A stretch of 64,000 nt of DNA from Candidatus Woesearchaeota archaeon (GTDB taxonomy: Archaea > Nanobdellota > Nanobdellia > Woesearchaeales > JAGLXL01). Numbering within the stretch: position 1 is the first letter of the stretch; the number at the start of each line of letters is the position of its first letter. The notes below the pieces were generated by a model, which worked only from the letters and a program-made list of their open reading frames with translations, ran no database searches and had not been told where the DNA came from. A program made the position numbers and the translations under genes. The DNA is taken from assembly GCA_030640025.1 (NCBI GenBank), contig DAOWKC010000002.1, positions 4,029 to 68,028 on the forward strand. Direction: 5' to 3'. Shown piece by piece: positions 1 to 64,000 of the stretch.

Positions 1-754
1 TCGAAATTGAGTGGGATGAGATAAAGGCTTTCAATATCAGGAGCGCTGATGACGTATTCGCTGCCAATATTGGCGTAGGTTTCAATTTTCTTTTTTCTAG
101 GTGCATCCAAGGACTCCTTGGCGCGGCAAAGGATTAAATCAGGAAAGATAGTATTTTCAGAAAGCATTTTAATGGCTTGTTGGGTGGGTTTGGTTTTGGC
201 TTCATTAATGTGGGAGGGAACAGGGAGATAAGAGACAAGGATGTAGAGAACATTTTCCTTACCCAAATCTTTTTCTAAACTTTTGGCAGCAAAAAGAAAA
301 GGAATGTTTTCATAGTCACCAATAGTGCCGCCAATTTCGATGGTGACAATATCAAAACCCTTGCCAGCTTCAATGATCCTTCTTTTGACTTCTTCTGGAA
401 CATGGGGTATGAATTGAACTGTCTGGCCGAGGTATTGTCCAGAACGTTCTTTTTTGATGATAGTATCATAAATTTGGCCAGTGGTGATGTTGTTGAGCTT
501 AGGAATATCCAATCCGAGGAAGCGTTCATAATTGCCTAAATCCTGGTCGATTTCACCGCCATCATCAGTGACCCAGACTTCTCCATGTTCAGTTGGTCTT
601 AAGGTACCGGCATCAAAGTTGATGTAGGGGTCTATCTTAACAGCAGTGACTTTAAAACCATATTCCTGGAGTATTTTTCCTATAGAAGCAGTAGCCACGC
701 CTTTGCCCACACCAGAGATAACACCACCAACAACAAAAATATATTTGGTTTGCA
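1..754 (-). CDS. pyrG: CTP synthase (N-terminal part; gene runs off the window start)
   Basis: Reverse-strand translation starting at the ATG ending at 754 gives MQTKYIFVVGGVISGVGKGVATASIGKILQEYGFKVTAVKIDPYINFDAGT..., the canonical CTP synthase N-terminus, followed by the ...EIGGTIGD... region. It is truncated at position 1. Confidence 0.85.
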
Positions 755-816
755 TATTAAAGAGAATTTTGGCCTATTTAAAAAGATTGTTATAAAGAAA
801 ACTATATTTCTTACTT

Positions 817-1209
817 GTGATAAATTATAAAAATACGGGGGTTCTTAGAGTTCTTATGACAGACTTAATTGCTTGTCTTTCGACTGGAAAAGGGACTTGG
901 GCTCATGTCTCTCAGTTGATTGCTCAGGAAGATTGGAACAATGTTTTTTTGGTGACTAATGATTTTGGCCTGAGGTTTGATACCCGGGGAAAGGGAGAGT
1001 TTGTGGTGACTAATTTTGACAAAGGAATTGATTCTATGGTTGAAGATATTGTTAAGCAGTTGCAAGGAAAGTTAAAGGGTTTTGAAGTTGCTTTGAATTT
1101 AGCTTCTGGTTCAGGTAAGGAACATATGGCTATTATTTCTGCTTTGATTAAGATGGGGGTGGGTTTTAGGTTAGTGGTATTAACAAAAGAAGGAATTAAA
1201 GAAATCTAA
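817..1209 (+). CDS. hypothetical protein (130 aa; start may be the internal Met at about 856)
   Basis: Intact ORF filling the intergenic space, with no recognisable motif. Confidence 0.4.
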   Translation: MINYKNTGVLRVLMTDLIACLSTGKGTWAHVSQLIAQEDWNNVFLVTNDFGLRFDTRGKGEFVVTNFDKGIDSMVEDIVKQLQGKLKGFEVALNLASGSGKEHMAIISALIKMGVGFRLVVLTKEGIKEI

Positions 1210-2003
1210 TCCATGATTTTATACCATTGAAGGATAGCTCGATCAGTGGCTTTGAGAAGATCGTATTCTTTGCCTTTGAGGACGAGGCAATTGCCTTTTA
1301 ATTCAACGGCTGGGCCATCATCATAATTAAAGTAGACAACTGGTTTTTTAGTGTTGGTGCAGTTAATGATGGGTCGGTCTCGGCAGGCATCAGTTTCATT
1401 GATGGTACAAGCGCCAACTGGTTTTCTTTGGATGATAACAGCAAGGTTTTGGGTTAATTCTCCGATTGAGGTTGAGATGTAGTCGCTAGTTATTAAAGGG
1501 TCAAAAGTGATGTAAATATCTCCATATTGAAAGGTGGGATGGAGTTCTCCAGTAACTTCAACATCTTCGAGGTCTTTTGGTCCGAAGTGGAGCGGGATTT
1601 GGAAGATTTTGTTGTCCTGCTGAACTTCAGTATACCAAAGGCCTTGGTACAAGATGAAAGAATAGCCGTTGTAGATGTAACCTTCTTCTTCTGGCAGTTC
1701 TCCTTGAAGGTTTTGTTGGAAAAGGTCAGTGATGGTGATAACTTGACCAGTTGGTGGAAAGAAATAATTTTTAATTGGGACAAAAGCAATGATGGCGAGG
1801 AAGATGATGGCAATAGCTGCAACCATAATAATAAATTTTTTAGGAATAGTTGATTTGACTTCTTCTTCTGTGGTAACCTTTTCTATTTGAGGTTCTGTTG
1901 TTTCTGGAGGAACCTCTGGATTCTCCTTCTCAGTTCCGATCTGGGGTTCTTCTTCTGGTTCTTTATCAAGCGGTTCTATTTTGATTTCATCCATTGATAA
2001 CAC
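1206..2003 (-). CDS. membrane-anchored secreted protein, paralog A (acidic Pro/Glu-rich N-terminus, one TM helix)
   Basis: ORF with a PEEEPQ-rich N-terminus, a hydrophobic stretch IIMVAAIAIIFLAIIAFV, and a C-terminal domain sharing YITFDP / VYFNYDDGPAVELKGNC-type blocks with the downstream neighbour. Confidence 0.55.
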   Translation of the reverse strand: MLSMDEIKIEPLDKEPEEEPQIGTEKENPEVPPETTEPQIEKVTTEEEVKSTIPKKFIIMVAAIAIIFLAIIAFVPIKNYFFPPTGQVITITDLFQQNLQGELPEEEGYIYNGYSFILYQGLWYTEVQQDNKIFQIPLHFGPKDLEDVEVTGELHPTFQYGDIYITFDPLITSDYISTSIGELTQNLAVIIQRKPVGACTINETDACRDRPIINCTNTKKPVVYFNYDDGPAVELKGNCLVLKGKEYDLLKATDRAILQWYKIMD

Positions 2004-2562
2004 CCGTAAGATGATAGATAATTCTTTCAGTTAATCTAAGATAATCAATATTTGATTGGGCGTTGAGTATATAACAATTATTGTTGTAGTCTATATAAGT
2101 TTCATTTGATTCTTGGTATTTAATAACTGGAATGTAAGCAGAGGCGTTTTGGCAAGTGGTGATGGGAAGGTCGTATTCTTCTGAAGTATCTAAGATACCG
2201 TGAGAGAAATAAATATTAGTCAATTGGCTGGTGAGGTCTAATTTTAAACGGGACAAAGCAATATATTCGTTTGTGGCGTTAGGGTCGAAAGTGACGTAGA
2301 TTAAAGGTGAATTAAGATTTTCTGGATTAGGGACTTCTATATCTTCTAATTCTGCTGGATGACTGTAAAAGTTCATGGCGTAGTTATTGATGGTGGTGGT
2401 CCACTGACCATTTTGGAACTGAAATCTGAAATCATTGTATTTTGATGGAGTGGCTTCATCGCTATCCATACCGATTAAAACAGAACTAAAAATCATAGAA
2501 AGAATAGCTACAACAGCGACAATGAGTAAGAGTATTTTAGCATAATTTTTTCTTTTTTTCAT
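1987..2562 (-). CDS. membrane-anchored secreted protein, paralog B
   Basis: N-terminal MKKRK plus the hydrophobic anchor ILLLIVAVVAILSMIF. The VTFDP...EYIALS..LT block is similar to the ITFDP...DYISTS..LT block of ORF 1206..2003, so this is a tandem paralog. Confidence 0.55.
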   Translation of the reverse strand: MKKRKNYAKILLLIVAVVAILSMIFSSVLIGMDSDEATPSKYNDFRFQFQNGQWTTTINNYAMNFYSHPAELEDIEVPNPENLNSPLIYVTFDPNATNEYIALSRLKLDLTSQLTNIYFSHGILDTSEEYDLPITTCQNASAYIPVIKYQESNETYIDYNNNCYILNAQSNIDYLRLTERIIYHLTGVING

Positions 2563-2667
2563 GAATTTTCACTCCATTCAAATTCACTTACTGGTGCTCA
2601 CTTTGTTCAGCAAGTTTTGGAAAACTAAGTTTTCCAAACCGTTGAAAACCAGAGGTTTTCATAAGTT

Positions 2668-3603
2668 TCATTTTTGCATCTTTTTGAGATAATTGTTTAA
2701 TGAGACTTTGACTTGGTCTTTTAAATCTTTTTCTATATTCAATTGGTCTATTTGTTTCTGCCAGTTGATTTTGGGTAATTTGGTTAAGGTTGAGGTGAAT
2801 TTTCGATTAGCTTTTTTAACTTCATTTTCAATTTGATGGGAAAATTTAGTATTAAATAATTTAATGGAAGGGAATTTAGTGATGGAATCTGCGCCAGCTT
2901 CAAGAAGTTGGTGGATTTCATTGAGGCGGTTGACCCAAGAACCAGCGATGATTTGGAGTTGAGGGAAGGTTTTTCTGGTTTGTTTGATCCATTTAATATA
3001 ATAATTTGTTTTGGGGCCTTTTTTGAAAGGTGTTCCTGGGTGGGGGTTTAAGGCGTATAAAGTGATTCTATCTATTTTGTGTTTTTTGATGAAGTTTTTT
3101 AGCAGGGGGAAGTCGTTTAAGGTTTCTCCTAAACCAATGATTAAGGTCATTGATTTTTTGAGTTTGAGTTTGTTGCATAAATTGAACATGTTCTCAATTG
3201 GTTTGATTGGTTTAGAAGGGCAGATTTTTTTATGGAGTCGGGGGTTGATGACTTCAATGGCGCCAGTAATGCCTTGGATGTAAGGTTTGAATTTTTTTAG
3301 TTCTGATTCTTTTAAAACGCCGATGTTTAACCAGAGTTTTTTCTTGTTGATTTGTTTGATGATTTTGGTGATATTGACAAGTTCTTCTAGGGTATGAGAT
3401 TCATAGCCGCCTGACAAAAATTCGATTTCCCAACCGCAGGCTTTGCAGATTAAAGCTTCGGCGATGATTGAGGCGAGTTTTCTTCTGGCTAATCTGGGAT
3501 TTTTAATTTTATTTTTTTGAGTTGACATGTAGCAGAATTTGCAATCGCCTTTAGCGCAATACCAAGAAAGGAAAATGGCACGTTCGAAGTGAGTTGGTTT
3601 CAT
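2668..3603 (-). CDS. radical SAM domain protein (BioB/ThiH-like fold; unusual Cx4Cx2C cysteine spacing)
   Basis: N-terminal YCAKGDCKFCYMS cysteine triad, followed by a glycine-rich SAM motif (FLSGGYES) and a TIM-barrel-like length of 311 aa. Confidence 0.6.
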   Translation of the reverse strand: MKPTHFERAIFLSWYCAKGDCKFCYMSTQKNKIKNPRLARRKLASIIAEALICKACGWEIEFLSGGYESHTLEELVNITKIIKQINKKKLWLNIGVLKESELKKFKPYIQGITGAIEVINPRLHKKICPSKPIKPIENMFNLCNKLKLKKSMTLIIGLGETLNDFPLLKNFIKKHKIDRITLYALNPHPGTPFKKGPKTNYYIKWIKQTRKTFPQLQIIAGSWVNRLNEIHQLLEAGADSITKFPSIKLFNTKFSHQIENEVKKANRKFTSTLTKLPKINWQKQIDQLNIEKDLKDQVKVSLNNYLKKMQK

Positions 3604-3605
3604 GG

Positions 3606-3683
3606 TGGAAGCCCCCGAGGAGATTTGAACTCCCGACCCTCAGTTTACGAGACTGATGCTCTGCCGGACTGAGCTACAGGGGC
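3606..3683 (-). tRNA. tRNA-Thr(CGT)
   Basis: The reverse complement folds as a cloverleaf: acceptor GCCCCUG/CGGGGGC, D-arm GUAGCUCAGUCCGGCAGAGC, anticodon stem UCAGU/ACUGA with loop CUCGUAA (anticodon CGU), and T-arm GGGAGUUCAAAUCUCC. CCA is not encoded separately, because the start codon of the radical SAM gene abuts it. Confidence 0.8.
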
Positions 3684-3688
3684 GAGGT

Positions 3689-3847
3689 TTAGATTTTTTC
3701 TAAGAGCTCTTCCTTTTTTGGGTGTTTCTTTTGGCAGTCTGGGCAGAGATAGTGTGGTTTACTGCTGCCGGGTTTTTTGATGATGGTGCCTTTGATTTTA
3801 CTGAGGAAGATTTCTTCGATTTTGTTTTTGCAAATTTCGCATTTCAT
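3689..3847 (-). CDS. small zinc-ribbon protein (CxxC...CxxC)
   Basis: MKCEICKNK...YLCPDCQKKH, with two CxxC pairs. The start is placed at the internal Met of the 77-aa ORF. Confidence 0.45.
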   Translation of the reverse strand: MKCEICKNKIEEIFLSKIKGTIIKKPGSSKPHYLCPDCQKKHPKKEELLEKI

Positions 3848-3920
3848 ATCAGGGTTTTGAGGTTGAGAGTTTATATAAGTTTTGTTAAAGTTTATAAAAA
3901 GAAAAAGAATTCTAAAGTTC

Positions 3921-4382
3921 ATGTACCCACAAACTCATTTTTTAACAGCGCTGTTCTTGGCCTTGATTTTAGTAAAGTTAGAAGTTTTGGGTTATTACGG
4001 AGCTTTGGTTTGTGCGATATTGGCAGTTTTGATGGATTTAGACCATTGGATTGCTTTTGTATTTAAGAAGCACAAAGTTAGTTTTTTGAAAGCCTGGAAT
4101 GCAGCAACAGTAAAGCATGCAGATTGGGAAAGAACTTTTGTCCATCATAAACTAGGGTTTGGGATTGTGTCAGTTATTCTTTTGATATTCTTGTTGTTTA
4201 ACAGATTGGTTTTTTGGGTAGTGGGAATTGCTTATTATTCGCATATGTTTTTAGATTATGTCCATGGAGTTGAAAGGAAAAAATATAGATTCAGAGAACT
4301 GGGATTTTTCTTTGAGATAACTTGGTTTGAATTGGCTTTGGATGTTGTTTTATTGATTGGGATTGTTCTGATTTTGGTATAA
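3921..4382 (+). CDS. membrane-bound metal-dependent hydrolase-like protein (DUF457/YdjM-like)
   Basis: Multi-TM ORF with an LMDLDHW / HMFLDYVHG histidine-aspartate pattern typical of membrane-embedded hydrolase folds. Start inferred at MYPQTHFL. Confidence 0.4.
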   Translation: MYPQTHFLTALFLALILVKLEVLGYYGALVCAILAVLMDLDHWIAFVFKKHKVSFLKAWNAATVKHADWERTFVHHKLGFGIVSVILLIFLLFNRLVFWVVGIAYYSHMFLDYVHGVERKKYRFRELGFFFEITWFELALDVVLLIGIVLILV

Positions 4383-4415
4383 ATATTTAAATATGTTGAA
4401 GTAAAGCTTAGACTT

Positions 4416-6179
4416 ATGGCTAAAAGGATTTGTGTAGTAGAAAGAGAAAAATGTCATCCGACTAAATGTGGTGATTATTTGTGTAAAAAGCTGTGTCCAG
4501 TGAATCGGACTGGCAAAGATTGCATTACAGTTAATGAGGATGACAAAAAGGTCAGGATAGATGAATCCCTATGCACTGGCTGCGGCATTTGTCCAAAGAG
4601 GTGTCCTTTTGGTGCATTGCATATTGTAAATTTGCCTGAAGCACTTGAGAAAGACCCAATTCATAGGTATGGAGAGAATCAATTTGAATTGTTTTCTTTG
4701 CCAACACCGGTTTTTGGCAAGGTGGTTGGTATTGTTGGCCGTAATGCGGTGGGTAAGTCGACAGCGATAAAAATATTAGCTGGTGTTTTGAAACCGAATT
4801 TAGGTCAGGTAGGTGGTGAGGCTGATTTTAAGGATTTGATTGATTATTTCAAGGGTTCTGAGATTCAAACTTTTTTGGAGAAAGTCAGGGACGGTGAAAT
4901 CAGGATCTCTTACAAGCCGCAGCAAGTTGATTTGATTCCGAAAAAGTTTGCAGGAAAAGTTGGAGATTTGCTTCGTGGTGTGAATGAAACAGGTGAGATG
5001 GACAAGATTGTTTCAGAATTGGATTTAGGGAATATTTTGGATAGGAAATTGCGTGAGATTTCTGGCGGTGAACTGCAGAGAGTGGCGATTGCGGCAACTG
5101 TTCTTAAGAAGGCTAATCTGTATATTTTTGATGAGCCAACTTCTTATATGGATATTAAACAAAGACTGAAAGTTAGCAAATTCATCCGTGGGTTGGCAAA
5201 AGCTGATACTGCTGTTTTAGTAATTGAACACGATTTGATTATTTTAGATTACATGACAGATTTAGTCCATATTATGTATGGTCGGGAAGGAGTTTATGGG
5301 ATTGTATCTGGATTGAAAAGCACTCGAGAAGGCATTAATACTTTTTTAGAAGGATATTTGCGGGAAGAGAATATCAGATTTAGGGATCATACAATCAAGT
5401 TTGAAAGAGTGCCGACTGTTGATCGAGGCGGGTCAATGGTTTTATGTTCTTGGAAGGATGTGGAGAAAAGATTAGATAGTTTTAGTTTGAAGGCTAAAGG
5501 GGGAGAGATTTTCAAGAATGATGTGATTGGGGTTTTAGGCGAAAATGGAATTGGGAAGACGTCTTTTGTGAAAATATTGGCCGGGGTTTTGGAAGCTGAT
5601 AAAGGTTCGGTGGGGTATGAAGTAACAGTGGCTTACAAGCCACAATATTTAGAAGCTGAAAGTGAGGCCACGGTGTTAGAAGTTTTGCAAGAGGCGATTT
5701 CGAAATATAATAATCAAATCATCAAACCTTTGAATATTCCACGATTGTTTATGAAAAAATTAAATCAGTTATCTGGTGGTGAGCTGCAGAGAGTGGCAAT
5801 TGCCAAGACTTTGGCTGAAGAGGCTGGTTTGTTTTTGCTGGATGAGCCGTCTGCTTATTTAGATGTTGAGCAGAGATTGTTGATTTCTAAGATTATTAAG
5901 CAAGTGGCTGAGGAACGGGAGGTAACGGTTTTAGTGGTTGACCATGATTTATTGTTTTTAGATTATTTATCAAACAAATTAATGGTGTTTGATGGTGAGC
6001 CAGCGATTTCTGGAGAGGCGAAGGGGCCTTTTAAGATGGAAGAGGGCATGAATATGTTTTTGAAAGATTTGGGGATTACTTTTAGACGGGATGTTAATTC
6101 TAACCGGCCTCGGGCAAATAAGGTTAATTCTGTTAAAGATCGTGAGCAGAAGAAAGAAGGGAAGTATTATTATTCTTGA
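4416..6179 (+). CDS. abcE1: ABCE1 / RNase L inhibitor-type ribosome recycling ATPase
   Basis: N-terminal 4Fe-4S ferredoxin cysteine clusters (CHPTKCGDYLCKKLCP ... CTGCGICPKRCPF), followed by two ABC cassettes with Walker A GRNAVGKST and GENGIGKTS and the signature LSGGELQRVAIA twice. Confidence 0.9.
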   Translation: MAKRICVVEREKCHPTKCGDYLCKKLCPVNRTGKDCITVNEDDKKVRIDESLCTGCGICPKRCPFGALHIVNLPEALEKDPIHRYGENQFELFSLPTPVFGKVVGIVGRNAVGKSTAIKILAGVLKPNLGQVGGEADFKDLIDYFKGSEIQTFLEKVRDGEIRISYKPQQVDLIPKKFAGKVGDLLRGVNETGEMDKIVSELDLGNILDRKLREISGGELQRVAIAATVLKKANLYIFDEPTSYMDIKQRLKVSKFIRGLAKADTAVLVIEHDLIILDYMTDLVHIMYGREGVYGIVSGLKSTREGINTFLEGYLREENIRFRDHTIKFERVPTVDRGGSMVLCSWKDVEKRLDSFSLKAKGGEIFKNDVIGVLGENGIGKTSFVKILAGVLEADKGSVGYEVTVAYKPQYLEAESEATVLEVLQEAISKYNNQIIKPLNIPRLFMKKLNQLSGGELQRVAIAKTLAEEAGLFLLDEPSAYLDVEQRLLISKIIKQVAEEREVTVLVVDHDLLFLDYLSNKLMVFDGEPAISGEAKGPFKMEEGMNMFLKDLGITFRRDVNSNRPRANKVNSVKDREQKKEGKYYYS

Positions 6180-6310
6180 ATAAACTGAGAGAACTTAATT
6201 TCTTAAAAATTAAGTTCTTTGGTATACAAAAGTATGGAATAAAAATTCCATACTTTAAGTAAAATTTAGTTTAGTAACGCTTATATATGCTAATTTTTTG
6301 ATTTTAAGAT

Positions 6311-8074
6311 ATGTGTGGTATTATTGGTTATAAAGGGGGCAAGAACGCTGTTAAAGTTGTTTTGAATGGTTTGAAGCGGCTTGAGTACAGAGGTTATGAC
6401 AGCTGGGGAATTGCGGTAAAAGATGGGAATATTAGAACAGTTAAAGATATAGGTAAAATTGGAGCTGTTTCTGAAGAAGATTTGAAATTGGGTTCGGCTC
6501 AGATGGCAATTGCGCACACTCGTTGGAGCACGCATGGAGAAGTTAATCAGATCAATGCTCATCCTCATCTTTCCAATAATAAAAGAATTGCAGTAGTGCA
6601 CAATGGGATTGTAGAAAATTATGTCAAGCTGCGTGAGTTTTTGAAAGAAAATAATTTTGAGTTTTATTCCGGGACTGATACAGAAGTGATTCCAAATTTA
6701 ATTGAGTTTTTTATGGAAGAAGGAGTTAGTTTTAAGGGAGGTGTTTCTAAGGCTTTGGCAATGTTAGAAGGGAGTTTTGCAATTGTAGCAATGCATCAAG
6801 ATTATCCTGAAATAATTGGGGCTCGAAATGGAAGTCCATTAGTGGTAGGCAGAAACAATGGTGGATTTTTTATTGCTTCTGATGTACCAGCTTTTTTAGA
6901 TTTGACCAATGAGGTTTGTTATTTAGATGACAAGGAAATGGTAATTGTTGGTGAAGGAATTGATTTTTTTGATTTGAGTGGAGTTAAGAAGGAAAAAGAA
7001 TTTCAGTTTATTGACTGGACACTTGAGCAAGCTGAGAAAGGAAATTATGATCATTTTATGCTGAAAGAGATTATGGAGCAGAAAGAAACTATCAAGAAAT
7101 CAATTGAACAAGATGATAAAAAAATTTTAGAGATGGCTGATTTGATTAAAGAAGGTTATGGGGTTTTTTTTGTGGCTTGTGGAACTGCTTCGTATGCGAC
7201 CCGCATTGGCGGTTATTTATTTTCTAAGATTGCCAAGAAGCACGTCAATGTAGTTTGTGGTTCGGAGTTTCCTTATTACAAAGATTTTTTGACAGATAAA
7301 ACTTTGATGATAGTTGTTTCACAGAGCGGTGAGACAGCTGATACAATTGGAGCGGTCAAAGTGGCCAAAGAAAAAGGTGTTAAAGTTCTTTCGATAGTTA
7401 ATGTGATGGGTTCGACTTTGATGAGAATGGCTGATTATTCTTTTTTAACGAATGCTGGTCCTGAGATTGGGGTGGCTTCGACAAAAGCGACCACAGCTCA
7501 AATTGCACTTTTGACTTTGCTGGCTTATGCTTGTAATGGCGGTCTTGAGGAGGGCAAAGAAGTTTTGAAGAAGTGTGTTGAAGAGTCACAAGAATTGTTT
7601 GATTCTAAATTTGTTGACAAGATTGAGGGGCTGGCAGATAAGATTGTGAATTATAATGACATTTATGTAATTGGCCGCGGCACTAATTTTCCTGTGGCTT
7701 TAGAAGCAGCGCACAAAATCAAAGAGGTTTCTTATATTCATGCTGAGGGTATGGCTGGCGGTGAATTAAAGCATGGAACAATTGCTTTGATTGATAAGGG
7801 AACACCATGTATTTGTATGGTTTCTAATGATGAAGCTAAAAATGACATTATTTCAAATGCCATGGAGATAAAGTCTCGAGGTGGATTTATTATTGGTATT
7901 TCTCCAGAAGACAATGAGATCTTTGATTTTCATGTTAAAGTACCAGATGTAGGCGAGGCATCAGCCATTGTTAATTTAATTCCAGCGCAGATGCTGGCTT
8001 ATTATTTGGCGGTAAAGAAAGGTTTTAATCCAGACTTTCCTAAAAACCTTGCAAAATGCGTAACAGTCAAATGA
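6311..8074 (+). CDS. glmS: glutamine--fructose-6-phosphate aminotransferase (isomerizing)
   Basis: MCGIIGY N-terminal nucleophile, a GATase class II domain, and two SIS domains. 587 aa. Confidence 0.9.
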   Translation: MCGIIGYKGGKNAVKVVLNGLKRLEYRGYDSWGIAVKDGNIRTVKDIGKIGAVSEEDLKLGSAQMAIAHTRWSTHGEVNQINAHPHLSNNKRIAVVHNGIVENYVKLREFLKENNFEFYSGTDTEVIPNLIEFFMEEGVSFKGGVSKALAMLEGSFAIVAMHQDYPEIIGARNGSPLVVGRNNGGFFIASDVPAFLDLTNEVCYLDDKEMVIVGEGIDFFDLSGVKKEKEFQFIDWTLEQAEKGNYDHFMLKEIMEQKETIKKSIEQDDKKILEMADLIKEGYGVFFVACGTASYATRIGGYLFSKIAKKHVNVVCGSEFPYYKDFLTDKTLMIVVSQSGETADTIGAVKVAKEKGVKVLSIVNVMGSTLMRMADYSFLTNAGPEIGVASTKATTAQIALLTLLAYACNGGLEEGKEVLKKCVEESQELFDSKFVDKIEGLADKIVNYNDIYVIGRGTNFPVALEAAHKIKEVSYIHAEGMAGGELKHGTIALIDKGTPCICMVSNDEAKNDIISNAMEIKSRGGFIIGISPEDNEIFDFHVKVPDVGEASAIVNLIPAQMLAYYLAVKKGFNPDFPKNLAKCVTVK

Positions 8075-8703
8075 AAATTAAAGCGGTTATTTTTGATAAA
8101 GATGGTGTTTTGATTGACACTGTAAAATTTAATATTGAGGCTGCAGTTAGAACTTTTAGGGAAAGTGGGATTGAATTGGATGAAGATGATAAAAAGACTG
8201 TCATTGGCAGACATCCGGCTGATTTCTATAAAATTTTAGAAAAAAAATACAAATTTGATTATGAAAAATCAAGAGAAAGACAAAGATTTCATTATTTTCA
8301 ACTTTATGAAAAAATTAAGTTATATGATGGAGCAAAAGAATTAATTTTGGCTTTGAAGAAAAAAGAATTGAAATTGGCTTTAGCAACTTCGTCTGGAGAA
8401 AAGGGGGTTAATATATTTTTTGATAAATTTGGTTTGAAGAAATTTTTTGATGAAGTGGTTACTTTTAAAGATTGTAAAGAGAGGAAGCCAGCTCCAGATA
8501 TTTATTTGGTAACAGCTGAAAGATTGGACATTTTACCAGAAGAGTGTTTGGTTTTTGAAGATTCTCCAGTAGGTGTGAAGGCGGCGAAAAGAGCGGGGAT
8601 GAAATGTGTAGCTGTGACATATTCTTCTTCTAAAGATGAATTAAAAGAAGCAGATTATATCATAAGTAATTTAAATGAATTTAAGTATGAATGGTTAGAA
8701 TGA
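8071..8703 (+). CDS. HAD-IA family hydrolase (beta-phosphoglucomutase/phosphatase-like)
   Basis: The AVIFDKDGVLIDT motif I plus SSG and ..FEDSPVGVKAAKRAGM (motifs III/IV). The gene sits between glmS and glmM. Confidence 0.7.
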   Translation: MKIKAVIFDKDGVLIDTVKFNIEAAVRTFRESGIELDEDDKKTVIGRHPADFYKILEKKYKFDYEKSRERQRFHYFQLYEKIKLYDGAKELILALKKKELKLALATSSGEKGVNIFFDKFGLKKFFDEVVTFKDCKERKPAPDIYLVTAERLDILPEECLVFEDSPVGVKAAKRAGMKCVAVTYSSSKDELKEADYIISNLNEFKYEWLE

Positions 8704-10073
8704 GCAGAGATTTATTTGGAACAGATGGTATTCGGGGAAAAGCAAATGTTCATCCAATGACGGTAGATATAGCGATGCTGATTGGCAAGGCAGCTGGTCT
8801 GGTTTTTAAGAATGGTGGTAGGAAGAGCAAGATTATTATTGGGAAAGATACGCGGTTGAGTGGTTATATGATTGAATCAGCTCTGGCTGCTGGTTTATTG
8901 TCGACTGGGGTTGAGGTTTATTTTGTAGGGCCAATGCCAACTCCAGCAATTGCCCATATTACCAAATCTTTTGCAGCTGATGCTGGAATTGTGATTTCTG
9001 CTTCTCATAATCCTTATGAAGATAATGGCATTAAGTTTTTTGATGGGAAGGGTTTTAAATTGCCAGATGAGATGGAGGCGCGGATGGAAGATTTAGTTCG
9101 GAGTGAGATTGATACAAAAGAGATTACTGGTGAGATGGTGGGCAAGGCCCACAGAATTGGTGATGCTCGCGGTCGTTATATAGAATTTGCTAAAAATTCT
9201 ATTAGTAATATGAGTTTGAAAGGCTTGAAGATTATTTTGGACTGTGCTAATGGAGCAACTTATCATGTAACCAAGTATATTTTGAATGAATTAGGAGCTG
9301 AGGTAGTTTTAAAGAATGTTAAGCCAGACGGGAAAAATATTAATGAAAAATGCGGAGCAATGCATCCGGAATTATTGAAAAATGATGTTTTGATTGAGAA
9401 AGCTGATTTGGCAATTGCCTTAGATGGTGATGGTGACAGAGTGATCATGTTAGATGAAACTGGTGAAGTTGTTTGTGGTGATAGGATTATGGCAATTGCT
9501 GCTACTGAAATGCTAAAATCAGGGAAATTGAAAGGCAATACCTTAGTAGTTACTAATTATAGTAATGTGGGTTTGGTAAAATGTGTTGAAGAAGCTGGCG
9601 GCCAGGTTGTTCGAGTTAAGAATGGTGACAGATATGTGGTTGAAGAGATGCGGCGCAAGGGTTATAATTTGGGCGGCGAGCAATCGGGACATATTATATT
9701 TTTAGATCATACAACAACTGGTGATGGAACCATTTCTGCATTACAGATTTTGAGGATGATGAAGAAGACTGGAAAAAGGTTGTCAGAGTTGGGTTCATGT
9801 ATGAATAAATTTCCTCAAATTAATTTGGGAGTTGAAGTTGCTGAGAAAAAGCCACTTGAGGAGATGGCTGGTTTACAGATATTAGTTAAAGAGATTAATG
9901 GAAAACTGTCTGGTCGAGGTCGGTTGTTAATTCGTTATTCTGGGACGCAAAATATATTAAGGATAATGGTTGAAGGTGAGAATGAAGAGGAAATAGGAAA
10001 CTATGCTGAAGAGATTGCTACTGAAGTTAAAAAGGAAATCGAAAATGCAAGCGGTAATTCTAGCGGCTGGTAA
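8691..10073 (+). CDS. glmM: phosphoglucosamine mutase / phosphohexomutase family
   Basis: LFGTDGIRG start, the active-site phosphoserine loop SASHNPYEDNGIKFF, and a Mg-binding DGDGDR motif. Confidence 0.85.
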   Translation: MVRMSRDLFGTDGIRGKANVHPMTVDIAMLIGKAAGLVFKNGGRKSKIIIGKDTRLSGYMIESALAAGLLSTGVEVYFVGPMPTPAIAHITKSFAADAGIVISASHNPYEDNGIKFFDGKGFKLPDEMEARMEDLVRSEIDTKEITGEMVGKAHRIGDARGRYIEFAKNSISNMSLKGLKIILDCANGATYHVTKYILNELGAEVVLKNVKPDGKNINEKCGAMHPELLKNDVLIEKADLAIALDGDGDRVIMLDETGEVVCGDRIMAIAATEMLKSGKLKGNTLVVTNYSNVGLVKCVEEAGGQVVRVKNGDRYVVEEMRRKGYNLGGEQSGHIIFLDHTTTGDGTISALQILRMMKKTGKRLSELGSCMNKFPQINLGVEVAEKKPLEEMAGLQILVKEINGKLSGRGRLLIRYSGTQNILRIMVEGENEEEIGNYAEEIATEVKKEIENASGNSSGW

Positions 10074-11229
10074 AGGCACACGGATGGAGCCCTTGACTTT
10101 AACTAGACCGAAAGTTCTTTTGAAAGTTGCTGGCAAGACGATGATTGAGCATAATCTAGAGCAGTTAGTTGGTTTGGTTAATGAAGTAATTATTGTTATT
10201 GGTTATAAGGGTGAGATGATTCGCCGGGAGATTGGTGATTCTTTTAAAGGTATTAAAGTTAAGTATGTTTGGCAACGAAATCAGAATGGTCCGGGCGGGG
10301 CGTTGATGTTGTGTGCTAAACAGTTGAAAGATAGATTTATTGTTTTAAATGGCGATGATTTTTATTCTAAAAAAGATATTAAAAAATGTTTGAAGTTTAA
10401 TTATTGTGTAATGGGAGCTAAGGTTAAATCACCAGAGAAATGGGGAATTTTTACTGTTCGAAATGGAAAAGTAGTTGATTTTATTGAAAAATCTCGGAGT
10501 GTTAAGTCAAGGTGGGCAAATGTGGGGATTTATGTTTTTGATACTAAGATTTTTAATTATAAGTTAAAAAAATCTAAAAGAAATGAATATGAAATAACTG
10601 ATTATGTTCTACATTTGATTAAGACTTCAGAAGTTAATTTTGAGAAAGTAAGTGGTTATTGGATGCCGATTGGCTATCCTTGGCATATTCTGGAAGCAAA
10701 TGAGTTTTTTTTGAAGAAAGTTAGAAGGAATGTTAAAGGCAAGATTGAGAAAGGTGCTCAAGTTAAGGGTGCGGTTGTTGTTGGCAAAGGAACTATTGTT
10801 CGAAGTGGTTCTTATATTGAAGGTCCAGCAGTGATTGGTTCTAATTGTAAAATTGGGCCGAACTGTTATATCCGTCCTTCAACGACTCTTGGTGATGATT
10901 GTAAGGTGGGCAATGCAGTTGAAGTTAAGAATTGTGTTTTGTTTGACGGAGTTTCTGTTGGGCATTTATCTTATATTGGTGATTCTGTGATTGGTTCTGG
11001 AGTTAATTTAGCTGGCGGGACAATTGTGGCTAATTTAAGGCATGACAATAAAAATGTCAAGATGATGATTCGGAAGAAATTAATTGATAGTGGTAGACGT
11101 AAATTAGGGACAATTATTGGTGATGGAGTTAAGACTGGAATTAATACCCAGATTTATCCTGGTAGGAAGTTGTGGCCTAAGGTTCAGACAGTGCCTAGTG
11201 AGATTGTGAAGAAGGACAAGGTTAAGTAA
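10045..11229 (+). CDS. glmU: bifunctional sugar-1-phosphate nucleotidyltransferase / acetyltransferase (archaeal GlmU-like)
   Basis: N-terminal NTP-transferase motif MQAVILAAGKGTRM, and a C-terminal left-handed beta-helix hexapeptide-repeat region (VGHLSYIGDSVIGSGVNLAGG...). Confidence 0.8.
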   Translation: MQAVILAAGKGTRMEPLTLTRPKVLLKVAGKTMIEHNLEQLVGLVNEVIIVIGYKGEMIRREIGDSFKGIKVKYVWQRNQNGPGGALMLCAKQLKDRFIVLNGDDFYSKKDIKKCLKFNYCVMGAKVKSPEKWGIFTVRNGKVVDFIEKSRSVKSRWANVGIYVFDTKIFNYKLKKSKRNEYEITDYVLHLIKTSEVNFEKVSGYWMPIGYPWHILEANEFFLKKVRRNVKGKIEKGAQVKGAVVVGKGTIVRSGSYIEGPAVIGSNCKIGPNCYIRPSTTLGDDCKVGNAVEVKNCVLFDGVSVGHLSYIGDSVIGSGVNLAGGTIVANLRHDNKNVKMMIRKKLIDSGRRKLGTIIGDGVKTGINTQIYPGRKLWPKVQTVPSEIVKKDKVK

Positions 11230-11272
11230 AATTTTTAAAGCAATCAAGTTTTAAGTTGCTTGTTGAGATGAA

Positions 11273-11587
11273 ATGACTCATACATATAATCCTTTACTAA
11301 AAGAAATTAAAAGAGCGATTGAAAAAGCTCAGGCAATTTATATAAGGGCTAAAGTTAAACACACATTCAATAAGCTTGCTTTTATGCAAAATCCAAGATT
11401 TTTTAGGTTGTTTATGGGCCAAGAATTGTTTGAAAGAGTTCAGAAAAAACGAAAAAAACTTTTGAATACATCTATTTCTGAAAGCGACAAAGAGTTGGCT
11501 GGTGCACGCTATTTCTTAGCAGAAGAATTAAGGAGTTTTGCTACAAAGTTAGAATTGGAGGCACAAGTTCTAGAAAAGAAAAAATGA
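11273..11587 (+). CDS. hypothetical protein (104 aa, basic/helical)
   Basis: Intact ORF with no recognisable motif. Confidence 0.35.
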   Translation: MTHTYNPLLKEIKRAIEKAQAIYIRAKVKHTFNKLAFMQNPRFFRLFMGQELFERVQKKRKKLLNTSISESDKELAGARYFLAEELRSFATKLELEAQVLEKKK

Positions 11588-11667
11588 AAACTAAATCCGA
11601 TTCTATCTTTTGTGAAGAAAGATAAAGTTAAGTAAAGTCAGTGAAAACAAGTTGCTCAAAATCAAGA

Positions 11668-11715
11668 TTTTGGCACCAACTATGTTGGTTTCTGGGGTTT
11701 GTTAGCACAAACCTT
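11668..11715 (+). repeat. double-hairpin repeat element, copy 1 (TTTTGGCACCAACTATGTTGGTTTCTGGGGTTTGTTAGCACAAACCTT)
   Basis: Near-identical to 26716..26763. It contains two hairpins, CCAAC-N3-GTTGG and GGGGTTTGT-N5-ACAAACC, and lies about 80 nt downstream of a + strand stop codon. Confidence 0.6.
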
Positions 11716-11816
11716 TTTAAATACTAATTGTTTCTTTTTATTTGAAAAATGAGGTTGAAAGTAAAGGATACAAAGAAACAAAGTTTCTTGTATCTTTCAC
11801 ACCGAGGTGGATGTAA

Positions 11817-13286
11817 ATGAGACTTCGTGTGAAAGATATGGACATAGCATCTGGTGGGATTCTAGTTGCAGTTGTTAATCAAAAGGATGCTGAAAAATTA
11901 GATTTACATCATGATGATCGTATTCGGTTAAAGAAAGGAAAAAGGCAATTAACTGCCAACATCAATATTTCTGAAAGTGAAAAAGCAGTGCCTGAAGGAA
12001 AGGTGGGTTTGTTTGAAGAAGTTTTGGATAAGTTAAAGGTAGAACATGATGATACAATTGACGTTGATTTAACTGCCAAACCAAAATCAGTTTCGTATAT
12101 TCGAGATAAATTACATGGTAAGGAGTTGGGTTATAAGGAATTATACCGGATTGTAGATGATATTGTTCATGATCGCTTGACAGCAATTGAAAAAACTTAT
12201 TTTGTAGCTGCTGGATTTGCAGAAGGTTTTACCATCAAAGAAATTGTTTCTTTAACCAAGGCGATGGTAGATACTGGAATCAAATTAAATTTTAGAAGCA
12301 AGGCTTATGACAAGCATTCGATTGGTGGAGTAGCTGGTAATAGGACGACGATGTTAGTTGTGCCAATATGTGCAGCTGCTGGTTTGAAATTTCCAAAAAC
12401 ATCTTCCAGGTCAATAACTTCTCCGGCTGGAACAGCTGATACAATGGAGACTCTCTGTAAAGTCAGCTTGAATGCAAAAAGAATGAAAGAAGTTATTCAT
12501 AAAACTGGAGCTTGTATTATTTGGGGAGGAGCAATTAATCTAGCGCCAGCTGATGACAAAATTATTCATGTGGAATCACCATTATCTATTGATGCTGAAG
12601 GGCAATTATTGGCTTCGGTCATGGCCAAAAAAGCTTCGGTTGGTGCTGATCGGGTTTTGATTGATATTCCTAAAGGCAAATCAGCTAAGGTAAAGACACA
12701 GCAAAATGCGGTTCATCTAAAGGAGATGTTTGAATTGTTGGGTAAGGAAATGGATATGGAAGTTGAAGTGATTATTACAGATGGCAACCAGCCGATTGGA
12801 AAGGGCATTGGACCTTTTTTAGAGGCTCGTGATGTGATGTGGATTTTAGAGAATGATAAACAAGGACCAGCTGATTTAAAGGATAAATCTTTGATGATGT
12901 CGGGAATACTTTTGGGAATGGCTGGTCATAAGAATGGTTATGTAATGGCTAAGAAGATTTTAGAAAGCGGGAAAGCGCTGAAGAAGATGAAAGAAATTAT
13001 TAAAGCACAAGGTGCAGTTAAGAAAAAATGTGTTTTATGCAAACTACATCATGATGTTAAAGCTCGTAAAAGTGGTTTAATTAATGAGATTAATAATGGA
13101 GCAATTTCTAAAGTGGCTAGAATTGCTGGGGCACCAAGTGACAAAGAAGCTGGTGTTTATCTGCATAAGAAAGCTGGGCAACGGGTTAAGAAAGGAGATG
13201 TTCTGTATACAATTTATTCTAAGAGCAAGTTTAAGTTGGGAATGGCTAAGAAGCTGGATAAAGAGATGAAGCCTTATTCTATTTGA
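11817..13286 (+). CDS. deoA: AMP phosphorylase / thymidine phosphorylase family (archaeal DeoA-type with N-terminal extension)
   Basis: 489 aa. The glycosyltransferase family 3 core (SIGGVAGNRTT, TSSRSITSPAGTADT) carries the N-terminal extra domain typical of archaeal AMP phosphorylases. Confidence 0.8.
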   Translation: MRLRVKDMDIASGGILVAVVNQKDAEKLDLHHDDRIRLKKGKRQLTANINISESEKAVPEGKVGLFEEVLDKLKVEHDDTIDVDLTAKPKSVSYIRDKLHGKELGYKELYRIVDDIVHDRLTAIEKTYFVAAGFAEGFTIKEIVSLTKAMVDTGIKLNFRSKAYDKHSIGGVAGNRTTMLVVPICAAAGLKFPKTSSRSITSPAGTADTMETLCKVSLNAKRMKEVIHKTGACIIWGGAINLAPADDKIIHVESPLSIDAEGQLLASVMAKKASVGADRVLIDIPKGKSAKVKTQQNAVHLKEMFELLGKEMDMEVEVIITDGNQPIGKGIGPFLEARDVMWILENDKQGPADLKDKSLMMSGILLGMAGHKNGYVMAKKILESGKALKKMKEIIKAQGAVKKKCVLCKLHHDVKARKSGLINEINNGAISKVARIAGAPSDKEAGVYLHKKAGQRVKKGDVLYTIYSKSKFKLGMAKKLDKEMKPYSI

Positions 13287-14592
13287 TTTTTTTGACAATG
13301 CCTTTTTCTGCATCGACTTCAATTAAATCTCCATCTTTGAAGATTCTTGAAGCAATTTTAGTTCCGATGATGCAAGGTTTTTGCATTTCCCTGGCAATGA
13401 TAGCGGCATGGCAAGTGATGCCACCTTCATCTGTAACAAAAGCAGCGGCTCTGTCCAGGGCAACAGTCATTTCAGGGGTGGTCATAGAGGTGACGAGGAC
13501 TGAGCCGGGTTTGACTTTATTTAAATCTTCAATTTGTTTGACTAAAACAACTGGACCTTGAACTTTGCCGATAAAAGCTGCTCGGCCTTGGACTTGGTTG
13601 ATAGCGGTGTCTACTTGAAGATATTTTTCAATCATTTCTTGATTTTCTTTGCCAATGAGAACTTTTGGTTGATTTCCGAGGGCAGTGTAAATAGCATGTC
13701 CTTTTTTTCTTTTCTCGATAATGTCTGGACGGGGAAAGTCTTGGTTAATAATTTCTTGATAAGTGCAATAAAGGAAATCATCGTAAGTAAAGCCGTGTTG
13801 ATGGGCTTCTTGAGCAATTAAATTCCAAGCTAAGAAAATGGCTTGGTTAAGGATATCTGTTCTTTGAGTTCGGTAATAGATAAAGAATTGCATCAAGTCG
13901 ATTAAAAAAGCATTTTCTTGGAGTAATTGTTTTGCTTCTTCGGTAGCTTTTTTGATTTTTTGTTTTTCTTCGTGATATTCTTTTAAGTAGTTTTTTTTGA
14001 TTAATTCTTTTTTGAATTCTTCTGCGTCTTTAAGAGTATATTCAACAACTTGGCCGTATCTTGATTTAATCCAAGCAAATTCTTTAAGATGCGTTTGGAG
14101 GTCGTCTTTTAATAGGTTTAGTTTTTCTAGTTTGTAAAAATTGTCTTCTAGAGGAATGGCCAACTCTTCCATAATTTTGTTGACATTTTCCTTGGAAGTT
14201 TTTTGGGCTAAAAGAGAACGGATTTTTTCTTCTATTAAATCGTCAATGATGAAATAAATCACGATGGTGATAACGTGTTTTTTATAAGCAGAGCAAAAAG
14301 TATGGAAATCAGTTTTAACTGCTTGGATCAAAAGTTTCTCGTTTTTCAAAGATTCAGCTTTAAGTTTTTCAAAGGCTGCTTGGTTGTTAAAAAGATGTTG
14401 AGCTAGTTTCTGAGCAAAATCTTTCATATGAGATTCTGGGTAAAACCAGCAATGGTCTACTTTGAGAGCGCCGTCCATGGTGTATTCGAAGTCCAAATAA
14501 GGAAGCCAAAGTTTCTTATCTAACCAAGCCTCATGCATTAAAGAAGAAAAAAGAGGCGGATAAGGCCTCCTAACAGTTTTTATCCACTTCAT
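13279..14592 (-). CDS. PEP-utilizing enzyme mobile (phospho-histidine swivel) domain protein with an uncharacterised N-terminal region
   Basis: The C-terminus GSVLVTSMTTPEMTVALDRAAAFVTDEGGITCHAAIIAREMQKPCIIG is the PEP synthase / PPDK phospho-His swivel domain. The N-terminal 330 aa match no ATP-grasp or PEP-binding barrel. Confidence 0.6.
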   Translation of the reverse strand: MKWIKTVRRPYPPLFSSLMHEAWLDKKLWLPYLDFEYTMDGALKVDHCWFYPESHMKDFAQKLAQHLFNNQAAFEKLKAESLKNEKLLIQAVKTDFHTFCSAYKKHVITIVIYFIIDDLIEEKIRSLLAQKTSKENVNKIMEELAIPLEDNFYKLEKLNLLKDDLQTHLKEFAWIKSRYGQVVEYTLKDAEEFKKELIKKNYLKEYHEEKQKIKKATEEAKQLLQENAFLIDLMQFFIYYRTQRTDILNQAIFLAWNLIAQEAHQHGFTYDDFLYCTYQEIINQDFPRPDIIEKRKKGHAIYTALGNQPKVLIGKENQEMIEKYLQVDTAINQVQGRAAFIGKVQGPVVLVKQIEDLNKVKPGSVLVTSMTTPEMTVALDRAAAFVTDEGGITCHAAIIAREMQKPCIIGTKIASRIFKDGDLIEVDAEKGIVKKIK

Positions 14593-14594
14593 TT

Positions 14595-15314
14595 TTAAGC
14601 CTCGGCTTTTTGTTCTCCAGTTGGTTTATTGTCTTTTTGAAGAGTGTCATCAGCAACTTGATGGTAATTGTTGATGATATGGTAGCCGTCTTTTGGACCT
14701 AGTTCCTTGGCTTTTCTGTCAATAAAGTAGACTTTTCCAGCACCTGCCTCAACAGCTGCCTGGGCTTCTTTGACATCATCTGTGACGTAAACCATGTTAG
14801 AGGCATCAATGTTTTCTTGTTGAGCAATTTCTTTGTAAGCCTTAGTTTTGAATTTACTGCCGATTTCTGGTTGAGATGAAGAATAGTAATTATCAACTAA
14901 GCGGTCTAAACCATTGCTTTCCATTCCTAATTTAGTTGTTTCAACAGCGCCGCTTGAATAAATAGCAATTTTACCACCAGAATCATGGATTCTTTCTAAA
15001 GCGCCCTCAACATCATCTTCTAAGGACATGGCAAATTCGCCAGTTCGATAAGCAATTTGAGCGCCAATATCCCAGACCTTAAGGTATTCTTTAAATTCAG
15101 GATGATCTTTTTGGCCTTTTTTGTTTCTTTCTAGGCCTTTGTTGATAACATCTTCAATATTTTCTTGGCCGGTTTTTTGACTGATTTGTTCTTGAACTTG
15201 TTTGTTAGCTAAAATATAATCAGTGACTTTGGTGATTTCACTTTTAGGGGTAGTTGTGCCCATAACGTCTGTTAAGTATAATTCATAAACAGCTTGTTCT
15301 TGGATTGGATTCAT
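14595..15314 (-). CDS. mtnC: enolase-phosphatase E1-like HAD hydrolase (MtnC family)
   Basis: DVMGTTTP (the DIEGTTT motif of E1) and KIAIYSSGAVETTKL (compare the E1 IYSSGSVEAQKL), then a ..VTDDVKEA.AA motif IV. Confidence 0.7.
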   Translation of the reverse strand: MNPIQEQAVYELYLTDVMGTTTPKSEITKVTDYILANKQVQEQISQKTGQENIEDVINKGLERNKKGQKDHPEFKEYLKVWDIGAQIAYRTGEFAMSLEDDVEGALERIHDSGGKIAIYSSGAVETTKLGMESNGLDRLVDNYYSSSQPEIGSKFKTKAYKEIAQQENIDASNMVYVTDDVKEAQAAVEAGAGKVYFIDRKAKELGPKDGYHIINNYHQVADDTLQKDNKPTGEQKAEA

Positions 15315-15493
15315 TTTGATTCTCCGCCTCTTTTGAGCCTGAGGTATTGGCTTTAATCACGATATAGTAGTAATAGATGAAAGAGTATTTAAATATTTGT
15401 TCTCCATTAATGGATACTAACTTTGCTGTATTTTAGCTTAAAATTTTATTTTTTAGATAAAATTTAAATATAATACTCCATTAGTGGATTATA

Positions 15494-16222
15494 ATGGACA
15501 CATCTGTCTTAGAGGAATTGGGCTTTACAAATGCTGAAATTAAAGTTTATTTAGCTTTGCTGGAATTAGGCAGTTCGACTGCCGGGCCAGTGATTGAGAA
15601 GACTGGTTTGCAGAATTCTGTAGTACATATGACCTTACATAAATTAGTTGAAAAGGGTTTTGTTTCTTTTGTGAAAAAGGGAAAAGTTCGCCATTATCAG
15701 GCTGCTGATCCAAGAAATATAATCAGATTTATTGAAGAAAAAAGGGAAAGATATGAAAAATTGCTGCCAGAATTGCTGGTGAGGCAGAAAAAACAAGAAA
15801 AACAAGAAGCAGAAATCTTTGAAGGTTTTAAAGGTTTTAAAACAATGCAGTATGAAGCAGTGAGAGATGCTAAGCCAGGAGATGAATATTTGTTTTTTTC
15901 TTTTAAGACTAAAAATCCAAAAGATTTTGCTTATGTTTACAAGTTCTATCAAGATTTTGAAAAATACAGAAGGAGGAGAGGGATAGTTGTCAGAGGCATA
16001 ATTTCTCCAGATCCTGATATTTTGGAAATGCTAAAGGGAAGAGATCCTCGAGGTTTATTAGTAGTTGATATTCCTACGCCACAAAATGTTTCGGTGATTA
16101 ATGATAAAGTGTTGATGACACCTTGGGAAGAAAAGAAAATTTCTTTTTTGATACATTCTCGTCAATTAGCAGAAACTTTTAGAACATATTTTTATTCTAT
16201 TTGGGATAAGTATAAGAAGTGA
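15494..16222 (+). CDS. TrmB family transcriptional regulator
   Basis: N-terminal LGFTNAEIKVYLALLELGSSTAGPVIEKTGLQNSVVHMTLHKLVEKGFV is a TrmB-type wHTH. The C-terminal domain is typical of the family. Confidence 0.75.
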   Translation: MDTSVLEELGFTNAEIKVYLALLELGSSTAGPVIEKTGLQNSVVHMTLHKLVEKGFVSFVKKGKVRHYQAADPRNIIRFIEEKRERYEKLLPELLVRQKKQEKQEAEIFEGFKGFKTMQYEAVRDAKPGDEYLFFSFKTKNPKDFAYVYKFYQDFEKYRRRRGIVVRGIISPDPDILEMLKGRDPRGLLVVDIPTPQNVSVINDKVLMTPWEEKKISFLIHSRQLAETFRTYFYSIWDKYKK

Positions 16223-16957
16223 TTACTTTAGAACTTTTCTGGTGATGATTATAAATCCTGTATGTCCAAGCATTTGAAAGTCTGGTCTGACTATTTTGTT
16301 ATTAATGATCCAGTTTCGTTGGATGTTTTCTAGGGTTTTGAGGTAGAAAAGTTTTTTTGAAGATTTAATTTGTTCTACGAATTGAGTGACTTGGGTGATG
16401 GTTGGTAAGTAAGTTATTAGGAAAGCTCCTGGTTTTAATGATTTTTCTGCGTGTTTGATGACATGCCATGGTTCTGGTAAATCTAGAGTGATAAGGTCAA
16501 GATTTTTTTCAGTGATGCCCTTGGTGATATCTTTGTTTTTGATTGTCAGATTTTTTAATTCGAAAAGTTTTTGGTTTTCTTTGATGATTTTGATGAAATC
16601 TTTTCTGATTTCATAGCAATAAACTTTTTTGGCTATGTTGGCTAGGAAGCATGAGAGGGAGCCGGAGCCACCACCGGCGTCTAGGACGACTGAGTTTTTG
16701 TTGATGCCAGTTTCAGTGATGATAGTGCCAATGTCTTTGGGTGTGATGATTTGCGGACCACGCTTTATTTTTTTGAATTTGTCTGTGAAAGAGGGTTCTA
16801 AGATATACATCTCTGTTTTTTTATTGGTTTTGATGATGGTGTTTGATTTTTTTAAATCTGATTTTTTGATAAAGCCGAATTTAGTGTGATAGTCCTGGTC
16901 TAAGTTTTTGACAAAGAATTCTTGGCCAGTTTTGGTTAAAAGTATTTTTTGGATCAT
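16223..16957 (-). CDS. trmI: tRNA (adenine-N1)-methyltransferase TrmI/Gcd14 family
   Basis: SAM-binding VLDAGGGSGSLSCFLA motif, about 244 aa, with the overall TrmI layout. Confidence 0.7.
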   Translation of the reverse strand: MIQKILLTKTGQEFFVKNLDQDYHTKFGFIKKSDLKKSNTIIKTNKKTEMYILEPSFTDKFKKIKRGPQIITPKDIGTIITETGINKNSVVLDAGGGSGSLSCFLANIAKKVYCYEIRKDFIKIIKENQKLFELKNLTIKNKDITKGITEKNLDLITLDLPEPWHVIKHAEKSLKPGAFLITYLPTITQVTQFVEQIKSSKKLFYLKTLENIQRNWIINNKIVRPDFQMLGHTGFIIITRKVLK

Positions 16958-17739
16958 TTTTCAATCAGTCTGATTATGGGTTTGTAGACGATAACGACAG
17001 CAATAACTGAAATTAAATAAGATAAAATCGTTCCCATAATTAAACCTAACGGTGGATAAAGGAAGTAAACTAAAATCCCATATAAAACTATGCCTAAAGT
17101 GCCGATAGGCATGGTTTTGCCAACAGCACTGGAAAAATCTGCTTTGTGCAGGATTGATAAGGTGATGAAGGTTGATAAAAAGATAGCTGGGAAAACAGAG
17201 AAAACTCCTCCCCACAAAGGCCCTAAGATTTTGCTTAAGAGGACAGATAATAAGACAACAAAACCAGTTAAAATTATTTTTAGACTAAGACTAAAGTAAG
17301 AAAACTTAAATGTTATTTTCTTTGATTTAATGTTTCTTAAGAAGAATAAAACCAAAATCCAAACAAATACAAAGATGATGCTGAATAGAAACATATAACT
17401 AACATTATAGATGGCTAAGGGCAAAGCTAGGATAAACCAAACTGCTAAGGAAATAATAGGAGCCAAAATTCTATTAAATTTAAGTAACTGCGCGTAGATT
17501 AAAACAAAGATAATGCTGACGATTTCGATGACCGGGACTATGGTTGAGGCTTCAACTGAAGCGTTAATTCCCTGACTCCAGCCGATGAAAAAAAGGCTGA
17601 TGACAATAGTTGAAGGTAAGCCCGTGATTAAGCCACCAATTTTAGAACCAAATTTTTCAGCAATAGTTGTGGAAAGAGCTACGTATAAGCCACCGACTAT
17701 AAAGGATAGAATTAATTTGAAGATGAATGGGTCTATCAT
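16954..17739 (-). CDS. polytopic membrane protein (unknown function)
   Basis: About 8 predicted TM helices. Start trimmed to the Met MIDPFIF so that it does not overlap tRNA-Cys. Confidence 0.5.
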   Translation of the reverse strand: MIDPFIFKLILSFIVGGLYVALSTTIAEKFGSKIGGLITGLPSTIVISLFFIGWSQGINASVEASTIVPVIEIVSIIFVLIYAQLLKFNRILAPIISLAVWFILALPLAIYNVSYMFLFSIIFVFVWILVLFFLRNIKSKKITFKFSYFSLSLKIILTGFVVLLSVLLSKILGPLWGGVFSVFPAIFLSTFITLSILHKADFSSAVGKTMPIGTLGIVLYGILVYFLYPPLGLIMGTILSYLISVIAVVIVYKPIIRLIEK

Positions 17740-17752
17740 TTTTGGGAAAAAA

Positions 17753-17867
17753 AGCACGGGATGGGATTCGAACCCATGAATAACCGGGATCTGCATATCA
17801 CAGCCCAAAAGCTCAACATCCCAGATTGATTGCAGCCGGTCCCTTTAGACCACTTAGGCACCCGTGC
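17753..17867 (-). tRNA. tRNA-Cys(GCA) with a 41-nt intron at the canonical 37/38 position
   Basis: Reverse-complement features: acceptor GCACGGG/CCCGUGC, anticodon stem ACCGG/CCGGU, loop CUGCAA[intron]C (anticodon GCA), T-arm AUGGGUUCGAAUCCCAU, discriminator U. Confidence 0.75.
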
Positions 17868-17876
17868 TTGAAAAAC

Positions 17877-18013
17877 GGACCCGAGGGGACTGTCAAGCTG
17901 GCGCTTTCGGTCGTTGTCGACCTTGTCGCCAACTATTTGAACCCCCGATCTACAGCTTAGAAGGCTTTAGCGGGATTTTTCCTGTCGCCTTATCCAGACT
18001 AGGCTACGGGTCC
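17877..18013 (-). tRNA. tRNA-Arg(TCT) interrupted by two non-canonical introns (about 17 nt in the anticodon stem near 30/31, about 46 nt in the T-loop near 59/60)
   Basis: The reverse complement starts GGACCCGUAGCCUAGUCUGGAUAAGGC and ends GGGGGUUCAAAU[46 nt]CCCCUCGGGUCC. Removing GAAAAAUCCCGCUAAAG gives anticodon arm ACAGC-CUUCUAA-GCUGU (anticodon UCU). The spliced length is 74 nt with a perfect cloverleaf. Confidence 0.6.
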
Positions 18014-18057
18014 TTAACGAGAAAAAATTAGAATGCAGTTTAAATATGTTTCGGGAA

Positions 18058-19137
18058 TTAAGGCAGCCAAGTCTTTTGATTCTTTAGTTTTTGGGGGAGA
18101 TATTTTTCAATAACATAATTTAATCCCCATTTTGCCAAGGCTTGTTGTTCTGCACGGACTTTCATTCCTACTAACTGCTTTATTGCTCTCTGCCATTCTT
18201 TATGGTACTGTACAAAAGGATCGTTTTTAACTGCATCTTTTGCCCTTTTTATATCAACATCCTTTAAAGTATGGGTTGGGAGCTTATAATCAACAATGTC
18301 TTGAGGCGTTATACCTATAAATTTAGCTCTTGGAACACAAAAATATTGATTAATATGGGCTGCCCTCCCTGAACCAACTTTTAAAGTCCTGTAGATATTA
18401 AAATATCCATATGGATCACCGTCAGTAAAAACATAAACAGGTAATTTCTTAGCATCTGATAATCTTCTAATAAACCTTCTTAATGCTCTTGTTGGAACTC
18501 CACCCATGGAAACTAAAATGCAATTAGCTTTTTTCCAGTATTTGTGTTTGACTAATCTTTGAAACATACCAGCTGTTTCAATAGCTAAGATAAATTTAGC
18601 ATTGGTTTCAAATTTAAGGTGTTCAACTGAACTGGGAATAGAATAAGCGCCAGAGCCGAATTTGGTACAATCAATCCTGATTTCTTTTTTGGTGTCCGGA
18701 TCCTGATCAATCACAATTAATTTCCCGGCAACCTCACCGCCTTTCTCTTCAGGAATAAAGCCTAATTGTTCCCGGTTGACCATCATCATCCCTTCTACAT
18801 CATCCATGATGCCATCCGATTCCGGCTGTTCCTTAAACCGAGCCTCTCCCCAGTTCTTACTTACATAATAAGCTTCTCTCTTGGTAGCCATGTCATCTTT
18901 TTCAATTAAGTCCTTAGATAAAGCCATCATTTTCAGAGTCTGGGCAAAAGTCTTCACCATAGAAGCAGTTAAAGCCCGAACCTTCATCTTTCCAAGTAAT
19001 TCAAAATAGCCGTCTTTAGGATCATATTTGACATTGCTCAGGCTTCTAAGAGGCATCTTAAGTTCAGGCTGTTTTTTCTTTAGGATAGTCTTGTAGACTT
19101 TTTCTCCAATTTCCTTGATTTTTTTTCCGACATTCAT
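18058..19137 (-). CDS. top6A: DNA topoisomerase VI subunit A (Spo11-like)
   Basis: Toprim motif FTDGDPYG, the catalytic Tyr region, and 359 aa. Confidence 0.85.
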   Translation of the reverse strand: MNVGKKIKEIGEKVYKTILKKKQPELKMPLRSLSNVKYDPKDGYFELLGKMKVRALTASMVKTFAQTLKMMALSKDLIEKDDMATKREAYYVSKNWGEARFKEQPESDGIMDDVEGMMMVNREQLGFIPEEKGGEVAGKLIVIDQDPDTKKEIRIDCTKFGSGAYSIPSSVEHLKFETNAKFILAIETAGMFQRLVKHKYWKKANCILVSMGGVPTRALRRFIRRLSDAKKLPVYVFTDGDPYGYFNIYRTLKVGSGRAAHINQYFCVPRAKFIGITPQDIVDYKLPTHTLKDVDIKRAKDAVKNDPFVQYHKEWQRAIKQLVGMKVRAEQQALAKWGLNYVIEKYLPQKLKNQKTWLP

Positions 19138-19622
19138 ATTCTCATTCTCAGGGTTTTATGATATTCTTTAAACCCGTATTTTTGATAAAACTTTAATGCA
19201 CGGTCATTATTGTGATTTAATTGAAGTTCTAAAAATTTAATTTTTTGTTTTTTGTAAAATTTCTTAACTTCTTCCATAAATTTTTTGCCAATACCTTGTT
19301 TCCTATATTTTTCATCGACATAAATGTCACTGATATAAACATATTTTTCTATTTTGTAGATTGGAATATTTCTTTTAATCAAAGATAAACAATAACCAAT
19401 TGGTTTTTCTCCATAATAAGCGATTAATGCCAAATTTTTTTTATTTTTAATGATGGAAAGGGCATGTTTTTTCCAAATTGAACTGGAATTTTTCTTTTTT
19501 TGATTATAAAACCGATCATCTTTGGTGTAAAGATTTTTTGAGTGGTGGCTAACCAATTCATCGCCTAATTTATCAATAATTGGAATTTCATTATCCTTTG
19601 CTTTTCTGATTATAATTCTCAT
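19134..19622 (-). CDS. GNAT family N-acetyltransferase
   Basis: Acetyl-CoA binding motif [12 protein letters not shown] (Q/RxxGxG/A) and 162 aa. It is inserted between top6B and top6A with 4-nt overlaps. Confidence 0.7.
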
Positions 19623-21331
19623 TCTTTTAATTTAGTTTGTTTATCTTCTTTTTTAGGTTTCTCGGAAACCTTTGGTTTCTGAGACACAGAAGGCTTCTTG
19701 CCTTCTCGTGTTTCTTCTTTACCAATCTTAGCGATTTCTTCATCGTAGTCAGGATTGTCCATTTCTATTTTTTCCAGTTTGCCGCGGTGTTTTTCAAGTA
19801 TTTGAAAAAGTAATTTTTCAACTTTTTCTTTTTCTGTTTTTTTGATGCCAATTAATTCGTGTAAGGCTTCTGAAATGTGTGGGATATAGGTTTCGATGTA
19901 AGAACGCTTTTTGGATTCAGCATGGATTCGGCGTTTTTTATTGATGAAAATGCCTAATTGACGGCCGCATTCCCTGACTGCTAATTTAATGTCTTTAATG
20001 ATTTCTGGATAATGGGCAATGGCTTCTTTTGATTCAGAAGTAAAAGGCACCCAGACAGAAGCCATGTGAACAACTAAAGTTAAAGGACCAACTGGCAAGG
20101 ATCGTTTTGATTGGGATAAGCCATAAGGATTCCAGGCAATCTGCTGGACAGCTTGGGTAATGGCGCAAGCACCGGGCTGGTAGATTAAAGGAACGCGGTT
20201 GGCATACCTTAAAAGACGGATAGTGCCTTCTTTATCTTGCTCTCCGCCATAAGCAAGTCCAACTTCAATGAGAAAGGGGTTGCCTCTGTAAACAGATGGC
20301 GACCGGGTGACAGAACAATAAAATTCAGCATTGATTTCTTTTCTCAAACCTTTTTCAAGTAATTCGGCGCCAATTGGTGAGAGGCAGTTTGTTGGTGGTG
20401 AAATTATTTTGGTGGCTTGAATGCCTTTGTACAGTTGTTCAGTCATATCTCTGGAGATGGTTTTTGGCCTAGACTTAGGAAGGAGTTTAGCATTTTGGCA
20501 AATTTCTTTGGCTGTGCCAGGACCAACTCGGGAAAAATCTGTTTGAAGAAAAGACTGTAAGGTGCGGGCCTTAGTGGATTGAAGCATCTTGATGAGTATG
20601 CCTAATTCCACACCATAAGGATGGGGTTTGATTTCTTTTGGTTCAACAGGAAGTTCTTCTGTGGCTCGGGCAAAAATAATTTGTTCTGCTAAAGGATTAG
20701 TATAGATAATAGTGGTGTGGGGATTGGTGATGGCTGTTTCTTTGATATATTCATCAACAGACTGTTTGCCTTTGAAATAAGCACCTTCTAATTCCATTTC
20801 GATTTTAATGCCATGGTCTTTGTTTTTCCATTCGATTTGATCATCTTTGATAATTTGAGGTTCATTAGTTTTGGTATTGATTTTTAAGGTGAATTGGTGA
20901 GCTTTCTTTTTGGGATCAGTTTTAGAAGTGATGAGGGTTGGTTTGCCAGTGGTTAATTGTGAGTAGAGAACTGCAGCTGAAATACCAATTCCCTGCTGGC
21001 CTCGTGATTGTGATAATTTGTGGAATTTTGAGCCATAAAGAAGTTTAGCAAAAATTTTTGGAATTTGGGCTCTGACAATACCTGGACCATTGTCTTCGAT
21101 AGTGATTTTGAAACGGGTTTCTGAAAGTTCAACAATTTCAACACTAATTTCTGGTAAAACTCTGGCTTCTTCGGCTGCATCTAAAGAATTGTCAACAGCT
21201 TCTTTGATGGTGGTAAGAAGGGATTTTCTAGGATTATCAAATCCTAATAAATGGCGGTTTTTTTCAAAGAATTCTGCAACAGAAATTTCTCTTTGTTTTT
21301 TGGCTAATTCTTTAGCATGGACTTTAAGCAT
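19619..21331 (-). CDS. top6B: DNA topoisomerase VI subunit B (GHKL ATPase) with a Lys-rich C-terminal tail
   Basis: Bergerat fold motifs EAVDNSLDA and DNGPGI, plus a transducer domain. The C-terminus [26 protein letters not shown] is low-complexity. Confidence 0.85.
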
Positions 21332-21400
21332 GATTTTGGAGAAAAAGCGGGAATTTATAAAGATTTTGATTAAGTTTTGTTGTTACTTTTAAGTGATTAA

Positions 21401-21420
21401 AAACCGAAAGGTTTATAAAG
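21401..21420 (+). promoter_or_regulatory. archaeal BRE/TATA promoter (AAACCGAAAGGTTTATAAAG) for a leaderless mRNA
   Basis: A purine-rich BRE followed by the TTTATAAA TATA box, about 25-30 nt upstream of the ATGs at 21442/21454. The same AAAAACCGAAANNTTTATA motif recurs at 24939..24960. Confidence 0.55.
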
Positions 21421-21453
21421 GATTAATTCAAATTAAGTTTATTGAGGTTTAAA

Positions 21454-22368
21454 ATGCAAGAATTAAACATAGGTATTGTGACAGATTCTCATTCAGGCAG
21501 ATTTGATAAGAAAATAGTTGAAGCTTTGAAAGGACATGATTTAGATTCTGTAGCTTATTTAGGAGATGTACCAAGTAATATAAGGGCTCCATTTAGAAAT
21601 CAACTTCGAGAGATAACTAGAAGTTTGCTGACTTTTGATGAGATTGGGGTGCCTGTTTTTTGGATACCTGGCGATTATGAAGATTGTCAGGCTTATAAAA
21701 TTGCTTTTGATGAGTTGGATGATGAATTAAATTTTGTTCATGATATAACACAAAAAGGTTGGAAAGGTGTTGTCCAGTTTGAGGATTATGATTTTGTTTT
21801 TATTCCTGGTTCAGCTGTGCCTGAATTTACCCGAGGATTTCATATAAAGTATGATACAAAAACTGGCATCTATGAAACTAATAAAGGGCCACTTTATTTT
21901 TTTAATCCAAATGATTTGAGAGAGATAGTAAAAAATCCTGAGAAAACAGTTGTTTTTGCGCATCAACCGTGTTATATTGACGGGGAGAGGACTATAGACT
22001 TAGCAATCCATGCTGCTGGAATTGTTGGTCCTGGGGCACATGAATTGATTAGAATGAAACGAGCAAGACCAGTGCCAAGTCATCAAGGTGATAAGAGATT
22101 AACAGAATTGTTGAAAGAGTTAGGAATTGAGAAGGGTTGTTTCGGGGATGTTCATGAAGGTGTGGTAATTAATGATCTTGATGGCAGAATAATTGAAGAA
22201 GGGCAATATTCTGACCAATTATTTGGAAATCCTGGTCCGGCTAAAGAAGGAGATTATGGTATTTTGAAATTAAGAGGTGACGGCAAAGCAGCCATGAATA
22301 GGTATAATGTAACTGGAGAGAAAAGAGATTATTTACATGAGTTGACAAGTCCGATTATTCGTCTATAA
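21454..22368 (+). CDS. metallophosphoesterase (calcineurin-like phosphoesterase family)
   Basis: IGIVTDSHSG ... YLGDV ... GDYEDC ... FAHQP ... GDVHEG metal-ligand motifs of the MPP family. Confidence 0.65.
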   Translation: MQELNIGIVTDSHSGRFDKKIVEALKGHDLDSVAYLGDVPSNIRAPFRNQLREITRSLLTFDEIGVPVFWIPGDYEDCQAYKIAFDELDDELNFVHDITQKGWKGVVQFEDYDFVFIPGSAVPEFTRGFHIKYDTKTGIYETNKGPLYFFNPNDLREIVKNPEKTVVFAHQPCYIDGERTIDLAIHAAGIVGPGAHELIRMKRARPVPSHQGDKRLTELLKELGIEKGCFGDVHEGVVINDLDGRIIEEGQYSDQLFGNPGPAKEGDYGILKLRGDGKAAMNRYNVTGEKRDYLHELTSPIIRL

Positions 22369-22393
22369 AAATTTGGTTTGTAGAAATCAAATC

Positions 22394-22999
22394 TTATCTT
22401 CCGATTTTTAAAGATAAACCGTCTCGGACAATGTTTTTAATTAATGGATTTTGCTTCTTTCTAACTGCAGGAATAAATTCATTAATAGTAAAAATATGAA
22501 ATTGAATTTCATTAGAATAGTTATTCTCGAATGAAAGAGATTTTATTTTTTGTTCGATTCGGGGATTGTGTTTTTCTATTAAAACGCATAAATCAATATC
22601 TGATTTAGGGGTGTCTCGCCCTTTTGATATACTTCCAAACAAAAAAATATCAACTAAATTTTTTCCAGCAATTTTGATTATTTTTAATTCTATCTCTGAA
22701 AGAATCTTGTAAAACTTAGTTGTTTTCAAGGGTAATCTTTTTCTTTCTTCTTTAAATAATTCAGCAATTGAACGGGTAATAGGAGAATCAATAATAAATT
22801 TATAATACATTTTATCGGTGGCGGTTTTTCTTGTGAGAGTACCTTCATAATGAAGTATCTTTAAAGAATCGTAAACATTTTTTAGGCCGGCCCCTATCTC
22901 TTTAGCAATTTCTTCTATAGAAAAAAATTGATTATCAAATTTTGTCAGAAATCTTAGAATCCTAATATTTGTTTTATTACTAAAAATGTGGTCAAGCAT
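22394..22999 (-). CDS. wHTH-fused minimal nucleotidyltransferase (MNT / Pol-beta superfamily)
   Basis: The C-terminal half carries the NTase signature LFGSISKGRDTPKSDIDLCVL (GS...D.D). The N-terminal half (IRILRFLTK...FSIEEIAKEIG) looks like a MarR/ArsR-type winged helix. Confidence 0.65.
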   Translation of the reverse strand: MLDHIFSNKTNIRILRFLTKFDNQFFSIEEIAKEIGAGLKNVYDSLKILHYEGTLTRKTATDKMYYKFIIDSPITRSIAELFKEERKRLPLKTTKFYKILSEIELKIIKIAGKNLVDIFLFGSISKGRDTPKSDIDLCVLIEKHNPRIEQKIKSLSFENNYSNEIQFHIFTINEFIPAVRKKQNPLIKNIVRDGLSLKIGR

Positions 23000-23555
23000 T
23001 TGTCAATTCCTCTAATATAAAAAGAAAGGGTTCCACAATTTTTTCAATAAAGGTTTTAGCATCGTCGGGCGTTAGTTGAAGGGGGTCTTTTCTTCCAGGA
23101 GCAACGTCTGAATAATAAGTGATTTTTTTACCTTGATAAAAACCCTCATCAATTAAATCTTTTACAACCTTTCTGGCAAAATGACTTTTATCGTTGTACT
23201 GATAAAGAAGAAATTGAAACTTGTCAACTGCTGCTTCGTATAATTCAATTAATTTTGTGTGGTGCTCAGAACCCTGTGTATAAAAATCAAGAACTGTCCT
23301 CATGTTTTTATGAGTGCTTCCAAAAGTTTCATCGAGTTTTATTTTATACTTTTTAACCAAGAATAAAGCTGCTGCGGCATACATTGCATTATAGCCTTGG
23401 ATAAATATTTGCCTAGGTACTTTTTTTTGTTCAAGAAACATTTCATAAGCTATGATTGATTCGTCTCTAGCTAGTTCATTAAAATCGATAGCTCTATCTA
23501 CATCTGGTGGTGATAAGTCTTTACAAAAATTTTTAATTTCTTCAATGGTTGTCAT
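22992..23555 (-). CDS. HEPN-like all-helical protein, putative partner of the adjacent MNT
   Basis: 187 aa, all-helical, immediately upstream of and 8-nt overlapping the MNT gene. This is the canonical HEPN-MNT gene order. No clean Rx4-6H motif was found (only ...GSTHKNMRTV...), so the assignment is tentative. Confidence 0.4.
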   Translation of the reverse strand: MTTIEEIKNFCKDLSPPDVDRAIDFNELARDESIIAYEMFLEQKKVPRQIFIQGYNAMYAAAALFLVKKYKIKLDETFGSTHKNMRTVLDFYTQGSEHHTKLIELYEAAVDKFQFLLYQYNDKSHFARKVVKDLIDEGFYQGKKITYYSDVAPGRKDPLQLTPDDAKTFIEKIVEPFLFILEELTNA

Positions 23556-23564
23556 TTTGTGCGT

Positions 23565-23634
23565 TTACATAATATATTTTGTGTAAAAACACAATACTAT
23601 AAAAGCTTTTCTCAAATTTTGTGTAAACCCACAA
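23565..23634 (-). promoter_or_regulatory. promoter region of the HEPN/MNT operon with two palindromic operator-like sites (TTGTGTAAAnnCACAA)
   Basis: TTTTGTGTAAAAACACAA and TTTTGTGTAAACCCACAA direct copies (each an internal TTGTG/CACAA inverted repeat), plus a TATA-like CTTTTATAGTA on the coding strand. Confidence 0.45.
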
Positions 23635-23640
23635 AGCTTG

Positions 23641-24183
23641 TTATTGCGCTAATTTATTGGCGTATCCCTGTCGTTTCATTTTTTCTAAGAACTTAAAGAC
23701 AGAAGCATGAGTGGCGCCTTGCAATAAGTTTTCAATGGCCTTTCTAGCATTGGGAACGTCTTCGACTCGGCCAATAACAGCAATGGTTTTGCCGTAGACA
23801 GAGATTTCTGAATCTGTCAAGGTTTCGATTTCTCTTTTTGATTTGCCGTCACGTCCAATAACACGTCCTCTGAGGCGGATAAGAGCTTGTTTGTTTTTGC
23901 CGGCAAAGTCTCTTAAATCAACAACTTCTAAGATGTAATCTGATTTTAAAAGCTGCAAAGCTGTTTCTGGATTAAAACCGCGGGCAATAGCACGGATAAT
24001 TTCTTTGGCATCGTAAAGTTTGAGGCCATCGTCAGCAGAGATAGTGATGTCGCCTTCTTGAGAATTAACATTGATTTGGGTGTCTGTGGAATCTTCGATT
24101 TGTTTTTTGATATCTCCTTCAGTACCTATTAAAACTCCAATACGGTCTTTGGGAATCTTTAAAGTGAAGTTGAATTCATTCAT
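23641..24183 (-). CDS. KH-domain RNA-binding protein (Dim2/Pno1-like, two KH domains)
   Basis: KIPKDRIGVLIGTEGDIKKQIE and RVIGRDGKSKREIE are GXXG KH loops. This is a conserved archaeal pair with the upstream Rio kinase. Confidence 0.7.
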   Translation of the reverse strand: MNEFNFTLKIPKDRIGVLIGTEGDIKKQIEDSTDTQINVNSQEGDITISADDGLKLYDAKEIIRAIARGFNPETALQLLKSDYILEVVDLRDFAGKNKQALIRLRGRVIGRDGKSKREIETLTDSEISVYGKTIAVIGRVEDVPNARKAIENLLQGATHASVFKFLEKMKRQGYANKLAQ

Positions 24184-24875
24184 TTTTTTATTTCTTTAAG
24201 CAGGTTTTCATAGGTTATTTTTAAACCTTTTTTCTTAAAGTAGTTAAAAATAGTTTTTAAATCTCTTTCAAATAATTCTCGGAAGCGAGGATTATCTTTA
24301 GTAGTGGTATGAGAGAAGTCGATGAAAACAGGTTTTTCATTGTGGTTTAGTATGTTGAAGGCTGAGAGATCGCCATGAGTTAAGTTGTGTTGGTAGAGGT
24401 TTTTAATGATTTTAATGACTTGGTTGAGGAATTCTTTTGGTTTTTGAGGATATTGGTCTTTTAATTTGGGAGCTGGGTTTTGATTACCAATGAATTCTTC
24501 AATCAGGACGTTGTTTTTAAAGGCAATTGGGATAGGGGCTGGGACATTGGCGTCACGAACGTTTAAAAGGTTGCGGTATTCTCTTTGGCACCAAGCAAAA
24601 ATAACCTTTCTTCTATTTTTTTTTAAGCCAAGAAAGCGGGGATCAGTCTGGATGTATTCATATAAGCGGTTAAAATCACATGTTTCTAATCTGTAAATTT
24701 TGATAATAAGACGTTTGCCTTGTTTGGTTAGAGCAGTGAAGATATTGCTTTCCTTGCCGATAGAAATAGGACTTTCTAAATCCTCAAAATGGCCTTTTGA
24801 AGATAGTTCGAAAAGAGTTCTGAGGGTAAAGTTATCGAAAACTCCTTCATAAGTTTTAAATTTCTCTTTGGTCAT
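24180..24875 (-). CDS. rio1: RIO-type serine/threonine protein kinase (Rio1-like)
   Basis: Catalytic motifs THGDLSAFNIL and FIDFSH, with the atypical RIO fold lacking an activation loop. 231 aa. Confidence 0.75.
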   Translation of the reverse strand: MTKEKFKTYEGVFDNFTLRTLFELSSKGHFEDLESPISIGKESNIFTALTKQGKRLIIKIYRLETCDFNRLYEYIQTDPRFLGLKKNRRKVIFAWCQREYRNLLNVRDANVPAPIPIAFKNNVLIEEFIGNQNPAPKLKDQYPQKPKEFLNQVIKIIKNLYQHNLTHGDLSAFNILNHNEKPVFIDFSHTTTKDNPRFRELFERDLKTIFNYFKKKGLKITYENLLKEIKK

Positions 24876-24938
24876 TAAGTAGTATAAAAAGGGGCTCTTT
24901 ATAAAAGTTTTTAGGTAGTTTTACTCTTTAATAGTGGT

Positions 24939-24960
24939 AAAAACCGAAACCTTTATATAT
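24939..24960 (+). promoter_or_regulatory. second copy of the BRE/TATA motif (AAAAACCGAAACCTTTATATAT) with no protein gene downstream
   Basis: Same motif as at 21401. The next 400 nt have no credible ORF, since the 90-aa ORF 24934..25206 is low-complexity. Confidence 0.5.
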
Positions 24961-24984
24961 AAGCACTACTCACTGATAGTTAAT

Positions 24985-25260
24985 CGTTTAAACACCTCCG
25001 ATTTTACCTCAGTAAACTCTGTTTACTGGGGTTTAATCACCTTTATATTCAATCACCTCTTTTTCCCCAGTAAGAGGGTTTCGGCCCTCTTGCTAGGGTT
25101 TACTTCAATATTGAAAAGAAATAGCTTGAGCTCTGGTTTTGGAATGATAAAGTTTATATATAACCCATGTATATTTTATTTAAACGCCCGCAACAGAGTT
25201 ACTTAATGGAGTTGCGCTAATCTAGCAGGCAATGAAATTGAGGGTTAGTTTCGGGCTTCA
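24985..25260 (+). ncRNA. candidate structured non-coding RNA (unknown class)
   Basis: Downstream of the promoter motif there is an 8-bp hairpin CAGTAAAC-UCU-GUUUACUG, a 14-bp imperfect hairpin CCCCAGTAAGAGGG-TTTCGG-CCCTCTTGCTAGGG, and a tandem AATCACCT direct repeat. The intergenic region is 527 nt in a genome with typically 30-100 nt spacers. Confidence 0.35.
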
Positions 25261-25417
25261 TATCACAATTATTTGATACAAAAAGTAAACAAAAAATATA
25301 GAACAAGATTATAATCATCACAAATTCATTCACATATAAAATGGTAAGTTTCAGAGAAGCAAAATAAATGAATTAAAATCAAGATAGCTTGTTCTATTGT
25401 AAATGTGGGGGATTAAA

Positions 25418-26647
25418 ATGGGTAAAATAAGCCCAGTCTCATCAAAATATATTATTCACGCTAATATTGGCATTGAAGGAGTGGTTGATAGACCTGACGT
25501 CATTGGCGCTATTTTTGGCCAAACAGAAGGTTTACTTGGCTCTGATTTAGAGTTAAGAGAACTACAAAGAAGCGGAAGAATTGGCAGAATTGAAGTTAAT
25601 GTCAATACTAGTTCTGGCAAGACACAAGGGGAAATTACAATACCAAGTTCTCTAGATAAGGCTGAAACAGCGATTGTGGGAGCAGCTTTAGAAGTTATCC
25701 AAAGAATTGGACCATGTAATGCTAAAATCGAAGTTAAGAAGGTTGAAGACGTGCGTATTTCAAAGAGAAACTTTGTAATTGAAAGAGCTAAGCAATTACT
25801 TCGTGATCTAACTGAAAATTCTTTGCCAGATTCACAAGAATTAGCTGATGAAGTAGCTCAAAGTGTTAGAGTTATGGAAATCCAAGAATACGGCAAGGAA
25901 AGACTGCCTGCAGGTCCAAATGTAGAGGATTCTGATGAAATTATTGTTGTAGAAGGCAGAGCTGATGTCTTGAATTTATTGAAACACGGCATCAAAAACT
26001 GTATCTCAATTAATGGAACATCTGTACCTTATACTATCAAAGAATTAAGCAAGAAAAAGATCTTGACTGTTTTTGTTGATGGTGACAGAGGCGGTGACTT
26101 GATTATCAAGGAATTATTGGGCGTGGCTGAAATTGACTTTGTCTGCAAAGCACCAGACGGCAAAGAAGTTGAAGAAATCACCAAAAAGGAAATCCATAAG
26201 GCTTTACGGGGCAAAATTGCTGCTGAACAAGCTAAAATGGATTTAAGTTCAGCTCCTGAAAAGCCACATTTTAGAGAAAATAATTTCAGGAAAAGGCCAA
26301 TCTTAAAGAAGATTGAACCTCGACCAATCAAAAGAGTAGAGAAAACCTTGAAAAGTGACGAGAAAGAGAAGTTCAAAGGTATTTTAGACGACTTAACAGG
26401 CACCAGAGGAGCTTATATTCTTGACAATAATTTAGAAGTAATGGGCAAAGTGCCAACAAGTGAGTTGAATACCACAATCCAAAATGTGGGGACTGGAATT
26501 TATGCCATTATTTTAGATGGTGCTGTTGACAAGGATTTAGTCAGAGCAGCAGAAAGAGCTCGAGTCCAGCATGTTGTAGGTATGGATACCAAAGCAGTTA
26601 AAGGTGTTGATACCAGAGTCAATATTGTGACTGATGAAAATCTTTAA
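25418..26647 (+). CDS. dnaG: archaeal DnaG-type primase (Toprim; exosome-associated)
   Basis: N-terminal [32 protein letters not shown] (the archaeal DnaG signature) and Toprim [27 protein letters not shown] ... FVDGDRGGD. Confidence 0.85.
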
Positions 26648-26715
26648 TTTTTTCTTTTAATTTTACTTTCTTTGAAAACACAGCGAAAATATTTATACTC
26701 AGAAGCAAAAACTTC

Positions 26716-26763
26716 TGGCACCAACTACATTGGTTTTCTGGGGTTTGTGTAAACACAAACCTT
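26716..26763 (+). repeat. double-hairpin repeat element, copy 2 (CTTCTGGCACCAACTACATTGGTTTTCTGGGGTTTGTGTAAACACAAACCTT)
   Basis: Same two-hairpin architecture as 11668..11715 (CCAAC..GTTGG-like, then GGGGTTTGT..ACAAACC), again about 70 nt downstream of a + strand stop (dnaG). Confidence 0.6.
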
Positions 26764-26831
26764 ACGAAAATCTGAGATTTTCTAAGTTTTGCGTGCAAAA
26801 CTTTTTATATTGAATAGATTTAATTCTAGTT

Positions 26832-28154
26832 ATGGCTTTTGAGATTATTATAGGCAGAAGTAAAAAGGGTGTAGAGAAGTATAATAGAAGGGGAACGATT
26901 TTTCTCGGCAAGCAGTATATTCAAATGGGGGCAGTCCGTACTTTGGCAAATGAAGTTTATTTAGATGTAGCCAGTTCCCATGTTGTTTTTGTCTGTGGTA
27001 AACGTGGCGGTGGTAAATCTTATACCATGGGTGTGATTGCAGAAGGAGTAGCTAATTTAGAACCAGAAATTAAACAAAATTTAAGTGTGATTATGCTGGA
27101 TACCATGGGAGTTTATTGGACCATGAAGTATCCTAATAACAAAGATTTAGAATTGTTGAAGGAATGGGGTTTGGAGCCTAAGGGTTTGGATGTCAAGATT
27201 TTTACACCAGCGGGTTTTTATGACTCATATAAGAAAAAAGGCATTCCGACTGATGCGCCCTTTGCCATCCAGCCAGCTGATTTAAATCCAGATGACTGGT
27301 GCTTGACTTTTGGAATTGATCATGATTCACCAGCTGGTGTTTTGATTTCCCAGGCAGTTCATGGTGTTCGTGACAAGCAAGGAAATTTTTCTTTGGGTGA
27401 GATAATTGAATGGGTTAAAGGTTTTGACAAAGCAGACGAGCACACTAAAAATATTGTGATTGGGCATTTTCATAAAACAGAAGATTGGGGAATTTTTTCA
27501 AAGGAAGGGACGCCACTTAAGGATTTGGCTCAAGGAGGGCAAGTGACGATCATGGATGTCAGTGCTTATGCAACTTTGCCTAATGGTTGGACAATCAAAT
27601 CCCTGGTGATTGGTCTGATTGCCAAGAAATTGTTTAATGAAAGGATGATTGCCCGGAAAGAAGAAGAGTTTTCTTCGATTGACACTTCAATGCATTATTT
27701 TACTAAGGAGACTAAGGAGAAATTAAAAGAACCATTGGTTTGGCTGGTGATTGATGAAGCCCATGAGATGCTGCCCAGGGAGGGGAAGACAACTGCTTCT
27801 GATGCTTTAATTACGATATTGCGGGAAGGACGTCAGCCAGGGATTTCGTTGATTTTGGCTTCGCAACAGCCTGGGAAGATTCATACAGATGTCATGACAC
27901 AAAGTGATACTGTTATTTCCCATCGGCTGACAGCGAAGATTGATGTGGATGCTTTGGAGCAAATATCACAGACCTATGCTAAAGGCGGGATTTCTGATAA
28001 ATTAAATATTTTACCTCGGGTGAAGGGTTCGGCGGTTGTATTTGATGATATGAATGAAAAAGTTTTTCCAATCCAAGTTCGTCCTCGGGTTACTTGGCAC
28101 GGCGGAGCTGCGCCAACAGCCATGATAGAAAAGATTAAAGGTTTTGGAAAGTAG
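26832..28154 (+). CDS. HerA-like / DUF87 P-loop ATPase (HAS-barrel N-terminus)
   Basis: Walker A VCGKRGGGKSYTMGV and Walker B LVWLVIDEAHEM. N-terminal IIIGRSKKG...IFLGKQYIQMG resembles a HAS barrel. No NurA/Mre11/Rad50 neighbours. Confidence 0.6.
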   Translation: MAFEIIIGRSKKGVEKYNRRGTIFLGKQYIQMGAVRTLANEVYLDVASSHVVFVCGKRGGGKSYTMGVIAEGVANLEPEIKQNLSVIMLDTMGVYWTMKYPNNKDLELLKEWGLEPKGLDVKIFTPAGFYDSYKKKGIPTDAPFAIQPADLNPDDWCLTFGIDHDSPAGVLISQAVHGVRDKQGNFSLGEIIEWVKGFDKADEHTKNIVIGHFHKTEDWGIFSKEGTPLKDLAQGGQVTIMDVSAYATLPNGWTIKSLVIGLIAKKLFNERMIARKEEEFSSIDTSMHYFTKETKEKLKEPLVWLVIDEAHEMLPREGKTTASDALITILREGRQPGISLILASQQPGKIHTDVMTQSDTVISHRLTAKIDVDALEQISQTYAKGGISDKLNILPRVKGSAVVFDDMNEKVFPIQVRPRVTWHGGAAPTAMIEKIKGFGK

Positions 28155-28197
28155 TTTTTTGAGAATAATAAAATATTTAAAGATTGGTTTCTAGATT

Positions 28198-28500
28198 ATG
28201 ATTATGTCATTTTCAAAGAATTTTCCTAGGACTATTGAAGGAAGTAATTATCCGCGGTGGGAAGAGGTGTTTTTGACAGAGCTGGAGGAGAAGGAAGTTG
28301 AGGAGAAATCAAAGCAGGAAAATCTGGCTTTGATGAAAGAGTGTATTGAAGATGCTCGCCAGATCATGAAGGAGAAAGGATTGAAGGAATACCAAAGCGA
28401 TTTAGTTGCTTTGGCAATTTCTTTGTTTGAGAAAAGATCTTCTCATGTAGTTTATCATAAAGAAAGTAAAGCAAAAGAAAAATTTGATGCGCAGCGCTGA
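28198..28500 (+). CDS. hypothetical acidic helical protein (100 aa)
   Basis: Intact ORF with no motif. Confidence 0.35.
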   Translation: MIMSFSKNFPRTIEGSNYPRWEEVFLTELEEKEVEEKSKQENLALMKECIEDARQIMKEKGLKEYQSDLVALAISLFEKRSSHVVYHKESKAKEKFDAQR

Positions 28501-28731
28501 TTATTTTTTATACTTAGGCAGAGGCGGAGCCCGGGTCATGTTAATAACAGCAGTAATAAACATGAGGCTGAAAAAGATCAGGAAAGTTAGGCCCCAATTA
28601 TAACTGAGCGGAAAAACCCAGAGAGCAGAAATAATAAAACCAAGGATGGCAGTGAGCATAAAGGATGCTGGTAAAGGAGCAGGAATCCATTTTTTGCTGA
28701 TTTTTATTTTTTTAACTTTTCTTTTGGCCAT
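28501..28731 (-). CDS. small membrane protein (2 TM)
   Basis: 76-aa ORF with two hydrophobic helices. Confidence 0.35.
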   Translation of the reverse strand: MAKRKVKKIKISKKWIPAPLPASFMLTAILGFIISALWVFPLSYNWGLTFLIFFSLMFITAVINMTRAPPLPKYKK

Positions 28732-28763
28732 TTTAAAACACCTCTCTTTTAAATAGGAATGAT

Positions 28764-29879
28764 TTAATGATTTAAAAATTTATTGACAAGTTTTTTGGCT
28801 TTTTCTCTATTTTTTTGATGTTCTTTGAGGAATTGCTGGAGTTTTTTGATCAGGATTTGTTTTAGTTCTCCGGTTAAGAGCTGGCCTGATTTGTAGTCGT
28901 TGTAGATTTTCTTTATTTTTTTGTCGTCTGGTTCGAAATAATTAGCAAGATATTGGAAGGAAACATCGATATCAGGATTGCCGCCTTTTTTTCTGTGTTC
29001 TTCTAAAGTTGGCTGGCCGCCTGAGAAAGCATATTTTTTGATTTTTCTTTCGGCTTCTTCTGGTGTATCTGTTAAGGCAATATAAGAAGTTGGTTCTGAA
29101 GAAGACATTTTGCCTCCTCCTAAACCAGGCATGAATTTATGATAAGTTGAAGAGAGTTGAGTGAATTTGTAAGTTTTGAATCTTTTGGTGATATCGCGGG
29201 CTAGTCTTAAGTGCGGGTCTTGATCAATGCCAACAGGGACGACGACTGGAATGGGTCCTTCGAATTCTGGCAATTGGGCATGAAGCATGTCTGAAGCTTG
29301 GAGTAGGGATGATATCATTTTGCCAGGAGTTATTTCTCCATAAACAGCTCTGAATTCATTGAAAGTAGCGTGTTTAGCCAAAATGTTTTGCAAGCGGTAG
29401 AAGGCATTGGCTTTTTTTGCGTCTTGGGAGCGGTTGCTTTGGAAATAAATTTCACAATTTTTTGGTTTTAAGCCTAAGGCAATGTAATTAGTGATGTATT
29501 CTTCTGTAGCAATTTTTTTGCTTTCTTCCAGGCTTTGGCCTCGGGTGTTGTAAGATTCTATGTCGGCAACGGCGATGTAAAGTTTGGCACCCATTTTTTG
29601 GTGGAAGATGATTTGTTGAGCCAGCACCATATGGCCAATATGAAATTTGCCGCTAGGCATAAGGCCAGTCATCATGACATAAGGCTGCTTGTCTTTAATG
29701 GCGTTCATAATTCGGCCAATATCCCGGTGAGCATAAACAACTTTTCTTCTAAAAAGAACATTATCATTGAAAACTTTAGGAAGTTCTTTGAGAGGTTCAA
29801 CTCCAAATTCCTTGGCTAATTTTTCGTAATCAATATCCCCTTTAATTTCCCAAGGTGTGACAACTGCTTTTTTTGACAT
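28764..29879 (-). CDS. trpS: tryptophanyl-tRNA synthetase (archaeal/eukaryotic type class I aaRS)
   Basis: HIGH-type motif PSGKFHIGHMV and a KMSSS signature loop. 371 aa. A TyrRS assignment cannot be fully excluded without alignment. Confidence 0.7.
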   Translation of the reverse strand: MSKKAVVTPWEIKGDIDYEKLAKEFGVEPLKELPKVFNDNVLFRRKVVYAHRDIGRIMNAIKDKQPYVMMTGLMPSGKFHIGHMVLAQQIIFHQKMGAKLYIAVADIESYNTRGQSLEESKKIATEEYITNYIALGLKPKNCEIYFQSNRSQDAKKANAFYRLQNILAKHATFNEFRAVYGEITPGKMISSLLQASDMLHAQLPEFEGPIPVVVPVGIDQDPHLRLARDITKRFKTYKFTQLSSTYHKFMPGLGGGKMSSSEPTSYIALTDTPEEAERKIKKYAFSGGQPTLEEHRKKGGNPDIDVSFQYLANYFEPDDKKIKKIYNDYKSGQLLTGELKQILIKKLQQFLKEHQKNREKAKKLVNKFLNH

Positions 29880-29958
29880 AGTCTTAGAAAGAGCTGTTTT
29901 GTTTATATATTTTACTTAAATGGTTAAATTAATAAATGATGCTGAATTTATTTTAATT

Positions 29959-30855
29959 ATGAAACATTCCTTGAAAATTACTCTGCTCTTAGTTTTGGTT
30001 TTTTTAGGAGCGCAGATAATCGGTCTGGCAATTACAAATTCTTATATTGATGTTGAAAAAACAACTGAGACTGGTGAAGCAGTGTTTGAGGATTTGCCAA
30101 TTGGTTTAGAAAGGCCAGAGGTTGAGGAGACGACTTCATTTATCTGGATTTTGATAGCCGTAGTGATTGGAACGATTATGTTGTTATTAATGATTAAATT
30201 TAAAGTTGGTTTTTTATGGAAATTGTGGTTTTTTGGAGCGATTTGGCTGACTTTATTGGTGGCTTTTGGAGCTTTTATGCCGATGATGATTGCAATTGTT
30301 TTAGCATTGGGTCTAGCCTTATGGAAGATAATTAGACCAAATGTTTATGTCCAGAATCTGACTGAGTTGTTTGTTTATGGCGGGCTGGCAGCAATATTTG
30401 TACCAATTATGAATATCTTTGCAGCGGTAATGATGTTATTATTGATTTCTGTTTATGATATGTATGCAGTCTGGAAAAGCAAACACATGGTCAAATTGGC
30501 AAAGTTCCAATCCAAACAGAAAATTTTTGCTGGTTTGCTAATTCCTTATGCACTGCCTAAAAGGGAAATCAAGAAAAAAGGAAGGAAAGTTAAAGAAAAA
30601 TTAGTTAAAATCAAGACCGCGGTTTTAGGCGGCGGAGATATTGGTTTTCCTTTGATTTTTACCGGAGTTATTTTAAAAGAATTGATTGAAAAGGGAGCAA
30701 GTTTTCCTTTTTTAAAATCATTAATTGTGACTGTTTGTGTGACGGGTGCTTTACTGCTTTTATTTTTGAAAAGTGAGAAAGATAAATTTTATCCAGCCAT
30801 GCCTTTTATTACGATTGGGTGTCTGGTGGGTTATGCGATTGTTCTTCTTTTGTAA
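29959..30855 (+). CDS. presenilin / signal-peptide-peptidase family intramembrane aspartyl protease (A22)
   Basis: YD motif (ISVYDMYAVW) and GxGD motif (AVLGGGDIGFPL) in separate TM helices, plus a PAL-like YPAMPF near the C-terminus. Confidence 0.75.
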   Translation: MKHSLKITLLLVLVFLGAQIIGLAITNSYIDVEKTTETGEAVFEDLPIGLERPEVEETTSFIWILIAVVIGTIMLLLMIKFKVGFLWKLWFFGAIWLTLLVAFGAFMPMMIAIVLALGLALWKIIRPNVYVQNLTELFVYGGLAAIFVPIMNIFAAVMMLLLISVYDMYAVWKSKHMVKLAKFQSKQKIFAGLLIPYALPKREIKKKGRKVKEKLVKIKTAVLGGGDIGFPLIFTGVILKELIEKGASFPFLKSLIVTVCVTGALLLLFLKSEKDKFYPAMPFITIGCLVGYAIVLLL

Positions 30856-31660
30856 AAAGATTTAATCTTTGTTGTTTAGAGCGGGCATCATAAGAGGCAG
30901 GAGTAATGATGAAGCCGTCTTTAGCAGCAATAGTTTGGATGCCGGTTTGTCTTTGGATGTCTCGGGATTCTAATAAAGGGTCGGCTTTAAGGACATCAAA
31001 ACCAAAATGCTGGATAATGGCAAGTCGAGGTTTTGTTTTTTGCAAAAGCTTGATGACAGATTCTTTGTTGAGATGGTTGTCGGTCTTGGTATCTCCAGGA
31101 TAAACCATGTTGAGGATGAGGATGTCGGTATTTTCAAAGGCTTCGGCCAGTTCTTTAGTATAAGCAGTATCAGAAGTGTAGCCAAGGATAAATCTAGGGG
31201 TGACAATCTTGAAACCAATGGTGTTGGGGTCGTGATGTTGGGCAGGTGTGGCATGGATTTCGATATCTTCGATGCCGACCTTTTGTCCTGGTTTCAAGGC
31301 AATGGTTTTTTCCAAGCAATTTTTGTGGAAATTAGTTAAAGTAGGGGTCATGCTTTCATGGCCATTGATAACAGTTTCATTGGCGATTAAGACTCCTTTT
31401 TTATCTAATCCAGAAAGGGTCATGGCATCAATAACAGCATTGACATCATTGCAGTGTCCGACGTGATTATGTGTAACTAAAAGAGCAGTGTTGGCTCTGA
31501 GGTTAATGCCAAATTCTTTGGCCTTGACTAAAGAACCTGGACCAGGATCAATGTGAAATTGGAGGTTATTATCCTGGAGAATGATGCCTCCTGAAGCGCG
31601 GATTTGTCTGCCAATAACTGATTTATCACCGCCAGTACCAAGAAAGATGATTTTTGCCAT
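30809..31660 (-). CDS. MBL-fold metallo-hydrolase
   Basis: HxHxDH motif (THNHVGHCND) with downstream His/Asp ligands. 283 aa. Confidence 0.65.
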   Translation of the reverse strand: MAKIIFLGTGGDKSVIGRQIRASGGIILQDNNLQFHIDPGPGSLVKAKEFGINLRANTALLVTHNHVGHCNDVNAVIDAMTLSGLDKKGVLIANETVINGHESMTPTLTNFHKNCLEKTIALKPGQKVGIEDIEIHATPAQHHDPNTIGFKIVTPRFILGYTSDTAYTKELAEAFENTDILILNMVYPGDTKTDNHLNKESVIKLLQKTKPRLAIIQHFGFDVLKADPLLESRDIQRQTGIQTIAAKDGFIITPASYDARSKQQRLNLFTKEEQSHNPPDTQS

Positions 31661-31827
31661 TTAAACTAAGTCCCCCATGGTTTTTCAGGGGTAATGGGGG
31701 TTAATAAATTTTGTTGTGATTAAGTATAACGAAAATCGCACAACTGTGTGCGATTTTTGGAATTGAAAATTGAATCCAATTTTCAATAATTTAGCGCAAA
31801 TTTTATAAAGGGTAAATTTTGAAATGG

Positions 31828-32148
31828 TTATGGGTAGGCTAGACATAGCTTATCTGGTTTGGAAAGGCTAGGCTGGATCGTTAGCCGTGATCTATAACCA
31901 CAAATTGGCTATATGGTGGAGCTGAAATCCAAGAGGCGGTATATTTTACTGGCTATTGGCCTTGACCTTACCGTCGAAGCCCTGTCCTATAGGATTGTGG
32001 CTATGTGAATCGCATCAGGCCAGGAATGGAGCAGTGCTTAGCGTAGTTCTCAATGTTTATAGGGTCGCAGAGTGGAGGTGGGTTTAAGGATTAACCAATA
32101 GTTGGTTAATGTATCCACTTTTGGATGTGCCCCATAATACCATGAACA
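31828..32148 (+). ncRNA. ffs: signal recognition particle RNA (7S / SRP RNA)
   Basis: TATA box TTTTATAAAGGG at 31801, about 25 nt upstream. Conserved helix-8 apex CAGG-CCA-GGAA-UGG-AGCAG (compare the E. coli 4.5S CAGGUCCGGAAGGAAGCAGC): a GGAA tetraloop on a 3-bp stem flanked by the symmetric loop. The 5' GGUUAUGGG pairs with the 3' CCCCAUAAUACC (helix 1/5 closure). Length about 320 nt. Confidence 0.6.
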
Positions 32149-32236
32149 AACAAATTTACCTGACGTCTTGTGGAGCACAACCCACTGGACAAGTCCTCAC
32201 GCAGGATATTTAAAAGATAAATTCTTATTAAATTTC

Positions 32237-32974
32237 ATGAATAAAATTAAGTATGAGAGATTTGAAAATATTATTATAGAAAATGGATTAATGAGAGTAG
32301 CAAGGTCTCCTCATAAATTAAAAATCCCTGTTTTAGATTCTGATTTGGCTTATTTGACTGGATATCATTTGGGTGATGGCTATCTGGAGGATATTGAAAA
32401 AACATATGGGAGAGGAGAACAAAATTATGAAATTACTTATGGTGATTTTGATTTGGAACAAATCAAGTTAGTTAGTTTGATTATCAAAGATAAATTTGAT
32501 TTTAATTTAAGAGTTTTCAAAAGGAAAAATACTAATATGTGGGTTGGCAAGGCTGGTTCATGTAAAGTTCTTCATTGGTTTTTGAATAAACAGTTAAAAA
32601 TTCCAATGGGGAAAAAGAACATAATTTCTATTCCTGGTTGGATCTTGTCTGATAGATATTTTATGAGTAATTTTTTAAGTGGTTTTTTTGATGCTGAGGC
32701 TGATATAAGTAAAACTATCAATCGTGTTGTTAATGATAAAAGGTATTTTAAAATTAGATTTCAATTAACACAGAAAGATAGAACTATTCTAGAGGAAATT
32801 AAAGAAATTTTGAAAGGAAGATATAGTATTAAATCAGATATCCAAAGAAAATGGAATCAAGATGTATTCATTCTTAGATTTGTTGGGAAAAAATCCTCAT
32901 TAATTTTTCAAAAGAAAATAAATTTTAGAAATCCTACGAAAAGAAAGAAACTTGATTTATTGTTAAGAGACTGA
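32237..32974 (+). CDS. free-standing LAGLIDADG homing endonuclease-like protein
   Basis: Two LAGLIDADG motifs: LAYLTGYHLGDGY and FLSGFFDAEADI. Start placed at MNKIKYERF, because the upstream extension of the ORF overlaps the SRP RNA 3' end. Confidence 0.7.
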   Translation: MNKIKYERFENIIIENGLMRVARSPHKLKIPVLDSDLAYLTGYHLGDGYLEDIEKTYGRGEQNYEITYGDFDLEQIKLVSLIIKDKFDFNLRVFKRKNTNMWVGKAGSCKVLHWFLNKQLKIPMGKKNIISIPGWILSDRYFMSNFLSGFFDAEADISKTINRVVNDKRYFKIRFQLTQKDRTILEEIKEILKGRYSIKSDIQRKWNQDVFILRFVGKKSSLIFQKKINFRNPTKRKKLDLLLRD

Positions 32975-32991
32975 TGGCGTGCCTACCTACT

Positions 32992-33681
32992 TTATTTTTC
33001 TGGTCTTTTTAGAATTAATTCTTCCTTAAGATTTTCTTTCTTAAGATTTTCAACGATCTTTTCAGCTACGAACATAGGGTCCATAAAATTTTTGAAATCT
33101 GCTGGTTTTTCCTCATCAAAAAGGTGTGTTTTCATGCCGCCTGGATAAATCCCAATTACTTGAATTCCACTTGGTTTTGCTTCTAAACTTAATGATTTTG
33201 TAAATCCTGCTGTAGCATACTTGCTGGTACAATATCCGGATGAACCAGCTCTGCCTTCCAATGCACTAGTGGATAAGATATTGATAATTGTTCCAGATTT
33301 TTGCTTCTTCATTTGTACTAATGCAAATTTAGAACCGTAAATTGTCCCAAATAAATTCACTTCAATCATCTCATGAACTCTTTTCCAATCGGTTTCTTCA
33401 ATTAGCGCATGAGGGAGCCAAATTCCAGCATTATTAATCCAAATATCAATCCGACCAAATTTTTCCAAGGTTTTATCTGCAAGATTTGCGACTTGTTTTT
33501 CATTGGTTACATCAGCCATAATAGATATGGCACCGATAGTTGTAGATAATTCTTCTAAATCTTCTTTTGAACGTCCACTTAGAACTAAATTACATCCTTC
33601 TTTTGCTAAGATAAGAGCCAGCTCTCGACCTAGACCTTTACTTGCCCCGGTTATAACAACAATTTTATCTTTTAATTTCAT
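32992..33681 (-). CDS. short-chain dehydrogenase/reductase (SDR)
   Basis: TGASKGLGRELAL Rossmann motif and a catalytic YxxxK (YCTSK). Confidence 0.75.
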   Translation of the reverse strand: MKLKDKIVVITGASKGLGRELALILAKEGCNLVLSGRSKEDLEELSTTIGAISIMADVTNEKQVANLADKTLEKFGRIDIWINNAGIWLPHALIEETDWKRVHEMIEVNLFGTIYGSKFALVQMKKQKSGTIINILSTSALEGRAGSSGYCTSKYATAGFTKSLSLEAKPSGIQVIGIYPGGMKTHLFDEEKPADFKNFMDPMFVAEKIVENLKKENLKEELILKRPEK

Positions 33682-36596
33682 TTCACTAATATAGCTGGTT
33701 TATTTGGCAGGGCTTGGCTGGCTTTTGATTCTTGGGAGTTTTCAGCATTAGTGATTTCTATTTGGGCATGGCTGTATCTTTTTGACAGGAAATCTTGAGC
33801 ATGTTCAATGGCTTGGTTTTCTAAGGCTTGACTGGTGACATCTGGTACTGAGCCTAATTTAACATATCTTGGAAGTATCTTAGTGATGTCTTTGCCGTAT
33901 TGTTTTAAATCATCGGTCATGGCTCTTTTGAGGATTTCTTTGAAGTCATGGGTTTCATTGAAGATTTGTTTTAAGTTTTTGAAAAGCAGGTATTTCCATT
34001 GCGGTGAAATGATGAGAGTGATGGTTTTTGGTTTTTCAATCTTAGCTAGTTTAAGAACAGTGTTGATATCAGTCATAACTTGGCTAATCAATTCTTCGCC
34101 ACGTTCAAAATCTTGGTTGATTTTGGTTGGGTCAAATTTTGGCCAGAGTTCTTGAGAGACATAAGCTTTTTTGCCAATGGCTGACCACATTTCTTCGCAA
34201 AAGTGGGGTGTGAAGGGGGTGAGGAGTTTGATCTGGGCTTCAATGTATTGATTGATTAAATCTTTGTGGTAATTGATATTGGTTCTTTTACTGTACCATT
34301 TGAGGTGTCGTTGAAGGTCGAGGAAACCTTTAAGGATAGCTGATTTGAATTCAATGTTTTCCATGTGCTGAGTAGATTCTTTGACAGCATTGTTGAGAAT
34401 GGATTCAAACCAATCATCAATTGGCAGTCGTTCTGTTCGGCCTTGGTTGTAATTTTCTTTGATGAAGGTGTGGAGTTCATTAAGTTTTTTGGGAGCTGTT
34501 TCTAAAAAGGTCATGTCGAAGTTGGCATCATCAATACCTTCACCAGCATTAGCTGCTGTGAGACGGACGATATCAGCGCCATGTTTTTGGTAGAGTTCTC
34601 TAGCAGTGAAAAAGTTGCCTTTGGATTTTGACATTTTCTGATTGTCAACCATGATGCGGCCGTTGATAGCATAGGCCTGCGGCCAATGTTTTTTTGGAAA
34701 AATAGCGGTATGATTGAAAATGCAGAAAGCCAGGTGATTTTGGATTAAATCTTTGGCGCTGTTACGGAAATCAAAAGGATACCAATATTCAAAATCTTTT
34801 TTCATGGTTTCAATTATTTTTTTTGGAATTTGTGTTGATTTTTCAACTGCATCTGCTTTGCCTTTGTTGAGATAGATGTAATCAAAAAATTCGTCGTTTA
34901 ATTTATCTATTTTGAAACCATAATCTTCTGGGTGCTGTAGATATTTTGAAATAGTGCCATAAGCCATTTGAATGGTTGAATCTGATAATGATTCAATGAC
35001 CCAATTTTGATCCCAAGGCAATTTAGTGCCAAGGCCAAATTCTCTGGTACAGGCCCAATGATGCAGCCAGTCTATAACATAGTCGAATTGTTTTCTGACC
35101 TGTTCTGGGTAAAGTTTCATGCTGTCGAGGCATTGGTGGGCTAGTTTTTTCCATTTTAAATCATTGTATTCAAGGAACCATTGGTCGCTGACAACTTTGA
35201 CAATGCATTTAGTTAAACAGCGGCAAGTGACTGGGCCGGTGAGTTCATAGAAAGTATCGATGAGGCCCTGTTCAAGAAGTTCTTTTTTGATGATTTTCTG
35301 GCCTTCTGGAATTGGCATGCCGGCTAAGCTTTTGGAAAAGCCTTTTTTGTAGAGAGGGCCAAAAGTTGATTGGGTAAAAGTAAGTTTGTAAAGTTCTTTT
35401 TTTATTTTTTCAAGTTTGTCGCGTTCATTTTGTGATTTGACCTTGTATTTGTCTAAGAAATATTGAGCTGAGTTGGCGCCGATTTCCGGGGTATTGAAGA
35501 TTTCAATTGGTTTAATGGCTTTGACTTCTGCCGGGTCGAGATTGTATTTTTTGATTAAGGCGTCATTTTTTTGAAGTTCTTGAAGGGCAATTAAGTCGTC
35601 AGCTGAATCTGAAGGAACAGAATGAACCATACCAGTGCCATAATTTGGGTCAAGGAAAGTAGCAGGCAGGACGAGAAGTTCTTTATCACCAAAAGATTCT
35701 ACTTTTTGTCCGATTAATGTTTCTCCTTTGACTTGGCCGATGATCTTGACTTGGAAATCCTGGTCTTGGAGTTTTTTAATCATGGGCTCGCCAACAATCC
35801 AATGTTCGCCTCTAGTTTCAATTTCAGTGTATTCAATTTCAGGATTAGCATAGACATTAGTAATGCCCCAAACAGTATCGTGTCTGAGAGTGGCAGTGAG
35901 GATATAACGGTTGTCAGGCAATTTAAATTTGAAAAGAATAAATTCTTGCGGTGTTTCACCTTCTCCTTCAGCCCGGTCGTGGTCGCCAACAGGAAGATTG
36001 TCTTTAGGACACCAGACAACTGGGTGTTTGCCTTTTTTGACATAACCTTTTTCTTTTAATTTATTGAATTGCCAGGTGATGAAAGCATCGTAAGGCGGAT
36101 TTAAGTAAGTTGTTTTGAATGCATAACATTCGTCGATGGAGAAGCCCAAGGCTTTGGCGTCTTTGAGAGTTTCCTTGGGAAAGTATTCTGTCCAGTATTC
36201 TGGGTCAGAGAATTTAGGAATTTCTTTATCTGAGATGCCCATTTTTTTCAGAGTTTGGATTTGCTGGGGTTCGTTTTCTTTGACTCTTTGGGCAGCAGCA
36301 ATAATGGGGGTGCCAGTGCAGTGGAAGCCAAATTTAGCTAAAGTGTTGTAGTTTTGCATGCGTTTGTATCTTAATTGGATTTCAGAAGTCATGTAAGTGA
36401 ATAAATGTCCTAAGTGAAGAAGGCCACTCATATAAGGATAAACAATGGCAACATAGAATTTTTTCCTATTATCTACTTCGGCGTGGAAGACTTTATCTTG
36501 ATCCCACTTTTCCTGCCATTTTTTTTCTATTTCTTTGAATGTCAGAATTCCCTTGGAATTCTGAGCATGATCAAAAACTACTGGTTCTTTTTTCAT
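33678..36596 (-). CDS. leuS: leucyl-tRNA synthetase (archaeal type)
   Basis: HIGH-type HLGHLFTY, a CP1 editing domain, KMSKSKGN, and about 970 aa. The start is ambiguous between 36620 and 36596. Confidence 0.85.
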   Translation of the reverse strand: MKKEPVVFDHAQNSKGILTFKEIEKKWQEKWDQDKVFHAEVDNRKKFYVAIVYPYMSGLLHLGHLFTYMTSEIQLRYKRMQNYNTLAKFGFHCTGTPIIAAAQRVKENEPQQIQTLKKMGISDKEIPKFSDPEYWTEYFPKETLKDAKALGFSIDECYAFKTTYLNPPYDAFITWQFNKLKEKGYVKKGKHPVVWCPKDNLPVGDHDRAEGEGETPQEFILFKFKLPDNRYILTATLRHDTVWGITNVYANPEIEYTEIETRGEHWIVGEPMIKKLQDQDFQVKIIGQVKGETLIGQKVESFGDKELLVLPATFLDPNYGTGMVHSVPSDSADDLIALQELQKNDALIKKYNLDPAEVKAIKPIEIFNTPEIGANSAQYFLDKYKVKSQNERDKLEKIKKELYKLTFTQSTFGPLYKKGFSKSLAGMPIPEGQKIIKKELLEQGLIDTFYELTGPVTCRCLTKCIVKVVSDQWFLEYNDLKWKKLAHQCLDSMKLYPEQVRKQFDYVIDWLHHWACTREFGLGTKLPWDQNWVIESLSDSTIQMAYGTISKYLQHPEDYGFKIDKLNDEFFDYIYLNKGKADAVEKSTQIPKKIIETMKKDFEYWYPFDFRNSAKDLIQNHLAFCIFNHTAIFPKKHWPQAYAINGRIMVDNQKMSKSKGNFFTARELYQKHGADIVRLTAANAGEGIDDANFDMTFLETAPKKLNELHTFIKENYNQGRTERLPIDDWFESILNNAVKESTQHMENIEFKSAILKGFLDLQRHLKWYSKRTNINYHKDLINQYIEAQIKLLTPFTPHFCEEMWSAIGKKAYVSQELWPKFDPTKINQDFERGEELISQVMTDINTVLKLAKIEKPKTITLIISPQWKYLLFKNLKQIFNETHDFKEILKRAMTDDLKQYGKDITKILPRYVKLGSVPDVTSQALENQAIEHAQDFLSKRYSHAQIEITNAENSQESKASQALPNKPAILVK

Positions 36597-36689
36597 GATT
36601 TTCGCTTTGCTCCAAACCACCTTTTTGTGAAGGTAGTTTTTGACAGTTCATAATAATAAAAGAATAAAGAATGGTTTTTAAATTTAGTG

Positions 36690-36887
36690 TTAAAATTTCT
36701 TAAATTCAGCGACCATGTCAATCAAATCAACGTGACCCATGAATAAAGCCCGGCAGCAGTATCTTTCTAAACCTAAGTTATCTAAGACTTTTTTGGTCTC
36801 TTCGCCTTTTTCAGTCCGTTCCTTAAAGGATTCCCATAAATGGCCTACTGGTTTGCCGCAACTGAAACATCTAATTGGAATCATCAT
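36690..36887 (-). CDS. rpoN: DNA-directed RNA polymerase subunit N (Rpb10)
   Basis: MMIPIRCFSCGKPVG...CCR zinc bundle. 65 aa. Confidence 0.85.
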   Translation of the reverse strand: MMIPIRCFSCGKPVGHLWESFKERTEKGEETKKVLDNLGLERYCCRALFMGHVDLIDMVAEFKKF

Positions 36888-36893
36888 TTTTGA

Positions 36894-37295
36894 TCACCTA
36901 TAACTCTTCTGGCTCTTAGCCCTTGCTTTGCTGTGGCGGCCTGGTTTTCTGGTTTCTTTTCTTCTGACGTCAGCAACAATTAATCTTCGGTCATAATTTT
37001 CAAATTCTTTTTCCAGTTTTTTATCATATTGGGCTAAGGCACGGCCGATAGCTAAACGAGCAGCTTCTGCCTGACCATTAATTCCGCCACCAGTAACTTT
37101 GACATTGATGTCTATTTCTTTTAAAATATCTCCAGCGAGAATAATAGGCTCCTGGATTTTGAGTTTAAGAATAGTATTGTTATAATTATCTAAAAAAGTA
37201 TTGTTAATTCTGACTTTGCCTTTGCCTGGCTTTAAAGTAGCTCGGGCAATAGCTGATTTTCTTTTTCCACTAGTATTAATTATTTTTGTTGCCAT
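36894..37295 (-). CDS. rps9: 30S ribosomal protein S9 (uS9)
   Basis: C-terminal RRKETRKPGRHSKARAKSQKSYR. Confidence 0.85.
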   Translation of the reverse strand: MATKIINTSGKRKSAIARATLKPGKGKVRINNTFLDNYNNTILKLKIQEPIILAGDILKEIDINVKVTGGGINGQAEAARLAIGRALAQYDKKLEKEFENYDRRLIVADVRRKETRKPGRHSKARAKSQKSYR

Positions 37296-37708
37296 TTTCC
37301 ACCTAAGATTTTACAAATATCTCCAACTGTGACGTATTTGAGATTAGGAATCTTTTGAACATTGATTTTTTCTAAAGTTTCTAGTTGAGCATCTTTGAAT
37401 TCGTTGGGAACGCCAACATAACATTTTATTTTTTTAAGAGCGTCTCGGCCTCTGGTCTTTTTTCTTGGGACCATGCCCCTAATGCTTCTTTTGACAAAGG
37501 AATCTGGTCTTCGTGGTGTGAAAGGACCCCAGCGTGGATGACCTCTTTGCTGTTTTTGCTTGTGTTTGGCAAAAATCTGTTTTTTATCTCCACTGACCAT
37601 AATTTTTTCGCAGTTGACTAAGGTGATTTCTTCACCTAACAAAACCTGCTTGGCTATGTATGAAGCCAATCTTCCTAAGATGAGATTTTCGCCGTTGATT
37701 ACTTTCAT
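37280..37708 (-). CDS. rpl13: 50S ribosomal protein L13 (uL13)
   Basis: MKVINGENLILGRLASYIAKQVLLGEEITLVNCEK pattern of uL13. Confidence 0.8.
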   Translation of the reverse strand: MKVINGENLILGRLASYIAKQVLLGEEITLVNCEKIMVSGDKKQIFAKHKQKQQRGHPRWGPFTPRRPDSFVKRSIRGMVPRKKTRGRDALKKIKCYVGVPNEFKDAQLETLEKINVQKIPNLKYVTVGDICKILGGKWQQK

Positions 37709-38067
37709 CCTATGATTCTCACGTTCTTTCCTTTTGGATTTTCTTTGATTAATTGTTGGATAGTTAAGAGTTTTCCTGATTTAGTGATTTTTTCTTGTGC
37801 TTCTTTGGAAACAGTGTAAGCAGCAACATTAAGTTTTTTAGTCAATTGTCCAACACTTAAGATTTTGCCTGGGACAACAACTGTTTCGCCATCTTTGGCA
37901 AACTGGTCGATTTTGTAAATATTAACAGCTCTTCTTTGGCGTGAAGGTTTTTCCAGGTCATGGGCGATTCTTTTCCAAAGCTTGACTCCTTCGGCTAATG
38001 ATTTCTCTTTCAGCTCTTGAATGAGCTTTTTCAAGTTTTGGTTTGTTGGACCTGTTCTTTTTGACAT
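37705..38067 (-). CDS. rpl18e: 50S ribosomal protein L18e (eL18)
   Basis: N-terminal MSKRTGPTNQNLKKLIQELKEKS, 120 aa, in the operon context L18e-L13-S9-rpoN. Confidence 0.75.
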   Translation of the reverse strand: MSKRTGPTNQNLKKLIQELKEKSLAEGVKLWKRIAHDLEKPSRQRRAVNIYKIDQFAKDGETVVVPGKILSVGQLTKKLNVAAYTVSKEAQEKITKSGKLLTIQQLIKENPKGKNVRIIG

Positions 38068-38134
38068 TTTTCTTCGAAAATGCGGGCATGTAAAAATCCG
38101 TTCCGGATTTTTGAGCCCCCATTCACTTCGTGAA

Positions 38135-38233
38135 TGCGGGAGACGGGGTTTGAACCCGCGCAGGCACTAAGCCACTAGGCTTTTGCTGATGACATCCTCA
38201 ACCTAGCCCGTTTGACCACTCCGGCACCCCCGC
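38135..38233 (-). tRNA. tRNA-Leu(GAG), class II, with a 15-nt canonical intron
   Basis: Reverse-complement features: acceptor GCGGGGG/CUCCCGC, 3-bp D-stem, anticodon stem CUAGG/CCUAG with loop UUGAGG[intron AUGUCAUCAGCAAAA]G (anticodon GAG), long variable arm UGGCUUAGUGCCUGC, T-arm GCGGGUUCAAACCCCGU. Confidence 0.75.
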
Positions 38234-38284
38234 GAATATAATGAGTGGGGACCAGGAAAACTTGTTTTTCGCTGCCCCGTGTGT

Positions 38285-39079
38285 TTACTTGAGGAGTTTA
38301 GCCAACTCGTCAAGACGGTTGATGAGCATGTCAGCAGCAGTATCCAGGATTTGTTTTGGGTCAAGTTGACCCCAACTTTCAACGTGAAAAACAAAATTAT
38401 TGATATTTTCGATTTGAGCGCCTAATTTTTCCAAAGATTCGATGCAAGCTTCATAATTAAGACTTTGGAGCAAAGCTTCATGATTAATTTTAATTTTGTT
38501 GCCAGCTAATTGGAAAACATTTTTATCAATCCTAACCAAAGCTTGCTTGTCTTCGTTTTTTAATTTGGAAGCATCGAATTTAATTGATGGTTCGTGTTTG
38601 TAAAAAACTAAACCAGGCGAGTATTTAGCATGATTCTTGCCTTGGCCTAAAACAGCTGTAGCAACTAGTTCTAATTTTTGTTTAGCTAAGAGCTTGACAA
38701 CAGGCATGTCTGGATAAACAAACTTACATTTAGGGTCTTTACTCTGAGCATCTGAAGCAGTGACAATGCCTCTCTTGCCTGTTTTGAGGATAATTTTTAA
38801 TTGGCATTTAGCACAGCCAGCACCTTTGCATGAGCATTCTTCTGGTAAATCATAGCTTTTGAGATCGGTTTTGATTGGCATTAATCCTAAACGGTGAGCT
38901 ACAATTTCGTCATATAAAGCTGAGCTGTTATCATGGAATTCAACTTCTTCGATGGCTAAAACAGGGACTTCGTCCATGGCAAAACACCTAATAACATTAG
39001 CAAAGGCTTCGGTGGAATCTTTTAAAATAAAAGACAATTTATTGTTCTTTTTATCCAAATTTAAATTTTCAATCTTCAT
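38285..39079 (-). CDS. rpoD: DNA-directed RNA polymerase subunit D (Rpb3)
   Basis: Dimerisation domain plus the Cys-rich insertion [12 protein letters not shown]. 264 aa. Conserved position between S11 and L18e. Confidence 0.85.
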
Positions 39080-39546
39080 ACTCTTCTACCTCTGCGTCCG
39101 CCTTTAACACGGCAACCGTCATGGGCTTCTGGAGTAACATCTTCGATTCTGCCTATCTTTAGGCCCATTCTTGAAAGAGCTCTGATAGCAGCTTGAGCAC
39201 CAGGACCGGGATTAGATGGACCTTGATGTCCGCCTGGAGCTCTGACTTTTACATGCAAACCATTGATACCTTTATCTTTAATCAAATCAGCTATTTTCTT
39301 GGCAGCAGTCATAGCAGCAGTTGGTGAGCTTTCCAACCGGTCGGCTTTGACAACCTGTCCGCCGCTGGTTCGGGCAATGGTTTCTGTTCCAGTAATATCA
39401 GTAACGTGAATAATAGTATTATTGTAACTAGAATAAATGTGAGCAACAGCCCATCTTATTTTTCGGTCAAATCTATAATCTGATCTTGGGGCTCTTGGAG
39501 TTCTTGGCGGCCTTGAAGATTTTTGATATCGAGGATTTGGTCTCAT
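39076..39546 (-). CDS. rps11: 30S ribosomal protein S11 (uS11)
   Basis: [29 protein letters not shown]... Confidence 0.85.
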
Positions 39547-40268
39547 TTTTTATCCTCCTTTTTCTCTTCTTTAGGAGCTTCTTTTTTCTCTGTTTTCTTT
39601 GGTTCTTTTTTCTTTTCTGTCTTAGTTTCTTTCTTTTTAGCTGGTTTTTTCTTGGTTTCTTTTTTAACTGGTTTTTTTGCTTCTTTCTTTTTCTCTGTTT
39701 TTCCAGCTTGCTTTTTTTCTTCCTCAGTCGGAGCTGGTCTGACCGGCATTTTTTCTTCAATGCTTCTTTCTGGATGATCTTGATTAGCTAATTTTGATTT
39801 AGGTGTGAATTGAATAGAATCTTCTTCTGCTCTAGTGACAAGATAATTAGGAGCAGTTACTTTTTTACCCTTAATCATGATATGTTGATGAACAATAAAT
39901 TGTCTGGCTTGAGCTTGGGTTCGGGCCAAAGCTTTTTTGGTGACCATGTTTTGGAGACGCCGGTCCATGATATCTTTGAGATTGAGGCTTAAAACATCGT
40001 CCAAGGCAGCTTCGGGTGAGACTAGGCCAAGTTTATGAAGACGCTGCAATAATTGCTTTTTTTCTTTTTCGCCTTGTTTAGTAGTGGCTGAGATAAGGTT
40101 TTTAGCCCGGTCCTTGAATTTTTTAAGAACAGAATCGATTTTGTAAATTTCTTTTTTGTTTTTAAGAGCAAACTCTCTGGTTAATTCTTTTTCCTGATCA
40201 ATTCTTTCTTTAACCCAAGGATGTCTTGGAGTAAAGTATTTTTTCTTTGGTTTTTTTGGATCTCCCAT
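39543..40268 (-). CDS. rps4: 30S ribosomal protein S4 (uS4) with a roughly 60-aa Lys/Glu-rich C-terminal extension
   Basis: N-terminal [18 protein letters not shown] and an S4 RNA-binding domain. The tail is [57 protein letters not shown]. Confidence 0.8.
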
Positions 40269-40270
40269 TT

Positions 40271-40774
40271 TTATTTCTTACCGCTGACCTTTTTTCTTTG
40301 GACGCCTAAAGTTACTTTACCCTTATTTTTTCTGAAATTGGAACGAGTTCTTTGTCCTCTGACTGGTTTGCCAGCGGAATGTCTAACTCCTCTATAACAT
40401 TTGATTTTTCTTAATCTTTTGACATCATTTTCTTGAGTGAAATCTAAATCATTGGTTAAAAGATGTTTATCTGTATTTGATTCAAAATCTCTTTGCCGGT
40501 TAAAGACCCAAGAAGGAATGTTATGCTGGATTGGATTTTCAATGATGTTATTTAATTTAGAAACTTCGTCGTCTGTCAAGACACCGGCTTTTTTGGTTTT
40601 GTCAACATCAGCTAAGTTGCAGGCCAAGCAAGCAAAAGTATAACCGACACCTTTGATTTTAGTTAAAGCATAAGCTATGGCTTTTTCTCCTTTGAGGTCG
40701 GTTTTAGCAATACGAACTAGGTATTTGATTTCTTGTGGTGGTTGTTTTTGCTCTGTTTTTGGTTTTTGTTCCAT
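40271..40774 (-). CDS. rps13: 30S ribosomal protein S13 (uS13)
   Basis: LVRIAKTDLKGEKAIAYALTKIKGVG core and a basic C-terminus. Start placed at the internal Met. Confidence 0.8.
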   Translation of the reverse strand: MEQKPKTEQKQPPQEIKYLVRIAKTDLKGEKAIAYALTKIKGVGYTFACLACNLADVDKTKKAGVLTDDEVSKLNNIIENPIQHNIPSWVFNRQRDFESNTDKHLLTNDLDFTQENDVKRLRKIKCYRGVRHSAGKPVRGQRTRSNFRKNKGKVTLGVQRKKVSGKK

Positions 40775-40936
40775 TTTATATTTGACTGAGAAGTTAGTTC
40801 CCAGCCCTATTGGAACCAATAAATTGGTTCTAATATGCCAGAAAAACTTTTTTTCTGAGCATATACGCTAACCACTCGGGCTAATTTATGTTTGTTTTGA
40901 GAGGGGGTTTATAAAGGTTTTGGTGAAAATTAATAT

Positions 40937-41773
40937 ATGTATTTTAACTTGCAAAATAAGATGAGATATATTATTATTTTATTATTGGTTTTAGTGGTAT
41001 TGACTGGGTGTCAAGGAAATGAAGTTGTTTCTGAATTAGAAAGCAAGTCATTAATGATGAATTTCACTGCTGATAACCCAATTAGAAAGTATAATGTGTT
41101 AGTTTATTCAAATAAAGATTATTCTTGGTCATTGTCTAATCATTATGAAGTGATTGGTTCTGACGAGGGAAAGCTTTCAGAAGAGTCATTTAATCAAGTT
41201 ACTATGGAGTTGGAAAAATCTGGTTTTTTTTCTGAGTTTAATGAATGTAAGGAAATGGTTTTTAAAATAACTGGAGGAGAGAGTTACTGGATTTATTTTA
41301 AAGATGGAACTAGGGAAAAACAAATAGATCCTGGTGATTACACAAATTATGATAATGAGGCAGAAAGATACTGTATCCAGTGGGAGCCAACAAATAAGAT
41401 GTTGAGACTTTTAGATCCAGACAAAGTTATTTTTGAAACTAGGTATGATCCTGAAGAGAAAGAAGAGGAGGAAGAGGAAGAAGAGATGCCTGAATTTGAG
41501 ATTACTGAAGGGATTACAGTCAAGTTAGTGGAAATTTCTGGCGGTGGTTTTGTTGAGGCTGCAGGATATTATGAAGGAACTTTAAAGTTAAGGGGTGTTG
41601 GGGATGACGAAGAGTATACTATATTTGCTTGTTCAAAAAGCTGGGATTGGGTTAAACAAGATGGTTGTTATAAATTTGATAAAAGTGAAGTAGATAAGAA
41701 TGTAGACAACCATAAATTTTCTGCTGAGCTGAGCGGCTGTTTTGTTGGGCGTCTGGCAGAAACTAGTTGTTGA
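40937..41773 (+). CDS. putative lipoprotein / secreted protein with an acidic (EEKEEEEEEEE) linker
   Basis: Signal peptide with a lipobox-like LTGC, and no catalytic motifs. Confidence 0.45.
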   Translation: MYFNLQNKMRYIIILLLVLVVLTGCQGNEVVSELESKSLMMNFTADNPIRKYNVLVYSNKDYSWSLSNHYEVIGSDEGKLSEESFNQVTMELEKSGFFSEFNECKEMVFKITGGESYWIYFKDGTREKQIDPGDYTNYDNEAERYCIQWEPTNKMLRLLDPDKVIFETRYDPEEKEEEEEEEEMPEFEITEGITVKLVEISGGGFVEAAGYYEGTLKLRGVGDDEEYTIFACSKSWDWVKQDGCYKFDKSEVDKNVDNHKFSAELSGCFVGRLAETSC

Positions 41774-44395
41774 TTATTCTTTTTTGAACCTTGATTTAAT
41801 CAAAGCAAAATTAACCGGGTTCTTAATCTTCTTGCATAAAGGTTCAGGATGGCAGACATTGAAGGATTTGTAGTAGTCTGGGTGGCTGCAGTTTGGCGGG
41901 AGGATGGGTTTTTTGTTTTTGGCGCTGTTAAGCTGGCCAAGGAGAATATTTTCTCTGAGAGATTCAGGTTGATTTCTTTTGTTCCAGTCCAAGAGAAATG
42001 ATTTGATTTCTTCATGACCCCAACCGCATTTTTTTAAGAAATTAATGAGGATGAAAGTGGAACGTTTTTTGCCGTCTTCGAGTCCTTTGAGGATTCGATG
42101 AATGCAAGGAGGAAAGCAATTTTCTGGAATGGCATTTTCTGGTAAAGGCATTTCTCGTCTTTGGATTTGTATTTCTTCTTCTGGCATTTTGAAATCAAAG
42201 GCTTGAACTAGCAAGGATTTGGCTTCATTAGGTTGGGCTTTTTTGTCAAGGAAAACAAACTCTGAAACTGGGCAGCCTGGTTTGGCCTGGTTTTTGGTGA
42301 ATTCTAATATTTTTTTGGGGTTGATGGGTATGGAGACAAGACCTGATTTTTCATGTAAAGAATAAGGAGCACGGTAAAGGTGTCTCGATGAAATTAATAA
42401 GGTGTCGATTTCTAAAAAAGGTTCAACATCTAAAGCAGGGATTTGTTCACCAAATTCATTTCTTTGGTAGCGGATAATATTTTTGGTTTCCAGGCCGGTT
42501 TTTTCCTTGATTTTGTTGAAATCACTATTTTCTAATTTGAGGATTTGCCGGCTGAGCGGGTTTTTGATTTTTTCAGTAATGTAGAAAGCGATCCTTCGGG
42601 GTGCTTCGGGAAAAAGGTCTTTTATTTCTTGGTTATTGATTTTTTCTGGAAAGGCTTCAAAAGGAACAGCAATATGGAAGCCTTTGTTGCCAGAATTGTG
42701 CAGTAAAACAGGATAAACGCCACCAAAAAAAGCCTCAGTGTCTGATACTGAAACATCATAAACATTTTCTTTTTTACTTTTTACCATTTTTTTAATTTTA
42801 ACAGTAGCGATGTCATTATTGAACAATTTTTTGTAGTTTGAAATGATTTTCTTTGATTGATAATCATAATCAATAGATTTAGTTTTATCAAACCAGTCTA
42901 AGATTTTTTTTATTCTCTTTAGATTAGCTGATTTTTTCTTGAGACTCATCTGTTCTGTCCTGTGGTGGTTGAATTTTTTTGGTTTGATCTGATGATAGAC
43001 CTGCCTCAAGCCATCGACAGGGAAAACTTTGTCATGAGGATGTGGAGAAAATTTATTTCTTTCCCTGAAAAACTCATTTGAATTTAGTTCTGATTTAGGG
43101 ATATTCATAGTATAAACATGACTGCCTTTGAAGATGTTTCCTTGAGGTAATTCATGCTCCCTGCAAAATTCTTGATTGACAGAACACGAAATTCCATTCA
43201 ATTTAGATAGCCATACCAATTGAGTGATCAATTGATGAGAAACAGATTTTATTGTAATTGAATATTGGCCACGTTTATAACCATCTCCTCTGATGTAACT
43301 TTTTAACATCTCTTCGAAATACTCCTTAGGCAACTCCCAAGAAAACTCAGGAACATGCTTATTTTTTGCTCCCTTACCACAGCTTTTTTCAAAAAAATGA
43401 TACCATTCTTTTGAATGAATTAAGATTTGTGTCGTTTTGGGATTTGGATGTCTGATTGAAATAAATCTTTTGGTAAATCTTTTCAATAAATTAACACAAT
43501 CAGAAATATAATCTTTTTCGTCGATGTGAAAAGAAAAACCTATTTGATATATTGTTTTAGTGATATGGCCTTCAGCCAGATAGTAGCCCAATAATCTCAT
43601 TAAATCCCTGTTTATTTTAATTTCCCTTTTAGTTGGCTTTTTATTATAATCAAATTCCCAACTAAAATATTCTGGTTCTTTTGTTAGATTATTTGAACTA
43701 TTAAAAGTAATCAATTCATCAGAATCTTTTAATTCATTTACTTTTTTTTGGATAATAAAACCCCTGTTCCAGACAAAAACTGAATGGTGTTTGGTGGCTT
43801 TGATAGGTATTGTGCTATGGGCATGGTGGATTTCATAAATTTTCTCTTTATGGGTCAAATAGTCGTATACTTTAGAAAAACAAACTTTTCTTCTTTTATT
43901 TAAAGATAAAACTTGGATTTTTTTACCCGATTTATGGAGTTCGATTACTTTGGCAATCGGAACAAGACTAATAGTTTTATCTGTTTTTATTAGTAAGGGT
44001 GTGTCTCCAGTAACACTAAATTTGATAGAATAAGATTTGATTTTGTTGTAGTCAAGGAATTTGATGATTAAGTGAGCAGCTATTTTGGAATATTCAATGA
44101 ATTTACAGTCAATATCAAGGACAAGGTCCCAGCCAATTCTTAAGTTGTCGAGTTCTCTTTTTTTGAGGTCGGGGTTGAGTTGGAGGGGATTAAGCCAGCG
44201 TTCTTCTGAAGTATGAAAAGAAGTAGCGCCTTTTTTAGCTAATTCAAGAATATCATTAGGGTATTGTAAGATGTCAGGGCGTTTGCCGAATTTGTCTTCG
44301 TATCGAACGGTTGTTTCCCTACTTTCGACATGTTCAATCATGGCTTTTTGAATATCTTTTCTCTTGTAATGCTTGAGAAGGGTTGAGATATGCAT
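41774..44395 (-). CDS. priSL: fused archaeo-eukaryotic primase PriS-PriL (small catalytic subunit plus large-subunit Fe-S C-terminal domain), interrupted by an intein
   Basis: N-extein carries AEP motif I LVLDIDC. The C-extein starts with motif II SGNKGFHIAVP and ends with a PriL-CTD-like region CFPPCIHRILKGL...CGW...C...C (compare FPPCM of eukaryotic PriL). Extein total 432 aa. Confidence 0.8.
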   Translation of the reverse strand: MHISTLLKHYKRKDIQKAMIEHVESRETTVRYEDKFGKRPDILQYPNDILELAKKGATSFHTSEERWLNPLQLNPDLKKRELDNLRIGWDLVLDIDCKFIEYSKIAAHLIIKFLDYNKIKSYSIKFSVTGDTPLLIKTDKTISLVPIAKVIELHKSGKKIQVLSLNKRRKVCFSKVYDYLTHKEKIYEIHHAHSTIPIKATKHHSVFVWNRGFIIQKKVNELKDSDELITFNSSNNLTKEPEYFSWEFDYNKKPTKREIKINRDLMRLLGYYLAEGHITKTIYQIGFSFHIDEKDYISDCVNLLKRFTKRFISIRHPNPKTTQILIHSKEWYHFFEKSCGKGAKNKHVPEFSWELPKEYFEEMLKSYIRGDGYKRGQYSITIKSVSHQLITQLVWLSKLNGISCSVNQEFCREHELPQGNIFKGSHVYTMNIPKSELNSNEFFRERNKFSPHPHDKVFPVDGLRQVYHQIKPKKFNHHRTEQMSLKKKSANLKRIKKILDWFDKTKSIDYDYQSKKIISNYKKLFNNDIATVKIKKMVKSKKENVYDVSVSDTEAFFGGVYPVLLHNSGNKGFHIAVPFEAFPEKINNQEIKDLFPEAPRRIAFYITEKIKNPLSRQILKLENSDFNKIKEKTGLETKNIIRYQRNEFGEQIPALDVEPFLEIDTLLISSRHLYRAPYSLHEKSGLVSIPINPKKILEFTKNQAKPGCPVSEFVFLDKKAQPNEAKSLLVQAFDFKMPEEEIQIQRREMPLPENAIPENCFPPCIHRILKGLEDGKKRSTFILINFLKKCGWGHEEIKSFLLDWNKRNQPESLRENILLGQLNSAKNKKPILPPNCSHPDYYKSFNVCHPEPLCKKIKNPVNFALIKSRFKKE
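42695..44017 (-). mobile_element. 441-aa intein with LAGLIDADG homing endonuclease domain, inserted between F126 and S of the primase SGxxGxH motif
   Basis: Block A SVTGDTPLL (Ser1), block G VYDVSVSDTEAFFGGVYPVLLHN followed by +1 Ser, and LAGLIDADG motifs LLGYYLAEGHI and YIRGDGYKRG inside. Confidence 0.8.
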
Positions 44396-44596
44396 TTTTT
44401 TTGACAGAAACCCTGTCGTTCGCCATGCTTCATATCGTTGTAAATCTAATGAAGCACTATTGCTGTCTGACGATTAGTAAAGTAAGGCGCCATAAATTGC
44501 TACGCAATTTAAAGGTGGCTCACTTGCCCTTTGGCCAGGGTTTCTGTAAAAGCGTAAAGGACAAGGTTTAAAATGTTTTGTGGTTTTAGAGTGGGT

Positions 44597-44947
44597 ATGA
44601 AAGATGTTTATGATGAAATCATGGGATTTTTGAAGAGGATAAAAGAGGAAGATAAGTTAGTGATAGTGGAAGGGGTGAATGACAAAAGGGCATTGGCAAG
44701 TTTTGGGGTGAAGAGGGTTAAAACACTTTCCCGCCGGGCTTTGTATAAAGTAGTTGAGGAAGTGAGGGATAAGGATGTTGTTCTTTTGGTTGATTTGGAC
44801 AGGGCTGGTAAAAAATTGTATGCTTATCTAAATTCTGAGTTTTCCCAACGCGGGGTTAGGGTGGATAATAAATTCCGTGAGTTTTTGTTTCGGAAAACCA
44901 AGCTGAGGCAGATTGAAGGACTGAAAAGGTATATGGAGAGATTATAA
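44597..44947 (+). CDS. small Toprim-domain protein
   Basis: LVIVEGVNDKRAL (conserved Glu) ... LLVDLDRAGKK (DxD) is a Toprim fold. 117 aa. Transcribed divergently from the primase gene. Confidence 0.6.
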   Translation: MKDVYDEIMGFLKRIKEEDKLVIVEGVNDKRALASFGVKRVKTLSRRALYKVVEEVRDKDVVLLVDLDRAGKKLYAYLNSEFSQRGVRVDNKFREFLFRKTKLRQIEGLKRYMERL

Positions 44948-45232
44948 AAATTTAAAGCCGCAAGTTTCTTGAGTAAGATGTTCTTTTTGTGTTCGGGGGT
45001 ATTTTCTACAGTTTAATGGTCTAATCGGATGGATAGTACAATAAGAAGTGTTGTCTTTTCTGTATTTTAAAAAAAAGCATTTTTGGGGCAAGCGGCAGCA
45101 TTGGCCGCAATTTAAGCACTGACCAGTTCTACTTTTTGAAATAGGAAGAACAGAAGTTAGGGTTCTTATTATTTTTGACCAGTAATTATTCTTCATATTC
45201 TTTTTCAAAGACTTCTTTGAGTCTTTGGGCAA
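44942..45232 (-). CDS. YkgJ/UPF0153-like Cys-rich zinc/iron-binding protein
   Basis: CLNCGQCC...C motif. It overlaps the 3' end of hef by about 47 nt on the same strand. Confidence 0.4.
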   Translation of the reverse strand: MPKDSKKSLKKNMKNNYWSKIIRTLTSVLPISKSRTGQCLNCGQCCRLPQKCFFLKYRKDNTSYCTIHPIRPLNCRKYPRTQKEHLTQETCGFKFL

Positions 45233-47375
45233 TGGTGGGACCGACTTTAGGGACTTTTTTTAATTGTTCTTCATTGGCGTTGATAAGGTTTTTAATGGTT
45301 TTGAAATGTTTGAGGAGGTCTTGGGCAAGGCTGGGGCCGATTGACGGGAAAGAAGAGACAAGATATTCCTGCTGTTCTTTGAGGGTTAAAGGTTTTCTGG
45401 AATGCAAGGAGAATTCACGGTCTTTGTCTTGTTCTCTTTTGGTGATGATGGCTAAGAGGGCGGCGGTTTCTTTGAAGTTTTTAGTTTGAATGAGGGGGAT
45501 GCCATAACTAATGGTGATGGCAGCAAGCATGCCGCGGATAGCATTGGGGTGGATTTTTCTGACTGAATAAATATCTTCTTCGCCTTCGATAATGACTAGA
45601 GGCCGGGTGTAGTTTCTTTTCATTGATCTTAACTGGTCTAATAAACGGCCGTCAATAATAGAATTGACAAAATCTGGGACAGTTTTAAATTCAACTGCGC
45701 AGTCTGGTGAACAAAGATAGTCAGCTGAGTCAAGCTGTTCTAGTTTGAGGTTGAGGCCGAGGTTGATTAGTTCTTTAATAACACCAGAGCCTTTTTCTCT
45801 ATGATCAACTAAGATTTGGATTTTTTGTTCTTCAGGAATGAATTGAGAAAGAACTGGCTGGGCTTTAAGGGAAAATTCTTTTTTAATTTGGTTTAAGGTG
45901 CGGAACATGCGTTTTTCTTTGTGATAAGCTGACCAGCGGTAGCCTGAGTCTCGGGTTTGGTCGGTTTGGAGGATGATGACACGGCCTTGTTCTTGTCTTC
46001 CGGTGCGGCCTCTTCTTTGGATATGACGGATGGCAGAAGGAATGGGTTCATAGAAAATGACAAGGTCGACAGCAGGGATATCAAGGCCTTCTTCACCGAC
46101 TGAAGTGGCGACTAAAGTATTGAATTCTTGATTGCGAAATTGGTCGAGAATTTCTTTTTGCTTTTTTTGTGATAATCCTGTTTCACCTTTTTTAGTCTGG
46201 CCGACAAAAGTCTTGGCTTGTGTTTGAGTGAGCTGGTTGAGTTGTTCTGTTATTTCAGAAGCTGAATCTCGGTATTGGGTGAAGATGGTGATTTTGGTTT
46301 TAGGATTGTTTTCTGTCTCTTCTTTGACAAGTTCCTTGAGTTTTGTGAGTTTAGGATGTTTGACGTTCATGTCTGAGAGCTGCTGGGTTTTGAGATAAGC
46401 TGATTTGAAATTAATGTCCTGGACAAGGTTTTTGGCAGCTTTGGTTTTACCTGTCCTAGATTCGTCTTGAAGTTTTTCTAAGTAGTTTTTAAGAGGAGTG
46501 ATGCCCTGAGTTTCAACAAGTTCTAAGGCGTGCTGGACTTTCATGGCTTCGGCTAAAAGGGAAACTGATTTTAAAAGTTGGAAATCTTTTTGTCCCCTGG
46601 AGAGCTGGCCATGAAGCTGTGATTGAAGTTTGAGAATTTCAATTTTATTGATGAAAGTGGAATTGAGGTAGCCTAATTTTTTTACTTCTTGGAGTTTTTC
46701 CTGGTAACAATCTTTGAGAAATTTTTGAATTACTTTGAATTGCGGCGGAAGTTCAACTTTAATCCATTCTGTTTTGATTGGTTTGATATAAGGTTTGACA
46801 TCAGGATCATCTGGGGTGCGGACTTCAACTGCTTCAAGGTGAAGATTTTGACAGACTTCTCTGATTTTTTCCAAGTCTGAACCTGGTGAAGCAGTTAAGG
46901 CGAGAATTCTAGGGAAGTCAGCTTTTTTCTGGTATTGTTTGGTTACGAAGACATAAGCATAATCACCAACTGCACGGTGGGCTTCGTCAACCCCTAATAA
47001 GGTGATGTTTTTGAGATTTAATCTGTTGCAGATGATGTCATTTTCAATGACTTGGGGTGTGGAGAAAATAATTTGAGTTTGGTTGTAGAGTTCGATGCGT
47101 TTTTCTGGAGCAGTTTGACCAGTAAAAACAGCAAGTTTTTCTTTTTCTATATCGAAGTATTTTTTGAAGGTTTCAAAATGCTGTTCAACTAAGGGTTTGG
47201 TTGGGGCGAGGAAGAGGATTTTGGATTGAGGATATTGTTTTAATCTTTGAGCAGCGAGCATGAGGAAAATATTAGTTTTGCCTAAGCCAGTGGGGAGAAC
47301 GACTAAGGTGTTTTTTTTAACGGTGGTGGCGAGAATAGTTTCTTGGTAGAGCCTTGGTTGGAAGTTCTTAATCAT
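45186..47375 (-). CDS. hef: Hef / FANCM-like helicase-nuclease (SF2 helicase plus ERCC4 nuclease plus HhH2)
   Basis: Walker A VLPTGLGKT, DEAH-box GVDEAHRA, helicase C (QRRGRTGR), ERCC4 motif ...VERK/IEGEED-like region, and C-terminal HhH (PSIGPSLAQDLLKHF..VPKVGPTIAQRL). Confidence 0.8.
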   Translation of the reverse strand: MIKNFQPRLYQETILATTVKKNTLVVLPTGLGKTNIFLMLAAQRLKQYPQSKILFLAPTKPLVEQHFETFKKYFDIEKEKLAVFTGQTAPEKRIELYNQTQIIFSTPQVIENDIICNRLNLKNITLLGVDEAHRAVGDYAYVFVTKQYQKKADFPRILALTASPGSDLEKIREVCQNLHLEAVEVRTPDDPDVKPYIKPIKTEWIKVELPPQFKVIQKFLKDCYQEKLQEVKKLGYLNSTFINKIEILKLQSQLHGQLSRGQKDFQLLKSVSLLAEAMKVQHALELVETQGITPLKNYLEKLQDESRTGKTKAAKNLVQDINFKSAYLKTQQLSDMNVKHPKLTKLKELVKEETENNPKTKITIFTQYRDSASEITEQLNQLTQTQAKTFVGQTKKGETGLSQKKQKEILDQFRNQEFNTLVATSVGEEGLDIPAVDLVIFYEPIPSAIRHIQRRGRTGRQEQGRVIILQTDQTRDSGYRWSAYHKEKRMFRTLNQIKKEFSLKAQPVLSQFIPEEQKIQILVDHREKGSGVIKELINLGLNLKLEQLDSADYLCSPDCAVEFKTVPDFVNSIIDGRLLDQLRSMKRNYTRPLVIIEGEEDIYSVRKIHPNAIRGMLAAITISYGIPLIQTKNFKETAALLAIITKREQDKDREFSLHSRKPLTLKEQQEYLVSSFPSIGPSLAQDLLKHFKTIKNLINANEEQLKKVPKVGPTIAQRLKEVFEKEYEE

Positions 47376-47431
47376 AGAATATTTTGAGAATTGGTGATTT
47401 ATATAGTTTTGGTGGGGTTGTCCAGTGCTAT

Positions 47432-48283
47432 TTAAACTGGTTGGGGTTTTTCTCTTTTTAATAAAACAGTTGAAAGGATGATTAAAGCTCCACCTACGAC
47501 CATGTTCCAGGTCAAAACTTCTTTGAAGAGAATTATTCCAAATAAGATTGCACTAATAACTTCTATATAACATAAGGATGAGGCAGTTGATAATTTGATT
47601 TTTTTTAAGGCAGAGAAAAATAAACCAAATCCAATAATACCGATTAAAATTACATAGAAAGAAGTCATTCCGGCTTGTGCTGGAGTAGGGAGTGGTTTAT
47701 TGATGAATAAAAAGGGAATGAAGATTACAGCGCCAACTAGATTTTGATAAAAAACTGATTGAAATTTAGTGTATTTTAATGATTCTTTTTTAAAGATAGT
47801 AACAACAAAAGAATATATTAAAGTTGAGCCGATCATAGCAGTCATGCCAAGAAAGTCTTTGTTAGCAAAAGATATCTCTTTGTTAAGATAGACAAAAATG
47901 ATACCTAAGAAAGCTAAAGCAAATAAACCAAGATTTCTTTTTTCAACTTTTTCTTTGAGAAAAATCATGCTGGAAATAGTGGCAAAGATAGGCCAAGTAT
48001 AGAGAATGATGGCAGCATTACTGATAGAAGTGAAAGTAAAGGCAATATAATAAAGTAATACTCTGATGGCATTGAGTGAAGAGGCGAGATACATTAATTT
48101 GTTGTTGCCCTTGAACAAAGGTGTTTTTTTGAAACGAAAGAAGATGATGAGGATAATAGTAGGGATGGCTAATCTAAAAAATGAGAATGTGGTTGGGGGA
48201 AGATTAATATATTTGACAAATGCTCCAGTAGAACCCCAAATGATGGCGGCGATGATGACTTCTAAATAAGGATTAAATTTCAT
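47432..48283 (-). CDS. EamA/DMT superfamily transporter
   Basis: 10 TM helices arranged as two duplicated 5-TM EamA-like halves. Confidence 0.6.
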   Translation of the reverse strand: MKFNPYLEVIIAAIIWGSTGAFVKYINLPPTTFSFFRLAIPTIILIIFFRFKKTPLFKGNNKLMYLASSLNAIRVLLYYIAFTFTSISNAAIILYTWPIFATISSMIFLKEKVEKRNLGLFALAFLGIIFVYLNKEISFANKDFLGMTAMIGSTLIYSFVVTIFKKESLKYTKFQSVFYQNLVGAVIFIPFLFINKPLPTPAQAGMTSFYVILIGIIGFGLFFSALKKIKLSTASSLCYIEVISAILFGIILFKEVLTWNMVVGGALIILSTVLLKREKPQPV

Positions 48284-48325
48284 GGTTTAAGAAAGATTAA
48301 TTTTTTATTTAAATGTTTTTAAGAA

Positions 48326-48511
48326 TTAACCTAATCTCTTTTGATTCTGGTCAATATTAATTTTATTTTCTTTGATTTGGTCTCTCAAGTCCTCGATTTC
48401 TTCTCTGAGTTTTTCCATTTCCTGCCTTAACTGAGCCATGGCATCGAGAATGGTGTCGCGGAAACCTTCGTATTCTGCAATCAAGCTGCCAAATTCTTCT
48501 TGAGTAACCAT
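48326..48511 (-). CDS. small coiled-coil protein (61 aa)
   Basis: Heptad-rich EEFGSLIAEYEGFRDTILDAMAQLRQEMEKLREEIEDLRDQIKE. Confidence 0.35.
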   Translation of the reverse strand: MVTQEEFGSLIAEYEGFRDTILDAMAQLRQEMEKLREEIEDLRDQIKENKINIDQNQKRLG

Positions 48512-48532
48512 TTTTAAATATTCAGAGCAGAA

Positions 48533-48883
48533 CTATCTTATAAATCCAGCGGTTTTGAAATATTCAAAATAGCCTTTTTTATGGAGATAATAAGAGCCAA
48601 CAGTGCCGATAATAAAAAGGACGACAATGGCAAATTTATTAGCTCGGATAGCTCCAATCATAAAGCCAAGAAGAAACCCAATCATGATTAATATGAAGGG
48701 GAAAATAGGCTGGGCAATCCTTCTTTTAAAGAAAAATCGGCCGGCAATAACACCAGCAAGAACAACGACAATATAGGAGAGGGCAGCTGAGTTTATTAAA
48801 AGGGCAATGAAAAAACCAATCAAAACTAAGGCAATGAAAAAGGTTTCTGCCCAGTTTTTGAGGATAAAGGTTCCGGAAGTCAT
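48533..48883 (-). CDS. small membrane protein (3-4 TM)
   Basis: Hydrophobic 116-aa ORF. Confidence 0.4.
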   Translation of the reverse strand: MTSGTFILKNWAETFFIALVLIGFFIALLINSAALSYIVVVLAGVIAGRFFFKRRIAQPIFPFILIMIGFLLGFMIGAIRANKFAIVVLFIIGTVGSYYLHKKGYFEYFKTAGFIR

Positions 48884-48886
48884 TTT

Positions 48887-49663
48887 TTACATGGTTTCAT
48901 AGCCTGAACCCTTGGGTTCAAAAAAAGCAAAATACAAAGCCCAGATAGCCAAGCCAATGATGATACCACCAATAAGAGTAAGCCAAAAGTTGGCCCAATA
49001 AATCAAAAGGCAGACGCCAAGGATAATGCCAAAGGAAACTGAATACAAGGCACGGCCAGCAAAAAAAATGTTGATGCCGTCCAAAGGCGGGATAGGCAGC
49101 ATACTACAAATAGCATAGATTAAATTGATTAATAAAGCTTTCTGCAGGAACCAACTATGGGGAAAGATGATTAAAAGTATTTTGAAAAAAAGAGCGAGGA
49201 TGACAGTGGCAATAGGGCCCCAGAGGGCAATAATACCATTTTCCCAGTAATTAACACCATAACGAAATTCTCCTAAACGATGACGGACTAACATAGCAAT
49301 CATCATGCCGCCTGGAAGGATAATAGTAAAAGCGCGGCCAAATAAGGAAGCGGTGACAAAGACAAAAATAATACTCAGGACAAGACCAGCCCACCAAAGC
49401 TTGAATTCAGCTTTAAAACCAATGGCTAAGGCAGCAATACGCTGGCCAGTTAAATGAACGAAAAAGGCAATTAAAGTGAGGAGGGAGACAAGCAAAAGAT
49501 TCTTGAGGCCGATAACAAAATCAAAACCAGTAGCAGAGCCCCAATCATTGAATGAGAAAATGAATCCGGCGACGAGAGCGCAAATAAGAATATCTCGAAC
49601 TTCCTTCATGGAAAAGGCGTAGTAAAGCCTTAACCGGCTTGCTAATTCGTGCCAAAACCCCAT
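48887..49663 (-). CDS. polytopic membrane protein, site-2-protease-like (PPLDG motif; HExxH not evident)
   Basis: LPIPPLDGINIFF resembles the S2P LDG motif. No canonical HExxH is present (only VHLTGQ). Confidence 0.35.
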   Translation of the reverse strand: MGFWHELASRLRLYYAFSMKEVRDILICALVAGFIFSFNDWGSATGFDFVIGLKNLLLVSLLTLIAFFVHLTGQRIAALAIGFKAEFKLWWAGLVLSIIFVFVTASLFGRAFTIILPGGMMIAMLVRHRLGEFRYGVNYWENGIIALWGPIATVILALFFKILLIIFPHSWFLQKALLINLIYAICSMLPIPPLDGINIFFAGRALYSVSFGIILGVCLLIYWANFWLTLIGGIIIGLAIWALYFAFFEPKGSGYETM

Positions 49664-49806
49664 TTTTAGAAGAAATAATTATTTTTGTTTTTAAATACTT
49701 TTGCTTTTATATTAATTATATAAGAGTTTAATAACAGATGGACACAGAGGCATCAATCAGAAAACACTAGGCTCATTTATGAATTAAGTGGTCTGAGGAG
49801 ACGTCA

Positions 49807-49994
49807 TGGTTGGTTGGCCATAGCCTCCTCAAAGCTTCTTGACAATCCGTTTGAAATAGAAGCCGTTGATCTTAAGCTCAACTGACCACCCTCATATATG
49901 GGATAGGAAATTAGAAATCTTTCTTTCTTTTTAAACATTTACCCTCTAGAATATATAGTTTTCTTTCGTTAGAAAAAGACTATGGCCAACCAAC
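49807..49994. mobile_element. MITE-like 188-bp element bounded by perfect 17-bp terminal inverted repeats (TGGTTGGTTGGCCATAG ... CTATGGCCAACCAACCA)
   Basis: Exact inverted repeats at 49807..49823 and 49979..49995 with no ORF between them. The element sits in a 494-nt intergenic region that also holds two copies of CTCTAGAATATATA (49943, 50090). Confidence 0.4.
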
Positions 49995-50157
49995 CACACC
50001 TATACCCATATATCACCATCGAGCTTTTTTGTCAAATCCTCTTTTGCTTTATGACATAGAAAAAATGTTGAAGTTTATAAATTTTCTTAATCTCTAGAAT
50101 ATATAAATTTAACCCCAAATTAGTGAAGTTGGGGTAAATAATCTTTTTTGGCCCCAT

Positions 50158-50814
50158 CTATTTAAATGCTTTTTTAACAGCATCTTCATGGCCAGCGCCG
50201 ATGATAGTGAGAATGGTTTTATCTGGGTTTTCTTTGAGGAGATAGGTGAGATTACGGATCATGACTTTATTGCGTTCTTCGACTAGGACCTGGTAGATGT
50301 TGGGATAGCGCTGCTTGAGCTCTTTGATAAGTTTTTTTATCAATGTTTTAGGAGGGACTTTAGTGAGGTCAAATTTTTCAAATTGTTTTTTTCTGGAGAA
50401 AATTCCTTTGAAAAGATCGATGATAAAGCGGAAGCGTTCTTTCCAAGTCAAGGTTTGGGAAAATCTTTGAAGGGTGATGGTGATATCCTGGTCGATTAAA
50501 GCAAGAGGAGTTTTGGTTTTTTTAGCTAATTTGATGGCGTGGAGCATTTCAGCGCCAGGAGCAGTACCGACCATTTTGCCGAGTTTTTTTTGGATATAAG
50601 CGCCGATAAGGGCAAAAAGAAAACCTTTAAAGCCGATTTTTTTGATATCAGCCAGCTGGATTCTTGATTTTTGATTGCTTAAGAGAGCTTGGAAGCGTTT
50701 GGGGTCTAATTCCAAGGCAATGATGTCTGGTTTTTTTTCAAGGATAGTATGTTCTATTTCTTTGATACTCTGTTGAGCGATATGAGACGTTCCAATTAAG
50801 ATAATATTAGCCAT
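50158..50814 (-). CDS. TraB/GumN family protein
   Basis: NIILIGTSHIAQQS N-terminal motif and a GAGHEDAV-type C-terminal motif of the TraB family. Confidence 0.6.
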   Translation of the reverse strand: MANIILIGTSHIAQQSIKEIEHTILEKKPDIIALELDPKRFQALLSNQKSRIQLADIKKIGFKGFLFALIGAYIQKKLGKMVGTAPGAEMLHAIKLAKKTKTPLALIDQDITITLQRFSQTLTWKERFRFIIDLFKGIFSRKKQFEKFDLTKVPPKTLIKKLIKELKQRYPNIYQVLVEERNKVMIRNLTYLLKENPDKTILTIIGAGHEDAVKKAFK

Positions 50815-50874
50815 GAGTACAGAAAAATATATAAAGTTTAAAAGTTTTTTGAAATTGTACGTGAGGTGTTATAA

Positions 50875-51150
50875 ATGCTACAAATGAAGAAGATACGGGA
50901 AACCTATGATATGAAGGTGTTTACTGATCAAGGAGACTATTTTGGTGATGTTGAAGATTCTATTTTAACTGCGACTAAGGTTTTTGGCTGGAAAATTAAA
51001 GCAACAAAAGGTTCGTTTTTGACCAAGGTTTTGGGTTCAGCCAAAGGAGTAATTGTGCCACACCAATTAGTTAAGGCGGTGAGTGATATCATTATTATCT
51101 CCAAGACAGCAGTGCCAAATTATCCAGCTGAAGAAGGAGCTGAAGAATAA
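50875..51150 (+). CDS. PRC-barrel domain protein
   Basis: 91 aa, with the FTDQGDYFGDVEDSILTATKVFGWKI beta-barrel pattern. Confidence 0.45.
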   Translation: MLQMKKIRETYDMKVFTDQGDYFGDVEDSILTATKVFGWKIKATKGSFLTKVLGSAKGVIVPHQLVKAVSDIIIISKTAVPNYPAEEGAEE

Positions 51151-51177
51151 ATTTATTTTTTGATTTCTTTTTGAATA

Positions 51178-51759
51178 ATGAAAGGGGAAACTGAACTCAA
51201 ACTGATGCTTTATTTTACCGTAGGTTACCTCTTATTTTTCACAATTATTTCTGTTTTAAAACAAAATTATGAATTTTTGTATTACGCAATGATTATGACA
51301 GTACTGATTTTGATAGCGATTTTTTATCATAAGAAGCTTCACTTGCCAAATTATATTTTAGGGGGATTGAGTTTAGTGGGTGTGTTGCATCTGATGGGGG
51401 GGTTTCTTTTTATCGGCAGTACAAGACTGTATGACTTCTGGCTGATTCCTGGAATTTTCAAGTATGATAACCTCGTGCATTTAGTTGGTATTTTTGTAGT
51501 GACTATTTTAGCATATAATTTGTTATATCCCCACCTTGACAAGAAGATTAAGCATAATAAATTCTTGTTATCGCTGCTGTTGGTTTTGATTGCTTTGGGT
51601 GTGGGGGCCTTTAATGAAATTCTTGAATTAGTGGTGGTTGTTTTTTTACCGGCAGCACATGGTATTGGCGGTTATTTTAATAATGTTCTAGATTTGTTAT
51701 TTGGCTTGCTCGGCTCTATTTTCGCTGCTCTTTTAATTGTATACTGGAAGAAAAAATGA
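51178..51759 (+). CDS. membrane protein (5-6 TM)
   Basis: Hydrophobic ORF, 4-nt overlap with the next gene. Confidence 0.45.
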   Translation: MKGETELKLMLYFTVGYLLFFTIISVLKQNYEFLYYAMIMTVLILIAIFYHKKLHLPNYILGGLSLVGVLHLMGGFLFIGSTRLYDFWLIPGIFKYDNLVHLVGIFVVTILAYNLLYPHLDKKIKHNKFLLSLLLVLIALGVGAFNEILELVVVVFLPAAHGIGGYFNNVLDLLFGLLGSIFAALLIVYWKKK

Positions 51760-52397
51760 ATTCATTAAGAAATTTTTTATTCAATATTTTAGATAAACCA
51801 GGTTCATGGTTTACGACAAAAGGATACTTAAAATACTACAAACTAAAAGAAGGTGATGTAATTATAGACTGCGGAGCATATTTAGGATATTTTACTGTGT
51901 TTGCTGCCAAGAAAGTTGGGAAAAAAGGAAAAGTAATTGCCTTTGAACCAGAAACCAAGAATTATAATTTTTTAAAAAAAATAATTGATTCAGAAAAATT
52001 AGAAAATGTTATTGTTATAAAAAAAGCATTATATAACGAAAAAAAAGAACTGTGTTTCAAAAGTAGATTTATGTTTTCTTCTATTTCAAATAAAAAAAAT
52101 GTGTCTAAAGGAAAAAAAATTATTTCTACGACCTTAGACTATGAATTAGAAAGATTAGGCATCAAAAAAGTGGATTTTATAAAAATGGATATAGAAGGTG
52201 CTGAATTAGAAGCACTTGAAGGCGCTAAAAACACACTTAAAAATACATCACATTTAGCCATTGCCTGTTATCATATAAGAAATGGCAAAATAACAGGCAA
52301 AACCCTAAAACCTTTACTGGATGATATCGGCTTCAAGACTAAAATTGGTTTTATTTCACACTTAACCCTCTATGCTTCTAAAATACAAAAGCCTTAG
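51756..52397 (+). CDS. FkbM family SAM-dependent methyltransferase
   Basis: VIIDCGAYLGYFTVFAA...VIAFEPETKNY (the FkbM MT domain signature). Confidence 0.65.
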   Translation: MNSLRNFLFNILDKPGSWFTTKGYLKYYKLKEGDVIIDCGAYLGYFTVFAAKKVGKKGKVIAFEPETKNYNFLKKIIDSEKLENVIVIKKALYNEKKELCFKSRFMFSSISNKKNVSKGKKIISTTLDYELERLGIKKVDFIKMDIEGAELEALEGAKNTLKNTSHLAIACYHIRNGKITGKTLKPLLDDIGFKTKIGFISHLTLYASKIQKP

Positions 52398-52399
52398 AA

Positions 52400-53164
52400 A
52401 TGACAAAAGTAATATCTAACCCCTCGATTTTAAACAACAAGGAATTAAATTTTGTGGATATGCACCATCATTCGATTTTTTCTGACGGCAATAAAACACC
52501 AAAATACATTGCGAAATATTTTATCAAGAAAAAGAGAGGGGTGTGTATTGCAGACCACAATCAAATCAAAGGGGCTGTTTATTTAGCCAAGCAAAAAGAA
52601 TTATTTTCGATACCAGCCATAGAAATCACATCAAAAGAAGCAAAAGATATCTTAGGTTATTTTTATAATATTAGAGACCTGCAATCTTTTTGGGAAAAAG
52701 AGATTCAGAAAAAAATAAGGAATAATGCTTTATTTAATTTGAACAGAACAACACTGAGCATACATGATATTGTTGAAAAAATAAAACAATATAGTGGGAT
52801 TCCCATACTGGCGCATCCCTTTACATTTAAACCAAAAAACGCAGAGAAATTTTTGTTTGATAAAGATTTCATGAGGAAAATAAAAGGAACAGAGATATTT
52901 GCTTGTGGAAGAGCTAAAAATAATCAAATCAAGCTGATAACACAACTCAACAAACCAATAGTGGCAGGCAGCGACAGCCACTTAGTGTCTTCGCTGAATA
53001 CCTTGACAGGAAGTTATTTTTTTGACAAAGATAGTTTTTTAGATTCTATATTAAAAAAAGAGAATATAATCTATTACCAAAAAGAAAATTACTTTTTCAA
53101 AACATTTCATAATCTGATTGTTTTAAAGAATAATATACATCTAAAAGCACCGAAGAATTTTTAA
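52400..53164 (+). CDS. PHP-domain phosphoesterase
   Basis: VDMHHHSIFSDG N-terminal His triad and downstream His/Asp ligands (AHPF, GSDSH). Confidence 0.65.
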   Translation: MTKVISNPSILNNKELNFVDMHHHSIFSDGNKTPKYIAKYFIKKKRGVCIADHNQIKGAVYLAKQKELFSIPAIEITSKEAKDILGYFYNIRDLQSFWEKEIQKKIRNNALFNLNRTTLSIHDIVEKIKQYSGIPILAHPFTFKPKNAEKFLFDKDFMRKIKGTEIFACGRAKNNQIKLITQLNKPIVAGSDSHLVSSLNTLTGSYFFDKDSFLDSILKKENIIYYQKENYFFKTFHNLIVLKNNIHLKAPKNF

Positions 53165-53901
53165 TCGTTTTCTACTCTGGGTGCTAAGATAAAAGAAAGC
53201 ATGACTTTGTCGACAGCAAGATAATCTAATCTCAAAGGATAATCACTGTTGAATTGGATGTTGACTCTGTCAGCTAGTTTAGCTCCATCAATCATTTTCT
53301 TGAGATATTCAATGCTGTATTTGGCTTTGACTTTGTCATCAGAGGCTTTGATCTGGGTTTCGGTGCCGGCACTGATTTCGATCTTGGCTTTGGATAAGTC
53401 ACCTTCAGCAGAAACAACTAGTTTATTTGGGTCTCCTAAAAAGGTGACTGATTCAGCGACAACATCAACATCACTAATAGCTTCGCTTAAAACACTGGCG
53501 GGGGTGGTGACATTAATCGGAAATTTTAACTCAGGTATTCTTTGTTCTTTTTCTTCTAATTCAATTAAAGGGATGGAGAAAGTTCTGGTGGTATCGGATT
53601 TAAATTCAATTTTTAACTTGCCTTCAGCTGTTTCTAAAGTAACAACATCATTTGATTTAGAACGTCTGAGGACTTGTTTTAAGTTGCTTAAATTGATGGC
53701 AAGCTGTTCGTCTTTGTCAACATTAAATTCAGTAAAGGTTGAGGCAAGAAGTTTGAAAATAACCATGGCAACATTAGCTGGATCCATGGCCACAAGTTCA
53801 AAACCCTCTTTGGTGATATTAAATTTAGCTTCATTAACAAGCTCTGAAATAATAGAAATGCTATCTTTGAGATATTTAGGTTCGGCGAGAGTTAACTTCA
53901 T
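53161..53901 (-). CDS. pcn: DNA polymerase sliding clamp PCNA
   Basis: 246 aa, N-terminal MKLTLAEPKYLKDSISIISELVNEAKFNITKEGFELVAMDPANVAMV, with a two-domain PCNA pattern. Confidence 0.8.
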   Translation of the reverse strand: MKLTLAEPKYLKDSISIISELVNEAKFNITKEGFELVAMDPANVAMVIFKLLASTFTEFNVDKDEQLAINLSNLKQVLRRSKSNDVVTLETAEGKLKIEFKSDTTRTFSIPLIELEEKEQRIPELKFPINVTTPASVLSEAISDVDVVAESVTFLGDPNKLVVSAEGDLSKAKIEISAGTETQIKASDDKVKAKYSIEYLKKMIDGAKLADRVNIQFNSDYPLRLDYLAVDKVMLSFILAPRVEND

Positions 53902-53953
53902 TATTCCACCCCTGTTTGATAATAAATTTAAGAAGTGTACTGATTTATATGTT

Positions 53954-55297
53954 TTATGGTGATAAAGTTAAACTTTGGCCATTGAAGATTTTATGGACGG
54001 TTTGCTGTTTTTTATAGCCCATTTCTTCGGCCAGATTAAGAAATTCATTGATTTGGGGCTTTTCAGAATGGACAGGGATGAGATGTTGAGCTTGGATTAA
54101 ATTGATGAAATCTCTTAAGTCTTCTCTGGCACCGTGGCCTGAGACATGGATATCTTTGAAGAGTCTGATGCCTTTTTCAATGAGATTTTTTTCTAGTTCT
54201 GCTCTTTGTTTTCGGTTGATGTCAGTTGGGATGATGATTGAAGAGAAGATTAAATGGTCTTGAGATTTGAATTTGAAGGGGAGGTCACCATTAGCAATTC
54301 TTGAGAGGATGGATTTAGGTTCACCTTGGTGGCCGGTGACGACCATGAGATATTTTTCTGGTCCTCGTTTTTGTATCTCTTGAAGTTTTTTTCTGACTTG
54401 CTTGCCGTAATGGCAAATAGTGACGTCTTTGGTGAAATTGATTAAGTTAACTTGTTCTGCGGCTCTAGAATATTTTGACAAGGAGCGGCCCATAAAGACA
54501 ATTTTTCTTTTGAGTTGTTTGCCAAATTCAACTATGGATTTTAGTCTGGCGATGTGTGAGGAGAAAGTTGTGACTAGTAAGGCAGAGCCTTTGGAATTAA
54601 CACCAAGCATAACGTCTCTAAGCATTTCTTTGGCAGTTGATTCGCAGGGAGTTTTTTTGTAAGCGTCTGCATAGAGGGTGTCGATGAAAGAGACTAAAAT
54701 GCCTTTTTGTTGTAAACGTTTAAGAGCTTCGTAATTTGGCGGTTTGCCTAAGACTGGATGGTCATCCATTTTGAAGTCGGTGGCGTAGAGGACAACTCCG
54801 TAAGGTGTGTGTAAGGCGATGGCCACGGCCTGGGGTGTGGAGTGGGTGATGTTGACGAATTCTATTTTTAATTTGTCGGTTAATTTTATTTGGCCGTTGG
54901 GCGGGAGAACTTTGATTTTGTTGGGGAGGTCAATTTTTTCATCCTTGAGAATGGTTTTAAGAACTGCGGCAGTAAAAGGTGCGCAGATAACCGGTGCATT
55001 GTATTTTTTAGCTAAGTAAGGAATGGCGCCGATATGATCTAAGTGGGCATGAGAAGGGATGATAGCTTGGACTTGATCTCGCCAATCGTTGATTAAAGAA
55101 TCGTCTGGAATGGCTTGGACTTTTTGCAAAGCCTTGGCTGAGTGTTTAGTGACGTTTTCGCCTTCTTCTTCGGTATATTTGATGTAATGAGGGAGATGAA
55201 GGCCCATGTCGAAAATGATGACTTCGTCATCGACTTTGACTGCAGTCATGTTTTTGCCGACTTCTCCGTAACCGCCAATAGCTCTGATTTCAATCAT
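53954..55297 (-). CDS. rnj: archaeal RNase J (beta-CASP metallo-beta-lactamase RNase)
   Basis: MBL motif HAHLDHIGAIP, beta-CASP motifs, and 447 aa. Confidence 0.75.
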   Translation of the reverse strand: MIEIRAIGGYGEVGKNMTAVKVDDEVIIFDMGLHLPHYIKYTEEEGENVTKHSAKALQKVQAIPDDSLINDWRDQVQAIIPSHAHLDHIGAIPYLAKKYNAPVICAPFTAAVLKTILKDEKIDLPNKIKVLPPNGQIKLTDKLKIEFVNITHSTPQAVAIALHTPYGVVLYATDFKMDDHPVLGKPPNYEALKRLQQKGILVSFIDTLYADAYKKTPCESTAKEMLRDVMLGVNSKGSALLVTTFSSHIARLKSIVEFGKQLKRKIVFMGRSLSKYSRAAEQVNLINFTKDVTICHYGKQVRKKLQEIQKRGPEKYLMVVTGHQGEPKSILSRIANGDLPFKFKSQDHLIFSSIIIPTDINRKQRAELEKNLIEKGIRLFKDIHVSGHGAREDLRDFINLIQAQHLIPVHSEKPQINEFLNLAEEMGYKKQQTVHKIFNGQSLTLSP

Positions 55298-55345
55298 GAA
55301 TTTTAGAAGTTTTTTAGAATATAAAAATGTTTGGAATTGAGATTA

Positions 55346-55723
55346 TTAATACCAATCATGACCTTTTATTCCAAGAAGGATATTCAATGCACTACCTCTT
55401 ACCCGTGCTTCTGCACTTTCTCTTTCATGCCCTCTTCTTATCATTGATTCTGGTTTCCAGTAATTTTCCTTTGCTTTTTCATAAGCCTCGTTAGAATCGT
55501 AATGTTCGCGACGAGGAGGGTCAAATCCAAATATTTCAGCAACCCGGGACATTCCTGCCTTATGAGCAGCCACTGCCTTTGGATTCGAACTAATTAAAAG
55601 AAGAAAATCAAGATCATGAAGTTTATTAAAACTTTTCTTTCTTTCTTCTAGATCGACTGCTTTAGCTAGTCTATCATCAAGGATTCCGAGGATTGGATTG
55701 TTTATTCTAGTCATTTTAATCAT
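55346..55723 (-). CDS. hypothetical protein (125 aa), co-operonic with the Nudix hydrolase
   Basis: Intact ORF with an 8-nt overlap with the upstream Nudix gene. Confidence 0.35.
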   Translation of the reverse strand: MIKMTRINNPILGILDDRLAKAVDLEERKKSFNKLHDLDFLLLISSNPKAVAAHKAGMSRVAEIFGFDPPRREHYDSNEAYEKAKENYWKPESMIRRGHERESAEARVRGSALNILLGIKGHDWY

Positions 55724-56384
55724 TCAAAACATGGACTCTTTTATCTGGGGCTGGTTTGAAAAGATGTTGGAATTTTTTAACAATATACCTAACGTCGTTA
55801 GTGAAATCCTGGGGATTCTTTTTAATTTGTTTTTCAAGATCTTTTAATTCAAAAACCTGAATACCACAAGCTTCATCATCTCTGAATTTAATTGAGCCGT
55901 CATAATAGCCAATGTAAAACTGAGTCATGCTTGGTTCAACCCATTCTTTGCCTGAGCTTTCTTTTCTGGTTGATTGATAGTTATCTAAATGGATGATGGG
56001 AGTGAGGATGCCTAAAACATGGAGGTCGGCAACAGAAACACTATGTTTAAACTCGGTTGGATTGACGATAGTAGCTGGAATACCTAATTCTTCAGCGCAT
56101 TCTTTAAGTAAGGTTAAATCATAGGAATCTTTAGTGGAAACGTGACCGCCAATGGTTTTATCCCACATGTTGGAATTATCGCCTTTCCATTTTGATCTTT
56201 TTTGTAAAATAATCCTGCCGTTTGAAGTCATTAAAATAAGCCTGACGTGTTTGTGTCGGACAGAAACTTTGCCTCGCTTAGAAAATTCATGGCGCATCTT
56301 TTCATGGAGCTTCTTTTTTTCCATACTGCCGAGTAATTCGCCTTCGTAAGAATAGTAATCAATCATTTCCCGGTTAAATTTCAT
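55716..56384 (-). CDS. Nudix hydrolase
   Basis: Nudix box GGHVSTKDSYDLTLLKECAEELGI (Gx5Ex7[R/K]ExxEExGU, with Lys in place of Arg). Confidence 0.6.
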   Translation of the reverse strand: MKFNREMIDYYSYEGELLGSMEKKKLHEKMRHEFSKRGKVSVRHKHVRLILMTSNGRIILQKRSKWKGDNSNMWDKTIGGHVSTKDSYDLTLLKECAEELGIPATIVNPTEFKHSVSVADLHVLGILTPIIHLDNYQSTRKESSGKEWVEPSMTQFYIGYYDGSIKFRDDEACGIQVFELKDLEKQIKKNPQDFTNDVRYIVKKFQHLFKPAPDKRVHVLND

Positions 56385-56603
56385 TTTGATTTTCCTCTAT
56401 TTTTGATAAAATTTAAAGCAGCTAATTCAAAAAAATGAGATTTATTTCTGTAAGTTTTTGACTTCATTTCATCACGGACTTTAGTTAGAGTATCTTCGCC
56501 TACAGTTATGCTTATTTTTTGTCTCATATCATAGTATTTTATACTACTAGTATATAAATGTTTCTATTTTTAACTACTTTTGAGTGGTAAATTAAAAGAA
56601 TAA

Positions 56604-58277
56604 TCACTTAAGAAGTTCTCTTGACCTTTTGTTCAAATCAGCAAAATAACCACGGATTAACTGAGTCATCTGATGAAAATAATTGAGGGCGGTGAGGGTT
56701 TCGTCTTGTTGTTGATAAGATAAATTAATAACTTTTTTGAAGAATTCTTGAGGTTCGCCTTCGGCTAATATCCCTGGGTCGCTTTGAAACCATTTGTATT
56801 TGACAACATCTTTTTCTCCGATTTCTTTCATAGTTGTTCTGACTGAATTACCAAGAGGGATTCCTAAAATAACATTTTTACCAAATAATTTTCTGGGGGA
56901 TTTATGATGTTGGATGTCATATTCTGGTTCTTTGGTAAAGGAAAATTGGAGCTCATAGTCTGTACTACCATACGTAAACCGATGCAATTTAATTTGAAAA
57001 TATTTGTTCTCGGCTTGAAGTATAAGGGTGGCCCAACACTCATTACCTTTTCGACTTTTGAGAGAAAAATCATAAGGGGGCTTGGAATTATCTGGACGGT
57101 AAACTTTAAATTCTCTTTTCAAAATGGCGAGTTGCGATAATTCACTGTGCAAAGTTAAAAATATTTCGTGGAGACCTTTTTCACCTAAACAACGTTCCTG
57201 CAGGGCTTGATAAGTCCCTTCATTTAAGATGGTAAGTGAGGATTGGTCACGGCCGAGATTAGGTAAATCGTTTCTAATTCTGATTAATTCCTTGTATAAT
57301 TGCTCTGTGTTTTGAAGTTGTTCTGATTCTTTTTGGGAAATACATTTTCTAAAAACTTGGTTGATTTCTTCAGGGATTTTGGAGTTGATATCTGAAGGGT
57401 CGTCTTTGAAGAGACTTTCCATTGGTAATTGATTAGTAAACATTTTATAAAGAAGTGTACCAAAAGCAAAAAGGTCGTCTTGAGAAACAGGTTTGCCACC
57501 TTTTCTTTGATTAGGTGACATATATTCAAAAGTTCCGACAGCTTCTGGATTGGTTTGGGAAAGAGAAGCAACAAGGGTATGAGTTAAACTAGATGATTTA
57601 ACTGTACTCAAACCAAAATCTGTAATTTTAACTTGATCGCCAGGAGTGATGAGAACATTGCCTGGTTTTAAATCCCGGTGAATAATTGTATGGTCATGAC
57701 AGTATTTCAAAGCATCGGCAATTTGGATAAGAATATCAAGACCGTAGGCAGTTGAAATAAATTCGCCGGCCTGAGATTTTTCTTCTAAGAGGCTGTCTAA
57801 ATCTTGGCCGTCAATATATTCCCTGACAAGCCAAGGTTTTTTTTCGTGGATACCGGCATCCAGAACTTGGACAAGATGTGGGTGTTGGAATTCTTGCTTT
57901 GATCCAAGAAGAATAGCAACCTCTCTTTGAAATTGACCAACATTATTATCGATTGTATCGTTTGAAATCTTAAAGGCAAAAGTTTCTCCTGGTTTGGTTG
58001 TATCGCTGGCTTTGTAAACAGCGCCAACAGCTCCTTCGCCAATTTTTTTACCGAGAACATATTTATCAATAGTGATTAGAGTTGGTTCTTCTTGAGGGGT
58101 TTCTACTGTTGGTGGTGATTCTTCAGAAGGTTCTCCTTCTGGAAGAGGTTGGTCTTCTTCAGTTGGAGCTGGGTCTTGAGATTCTTCTGGAGAGCTTTCT
58201 TCTTCTGGAGCTTCTCCTGCCGGTGTTTCTCTTTCAGGTTCTCCTTCTCTGGGAAGCAATGTTTCTCCTTCTGGCAT
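56604..58277 (-). CDS. Hanks-type (eukaryotic-like) Ser/Thr protein kinase with an acidic Pro/Glu-rich N-terminal region
   Basis: GEGAVGAVYKA glycine loop, catalytic HRDLKPGNVLI, DFG (ITDFGLS) and APE-like motif, plus about 230 aa of C-terminal non-kinase domain. Confidence 0.8.
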   Translation of the reverse strand: MPEGETLLPREGEPERETPAGEAPEEESSPEESQDPAPTEEDQPLPEGEPSEESPPTVETPQEEPTLITIDKYVLGKKIGEGAVGAVYKASDTTKPGETFAFKISNDTIDNNVGQFQREVAILLGSKQEFQHPHLVQVLDAGIHEKKPWLVREYIDGQDLDSLLEEKSQAGEFISTAYGLDILIQIADALKYCHDHTIIHRDLKPGNVLITPGDQVKITDFGLSTVKSSSLTHTLVASLSQTNPEAVGTFEYMSPNQRKGGKPVSQDDLFAFGTLLYKMFTNQLPMESLFKDDPSDINSKIPEEINQVFRKCISQKESEQLQNTEQLYKELIRIRNDLPNLGRDQSSLTILNEGTYQALQERCLGEKGLHEIFLTLHSELSQLAILKREFKVYRPDNSKPPYDFSLKSRKGNECWATLILQAENKYFQIKLHRFTYGSTDYELQFSFTKEPEYDIQHHKSPRKLFGKNVILGIPLGNSVRTTMKEIGEKDVVKYKWFQSDPGILAEGEPQEFFKKVINLSYQQQDETLTALNYFHQMTQLIRGYFADLNKRSRELLK

Positions 58278-58352
58278 TTTTCAATTATGTTTAGAACACG
58301 CTCCGATTATGAGGTTGGCGAAGATTTAACTTATAAATCTTTCGTAATATTA

Positions 58353-58375
58353 AATGCGGGCGGCAGGGTTCCCAC
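58353..58375 (-). repeat. duplicated fragment of the 3' end of the adjacent class II tRNA (AACCCTGCCGCCCGCATTTAA)
   Basis: A 22-nt exact direct repeat of 58424..58445, placed about 50 nt beyond the tRNA 3' end. Confidence 0.6.
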
Positions 58376-58426
58376 GTCAGAACCCTTGGTTCCGACACCT
58401 CCCCTCGCTCCGCTCGGAAATTTAAA

Positions 58427-58595
58427 TGCGGGCGGCAGGGTTCGAACCTGCGTAGGCACTAAGCCAACAGATGACTTACGAATGGTTCTTCATCGCACTG
58501 CGATTGCAGCACTCTGCACTCAAATGCCTTGAGTTAAGACGACACACAGTTCAACTGTGAGTTACTGTCCCGTTTGGCCACTCCGGCACGCCCGC
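58427..58595 (-). tRNA. class II tRNA (Leu-like D- and variable arms) carrying about 84 nt of intervening sequence; anticodon unresolved
   Basis: The reverse complement has a perfect acceptor GCGGGCG/CGCCCGC, a D-arm identical to tRNA-Leu(GAG) (UGCCGGAGUGGCCAAACGGG), variable arm UGGCUUAGUGCCUAC and T-arm GCAGGUUCGAACCCUGC. An insert begins right after GACAG, at the same place as the intron in the tRNA-Arg at 17877. Confidence 0.55.
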
Positions 58596-58704
58596 ATGAA
58601 CGTAGTGAATGTGGGCACCAGGAAATCTCTGATTTCCGCTGCGCCCGCAGATAGAGTTTGAAAATTAGAAGTGGTATTTAAATTTAATTATAAAAAAAAG
58701 AAAT

Positions 58705-59220
58705 TTATTCAAGTCTGCCGAGTTTGTTTTCGATGTCAGCTAATTCTGATTCGAGTTTTTCAATGTCAGTCATGGGTTTTGGTTTTTCCATGACTGGCGG
58801 CGCTAACTTGGCTTGAGTTTCTTTAGCCACTGGTTTTTTAGCTGCTTTTTTGATGACTTTTACTTTCTTTTTCTTACTGTGTAATTTGTGGTGTTTAGTC
58901 AAGCTTTGCCTTGATTTGAATTCTTTGTCGCAGCGATCGCATTTGAAGATTTTGTGCTCTTGGTGCAGATGAATCCTTAATTTGGTTTTAGGCAAAGCTT
59001 TGCGTAATTTATTGATATAAAGTTTGAGCTGGCGAACATCTTCTCTCAAACGCTTAATGGCTTCTTGTTTTTCATTGCGAAGGGTTTTAAGTTTTTCATG
59101 CTGCTGCAAGAACTGAACCATTTCCTTTGAAGTTTCTAAAATATTTCTTCTAACTTCAAGAGGATCCTGGACACCAACGAAAAAGACTTCTTCTTTTTCC
59201 TGAGTTTTTTTCTTAGCCAT
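58705..59220 (-). CDS. coiled-coil protein with a C-terminal C2H2-like zinc finger
   Basis: FKCDRCDKEFKSRQSLTKHHKLH (C-x2-C-x12-H-x3-H). The N-terminal VFFVGVQDPLEVRRNILETSKEMVQFL domain is shared with the two upstream genes. Confidence 0.55.
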   Translation of the reverse strand: MAKKKTQEKEEVFFVGVQDPLEVRRNILETSKEMVQFLQQHEKLKTLRNEKQEAIKRLREDVRQLKLYINKLRKALPKTKLRIHLHQEHKIFKCDRCDKEFKSRQSLTKHHKLHSKKKKVKVIKKAAKKPVAKETQAKLAPPVMEKPKPMTDIEKLESELADIENKLGRLE

Positions 59221-59221
59221 T

Positions 59222-59497
59222 TTACAAAGTTTCTGGTTCAAATAAGGTCTTATCAATAAAATCAACTTTTCTGTCCATTTCTTCTAGGGTATTGCTCCAA
59301 ACTTCTAATTCAGCATCTTCATCATTTTTAAGTTGATTAATTTTTTCCAATGTTTTTCTAGCATCAACAATTTTGTTTTTGATGACATTAACAACATCGA
59401 GAACGTCCTTATAATCTTCAATTTTAACAAAAACAGGCATTTCTGGCATTTTTTCACCTCTTAAATAAGACTTCATCAACATAGATGAGTTTTCCAT
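59222..59497 (-). CDS. small coiled-coil protein, paralog of 59454..59888
   Basis: PVFVKIEDYKDVLDVVNVIKNKIVDARKTLEK...VDFIDKTLF is collinear with the downstream-encoded PIFIHAPTYKALIDEVSQMKAQLVEADDIVETLE...LIYVDEVLF. Confidence 0.5.
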   Translation of the reverse strand: MENSSMLMKSYLRGEKMPEMPVFVKIEDYKDVLDVVNVIKNKIVDARKTLEKINQLKNDEDAELEVWSNTLEEMDRKVDFIDKTLFEPETL

Positions 59498-59888
59498 GAA
59501 TATCTTTTATATTTGACTGCCAACTTCGATAGGCTTTATCCTGATCTTCTTTGAAATTTTCCAAGGTTTCGACAATGTCATCAGCTTCGACAAGCTGAGC
59601 TTTCATTTGGCTAACCTCATCGATAAGTGCTTTGTAAGTTGGAGCATGAATAAAAATTGGTTTGACAACATGATGTTCCCGAATTTCAGAAAGTCCTAAT
59701 TTTTCTTTTTCAATAACCCTCTGCTTTTGTTTTTGTAAAGGTGTTTGAGCTTGAGATCCAACAGCTTCTTGGATTTCTGCTTCAGATGGTTTTTCTAAAT
59801 CCTTTGGAGAAGGAAAACTGGGAAGATTTGTATCTGAAGGAGGAGTCGGGATTTTAAGCTCTTTCTTTTTCTTTAAAAAATTAAACAT
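59454..59888 (-). CDS. coiled-coil protein with a Pro-rich N-terminus, paralog of 59222..59497
   Basis: 144 aa. The start/stop overlap with neighbours implies translational coupling. Confidence 0.5.
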   Translation of the reverse strand: MFNFLKKKKELKIPTPPSDTNLPSFPSPKDLEKPSEAEIQEAVGSQAQTPLQKQKQRVIEKEKLGLSEIREHHVVKPIFIHAPTYKALIDEVSQMKAQLVEADDIVETLENFKEDQDKAYRSWQSNIKDIHGKLIYVDEVLFKR

Positions 59889-60002
59889 TCTACCACCTCC
59901 AGCCTTTTTAAATTGACTTGGTTATTAAAAGTTTTGTGAGCATTTTATAAGAGTTATTTGGTGTTATTGTTTTTGAGTAGTCAAAATATTTTAGTTTAAA
60001 TT

Positions 60003-60037
60003 TTACTTACAGTGTAAGTATTACTTACAATGTAAGT
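60003..60037. promoter_or_regulatory. tandem palindromic sites TACTTACAGTGTAAGTA and TACTTACAATGTAAGTA upstream of the LTD protein gene
   Basis: Two adjacent 17-bp perfect palindromes. The same site recurs at 63771..63787 (and degenerate at 63828..63844). Confidence 0.55.
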
Positions 60038-60084
60038 ATTTATTTTAGGGAAAAAATAAATAGGTTTAGGACATTACTAAGGAA

Positions 60085-62235
60085 ATGAAAAAATTGGTGT
60101 GGTTACTGGTCTTAGTTGTTTTCTCTCAGCTAGTTTTAGCTGAAGTAAGAATTAATGAGGTGATGTATGCTCCGACTAGTGATTGGGGCGGACAATATAA
60201 TGAATGGATTGAGTTATATAGTGAAAATGAAATTAATTTAAGTAATTGGAAAATTGATGGAAATGATTTTGATGATATTATAATTGGCAGTGGTGGTTAT
60301 GTAGTAATAGCTAGGAATGCAGTTGCTTTTCAAAATACTTATGGTTTTCAAGTAGCTGATGGTAATTTTGTTTTAAGTAATGATGGTGATGTGATTGAGC
60401 TGTCTAATGGAACTAAAAGTTGGTTGTTCCCTTATGACAATAATAAAGCAAATAATAATGGAAAAACTTTGGAGTGTGCTGGTGGTGAGTGTACTGGCGG
60501 TAATTGGGAAGATAGTTTAGTTTTAGGCGGAACTCCTTGTGAGATCAACAGCAAAGCTGGATTTATCCAAGATTATAGCCAGGTAAAAATAAATGAATTT
60601 TTGCCTGATCCAATTGGAAATGATGATGCAGATAAACCATTGGGTGAATGGGTGGAACTATATAATACAGGCAAGGCGCCAATTGATCTGCGAGGATTAG
60701 TTCTTTATGATAAAGATGATAGTCATGAGTTGTATATTAGTGATGTAACTACTACTGCTGGAACAGTAATTCCAGCTGGGAGTTATCTAGTTGTTTATCG
60801 AAACGGAGATACTGATTTTGCTTTGAATAATGATGGTTTTGAAGAAGTTCGTTTTTATGATGGTTATCCAGTAAATAACAGTAATTTGATTGATTCAATG
60901 AGTTACAGTGGAGGTGTGGAGGGGATGAGCTGGAGCAAAGTTAAGGAAGGATGGTATAAATCAACGGCAACTCTTGGAGGGGAGAATGTGAGGGTTGATG
61001 GTTGTGATTGGAGCGTTAAGGTTTTGCCTCGGAATTCAATTTTTAATTCTGGCCAAGGTTTGGTTTGGGATGTGGTTGTTGAGAGGAATTATGGTGAAAC
61101 AGGAAATTTGACAGTTGAGGGTCGAGTAGAAGATGTTTTTGGGAAAGTGGTGAAAACTTACAAGCCGTGGACAGATAAGGTGATTACAACAACTCGGACA
61201 AAAACTTATACTCCAAATTTACCCGAAGATATTTACAAAATATTTTTTGAAATTAAGGAAATTGACTGTCAGGACAATGACTTGAGTAATAATGTGGATT
61301 TTGATTTGGTGGTGATTAATCCTCAGTACAAGGTTTTTGATTCTAATTTAGAAATTGAGGAGATTTATCTAGGCAATGATGACGAAGCTGAATGGGGAGA
61401 TAGAGTAAGGGTGAAGGTTCATATTTACAAAGGTGATGAAACCAAATATAATGTTGAACTGTACGCTGAAAAAGATGGTCGAATTGTGAGTAAACGGACT
61501 AAGACGAGTGTTTTTGACAAGTTTAAGGATTATACTTTGACTTTACCAGTACAGTTAGAACCTAATTGCAACCAATATTATTTAGATGGTGATTATGAAA
61601 TGGTTTTGAAAGGTTTGGAAAAAGAAGTGAGAGAGGGTTTTAGGATTAAGGGGATTGACAAAGAATTATGTCAAGAAGTTAGTGGAAGTGTTTCTGGTTC
61701 TAGTCAAAAGTTTGGTTATAAATTAGTAGAAAGCCCAGATGAAGTTCAAGCAGGGGGAGATTTTGATGTCAAAGTTGAATTAACAGGTGATGATGAGGAG
61801 CATGATATTAAAGTCAAGAGTTATATTTATCGAGGTCCAAAACATTACAGTGAAGAGGTGATTGAAGAACTTAAATTAGAGGTGAACGAGATCAGGGTTA
61901 TTGATTTGAATTTAGAGGTTGATGAAGATGTTAAAGAAGGTGAATATAAGTTGAAGATTAAAATAAATAAAGATAATCAAAAAACTGATAAGGAAATAAC
62001 TGAGGAGATTAAAGTTCGAGAGACAGATGAAGATGAGGAATGCATGGTAGTGGGTGAGGAGTTGTCTGTTAGGAATATTAGTATAAATGAAAAATTAAGT
62101 TTGTTAAGGAGATTAAATGAAGACGGGAAGATTGTTTATCTTTCTAAATCAAAACAAAGTTTTGAATGGGTGCCGATGATGATTATTGGAGTTTTGGTTT
62201 TGCTTTTGGTGATACTTATCTGTAAAAAACTGTAA
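60085..62235 (+). CDS. cell-surface protein with two lamin-tail domains (LTD), signal peptide and C-terminal TM anchor
   Basis: Signal peptide MKKLVWLLVLVVFSQLVLA. LTD signatures INEVMYAPTSDWGGQYNEWIELYSEN and KINEFLPDPIGNDDADKPLGEWVELYNTG. C-terminal VPMMIIGVLVLLLVILICKKL. Confidence 0.75.
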   Translation: MKKLVWLLVLVVFSQLVLAEVRINEVMYAPTSDWGGQYNEWIELYSENEINLSNWKIDGNDFDDIIIGSGGYVVIARNAVAFQNTYGFQVADGNFVLSNDGDVIELSNGTKSWLFPYDNNKANNNGKTLECAGGECTGGNWEDSLVLGGTPCEINSKAGFIQDYSQVKINEFLPDPIGNDDADKPLGEWVELYNTGKAPIDLRGLVLYDKDDSHELYISDVTTTAGTVIPAGSYLVVYRNGDTDFALNNDGFEEVRFYDGYPVNNSNLIDSMSYSGGVEGMSWSKVKEGWYKSTATLGGENVRVDGCDWSVKVLPRNSIFNSGQGLVWDVVVERNYGETGNLTVEGRVEDVFGKVVKTYKPWTDKVITTTRTKTYTPNLPEDIYKIFFEIKEIDCQDNDLSNNVDFDLVVINPQYKVFDSNLEIEEIYLGNDDEAEWGDRVRVKVHIYKGDETKYNVELYAEKDGRIVSKRTKTSVFDKFKDYTLTLPVQLEPNCNQYYLDGDYEMVLKGLEKEVREGFRIKGIDKELCQEVSGSVSGSSQKFGYKLVESPDEVQAGGDFDVKVELTGDDEEHDIKVKSYIYRGPKHYSEEVIEELKLEVNEIRVIDLNLEVDEDVKEGEYKLKIKINKDNQKTDKEITEEIKVRETDEDEECMVVGEELSVRNISINEKLSLLRRLNEDGKIVYLSKSKQSFEWVPMMIIGVLVLLLVILICKKL

Positions 62236-62359
62236 GCGGTTTTTGACACACTAGGAAATTTTTAATTTCCTGTGTCCCAGAAATTTACTTTGTAAATTTC
62301 TCAGGATACTAGGAATTCCTCAGTATTTAAAAAAGTTTAAAAAGAAGTTATTGTTTTGA

Positions 62360-63001
62360 TTGGATATGACAAGTGTTAAGCAAAGATTGGAAGAAGGGTG
62401 GATTCAAGCAAGAATTGTTCTAGAGATAATTGGAAAACCAAAAGGGCATGTTGAAAAGACAATGCAAGATTATGTTGAGAAGATAAAAAAAGAGAAGGAT
62501 TTGGAAGTTCTGCATGTGGATATCAATGAAGTCCAGAAACAAGAGACCGGGGCTAAAGATGAGAAAATGGTCAAAGAGATGTGGGCAACTTTTGCTGAGC
62601 TGGAAATTTTGTTTAAGAATTTACCTCGAGTGACTTATTTTTGTTTTGAGTATATGCCTTCGTCAATTGAAATTATTGAACCGCAAAATTTGCAGGTAAA
62701 TGGAAATGATTTAACTAGTTTTTTTACTGATTTACAGATGAGGCTGCATGAAATTGATATGATTGCCAAACAACAAAAAAGCCAGACCATGTTCTGGGAA
62801 AGCCAAATCAAAGGATTGTTGAGGAATTTTGTAATGGTGGCTTTATCGAGCAGAGAACTGACAGCTGATGAGTTGTCAAAAATTACTGGTGTTCAAAAAA
62901 ATACTCTGGAAGATTTTTTAGATGAATTAGTTGATAAAAATGAAGTGAAAATGGTGGGTGAAAAATACCGGAAGGTGTTAGATGGAAAGAAACAAAGTTG
63001 A
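62360..63001 (+). CDS. hypothetical protein, possible ScpA-like kleisin (C-terminal winged helix)
   Basis: Immediately upstream of and overlapping scpB, the usual scpA-scpB arrangement. C-terminal wHTH-like ELTADELSKITGVQKNTLEDFLDELVDKNEV. No strong ScpA motif recognised. Confidence 0.35.
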   Translation: MDMTSVKQRLEEGWIQARIVLEIIGKPKGHVEKTMQDYVEKIKKEKDLEVLHVDINEVQKQETGAKDEKMVKEMWATFAELEILFKNLPRVTYFCFEYMPSSIEIIEPQNLQVNGNDLTSFFTDLQMRLHEIDMIAKQQKSQTMFWESQIKGLLRNFVMVALSSRELTADELSKITGVQKNTLEDFLDELVDKNEVKMVGEKYRKVLDGKKQS

Positions 63002-63722
63002 GGCGATCATGTTTGCCTTGGGGAAGGATGTAGCAGTTTCTGAAGTAGCGCGATTAAGTAATTTATCTGAGGAAAAAGTTAAGTCAATTCTTCAGGAGAT
63101 GAAGGAAGAGTATGATAAGGATTCTGGTGCTTTGAAATTAGTTGATAAAGGAGATTTTTGGAAATTTACAATTAAGGATAAATATTTGCCCTTGGTTTCT
63201 AATTTGATTTCTGAGACTGAGTTGGATAAGTCGACCATGGAGACTTTGGCGGTGATTGCTTGGAAATATCCGATTTTACAATCAGAGGTGATTAAGATTC
63301 GCCATAATAAGGCTTATGACCATATGCGCCGGTTGAAAGAATTGGGTTTTGTGGCGAAGGAGAAATGTGGCCGGACTTTTAAGATTCATCTGACTGAGAA
63401 GTTTTTTAGTTATTTTGATCTGCCGACGCAAGATGCCAAGGCAGCTTTTAAGAAAGTTATTCCTGAAGATATACAGAAAGAGATTATTGGAAAAGAGAAA
63501 GAGATTGCCGAGAAAGAAAAGGAGATTGAAGATATTAAGAAAAAGGAGGATGAAAAGATGAAAAAAGCACAAGAAGAACCGCAGCCTGAACCAGAACCAA
63601 CACCACCAGTTCCTGATCCAGAGCCGTTACCAGAGCCTGAACCAGAACCAATTCCTGAACCTGGCCCAACACCTGAGCCAGAACCGACACCGGAACCGTT
63701 GACACCGGATAAGGAAGAATAA
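62982..63722 (+). CDS. scpB: segregation and condensation protein B (ScpB) with a Pro/Glu-rich C-terminal tail
   Basis: Tandem winged helices: EAIMFALGKDVAVSEVARLS...EEKVKSILQEMKEEY and TLAVIAWKYPILQSEVIKIRHNKAYDHMRRLKELGFV...GRTFKIHLTEKFFSYFDL. The tail is PQPEPEPTPPVPDPEPLPEPEPEP... Confidence 0.75.
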   Translation: MERNKVEAIMFALGKDVAVSEVARLSNLSEEKVKSILQEMKEEYDKDSGALKLVDKGDFWKFTIKDKYLPLVSNLISETELDKSTMETLAVIAWKYPILQSEVIKIRHNKAYDHMRRLKELGFVAKEKCGRTFKIHLTEKFFSYFDLPTQDAKAAFKKVIPEDIQKEIIGKEKEIAEKEKEIEDIKKKEDEKMKKAQEEPQPEPEPTPPVPDPEPLPEPEPEPIPEPGPTPEPEPTPEPLTPDKEE

Positions 63723-63770
63723 GATTTCTTTTCTTGTTTTGATTTGTTATTTTATTTTAGGCTAAAATAA

Positions 63771-63787
63771 TACTTACAATGTAAGTA
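63771..63787. promoter_or_regulatory. third copy of the palindromic site TACTTACAATGTAAGTA (a degenerate fourth copy lies at 63828..63844)
   Basis: Identical to the site at 60021..60037. It lies between scpB and the next + strand ORF, which starts at about 63929. Confidence 0.5.
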
Positions 63788-63928
63788 CTTTAGTTTTTAA
63801 AAAGTAATAAAAATTATAACAATATAATACTTACATTGTGGGTAGAATAAACGGGGATTTGTTGTAAGTTCTCGACGATAAATCGACCAAAACATTAATA
63901 AACATAGCCAAATTCTGGTTTTATAGAC

Positions 63929-64000
63929 GATGGAAGAAAATCAAGGAACACGGGTGATTCCTCAAGTTATTGAAGAAGAAATGAAGCAGGCATATGTAGA
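63929..64000 (+). CDS. start of an unidentified ORF (MEENQGTRVIPQVIEEEMKQAYV...), truncated by the window end
   Basis: An ATG with an open frame to the window edge; too short to classify. Confidence 0.25.

Follow-up and report, generated by a model that had tools for sequence, protein, structure and literature searches.

A tRNA-Arg(UCU) Gene with Two Short BHB-Type Introns in a Woesearchaeota-Type DPANN Archaeon

An Interrupted tRNA-Arg(UCU) Gene

A 64,000-nt stretch of archaeal DNA (the window) contains a locus in which the arms of a tRNA are separated by two inserts. The question is whether this locus is a real tRNA gene, and where and by what means its inserts would be removed. The analysis confirmed that 17876..18013 on the (−) strand is a real tRNA-Arg(UCU) gene with two short bulge-helix-bulge (BHB)-type introns. 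The whole gene is 138 nt long and consists of three exons and two introns, with the discriminator G73 at 17876. The preliminary description of this DNA, which gave the interval 17877–18013, had the right locus but left out the discriminator G at its end.

Read from 18013 to 17876, the gene order (exon/intron/exon/intron/exon) is GGACCCGUAGCCUAGUCUGGAUAAGGCGAC, AGGAAAAAUCCCGCUAA, AGCCUUCUAAGCUGUAGAUCGGGGGUUCAAA, UAGUUGGCGACAAGGUCGACAACGACCGAAAGCGCCAGCUUGACAG, and UCCCCUCGGGUCCG. Exon 1 (17984..18013, (−)) holds tRNA positions 1–28, comprising a perfect acceptor 5′ strand and D-arm followed by G26, A27, and C28. Intron 1 (17967..17983, (−)) is the 17-nt AGGAAAAAUCCCGCUAA, located at position 28/29 in a relaxed HBh′ motif. 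Exon 2 (17936..17966, (−)) holds positions 29–59, with the remaining anticodon stem, the CUUCUAA loop containing the UCU anticodon, the variable region, the 5′ strand of the T-stem, and U54–A59 of the T-loop. Intron 2 (17890..17935, (−)) is 46 nt long (UAGUUGGCG...CUUGACAG) and is located at position 59/60 in a near-strict hBHBh′ motif. Exon 3 (17876..17889, (−)) holds positions 60–73, with U60, the CCCCU 3′ strand of the T-stem, the 3′ strand of the acceptor stem, and the discriminator; the 3′ end of the gene reads CCCCU-CGGGUCC-G. The exons are contiguous and colinear on one strand within 138 nt and are interrupted by two BHB introns, as in a multiple-intron tRNA gene. A split or permuted tRNA gene was ruled out, as the three exons adjoin in order.

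Deletion of both inserts in silico gave a 75-nt sequence, which ARAGORN called as tRNA-Arg(tct). In its cloverleaf the stems measure 7 bp (acceptor), 4 bp (D), and 5 bp (anticodon, ACAGC/GCUGU, closed by the CUUCUAA loop), the T-arm has a GGGGG/CCCCU stem and a UUCAAAU loop, and every exon stem is perfectly paired. The predicted spliced junctions read ...GGCGAC^AGCCUUCU... for intron 1 and ...GGUUCAAA^UCCCCU... for intron 2 (^ marks a joint or a cut). The spliced sequence was identical to the intron-less orthologue L090 at 70 of 75 positions, and the sequence across both junctions was the same. The tRNA carries A20, an Arg identity element, together with the UCU anticodon. The sizes of the two inserts (17 and 46 nt), the perfect acceptor and D arms, the GGGGG/CCCCU T-stem, the UCU anticodon, and the textbook tRNA-Arg(UCU) left after removal had all been described beforehand, and the sequence, the ARAGORN call, and the match to L090 bear them out.

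The unspliced locus gave no tRNA call with ARAGORN in default and intron modes, nor with Rfam at the gathering threshold and at E ≤ 10. A search with ARAGORN had been suggested as a check, and it recognized the in silico spliced product while missing the unspliced locus. The weak matches at the locus were to miRNA and lncRNA families only and were taken as chance. Across the whole window, ARAGORN reported a single tRNA (Thr, 3610–3683), and Rfam reported tRNAs at 3610–3683, 17753–17867, and 38135–38233. No second copy of tRNA-Arg(UCU) was found within the 64-kb window. In the 29 Pfam-supported ORFs of the window, AGA accounted for 44% of the Arg codons, and AGA and AGG together for 58%.

Excision Sites and Motif Geometry

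The excision sites were assigned with a BHB rule, in which a 4-bp helix H lies between two 3-nt bulges, each bulge is cut after its second base, and further helices stand on the outer (h) and inner (h′) side of the motif. Two tRNA genes of the window served for calibration: tRNA-Cys(GCA), where the rule recovered the canonical 37/38 intron exactly, and tRNA-Leu(GAG). The rule then recovered both introns of tRNA-Arg exactly where excision restores the 75-nt cloverleaf. A loose BHB scan alone turns up chance motifs by the dozen in every 100 nt; a site therefore also had to be compatible with the product and to stand up to shuffle nulls and comparative data.

The cuts of intron 1 fall after C28 and after ...CGCUAA, taking 17 nt out. 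Its H pairs G23–G26 (17986–17989, GGCG) with CGCU (17969–17972) at all four positions, with a 5′ bulge AC^A and a 3-bp inner helix h′ (GGA/UCC). The outer helix is missing (h = 0), and the 3′ cut AA^A lies within an internal loop, not a closed bulge, which makes the motif a relaxed HBh′. Boundaries at 28/29, 29/30, and 30/31 all yield the identical product, and the BHB rule picks 28/29. The preliminary description had placed this insert after GACAG, at about 30/31. That is one of the three equivalent parses and its product is correct, but the BHB rule and the orthologues give 28/29; the 59/60 site proposed for the second insert stands.

The cuts of intron 2 fall after A59 and after ...UUGACAG, taking 46 nt out. 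The 5-bp T-stem serves as h, the bulges are AA^U and AG^U, and h′ has 8 bp with an inner 5-bp hairpin. H is formed between U54–A57 (UUCA) and UGAC and is paired at three of four positions. The U54×C mismatch widens the 3′ bulge to 4 nt, and the motif is near-strict hBHBh′. In both introns the H helix stands between the cut sites, and cuts after the second base of a 3-nt bulge give the exact mature sequence, with the internal loop at the 3′ site of intron 1. The strict 3-4-3 hBHBh′ form, with h and h′ both closing, was found neither in intron 1 nor in the intron 2 of the window. A search for BHB-like motifs at the junctions, another check proposed beforehand, returned one at each. The claim of two non-canonical introns, the first within the 5′ half of the anticodon stem and the second within the T-loop, agrees with these motifs and with the covariation described below.

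When the introns were shuffled and the exons kept, a motif as good or better appeared at the required boundary with P of approximately 1.5e-5 per intron. The unconstrained minimum free energy (MFE) of the 138-nt precursor was −56.4 kcal/mol (z = −4.4), and none of 200 shuffles was as stable. On these two tests, a chance origin of the structure was excluded. The MFE fold contains the acceptor stem, the H of intron 1 with the ACA bulge and h′, the T-stem, and the 8-bp h′ of intron 2 with its inner hairpin. The 3-bp H of intron 2 is absent from this structure, and forcing it costs 1.8 kcal/mol. The motif of intron 1 competes with the D-stem.

Several other candidates in the gene were dropped. Ranking by H alone gave a spurious T-loop site at position 56 of the window gene, which fell away once h, h′, and the register of the family were counted. 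The likeness between GGCGACAGG at the exon 1/intron 1 junction and GGCGACAAGG within intron 2 is backed by nothing further and was treated as chance. Inspection by eye of the 46-nt intron and of the tRNA-Cys intron found no stem-adjoining GA/AG tandem and no convincing C or D box in either, and a kink-turn or C/D-box sRNA was rejected.

Conservation in Orthologous Loci

Species-representative genomes were scanned for a D-arm, a variable gap, and CUUCUA, which gave at least 120 loci, mostly from Woesearchaeota, Nanoarchaeota, and other DPANN archaea. Among the 120 loci fetched, a 28/29-type intron was present in at least 18 (one of them at 29/30), and a 59/60 intron in at least 21. The preliminary description had called both sites rare, which does not agree with these counts for this lineage; 59/60 is moreover a well-known non-canonical site (PMC3239211).

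The 120 matches listed and the window gene (121 genes) were sorted by intron class. No intron was found in 49 genes, and in 18 the sole intron lay between positions 32 and 48, in most cases at the canonical 37/38. The 28/29 intron occurred alone in 10 and the T-loop (59/60) intron alone in 9. Eight genes carried both, namely the window gene and those of L004, L010, L028, L042, L075, L115, and L119, that is, at least seven other species-level genomes among the 120 fetched. A mid intron accompanied a T-loop intron in five genes. One gene (L056), apparently a tRNA-Arg(CCU), had an insert between G26 and C32 together with a mid insert, and 21 genes were not parsed by the script.

The anticodon-stem intron is uniform in its structure. 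Among the matches listed, with the window included, it lies at 28/29 in 18 of 19 genes and at 29/30 in L004. Its H is GGCG/CGCY and fully paired (4/4) in 19 of 19, and h = 0 in all 18 genes with the 28/29 intron. In L010, L030, L066, and L119 the first intron base is U, so that 28/29 is the sole product-compatible site; these four orthologues therefore confirm the BHB-based assignment independently.

For intron 1 (A1) and intron 2 (A2), the junction cores were aligned in a fixed register, with an artificial AAAA linker connecting them. In A1, 96.7% of the cells were paired, none of 500 shuffles reached the score, and slid controls were 17–55% paired. Compensatory double changes occurred in all four h′ pairs. 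A2 contained 22 genes, the window and 21 orthologues among the matches listed. Here, h was 100% and H 98.9% paired, the T-stem covaried, and the pair 57:q-5 was A-U in 13 genes and G-C in 8. All 21 orthologous 59/60 introns share the fully paired h, the 3-nt bulge spacing, the register, and the loop UUCRAAU. Only 51% of the h′ cells of A2, window included, were paired in the fixed register, so helix h′ varies in register among the genomes, and some of the 21 orthologous introns may not be strict hBHBh′ either. Base-pair covariation thus supports both proposed intron structures.

The only unpaired H cell in A2 is the window's own U54×C (UGAC, not UGAA); H is 4/4 in 21 of 21 orthologues. This A-to-C change weakens the register of the family and allows a second one at the T-loop, with cuts after U60 and after ...UUGACA, 44 nt out. 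Its spliced junction would read ...UUCAAAU^GUCCCCU..., and the outcome would be a 9-nt T-loop or mixed products from a partly defective allele. The alternative H is fully paired (UCAA/UUGA, 4/4), with a 3-nt 5′ bulge and a 7-bp h′, and its energy of −53.9 kcal/mol is within 0.7 kcal/mol of the −54.6 kcal/mol of the family register. However, there is no outer helix by its 3′ bulge (h = 0), a T-loop of 9 nt is abnormal, and the 59/60 register, giving UUCRAAU, is used in 21/21 orthologues among the matches listed. Purifying selection on an essential single-copy tRNA also favours the canonical product. We regard the shifted cuts as very unlikely and take excision at 59/60 as the working assignment for intron 2.

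Host and Distribution of Intron States

The window has a GC content of approximately 36% and contains an archaeal SRP RNA. An exact-protein look-up assigned it to a 583,524-bp scaffold of the ENA metagenome assembly ERZ23498665. Its ORFs encode an intein-containing PriS-PriL fusion primase, full-length Hef, both Topo VI A and Topo VI B, a RIO kinase, ribosomal proteins, and others. The closest genome among the matches listed was L045, a MAG of Candidatus Woesearchaeota; its gene order is the same, and TopoVI-B, TopoVI-A, and TrmI show 92%, 86%, and 85% identity. This gene content, together with the identity and gene order shared with L045, indicates that the host is a Woesearchaeota-type DPANN archaeon.

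TopoVI-A sequences of the syntenic loci were placed in a rough, approximate neighbour-joining tree, on which the intron states are mosaic. The window has both introns, and its sister L045 has only a different 21-nt intron at 59/60, without intron 1. In the same tree, L119 and L010 have both introns, L039 has the 59/60 intron only, and L063 and L011 have opposite single introns. The mosaic implies repeated loss or gain. On a more speculative reading, such a distribution among close relatives might reflect ongoing intron mobility into fixed sites.

Flanking Sequences and Proposed Processing

An AT-rich TATA-box-like element, AUAUUUAAA (18039..18047, (−)), was read from the sequence and ends 25 nt upstream of the mature 5′ end of tRNA-Arg. 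It is a candidate archaeal promoter of the gene, by inference from its composition and position only. A scan of the locus for sigma-70 promoters and terminators, which is not applicable to archaea, found nothing. Downstream, the 8-nt spacer UUUUUCAA (17868..17875, (−)) has a T5 run after the discriminator, and tRNA-Cys(GCA) follows at 17753..17867 (−), an Rfam tRNA of 50.8 bits. This run may act as a weak archaeal terminator; alternatively, both tRNAs may share one transcript. The Arg-Cys tandem was also found in L029, L069, L081, and L097, among the matches listed.

We consider it very probable that the locus is a functional tRNA-Arg(UCU) gene of a Woesearchaeota-like DPANN host, with two BHB introns that would be excised by EndA, the exons then being joined by RtcB-type ligation. 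The anatomy of the sequence, the restored cloverleaf, the motif statistics, and the conservation and covariation in relatives were observed, and transcription, EndA cleavage, ligation, and the order of these events are inferred. Transcription would probably start from the AT-rich promoter approximately 30 nt upstream, possibly including the tRNA-Cys 8 nt downstream. The precursor would then fold so that a 4-bp helix flanked by bulges forms at each exon-intron boundary. At intron 1, G23–G26 (the D-stem 3′ strand and G26) would pair with CGCU near the 3′ end of the intron; as H borrows the D-stem 3′ strand, the D-stem must open in the precursor. At intron 2, U55–A57 of the T-loop would pair with the 3′ end of the intron, between the T-stem and the 8-bp intron helix. 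EndA would cut after the second base of each bulge, and an RtcB-type ligase would join the three exons into a 75-nt tRNA reading AGA, the commonest Arg codon of the window ORFs.

The locus could also be a decaying pseudogene, with the inserts as insertion scars and AGA/AGG decoded by another gene elsewhere in the genome. The standard detectors made no call at the locus, the H mismatch of intron 2 is unique among the 22 genes (matches listed and window), and the 64 kb examined belong to a scaffold of at least 583 kb, so that another tRNA-Arg(UCU) copy could sit outside the window, anywhere in the genome. Yet the exon stems are perfect after splicing and BHB motifs lie exactly at both junctions, each with the low shuffle probability given above. 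The same two insert sites, with covarying helices, recur in many independent assemblies, and the gene keeps its conserved place beside TopoVI-A and tRNA-Cys. The window holds no other copy to decode AGA, its main Arg codon. Decay is, in our judgement, very unlikely.

There is a negligible chance that the inserts are self-splicing group I/II introns or mobile-element fragments outside the EndA pathway. Woesearchaeota and Pacearchaeota do contain group I introns and LAGLIDADG genes (PMC6125680), and LAGLIDADG domains are found elsewhere in the window. However, a ribozyme core takes at least a hundred nt, well beyond the 17 and 46 nt of the inserts, no Rfam intron family matched even at E ≤ 10, and both inserts have BHB geometry with correct cut sites. 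The preferred reading remains a functional gene with two introns processed by EndA.

The Splicing Endonuclease

PMC3239211 and PMC5829648 indicate that the classical α4 and α′2 EndAs need a strict 3-4-3 hBHBh′ and leave relaxed motifs uncut. According to the same papers, (αβ)2 and ε2 EndAs with specific loops accept bulges of 1–4 nt or a missing helix. Intron 1 has no h and the H of the window's intron 2 is mismatched, and strict enzymes do not cut such motifs, which makes the inference of a relaxed-specificity splicing endonuclease reasonable; such an enzyme is plausible in the lineage of the window. The preliminary description had also counted the neighbouring tRNA-Cys(GCA) intron as a pointer in this direction. 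The gene does contain an intron, 41 nt at 37/38 (17789–17829), but this is canonical, with a strict BHB (H CUGC/GCAG 4/4, h of 6 bp), and so says nothing on relaxed specificity.

EndA and RtcB were not found in the 64-kb window among ORFs of at least 120 aa searched with Pfam at E ≤ 1e-5 (E ≤ 1e-3 for the first ten ORFs). A phmmer search with the M. jannaschii EndA, a query validated against PDB 1a79 (E = 8e-111), likewise found no EndA in the window. Among the matches listed, EndA genes adjoin tRNA-Arg in L026 and L108 (175 aa in the latter), both Woesearchaeota loci. Both enzymes are single α units of the 175-aa class with the catalytic Tyr, His, and Lys, and across the catalytic domain their alignment with the strict M. 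jannaschii enzyme has no gaps. As the tRNA-Arg of L026 and L108 has only the canonical intron, these plain EndAs neither confirm nor refute a broadened enzyme in the genome of the window.

We speculate that a plain single-unit α EndA without a specificity-broadening insert might process the conserved 28/29 HBh′ intron in Woesearchaeota-type DPANN archaea, which we hold to be possible but rather unlikely. If this were true, the accepted link from EndA inserts and architecture to relaxed-motif cleavage would fail in this lineage. Specificity might then come from the RNA, for example, from the GGCG/CGCY helix, which is invariant and keeps the D-stem strand sequestered.

Comparison with Known Systems

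Multi-intron tRNAs and 59/60 introns are already known, also in DPANN archaea, and this gene joins a known type. The closest comparison is ARMAN-2 (Ca. Micrarchaeum, DPANN), in which pre-tRNA-Cys(GCA) has a 59/60 intron and pre-tRNA-Pro(GGG) has two T-loop introns (Fujishima et al. 2011, PMC3239211). In vitro work on this archaeon has demonstrated that a 59/60 intron with a relaxed motif is cleaved (PMC3239211). The present gene resembles that case in its DPANN host, its 59/60 intron, more than one BHB intron in a tRNA, and a relaxed motif at one junction. In both cases the genes are missed by default tRNA finders, and those of ARMAN-2 were recovered by exon-based searching. Unlike ARMAN-2, the tRNA here is Arg(UCU) and the intron pair is 28/29 and 59/60. 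The ARMAN-2 EndA is a three-unit ε2 enzyme with an L2 loop, whereas the Woesearchaeota EndAs near tRNA-Arg in L026 and L108 are single α units.

Multi-intron tRNAs with up to three introns occur in Thermoproteales/Crenarchaeota and other archaea (Sugahara et al. 2007, 2008, as summarized in PMC4033280 and PMC8450103). There, the mosaic introns of Thermoproteales/Crenarchaeota are taken to suggest rapid gain and loss (PMC4033280, PMC8450103). The two groups share non-canonical BHB sites, relaxed HBh′/hBH motifs, and mosaic presence among relatives. Thermoproteales/Crenarchaeota differ, on the same accounts, in being TACK hosts with a heterotetrameric (αβ)2 EndA that carries the crenarchaeal loop L1, whereas the host here is a low-GC DPANN archaeon.

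For DPANN archaea, Kaneta et al. (2018, PMC5829648) link α4-type EndAs that carry an L3 loop to more frequent disruption of tRNA genes. They also report predicted multi-intron, non-canonical tRNAs in one Woesearchaeota and one Pacearchaeota genome, and they expect "unidentified disrupted tRNA genes" in DPANN. The tRNA-Arg(UCU) locus and the hidden tRNA-Leu(CAA) described below fit this expectation. Their paper gives summary proportions only and not the tRNA-Arg(UCU) family with 28/29 and 59/60 introns. Our full-text literature search, with older 28/29 catalogues lying outside it, found no description of the conserved Woesearchaeal tRNA-Arg(UCU) 28/29 and 59/60 pair. Nor did the literature searched, with the same catalogues outside it, describe an Arg(UCU) 28/29 intron whose H comes from the D-stem 3′ strand.

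The canonical 37/38 hBHBh′ intron, such as that of the adjacent tRNA-Cys, has the same cut geometry and presumably uses the same enzyme and ligase. The introns of tRNA-Arg differ from it in their sites (28/29 and 59/60), in that intron 1 has no h and needs the D-stem to unfold, and in that the H of intron 2 is drawn from T-loop bases.

A Second Hidden tRNA Gene and Significance

A second hidden gene, tRNA-Leu(CAA), was found in the window at 58595..58427 (−), also with two introns. Its intron 1 is 30 nt long and lies at 30/31, with an H of GGAC/GUCU (4/4) that again uses the D-stem 3′ strand. Its intron 2 is 55 nt long at the canonical 37/38. The spliced product of 84 nt is accepted by ARAGORN, and the unspliced gene is missed by ARAGORN and Rfam. 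This gene supports the view that disrupted tRNAs are systematic in the genome of the window.

"Missing tRNAs" have repeatedly been reported in surveys of DPANN genomes, for example in a bioRxiv preprint (10.64898/2026.05.13.725050) and in a remark in PMC5829648. Essential Arg(UCU) and Leu(CAA) genes that are invisible to ARAGORN and the Rfam tRNA model offer a concrete explanation for them. The understanding of tRNA splicing is unchanged by these findings; their value is practical and comparative, mostly for annotating the tRNA sets of DPANN archaea. The 28/29 intron is a conserved, covarying family in at least 18 species-level genomes and is a clean natural substrate for relaxed-motif recognition by DPANN endonucleases. 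The mosaic presence of the two introns among genomes of 80–90% protein identity is a dataset for intron gain and loss.

Intron-Containing tRNA Genes in the Window

Introns are present in four of the five tRNA genes of the window. The tRNA-Leu(CAA) gene (58427-58595, minus strand, 169 nt) contains two of them and is thereby the second two-intron gene besides tRNA-Arg(UCU). The intron at 30/31 (58535-58564) is 30 nt long, and the central helix of its bulge-helix-bulge (BHB) motif, GGAC/GUCU, pairs at 4/4 positions. This helix is built with the 3′ strand of the D-stem, as in the 28/29 intron of the tRNA-Arg(UCU) gene. The intron at the canonical position 37/38 (58473-58527) is 55 nt long, with a central helix pairing at 3/4 positions. 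Neither ARAGORN nor Rfam returned a call for the unspliced locus, and ARAGORN identified the 84-nt spliced sequence as tRNA-Leu(caa). The tRNA-Leu(GAG) gene (38135-38233, minus strand) has a canonical 37/38 intron of 15 nt; it was detected by Rfam with 44 bits, and ARAGORN gave no call there. The tRNA-Cys(GCA) gene (17753-17867, minus strand) contains a canonical 41-nt intron with a strict BHB motif.

Genomic Context of the tRNA-Arg Gene

The tRNA-Arg(UCU) gene is separated from the downstream tRNA-Cys(GCA) gene by just 8 nt (UUUUUCAA, 17868-17875). The same tandem is kept in four of the orthologous loci (L029, L069, L081, and L097), and this conservation suggests that the two tRNAs form a dicistronic unit. 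A TrmI/GCD14-type tRNA (m1A58) methyltransferase gene (16223-16957, minus strand) lies two genes downstream of the pair. The gene order TopoVI-B, GNAT, TopoVI-A, tRNA-Arg, tRNA-Cys, DUF3147, and TrmI is the same in the window and in its closest relative among the fetched loci, the Candidatus Woesearchaeota locus L045. The GC skew of the plus strand was zero or positive in all 4-kb windows (0.00 to 0.40) over positions 1-64000, despite genes on both strands.

Two Woesearchaeota genomes carry a gene for the tRNA splicing endonuclease EndA near the tRNA-Arg(UCU) gene. Both genes encode single-unit alpha-type enzymes, located on the minus strand at 1268-1795 of locus L108 (175 aa) and at 5829-6626 of locus L026. 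The EndA and tRNA-Arg(UCU) genes of L108 overlap by approximately 40 nt on the same strand. Each of the two proteins had 37% identity with the M. jannaschii EndA, and the catalytic domain aligned gap-free.

Some of the fetched loci carried labels of other groups. L120 (DATGWN010000029.1), labelled Acidobacteriota, has an archaeal tRNA-Arg(UCU) gene and a Topo VI-A gene and groups with the DPANN loci. DPANN-type gene content as well as introns were seen in several binchicken loci labelled "uncultured Methanosarcinales". These records, like L120, are probably mis-binned or mislabelled. Loci with the Methanosarcinales label were numerous in the fetched set.

LAGLIDADG Domains, 3′-End Repeats, and the 59/60 Intron

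For Woesearchaeota and Pacearchaeota, group I introns accompanied by LAGLIDADG genes have been described (PMC6125680). In the window, LAGLIDADG domains were annotated in the intein of a fused PriS-PriL primase ORF (41774-44395, minus strand, 873 aa) and in a free-standing LAGLIDADG_3-domain ORF of 268 aa (32168-32974, plus strand). The latter starts 34 nt past the archaeal SRP RNA gene (31860-32134, plus strand).

The 3′-end of the tRNA-Leu(CAA) gene, starting at T-loop position 57/58 and extending 8 nt beyond the gene, is copied in a 30-nt direct repeat (58342-58371 and 58414-58443; 90% identity, 72 nt apart). The tRNA-Arg 3′-end is likewise duplicated at short range in L012, L015, and L088, beginning at T-loop positions 58-60. 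The duplicates of both tRNAs may be att-site scars left by integrated elements. Their starting points lie near the 59/60 intron site.

A conserved intron of approximately 40 nt at 59/60 (UAUCCnnnAGGGAGA...AAAUC...GAUUUGAAAG) is common to L004, L010, L019, L060, and L063, which are not mutual nearest relatives. The 59/60 introns of the window and its sister L045 are unrelated in sequence. The intron of the five genomes may represent a conserved or mobile intron family.

Follow-up and report, generated by a model that had tools for sequence, protein, structure and literature searches.

Replication in DPANN cluster II archaea is primed by a monomeric primase in which PriS and PriL are joined in one polypeptide, and in N. 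equitans this single chain is active (PMC10250227; bioRxiv 10.64898/2026.06.17.729505). The NEQ395-type enzyme is the sole replicative primase and is widespread in DPANN (PMC10250227), and the monomeric form has been interpreted as a synapomorphy uniting a large clade of DPANN archaea (bioRxiv 10.64898/2026.06.17.729505). By its description, PolpTN2 of a Thermococcus nautilus plasmid resembles this arrangement in combining an AEP domain and a PriL-CTD-like domain in one chain; it differs in being plasmid-encoded and highly divergent, and the available part of that description reports no intein (PMC3973330). The primase described here shares with the NEQ395 type a single chromosomal chain of ~430–450 aa, AEP motifs I–III, a linker and a PriL-type domain with four conserved cysteines. 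Its assignment to this type is based on architecture and on the labels of its homologues (Nanoarchaeota, Woesearchaeota, Pacearchaeota). Unlike the primase examined here, NEQ395 and the more than 100 best-matching homologues listed lack an intein.

Inteins concentrate in replisome proteins. The element in this primase is like the inteins of MCM, PolB, PolD DP2 and RFC, which interrupt essential replication proteins at an invariant catalytic motif, are distributed sporadically among related species and occupy several sites in some hosts (Novikova et al., 2016; PMC4760082). The same survey (Novikova et al., 2016; PMC4760082) placed archaeal primase among the "critical proteins with no inteins", which made it one of a small number of core replication proteins free of them. 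No described intein of a primase, PriS or AEP was found in the literature, in which papers naming both concern inteins of other proteins, and no description later than the 2016 survey was found. What is new is thus the host protein and the insertion site, the element itself being of a known kind.

The window, meaning the whole 64-kb stretch of DNA analysed, forms part of a contig of 635,759 bp. Profile search of the window identified one primase, the precursor ORF listed in Table 1, whose sequence is on record exactly in NCBI/ENA. Neither a second primase match nor a further intein of the primase-intein family was found within the 64 kb; GlmS, Topo VI-B, Hef and a large tRNA synthetase encoded there are of normal length. 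The ORF very probably encodes the chromosomal, replicative, monomeric primase of a DPANN (Woesearchaeota/Nanoarchaeota-type) archaeon and carries a canonical class-1 intein with a LAGLIDADG homing endonuclease. Nothing found contradicts this anatomy of the precursor.

Table 1. Features of the intein-bearing primase gene, with positions in the window and residue numbers of the unspliced precursor
Feature	Position	Strand	Residues	Basis and remarks
Primase precursor ORF	41774..44395	(-)	873 aa + stop	Monomeric PriS-PriL primase with one intein; ORF list, domain matches
N-extein	44018..44395	(-)	1-126	First portion of the AEP catalytic domain, last residues YSIKF; in-silico splice; gap-free against 120 intein-free homologues; profile A1 positions 2-128
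AEP motif I LVLDIDC	44105..44125	(-)	91-97	Metal-binding DxD = D94, D96
Intein	42695..44017	(-)	127-567 (441 aa)	Hint splicing domain, inserted LAGLIDADG endonuclease and helical region; Pfam, AF2, Foldseek
Block A SVTGDTPLL	43991..44017	(-)		Ser1 (precursor S127) = first nucleophile
Block B KATKHHSVF	43775..43801	(-)		TxxH = intein T75, H78
First LAGLIDADG motif LMRLLGYYLAEGH	43565..43603	(-)	265-277	Acidic residue Glu (LLGYYLAEGH); alignment
Second LAGLIDADG motif MLKSYIRGDGYK	43274..43309	(-)	363-374	Acidic residue Asp (YIRGDGY); alignment
Blocks F and G NVYDVSVSDTEAF...VYPVLLHN	42695..42766	(-)		Last residues His-Asn
C-extein	41777..42694	(-)	568-873	Remaining AEP domain (motifs II, III), linker and PriL-CTD; profile A1 positions 120-436; alignment
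AEP motif II SGNKGFH	42674..42694	(-)	568-574	S568 = +1 splicing nucleophile
AEP motif III region LEIDTLLISSRHLYRAPYSLHEKSG	42341..42415	(-)	661-685	Conserved residues; aligns to human and Xenopus Pri1
PriL C-terminal (Fe-S) domain	41777..42136	(-)	754-873	Pfam DNA_primase_lrg, profile match to PriL, four conserved Cys

A first-pass annotation had described a single ORF carrying motif I in its first 126 aa, reading directly into block A, leaving after block G into SGNKGFH, and comprising a 441-aa Hint-LAGLIDADG intein within a PriS-PriL polypeptide that would splice to 432 aa. All of this agrees with the layout obtained here, and counting residues after in-silico excision returned exactly the same two lengths. 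The insert is a full-length intein in which blocks A, B, F and G can be recognised along with the two LAGLIDADG motifs, and it scored above cutoff with the Pfam profiles Intein_splicing (47.5 bits against 35.8, E 1e-11) and LAGLIDADG_3 (31.2 bits against 22.5, E 3e-6). The class-1 splicing set is complete, comprising Ser1, the TxxH of block B, the block F aspartate (NVYDVSV), the terminal His-Asn and Ser+1. Among seven primase inteins, residues S1, V2, G4, D5 and T6 of block A and T75, H78, S79 and V80 of block B are invariant; the same holds, in the primase-intein alignment, for D245 and G246 of the second LAGLIDADG motif and for V419, Y420, D421, F430, F431, G432, H440 and N441 of blocks F and G. 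The first LAGLIDADG motif follows the pattern G[YH][FY]LxxGH in 30/30 full-length genome copies, all of which also keep the second motif.

Structural comparison pointed in the same direction. The AF2 model of the intein (pLDDT 85.9) matched full-length and mini-inteins of the PDB in Foldseek searches, and the LAGLIDADG fold was recovered through Foldseek matches to I-DmoI, I-Tsp061I and the PI-PkoII endonuclease domain, together with a phmmer match to PI-PkoII residues 254–460. A conserved helical stretch of ~80 aa separates the endonuclease from the C-terminal portion of the Hint domain. The closest inteins of known structure are archaeal, namely PI-PkoII (2cw7), TliVMA (7qss), PhoVMA (7qst) and PI-PfuI (1dq3), in each of which a Hint domain is likewise interrupted by a LAGLIDADG endonuclease with two motifs. 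Foldseek E-values against archaeal inteins of known structure ranged from 1.6e-22 (PI-PkoII, 2cw7) to 1e-16, with TM scores of 0.60–0.73; superposition of the model gave TM 0.72–0.73 for both PI-PkoII and the TliVMA intein, and phmmer matched the intein to PI-PkoII at E 2.7e-14. In sequence, however, these inteins are only 15–19% identical to the primase intein, and they reside in DNA polymerase, V-ATPase and ribonucleotide reductase instead of in a primase. The RFC inteins found in this analysis are likewise only 24–28% identical to it. A further difference from the archaeal inteins of known structure is the serine at positions 1 and +1.

Both nucleophiles of the primase intein are therefore serine and not cysteine. 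Serine nucleophiles are common in inteins and are sometimes associated with slower splicing. With regard to base composition, the intein has a GC content of 30.7% against 38.0% in the exteins, a value in the 2nd percentile for the window. GC is just as low in three further segments, and as a sign of foreign origin the value is only suggestive.

With the intein removed, the extein carries the complete AEP signature, consisting of the motif I DxD, the motif II SGxxGxH, and the motif III aspartate with the conserved R...S.H.K segment. In a 64-sequence alignment, D94, I95, D96 and C97 of motif I are invariant, as are S127, G128, G131, F132 and H133 of motif II and D223, R230, H231, R234, E241 and K242 of motif III (extein numbering for motifs II and III); motif I forms a beta-strand in the AF2 model. 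The Pfam DNA_primase_S score rose from 21.0 bits in the unspliced protein to 31.9 bits after in-silico splicing, across a cutoff of 26.8, and DNA_primase_lrg reached 31.5 bits (cutoff 22.4, E 1e-6). Furthermore, the primase family profile matched residues 335–378 of P. abyssi PriL (9f26_B) at E 2e-6, and the AF2 model of the extein (pLDDT 88.4) matched Prim-PolC, LigD-Pol, human Pri1 and Pyrococcus PriS in Foldseek at E 4e-9 to 3e-6. A direct PDB sequence search with the extein gave only marginal PriS matches (E 0.02–0.05), which made searches by fold and profile necessary; NCBIfam PriL scores on the ORF lay far under cutoff. Altogether, sequence profiles and structural models support reading the extein as a PriS-type AEP catalytic domain joined to a PriL C-terminal Fe-S domain.

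The cysteines predicted to hold the Fe-S cluster are C764, C836, C848 and C854 (extein C323, C395, C407 and C413), which are 96–100% conserved in 121 sequences. The list proposed earlier stands for the second cysteine of CFPPC (C764) and for the C-terminal positions, but it had also drawn in the first cysteine of CFPPC (C760) and that of CGW (C790), which are conserved in 4% and 18% of the same sequences. In addition, the fused primase had been attributed to "a few DPANN lineages", and this needs correction: it is the standard enzyme of DPANN cluster II (PMC10250227; bioRxiv 10.64898/2026.06.17.729505), the extein length and both Pfam domains being common to more than 5,500 homologous clusters of ~430–450 aa in which the PriL N-terminal domain is absent.

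The boundaries of the insertion are sharp. The N-terminal junction is YSIKF/SVTGDTPLL (126/127) and the C-terminal junction VYPVLLHN/SGNKGFH (567/568), the slash marking the splice point, so that the intein sits between F126 and the invariant serine of motif II, in the block KF/SGNKGFH. This qualifies the earlier placement "exactly inside" SGxxGxH: the intein does interrupt the conserved KFSGNKGFH block at motif II, but it does so at the N-terminal edge, directly before the motif serine. The block is at least 95% conserved across 121 sequences. In-silico excision makes it whole again, with the junction peptide YSIKFSGNKGFH, and the spliced protein aligns to intein-free proteins of 433–449 aa at 85–88% identity and 100% coverage (E 1e-251 to 1e-256) with a gapless junction.

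Empty alleles occupy the corresponding chromosomal position in two other loci. The syntenic orthologues L001 and L002 encode the primase without an intein and read uninterrupted through AAATTT/TCNGGCAA, the DNA of the empty site being AACCAAATCAAGTCTTATTCAATCAAATTT/TCCGGCAACAAGGGATTCCATATTGCTGTT. In the window, L001 and L002 alike, the genes run in the order Hef, small Toprim protein, primase, S13/S11. S4 is additionally called in L001.

These observations outline how the gene would work, splicing, endonuclease cleavage and homing being predicted from conserved residues. The 873-aa precursor would be translated and should lack catalytic activity, since a folded insert of 441 aa at the end of a core beta-strand parts motif I from motifs II and III. 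For the same reason, the dependence of primase activity on splicing is a sound inference. Self-removal would proceed through the four standard steps, namely an N-O acyl shift at Ser1, transesterification to Ser+1, asparagine cyclisation helped by the penultimate histidine, and an O-N shift. The expected products are the 432-aa primase with KFSGNKGFH intact and a free 441-aa endonuclease. The latter would cleave primase alleles that lack the intein, at the conserved sequence encoding motif II, leading to the intein being copied in (homing). As the site is an invariant catalytic motif, imprecise intein loss or mutation of the target would presumably be hard for the host, which would favour persistence.

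Alternatively, the insert might have disabled the gene, leaving a primase relic or an assembly chimera while another primase does the work. The examined DNA covers 64 kb of a contig of ~636 kb, which leaves room for such an enzyme. Against this reading, classical PriS and PriL are reported absent from DPANN cluster II genomes (PMC10250227; bioRxiv 10.64898/2026.06.17.729505). Moreover, the frame is open over 873 codons, every AEP motif and Fe-S cysteine is intact, and the ORF occupies the conserved syntenic primase position. A second record, MCK4589888.1, falls in the 90%-identity cluster that contains the precursor, and the same architecture recurs in 31 other genomes. A disabled gene is hence scarcely credible, and a functional, splicing-dependent primase remains the preferred reading.

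The recurrence of the intein extends well beyond this locus, and with it the AEP primase joins the intein hosts. The allele is present again in 31 further species-level DPANN genomes, in every case at the position seen here (31/31 matches among GTDB species representatives), and of the 56 closest intein relatives about 25 occupy the primase motif-II site. The same lineage is also present at this site in virus-type AEP primases that lack a PriL domain, and one primase (L014) bears two inteins, the second at PYS/LHEK in the motif III region. In primases, insertion has thus taken place at two sites or more, each of the two lying at an invariant catalytic segment.

The state of preservation of the intein and its relationships bear on whether the endonuclease would still move the element. 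Both LAGLIDADG motifs and both acidic residues are retained in 30/30 full-length genome copies, with stop codons, frameshifts and mini-intein forms absent, which points to selection maintaining the endonuclease. In 99% of 406 carrier pairs the inteins are more alike than the exteins (mean identities 61.7% and 48.0%). This excess was rejected as proof of horizontal transfer, because intein and extein identity show a strong correlation among carriers (r = 0.81); the higher conservation of the intein could reflect mostly vertical descent, with a slow intein in a fast host protein, as opposed to frequent transfer.

The same correlation lends some weight to a second alternative, according to which the intein splices but its endonuclease is immobile, so that the element is a vertical passenger, slowly lost, and its patchiness consists of losses only. 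Near-identical inteins in distant hosts were not seen, the nearest relative of the window's intein being only 64% identical, and in the relative P0139 an asparagine replaces the first acidic endonuclease residue. Such a passenger is nevertheless hard to reconcile with the intact motifs and acidic residues just described or with intein identities that exceed those of the host in nearly all pairs. Furthermore, the lineage occupies this site in unrelated virus-type AEP primases too, which it can have reached only by passing between different genes. An immobile passenger is on balance unlikely, and a homing-competent intein better fits the conserved endonuclease.

A bolder proposal is that the motif-II intein, with its second site at PYS/LHEK, is actively exchanged between the chromosomal primases of DPANN archaea and the AEP primases encoded by their viruses, and that in carriers it may gate replication initiation post-translationally. 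If true, the primase intein would be a marker of gene flow between viruses and hosts in a group about whose viruses hardly anything is known. The viral link is limited to the virus-like contig L003 and to matches with PHROG primase family 16345. Scanning IMG/VR with the intein alignment gave 54 matching pattern stretches, of which 0 were confirmed, and tblastn against isolated phages returned merely distant endonuclease-domain matches (28–30%) in RNR, portal and polymerase inteins. These searches thus did not place the intein in a recognised virus. The proposal is speculative, and we consider it decidedly improbable as it stands.

The regulatory part of this idea can also be taken by itself. 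Herein, the intein would act as a conditional switch, slow or cue-triggered splicing (temperature, metal, DNA, host contact) gating the primase and hence replication initiation in a host-dependent archaeon. Its location at the catalytic motif of a primase that is probably the sole one for replication would suit this role, as would the greater conservation of the intein relative to its host protein and the retention of the ~80-aa helical region. Conditional splicing has moreover been documented in other replisome inteins, for instance that of DnaB (PMC6195587). On the other hand, no regulation-specific features were found in the intein, and with serine as both nucleophiles the known redox (disulfide) mechanisms are inapplicable. 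The nearest relatives, at 85–88% identity, do without the intein, which makes it dispensable. Selfish homing fully accounts for both the conserved-motif location and the conserved endonuclease. A switch is accordingly very improbable, and a selfish homing intein is again preferred.

The underlying biology is conventional. As a potential tool, an all-serine intein beside a small single-chain primase could suit conditional-splicing tests or protein engineering. Intein-bearing primases are under-annotated by gene callers and Pfam, appearing under labels such as "hypothetical protein" or "LAGLIDADG endonuclease". Since the PriS domain stays under cutoff until the intein is removed, inventories of DPANN replication genes and primase phylogenies need in-silico splicing.

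The motif I sequence, both junctions and the CFPPCIHRIL segment described in the first-pass annotation were all found at the positions it gave, within one open frame (see table). In-silico removal of aa 127–567 (window 42695..44017) yields a 432-aa product on which DNA_primase_S covers extein aa 96–251 at 31.9 bits, clearing the Pfam cutoff. The spliced sequence matches more than 5,500 protein clusters, and its four closest relatives, 433–449 aa long and all intein-free, align at 85–88% identity and 100% query coverage; P0001 among them carries a Woesearchaeota label and P0003 a Nanoarchaeota label. In addition, the junction is gap-free in a 121-sequence alignment, with the restored block KFSGNKGFH at least 95% conserved. 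These three independent results establish aa 127–567 as the true excision, with exact boundaries. An intein-free family profile splits on the window ORF into aa 1–127 and aa 560–872, while an intein profile spans aa 127–567. The intein had been placed inside SGxxGxH; it does lie within the conserved block (KF/SGNKGFH), but directly before SGNKGFH and not between its residues. The syntenic loci L001 and L002, whose primases are among these close relatives and lack the intein, carry the uninterrupted site AAATTT/TCNGGCAA and share with the window the order Hef helicase-nuclease, small Toprim protein, primase and then genes for ribosomal proteins, S13 and S11 at both loci plus an S4 call in L001.

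Features of the primase precursor and its intein (/ marks a splice junction; aa in precursor numbering unless stated)
Feature	Position	Strand	Details
Primase precursor ORF	41774..44395	-	single open frame, 873 codons
AEP motif I, LVLDIDC	aa 91-97	-	
N-junction, ...YSIKF/SVTGDTPLL	aa 126/127	-	
C-junction, ...VYPVLLHN/SGNKGFH	aa 567/568	-	
CFPPCIHRIL	close to C-terminus	-	
Intein_splicing	aa 145-567		Pfam, whole protein, E 1.2e-11
LAGLIDADG_3	aa 265-339		Pfam, whole protein
DNA_primase_S	aa 563-692		Pfam, whole protein, 21.0 bits, under 26.8 cutoff
DNA_primase_lrg	aa 754-809		Pfam, whole protein, above cutoff
Block A	intein N-terminus		Ser1-Val-x-Gly-Asp-Thr
Block B	T75, H78 (intein numbering)		TxxH
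LAGLIDADG motifs (two)			LLGYYLAEGH and YIRGDGY; acidic residues Glu and Asp
Block F			VYDVSV...FF
Block G			LLHN, then Ser+1

The insert, recognized by the Pfam intein profiles and claimed earlier to be a Hint domain with LAGLIDADG motifs and blocks A and G, is indeed an ordinary LAGLIDADG intein of 441 aa with every canonical element. Blocks A, B, F and G and both LAGLIDADG motifs are invariant among seven primase inteins, and NCBIfam returned an intein N-terminal match on the precursor together with matches to intein-bearing PolD, RpoA'' and V-ATPase models. The AF2 model of the intein (pLDDT 85.9, pTM 0.86) superposes on the full-length archaeal inteins PI-PkoII (full length, E 1.6e-22, TM 0.73), TliVMA (TM 0.72/0.73) and PI-PfuI, and its middle part on free LAGLIDADG enzymes such as I-DmoI; PI-PkoII is also the nearest solved relative by sequence (E 2.7e-14). 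A conserved, mostly helical stretch of ~80 aa (intein ~330–400) separates the endonuclease from the C-terminal Hint strands. The intein is more AT-rich than the host gene (GC 30.7% vs 38.0%) and falls at the 2nd percentile of same-size windows, with three other window segments equally low. These segments (~51062..53361, 22088..23796 and 32035..33705) are no richer in GC than the intein, reaching a minimum of 29.1% around 51824, and cover ORFs 51178..51759, 51756..52397 and 52400..53164.

The spliced extein is a monomeric PriS-PriL primase, as both DNA_primase_S and DNA_primase_lrg exceed their Pfam cutoffs on the 432-aa sequence, bearing out the proposal of small and large subunits in one polypeptide. 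Across 64 sequences, motif I (D94, D96), motif II (S127, G128, G131, F132, H133) and the motif III region (D223, R230, H231, R234, E241, K242; all extein numbering) are invariant. In the AlphaFold2 model (mean pLDDT 88.4), F126 closes strand 123–126 and motif II occupies the next loop and strand (132–136); Foldseek retrieved Prim-PolC, the LigD polymerase domain, human Pri1 and Pyrococcus PriS (E 4e-9 to 3e-6). The DNA_primase_lrg match lies in the C-terminal 120 aa, and the family profile matches P. abyssi PriL residues 335–378 (E 2e-6). The PriL-type domain thus stands, but the Fe-S cysteines first listed need correction: the first CFPPC Cys is 4% and the CGW Cys 18% conserved, whereas extein C323, C395, C407 and C413 (precursor C764, C836, C848 and C854) reach 96–100% in the 121-sequence alignment. 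Many Pacearchaeota- and Woesearchaeota-type primases (e.g., P0126, P0128, P0140, L012, L028) carry a Cys-rich, zinc-ribbon-like insertion of ~80–100 aa with several CxxC pairs between motifs II and III; the window primase does not. The PriS-PriL fusion itself is not new, and its attribution to "a few DPANN lineages" understates its spread, since it is treated as synapomorphic for a large clade of DPANN archaea (2026 preprint, bioRxiv 10.64898/2026.06.17.729505).

From the conserved residues and established intein chemistry, a mechanism can be proposed. The precursor would be inactive, because the folded 441-aa insert splits the catalytic core, leaving motif I on one side and the other two motifs on the other. 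Class-1 splicing would then link F126 to S568 and free the endonuclease, through a Ser1 acyl shift, transesterification to Ser+1, Asn cyclisation and an O-N shift. Inteins usually reside in catalytic motifs because the +1 residue is invariant and only precise deletion removes the element. Here, the +1 nucleophile is the invariant motif II Ser, which the host could not change. No second primase was found by profile scan within the 64-kb window.

Archaeal primase was listed among "critical proteins with no inteins" in the survey of Novikova et al. (PMC4760082), and in the literature searched, whose coverage was incomplete, nothing was found that describes an intein in a PriS, AEP or DPANN primase. 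What appears new is the host protein and insertion site; the host is a known DPANN monomeric primase, and its combination with an intein appears undescribed. An intein in a primase is not surprising in principle, and the case addresses intein and archaeal-replication specialists. Intein-bearing primase sequences are already public, some annotated "LAGLIDADG family homing endonuclease" or "intein/homing endonuclease". The window protein itself has a public record, on a contig of 635,759 bp, and a partial protein in its 90%-identity cluster was deposited as "hypothetical protein [Nanoarchaeota archaeon]".

The same allele occurs repeatedly. Of the 56 closest relatives of the window intein, about 25 occupy the same primase site, and scanning GTDB species representatives turned up 31 genomes with an intein there, labelled Woesearchaeota, Pacearchaeota, Nanoarchaeota, "Iainarchaeum" and, in two probably mis-binned cases, "Methanosarcinales". 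Their frames are open, with the N-junction ...KF/SV... in 31/31, the C-junction ...LLHN/SGxKGFH in all 30 complete copies and both LAGLIDADG motifs in 30/30 full-length copies. Among the best 150 matches to 50%-identity representatives, a minority cover the intein part and most match extein parts only. Intein-bearing monomeric primases that are clearly DPANN in type were deposited as "uncultured Methanosarcinales archaeon", "Minisyncoccales bacterium" and "Paceibacterota bacterium" (L004, L007; P0129, P0137), probably through binning or labelling errors. A 1375-aa primase from a Woesearchaeota MAG (L014:2590-6714) holds two LAGLIDADG inteins (two Intein_splicing and three LAGLIDADG_3 stretches in Pfam), one at the motif-II site and another of 506 aa (L014:4585-6102) at RAPY/S...ILLHN/SLHEKT, where it precedes the Ser of PYSLHEK, an invariant segment located past motif III.

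In 99% of 406 carrier pairs, intein identity exceeds primase identity (mean 61.7% vs 48.0%). Because the two are correlated (r = 0.81), the pattern is compatible both with transfer between relatives and with a constrained intein inherited vertically in a rapidly evolving host, and horizontal transfer among DPANN primases is not regarded as proven. Furthermore, related inteins (32–39% identity) occupy the motif-II site of short AEP primases that lack a PriL domain (P0136, P0139, P0144), whose spliced exteins match the viral family phrog_16345, annotated "primase". Since the same intein lineage sits at that site in these PriL-less proteins, transfer between different genes is implied. The P0139 intein (primase at L003:10001-12229) is 39% identical to that of the window, with Asn at the first LAGLIDADG acidic position. 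Its 53,856-bp contig, with many small co-directional ORFs and HNH, DUF932, YAcAr and TnpB/Cas12f-like genes, is probably viral; searches for the intein in viral collections were negative.

Divergent from the window primase lies a gene for a 124-aa protein (44573..44947, +) with weak, sub-cutoff Toprim-domain matches. A similar-sized gene separates Hef and primase in L001 and L002, with weak Toprim matches recorded in L001 alone; primase and Toprim protein may be functionally paired. A 96-aa Cys-rich ORF (44942..45232, -) with a sub-cutoff CxxCxxCC (putative zinc- or iron-chelating) match overlaps both this gene and Hef, and may be spurious because no gene was called there in L001 or L002. Convergent with the primase and ending exactly at its ORF end, 40937..41773 (+) encodes a lipoprotein-like 278-aa protein (N-terminal hydrophobic segment then Cys, poly-Glu run, weak DUF6438 match); at its position L001 has a 205-aa gene on the opposite strand that looks unrelated, and L002 has no gene. 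Farther away are a 557-aa eukaryote-type Ser/Thr protein kinase (56604..58277, -) and a 716-aa protein with lamin-tail domains (60085..62235, +), the latter type also encoded close to the primase in L001.

Follow-up and report, generated by a model that had tools for sequence, protein, structure and literature searches.

The stretch of DNA analyzed here, 64,000 nt long and called the window below, carries on its minus strand what appears to be a working tRNA-Leu(CAA) gene with two introns, from a Woesearchaeota-type (DPANN) archaeon, tiny and uncultured. We put the probability of this reading at roughly 0.78, a joint figure that also covers two further readings developed below, namely that the second intron is a modification guide and that hairpin insertions at the ends of the gene are scars of an insertion process. 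The features of the locus are collected in Table 1.

Table 1. Features of the tRNA-Leu(CAA) locus, in window coordinates and in order from the promoter to the distal repeat copy.
Feature	Position	Strand	Description
TATA-like box	58675..58682	(-)	TTTAAATA; precedes the distal GCGGGCG copy by 26 nt and the true tRNA 5′ end by 79 nt
X1	58597..58641	(+)	45-nt hairpin insertion between promoter and tRNA 5′ end; TGAAC-GTA-GTGAA TGTGGGC ACC AGGAAATC-TCT-GATTTCC GCTG
tRNA-Leu(CAA) gene	58427..58595	(-)	169 nt including two introns; CCA not encoded; parsed by hand
Exon 1	58565..58595	(-)	positions 1-30: acceptor 5′ strand, D-arm, anticodon stem nt 27-30 (ACAG)
Intron 1	58535..58564	(-)	30 nt, UAACUCACAGUUGAACUGUGUGUCGUCUUA; non-canonical position 30/31, relaxed bulge-helix-bulge
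Exon 2	58528..58534	(-)	7-nt micro-exon ACUCAAG, positions 31-37, anticodon CAA; invariant in the 27-sequence alignment
Intron 2	58473..58527	(-)	55 nt; canonical position 37/38; central helix CUCA (32-35) with UAAG (58478-58475)
Antisense ("guide") element	58517..58526	(-)	CAUUUGAGUG, in intron 2; UUUGAGU pairs with A31-G37
Kink-turn module	58488..58516	(-)	D′-like box, stem-loop, 3-nt bulge, GA, AG
D′-like box	58516-58513	(-)	CAGA
Stem-loop	58512-58495	(-)	GUGCUGC-AAUC-GCAGUGC
Bulge and GA/AG	58494-58488	(-)	GAU 58494-58492; GA 58491-58490; AG 58489-58488
Exon 3	58427..58472	(-)	positions 38-73: A38, UCUGU (anticodon stem 3′ strand), variable arm, T-arm, acceptor 3′ strand, discriminator A
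Repeat copy 1 (A1)	58414..58443	(-)	3′-terminal 17 nt of the tRNA, starting at T-loop G57, and trailer; exact 22-mer at 58443-58422
Spacer B	58372..58421	(-)	50 nt; hairpin GUCGGAACC-AAG-GGUUCUGAC at 58396-58376
Repeat copy 2 (A2)	58342..58371	(-)	exact 22-mer at 58371-58350; GUGG just before

The tRNA body is class II and runs from 58595 to 58427. Its acceptor stem (GCGGGCG/CGCCCGC), D-arm, long variable arm and T-arm are all intact, as the initial annotation had said, and the intervening sequence that it had put at about 84 nt is present and comes to 85 nt in total. The resemblance to tRNA-Leu(GAG), which had been called near identity, was slightly overstated: the two tRNAs are similar, matching at 58 of 67 positions outside the anticodon arm. 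The claim that no single intron allows an anticodon arm to be assembled stood up well, since every combination gave A33 or a mispaired stem. With introns allowed, ARAGORN could offer only a tRNA-Asp(GTC) that has A33 and an 87-nt intron, an implausible call that was rejected because the tRNA body is class II.

When both introns were removed in silico, the resulting 84-nt sequence was called tRNA-Leu(caa) by ARAGORN, with a perfect cloverleaf. Every stem is paired, and the anticodon arm reads ACAGA-CUCAAGA-UCUGU, the loop CUCAAGA having U33 and a purine at position 37. The spliced tRNA is identical at 81 of 84 positions to the spliced product of the related L104 gene, and at 76 of 84 to the intronless L019 and L097 genes, with which it shares an identical anticodon arm. 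No second tRNA-Leu(CAA) was found within the window. The Rfam tRNA model missed the gene both at its gathering score and in a permissive E-value scan; at the permissive threshold, the region 58300–58720 gave no relevant match and no C/D family. In the relatives, a TATA-like box lies ≈26–30 nt from tRNA +1.

The motifs at the junctions suggest that tRNA-Leu(CAA) is spliced at 30/31 and 37/38. The archaeal splicing endonuclease would cut the pre-tRNA at two relaxed bulge-helix-bulge (BHB) motifs, and the exons would be re-ligated into an 84-nt class II tRNA. At intron 1, the central helix between nt 25–28 (GGAC) and intron nucleotides −6 to −3 (GUCU) has all four pairs, including one G·U; the inner helix, CACAG/CUGUG, opens with an A·C mismatch, and the outer helix consists of a single base pair. 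At intron 2, three of the four central pairs are formed, the exception being a C34·A mismatch that is common to 18 of the 27 members of the intron family; the inner helix is weak, and the anticodon stem serves as outer helix. Both sites conform to the relaxed hBH/HBh′ motif and not to the strict hBHBh′ motif, and a strict BHB scan of the pre-tRNA returned spurious sites only, missing the conserved sites at 30/31 and 37/38. Relaxed motifs of this kind are tolerated by some archaeal endonucleases, and 30/31 and 59/60 are recognized non-canonical intron positions (PMC4090602). The DPANN EndA enzyme has an L3 loop, and many disrupted tRNA genes have been reported in DPANN lineages, including Woesearchaeota and Pacearchaeota (PMC5829648). 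Genes for the splicing endonuclease and RtcB were absent from the 64-kb window.

Conservation also supports the two-intron solution, which the initial annotation had listed as one of three options. An intron occupies the same site as intron 1 in 23 related genes, and the central helix is paired at four of four positions in all 23. The helix covaries, with at least eight pair combinations, including GGAU/AUCC, GGAC/GUCC, GGUA/UACC, GGCA/UGCU and GGGC/GCCC. The combination of 30/31 and 37/38 introns is common to a set of related tRNA-Leu(CAA/UAG/UAA) genes, some relatives have a third intron in the T-loop, and T-loop (59/60) introns with perfect central helices occur in related genes. A multi-intron tRNA is an already known kind of gene and a known habit of the host group. 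The insert had also been said to begin after GACAG, just as in tRNA-Arg, and so it does: tRNA-Arg(TCT), at ≈18012–17878, reads GACAG followed at the junction by GAAAA. This tRNA-Arg(TCT) is itself an unannotated two-intron gene; the gene called by the tools nearby, at 17752–17868, is a tRNA-Cys(GCA).

The same evidence bears on whether the locus is instead a pseudogene, a tRNA-Leu broken by inserted DNA from which no tRNA is made, as the suggestion of a disrupted gene had implied. Standard finders fail on the gene or mis-call it, both splice motifs are imperfect in the window genome, and a 53-nt structured leader now separates promoter and gene. Nevertheless, the exons are intact, the spliced stems pair perfectly and the mature sequence has the 81/84 identity to a relative's tRNA given above. 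The positions of the inserts coincide exactly with conserved intron sites, their junction sequences are conserved as well, intron 2 carries every conserved element of its family, and the window holds no other tRNA-Leu(CAA). We consider a pseudogene extremely improbable.

From its sequence, intron 2 is most likely a one-motif box C/D guide for 2′-O-methylation of the wobble nucleotide, C34. Its antisense element would form a 7-bp helix with the anticodon loop, in which C34 pairs with the fifth nucleotide upstream of the D′-like box (an N+5 reading made by hand). Across the 27 aligned sequences of the intron 2 family this helix is 98.8% paired and invariant, and because it is invariant no covariation is possible in it. 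In the adjoining kink-turn, the stem shows compensatory changes at seven of seven pairs, and the GA dinucleotides are invariant or nearly so. At the box pair, which joins D′ position 1 to the nucleotide following GA-A, 16 sequences have C-G, 7 have U-A and 3 have another combination. By paired-cell and covariation measures, the kink-turn structure outscored 500 of 500 shuffles and every slid register, and the window intron retains all the conserved elements of its family.

The kink-turn is formed with degenerate boxes, CAGA and GAUGAAG, and hand inspection of the alignment revealed no second RUGAUGA/CUGA pair in intron 2 or the adjacent exons. Archaeal box C/D RNPs normally require a second C/D motif, and the usual antisense element is ≈8–12 nt long and lies directly upstream of box D or D′. 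The putative guide would act either before splicing, within the pre-tRNA, or after it, once intron 2 has been excised and possibly circularized. The guide fold and the splicing fold share anticodon-loop nucleotides and therefore must alternate. The window contains no L7Ae, Nop5 or fibrillarin gene; the latter two are single-copy markers found in nearly all archaea (PMC9258230).

Downstream of the gene, the last 22 nt of the tRNA, including the trailer, had been noted to recur about 50 nt further on. The 22-mer, GAACCCTGCCGCCCGCATTTAA, indeed occurs exactly twice, with a 72-nt period and a spacer of 50 nt, and the repeat reaches 30 nt at 90% identity. In 100 shuffles no match arose, and 0 are expected by chance. 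The repeat is also present in independent ENA, NCBI and Logan assemblies. A third copy, proposed earlier as the mark of an att site, was absent from the 64 kb. A second 3′-end copy lies near the tRNA in ≈15 of 135 related tRNA-Leu loci, and distant copies were found in none of the related loci fetched. The intervening spacer B is GC-rich by eye, in a genome of 36% GC, and had no homolog in ≈150 related loci. As a candidate decayed tandem tRNA copy, it aligned to the tRNA no better than shuffles did (p = 0.47 global, 0.90 local). We infer that a 50-nt insertion lies immediately beyond the gene and that the duplicated 3′ end, which is no part of the tRNA, forms the far boundary of this insertion.

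A comparable insertion, X1, stands at the other end of the gene, flanked by the direct repeat CGCCCGCA at 58589–58596 and 58642–58649. When the promoters were aligned, the closest relative, L089, had a gap of ≈53 nt that corresponds to X1 plus its 8-nt repeat, and an X1 homolog was found in locus L094, between copies of the tRNA 3′ end. GUGG precedes A2, and GUGGGAACCCUGCCGCCCGCA is therefore the inverted counterpart of X1. The pattern extends to tRNA-Leu(GAG), at 38135–38233 inside a ribosomal-protein/RNA polymerase operon. In the relatives, 0–10 nt separate the rpoD stop codon from this tRNA and 8–30 nt separate the tRNA from the L18e start, compared to 51 and 67 nt in the window. There are thus four lineage-specific hairpin insertions, one at each end of each of the two window tRNA-Leu genes, (CAA) and (GAG). 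In three of the four, a short direct repeat of the adjoining tRNA terminus clearly marks the boundaries, and relatives have empty sites, that is, the orthologous positions without the insertions. The insertions at the 5′ end and at tRNA-Leu(GAG) had not been mentioned in the initial annotation, nor had the kink-turn/antisense module of intron 2 or the anticodon CAA.

The most plausible reading of these insertions is that they are scars left by recombination or insertion aimed at the CCCGCA sequence of the acceptor end, a target that reads alike on both strands at the two ends of a gene. The elements are low-copy; four sequences of the X type aligned poorly with one another, and blastn-short was used to compare the elements. 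The repeats that accompany them are ≈8, ≈15 and 22–30 nt long; since these lengths differ, the insertions are a poor fit to one simple mechanism. No integrase or transposase gene was found in the 64 kb.

A more specific origin would be tRNA-targeted integration, of which the initial annotation had suggested the gene might be a relic. On this account, the repeat pair represents attL and attR of a tyrosine-integrase element, a virus or plasmid, that integrated at the tRNA-Leu 3′ end and of which, after the later loss of almost the whole body, only a 50-nt stub is left. The direct repeat does run from T-loop to trailer like classical tRNA att sites, empty sites exist in relatives, and the duplication recurs at tRNA-Leu in the ≈15 of 135 related loci mentioned above, with conserved hairpins directly upstream of the distal copy in L185, L189, L046, L039 and L119. 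In relatives the tRNA gene and that for RNase J are neighbors, whereas in the window ≈3.1 kb of extra genes lie between them, and for Caldiarchaeum it has been suggested that integration drove the disruption of tRNA genes (PMC3293823). However, the extra 3.1 kb lie outside the repeat pair and have ordinary base composition (a compositional island test was negative), the spacer is only 50 nt, and an integrase is absent both from the window and within 6 kb. The missing third copy and the lack of distant copies in the fetched loci also count against integration, as do the viral contigs, which held no matching sequence in a tRNA context: attP scans with GAACCCTGCCGCCCGCA and GGAAATCTYTGATTTCC gave unrelated matches only, outside any tRNA context, and a scan with TTAGTGCCTACNNNGGTTCRAAYCC gave no match. 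Integration also leaves the inverted 5′-end insertion unaccounted for, and the distal fragment in L039 comes from a different tRNA-Leu, which simple att exchange does not predict. The repeat is att-like, but we regard this origin as rather doubtful.

Another candidate source of the insertions is miniature relatives of single-strand transposons (IS200/IS605-derived or REP-like hairpins) that insert 3′ of CCCGCA on whichever strand carries it, with end repeats that belong to the element and a guide 5′ of the hairpin (GUGGGC) complementary to the target. Every insertion does lie 3′ of CCCGC(A/G), inverted at the gene 5′ end and direct at the 3′ end; each element has a small left and a larger right hairpin, the latter preceded by a sequence complementary to the tRNA end at that site (GUGGGC in the window, GUGGGGAAG in L094). 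But the complementarity amounts to six of seven pairs, is not significant (shuffle p 0.1–0.2 per element) and is missing in most other spacers. The elements are only 45–52 nt long and, in ≈1 Mb of related loci, occur in the window, in L094 and partly in L038 only. The window has no TnpA, TnpB or RAYT gene, and the 22–30-nt repeat on the 3′ side is too long for the mechanism, so such transposons seem an improbable source. Alternatively, the flanking elements could be functional RNA: a leader–trailer processing stem, an alternative 3′ exon used through a T-loop splice (a proto-intron), or tRNA-like punctuation that defines or protects the ends of neighboring mRNAs. Around tRNA-Leu(CAA), leader and trailer can pair over 18 bp (326-nt fold, z = −3.85), and hand pairing gives a helix of ≈13 bp around tRNA-Leu(GAG), for which protected mRNA ends would be useful within its operon; the T-loop introns of related genes likewise speak for a splice at 59/60. 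Yet neither tRNA-Leu gene has a leader–trailer BHB motif above chance, and the leader–trailer helix was rejected as a BHB processing stem. Nothing is missing from the first 3′-end copy, which has a T-rich trailer of its own, the orthologous sites in relatives lack any such elements, and the additional copies of GCGGGCG/CGCCCGC might pair wrongly with the strands of the actual acceptor stem. If the second copy served as an alternative 3′ exon spliced at 59/60, the central helix in the window would be UUCG × UGGG, with three wobble pairs, and by a hand check such a splice fails in L110 and L121. A function for the flanking RNA is accordingly very improbable. A general "minihelix" model, in which every spacer contains a complement of the acceptor 3′ strand, was not significant.

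Scars of a CCCGCA-targeting process remain our reading of the insertions. A broader proposal, which we offer only tentatively and think could well be wrong, is that the canonical tRNA-Leu(CAA) introns of Woesearchaeota-type archaea hold a minimal, circularly permuted, single-kink-turn box C/D guide for their own C34, and that the hairpin insertions with duplicated tRNA termini are footprints of a process that targets the ends of tRNA-Leu genes and might seed T-loop introns or partial 3′ "halves".

Standard annotation misses both tRNA-Leu(CAA) and the two-intron tRNA-Arg, and for this reason genomes of the group seem to be without essential tRNAs; the two-intron solution brings tRNA-Leu(CAA) back into the annotation. 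The guide-bearing intron and the terminal insertions are leads of moderate interest. If the kink-turn does guide Cm34, it would be a second, independently organized case of a tRNA intron modifying its own tRNA, and, having a single C/D motif, it would be informative about the least that an archaeal box C/D RNP needs and about the reasons for the persistence of tRNA introns. With their empty sites, the insertions at the ends of tRNA-Leu genes form a tractable data set on how archaeal tRNA genes gain introns, fragments and splits, and, if they are footprints as proposed, would show tRNA gene disruption caught in the act.

Among known multi-intron genes, Pyrobaculum tRNA-Pro(UGG), in the Thermoproteales, has introns at 25/26, 37/38 and 56/57. 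The present gene resembles the multi-intron tRNAs of the Thermoproteales and the disrupted tRNAs of DPANN archaea in having one canonical and one non-canonical BHB-type intron, relaxed hBH/HBh′ motifs, an intron at the listed position 30/31 and a structure that standard finders miss (PMC4090602, PMC5829648). It differs from the Thermoproteales genes in its Woesearchaeota-type DPANN host, in its 7-nt middle exon, and in that the 30/31 and 37/38 introns are common to the whole tRNA-Leu(CAA/UAG/UAA) set, with covariation and, in some relatives, the third T-loop intron.

As in the split and permuted tRNAs of Nanoarchaeum equitans, Caldivirga maquilingensis and Cyanidioschyzon merolae, an extra tRNA 3′ segment adjoins the gene, and leader and trailer are complementary; unlike them, the window gene is contiguous and complete, there is no leader–trailer BHB, and the second copy lacks a usable 5′ strand of the T-stem. 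The SSV-type and pNOB8-type att duplications and the Caldiarchaeum tRNA-Thr model share with our locus a direct repeat of the tRNA 3′ end that brackets DNA just downstream of an intact tRNA (PMC3293823). The bracketed DNA here is, however, 50 nt long and gene-free, without an integrase nearby, and there is a mirror-image insertion at the 5′ end, with the same pattern at a second tRNA-Leu inside an operon.

The closest parallel to intron 2 is the archaeal tRNA-Trp intron (Haloferax volcanii; sR50 in Pyrococcus), which guides Cm34 and Um39 (PMC7994747). Unlike that intron, intron 2 has one kink-turn instead of a C/D and a C′/D′ motif and resides in a tRNA for Leu, not Trp; its elements follow the order D′-like box, stem-loop, C′-like box, so that a terminal C/D motif would arise only if the intron were circularized; and its boxes are degenerate (NNGA; GAUGAAR), with a guide of only 7 bp. 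The two are alike in lying at the canonical position, in combining a kink-turn with an antisense to the anticodon loop, in placing C34 at the guide position, and in having guide and splicing folds that are mutually exclusive (PMC7994747). Pyrococcus has box C/D RNAs that act in trans on position 34 of tRNA-Leu(CAA) (PMC7994747), the same nucleotide, C34, for which intron 2 is here predicted from its sequence to be a guide.

The minus-strand gene at 58595–58427 retains an intact acceptor stem, D-arm, long variable arm and T-arm, and outside the anticodon arm it is identical to tRNA-Leu(GAG) at 58/67 positions. It was missed by ARAGORN at default settings and by the Rfam tRNA model, including a permissive E-value scan; when introns were allowed, ARAGORN called a tRNA-Asp(GTC) with an 87-nt intron, a forced and implausible solution. 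The intervening sequence consists of two introns flanking a 7-nt micro-exon (see table). With both removed, the anticodon arm reads ACAGA-CUCAAGA-UCUGU, and ARAGORN recognized the in-silico spliced product as an 84-nt tRNA-Leu(caa) with all stems paired. The spliced product was identical at 81/84 positions to a related spliced gene (L104) and at 76/84 to two intronless ones (L019 and L097), which have the same anticodon arm. The initial annotation had described an intact body, an anticodon arm that a single intron could not account for, and a repeated 22-mer, all of which were confirmed; of its three readings (multi-intron tRNA, disrupted gene or relic of tRNA-targeted integration), the first was right, as double splicing would yield a fully paired tRNA. 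The tRNA itself belongs to an already known kind.

The same arrangement was present in the ENA scaffold, in NCBI GCA_023132895.1 (JAGLXL010000002.1) and in an independent Logan assembly, which rules out an assembly artefact. The window is archaeal and carries an Archaea_SRP RNA; its GC content is 36%, and all close relatives of the tRNA were labelled Woesearchaeota, Pacearchaeota or Nanoarchaeota. The plus strand of the whole window is strongly asymmetric (G 13970 vs. C 9287; T 21865 vs. A 18878).

Coordinates of the features in the window
Feature	Position	Strand	Details
tRNA-Leu(CAA) gene	58595–58427	minus	GCGGGCG UG CCG GAGUGGCCAAA CGG G ACAG (94 nt) CUGU UGGCUUAGUGCCUAC GCAGG UUCGAAC CCUGC CGCCCGC A
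Intron 1	58564–58535	minus	30 nt
Micro-exon ACUCAAG	58534–58528	minus	7 nt
Intron 2	58527–58473	minus	55 nt
22-mer GAACCCUGCCGCCCGCAUUUAA, two occurrences	58443–58422; 58371–58350		
X1	58597–58641		45 nt, between TATA-like box and gene
TATA-like box	58682–58675		upstream of tRNA-Leu(CAA)
tRNA-Leu(GAG)	38135–38233		
X2	38068–38134		hairpin insertion downstream of tRNA-Leu(GAG), similar to X1; missing in relatives
X3	38234–38285		hairpin insertion upstream of tRNA-Leu(GAG), X1 homolog; missing in relatives
tRNA-Arg(TCT), unannotated	17878–18012	minus	directly upstream of tRNA-Cys; acceptor GGACCCG/CGGGUCC
tRNA-Cys(GCA)	17752–17868	minus	canonical 41-nt intron; perfect 4/4 central helix CUGC × GCAG
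SRP RNA gene	31860–32134		
Free-standing LAGLIDADG-domain ORF	32168–32974	plus	immediately downstream of SRP RNA gene
DNA primase large-subunit gene	41774–44395	minus	intein inside with LAGLIDADG domain

The D-arm sequence was scanned against species-representative genomes (120 loci) and the start of intron 2 against metagenomes (28 further loci), and 112 non-redundant tRNA-Leu genes were parsed. Of these, 58 had no intron, 31 had the canonical one only, and 23 had one at 30/31, where the first intron of the window lies; 21 of the 23 also had the canonical intron. The archaeal rule pairs an exon tetranucleotide that ends two positions ahead of the 5' cut with an intron tetranucleotide that ends two positions ahead of the 3' cut; this register was checked on the window's tRNA-Cys and agrees with PMC4090602. 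The corresponding central helix (nt 25–28 with intron positions −6 to −3) was paired 4/4 in all 23 genes, with diverse pair sets such as GGAU/AUCC, GGAC/GUCC, GGUA/UACC, GGCA/UGCU and GGGC/GCCC; in the window it is GGAC × GUCU. In the window, the inner helix of intron 1, CACAG/CUGUG, opens with an A·C mismatch, which makes its bulge-helix-bulge (BHB) splicing motif one of the relaxed form, and a strict BHB scan did not detect the site. Both position 30/31 and relaxed motifs are already known from other archaea (PMC4090602), and in DPANN lineages loop-bearing endonucleases have been reported together with many disrupted tRNA genes (PMC5829648).

An extra T-loop intron was seen in eleven of the related genes (L089, L117, L031, L172, L173, L175, L176, L180, L047, L030 and L115), which, added to those at 30/31 and 37/38, gives some genes three introns. 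It lies at 59/60 in the five checked by hand (L089, L031, L117, L180 and L172), with the central helix UUCG × CGAA, or UUCA × UGAG in L172. The window's tRNA-Arg(TCT), missed by ARAGORN and Rfam, likewise has two non-canonical introns: one of 17 nt in the anticodon stem, possible from 28/29 to 30/31 with the best central helix (GGCG × CGCU) favouring 28/29, and one in the T-loop, of about 44–46 nt, with an approximate junction. This gene, and not the adjacent, detected tRNA-Cys(GCA), is the tRNA-Arg to which the initial annotation had referred.

The 22-mer occurs exactly twice and had no match in any of 100 shuffles; with 90% identity, the repeat can be traced over 30 nt. Downstream of the gene body, a first copy (A1), which takes in the final 17 nt of the tRNA, is separated from a second copy (A2) by a GC-rich spacer of 50 nt that contains a 9-bp hairpin. 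On the 5' side, X1 is bounded by an 8-nt direct repeat, CGCCCGCA (plus strand, 58589–58596 and 58642–58649). L089, the closest relative, shares the TATA box and the ACTTCTARTTTT motif, and its alignment with the window leaves a gap of ~53 nt, equal to X1 plus one repeat; without X1, the TATA-like box would lie 26 nt from the tRNA +1, compared with ~26–30 nt in relatives. Judging from this alignment, X1 is an insertion. Between the tRNA and an RNase J-like gene lie ~3.1 kb (55300–58340) of ordinary base composition, encoding a Ser/Thr kinase whose N-terminus is rich in Pro/Glu, an ORF of 48 aa, a NUDIX protein and a further ORF of 125 aa; in many relatives, the RNase J gene follows the tRNA immediately and the promoter region AATTCCAAAC is conserved.

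tRNA-Leu(GAG) lies within the operon S13-S4-S11-RpoD-[tRNA]-L18e-L13-S9, where the distance from the rpoD stop is 51 nt (0–10 nt in relatives) and that to the L18e start 67 nt (8–30 nt in relatives). The added length is made up of X3 and X2. A partial repeat of the tRNA's end delimits X2, while X3, by hand reading, ends in only a weak partial copy. The duplicated 3' end of tRNA-Leu(CAA) is one of four terminal insertions, each positioned 3' of CCCGC(A/G) as read on the strand where this motif appears, which explains why insertions at opposite gene ends are inverted relative to each other. Such flanks are absent from the remaining three tRNAs of the window. Two complementarities were seen at tRNA-Leu(GAG): its leader GGUCCCCACUCAU and trailer GUGAAUGGGGGCU can pair at 12/13 positions, and 17 nt of the rpoD 3' coding end (38323–38339) are 88% complementary to the anticodon/intron segment (38184–38200), on the same transcript strand and possibly by chance.

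Among 135 related tRNA-Leu loci, ~15 had one to three extra 3'-end copies, 65–282 nt downstream. An X1 homolog lies between such copies in L094, and a second hairpin family occurs 5' of the distal copy in five genomes. This hairpin (GGUUGAUAAGG-stem-loop-CCUUAUGYG), conserved and with a covarying stem, stands just downstream of tRNA-Leu in L039, L185, L189, L046 and L119. In L039 (about 7400–7600, minus), the 3' part of another tRNA-Leu, with CGCCCAC as its acceptor and a 75-nt insert in the T-loop, comes next; it may be a relic or one half of a split gene. Partial 3' ends are repeated in tandem in L121 (four copies, 94-nt period, each unit containing a variable-arm/T-arm-like segment with a 40-nt T-loop insert) and in L094, L163 and L189 (three copies each).

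We consider these insertions most likely to be scars of a recombination or insertion process targeting tRNA-Leu termini, a generic reading. The next most likely origin is an integrase-borne element of which a stub remains. In the 64-kb window, neither an integrase nor a transposase gene was found, nor was the third copy of the 22-mer that the initial annotation had suggested as a mark of an att site, and there were no distant repeat copies in the fetched loci and no attP in viral-contig scans. A miniature hairpin element resembling single-strand transposons is less likely again. Least likely is a functional RNA: a leader–trailer BHB was looked for and none was found, although the inverted copies are able to form 13–18-bp helices, and splicing of the T-loop onto the second copy was not credible. 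The spacer held nothing recognizable as a tRNA remnant. The terminal insertions, whose sites are empty in relatives, provide a moderately interesting, testable lead.

Another such lead, beyond the tRNA itself, is a candidate single-motif guide in intron 2. Aligning 27 non-redundant members gave the consensus ACUCAAG/G-CAUUUGAGUG-YWGA-[GUGCnn...nnGUGC]-GAU-GA-A-R-...-UGUAAGUC/A, which can be read as a kink-turn: a D'-like box (CAGA in the window), a stem, a 3-nt bulge and the GA of a C'-like box. Compensatory changes were found at 7/7 stem pairs. The pair linking nucleotide 1 of the D' box to the second nucleotide past the C'-box GA is C-G in 16 members, U-A in seven and another combination in three. 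By paired-cell and covariation measures, the structure exceeded all 500 column shuffles, and it also exceeded every slid register. Directly 5' of the D'-like box, the antisense UUUGAGU pairs with A31–G37; this helix is 98.8% paired but, being invariant, uninformative on covariation. Counting upstream from the box, it is the fifth nucleotide that pairs with C34, which is how a box C/D guide directing 2'-O-methylation to the wobble cytidine would be placed. We think that intron 2 probably guides methylation of C34, with a probability of about 0.55. The splicing helix is formed between UAAG-UC, at the intron's 3' end, and CUCA (32–35), and has a C34·A mismatch in 18 of the 27 aligned sequences, the window's among them; the guide fold and the splicing fold draw on the same nucleotides and so compete. 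By hand reading, a tRNA-Leu(UAG) intron (L006) has the same architecture of D'-like box, stem and GAUGA, a C·C mismatch as its box pair, and an antisense, CAGGUAU, whose guide position would fall on C39, reminiscent of Um39 in tRNA-Trp.

Precedents come from Pyrococcus, which has trans-acting C/D RNAs directed at position 34 in tRNA-Leu(CAA), Leu(UAA), Met and Trp; for tRNA-Trp, the tRNA's own intron serves as the guide (PMC7994747). Compared with these known guides, intron 2 differs in having one motif only, in a guide duplex of 7 bp, and in its box order (D'-like, hairpin, C'-like), which would amount to a terminal C/D unit only in a circularized intron.
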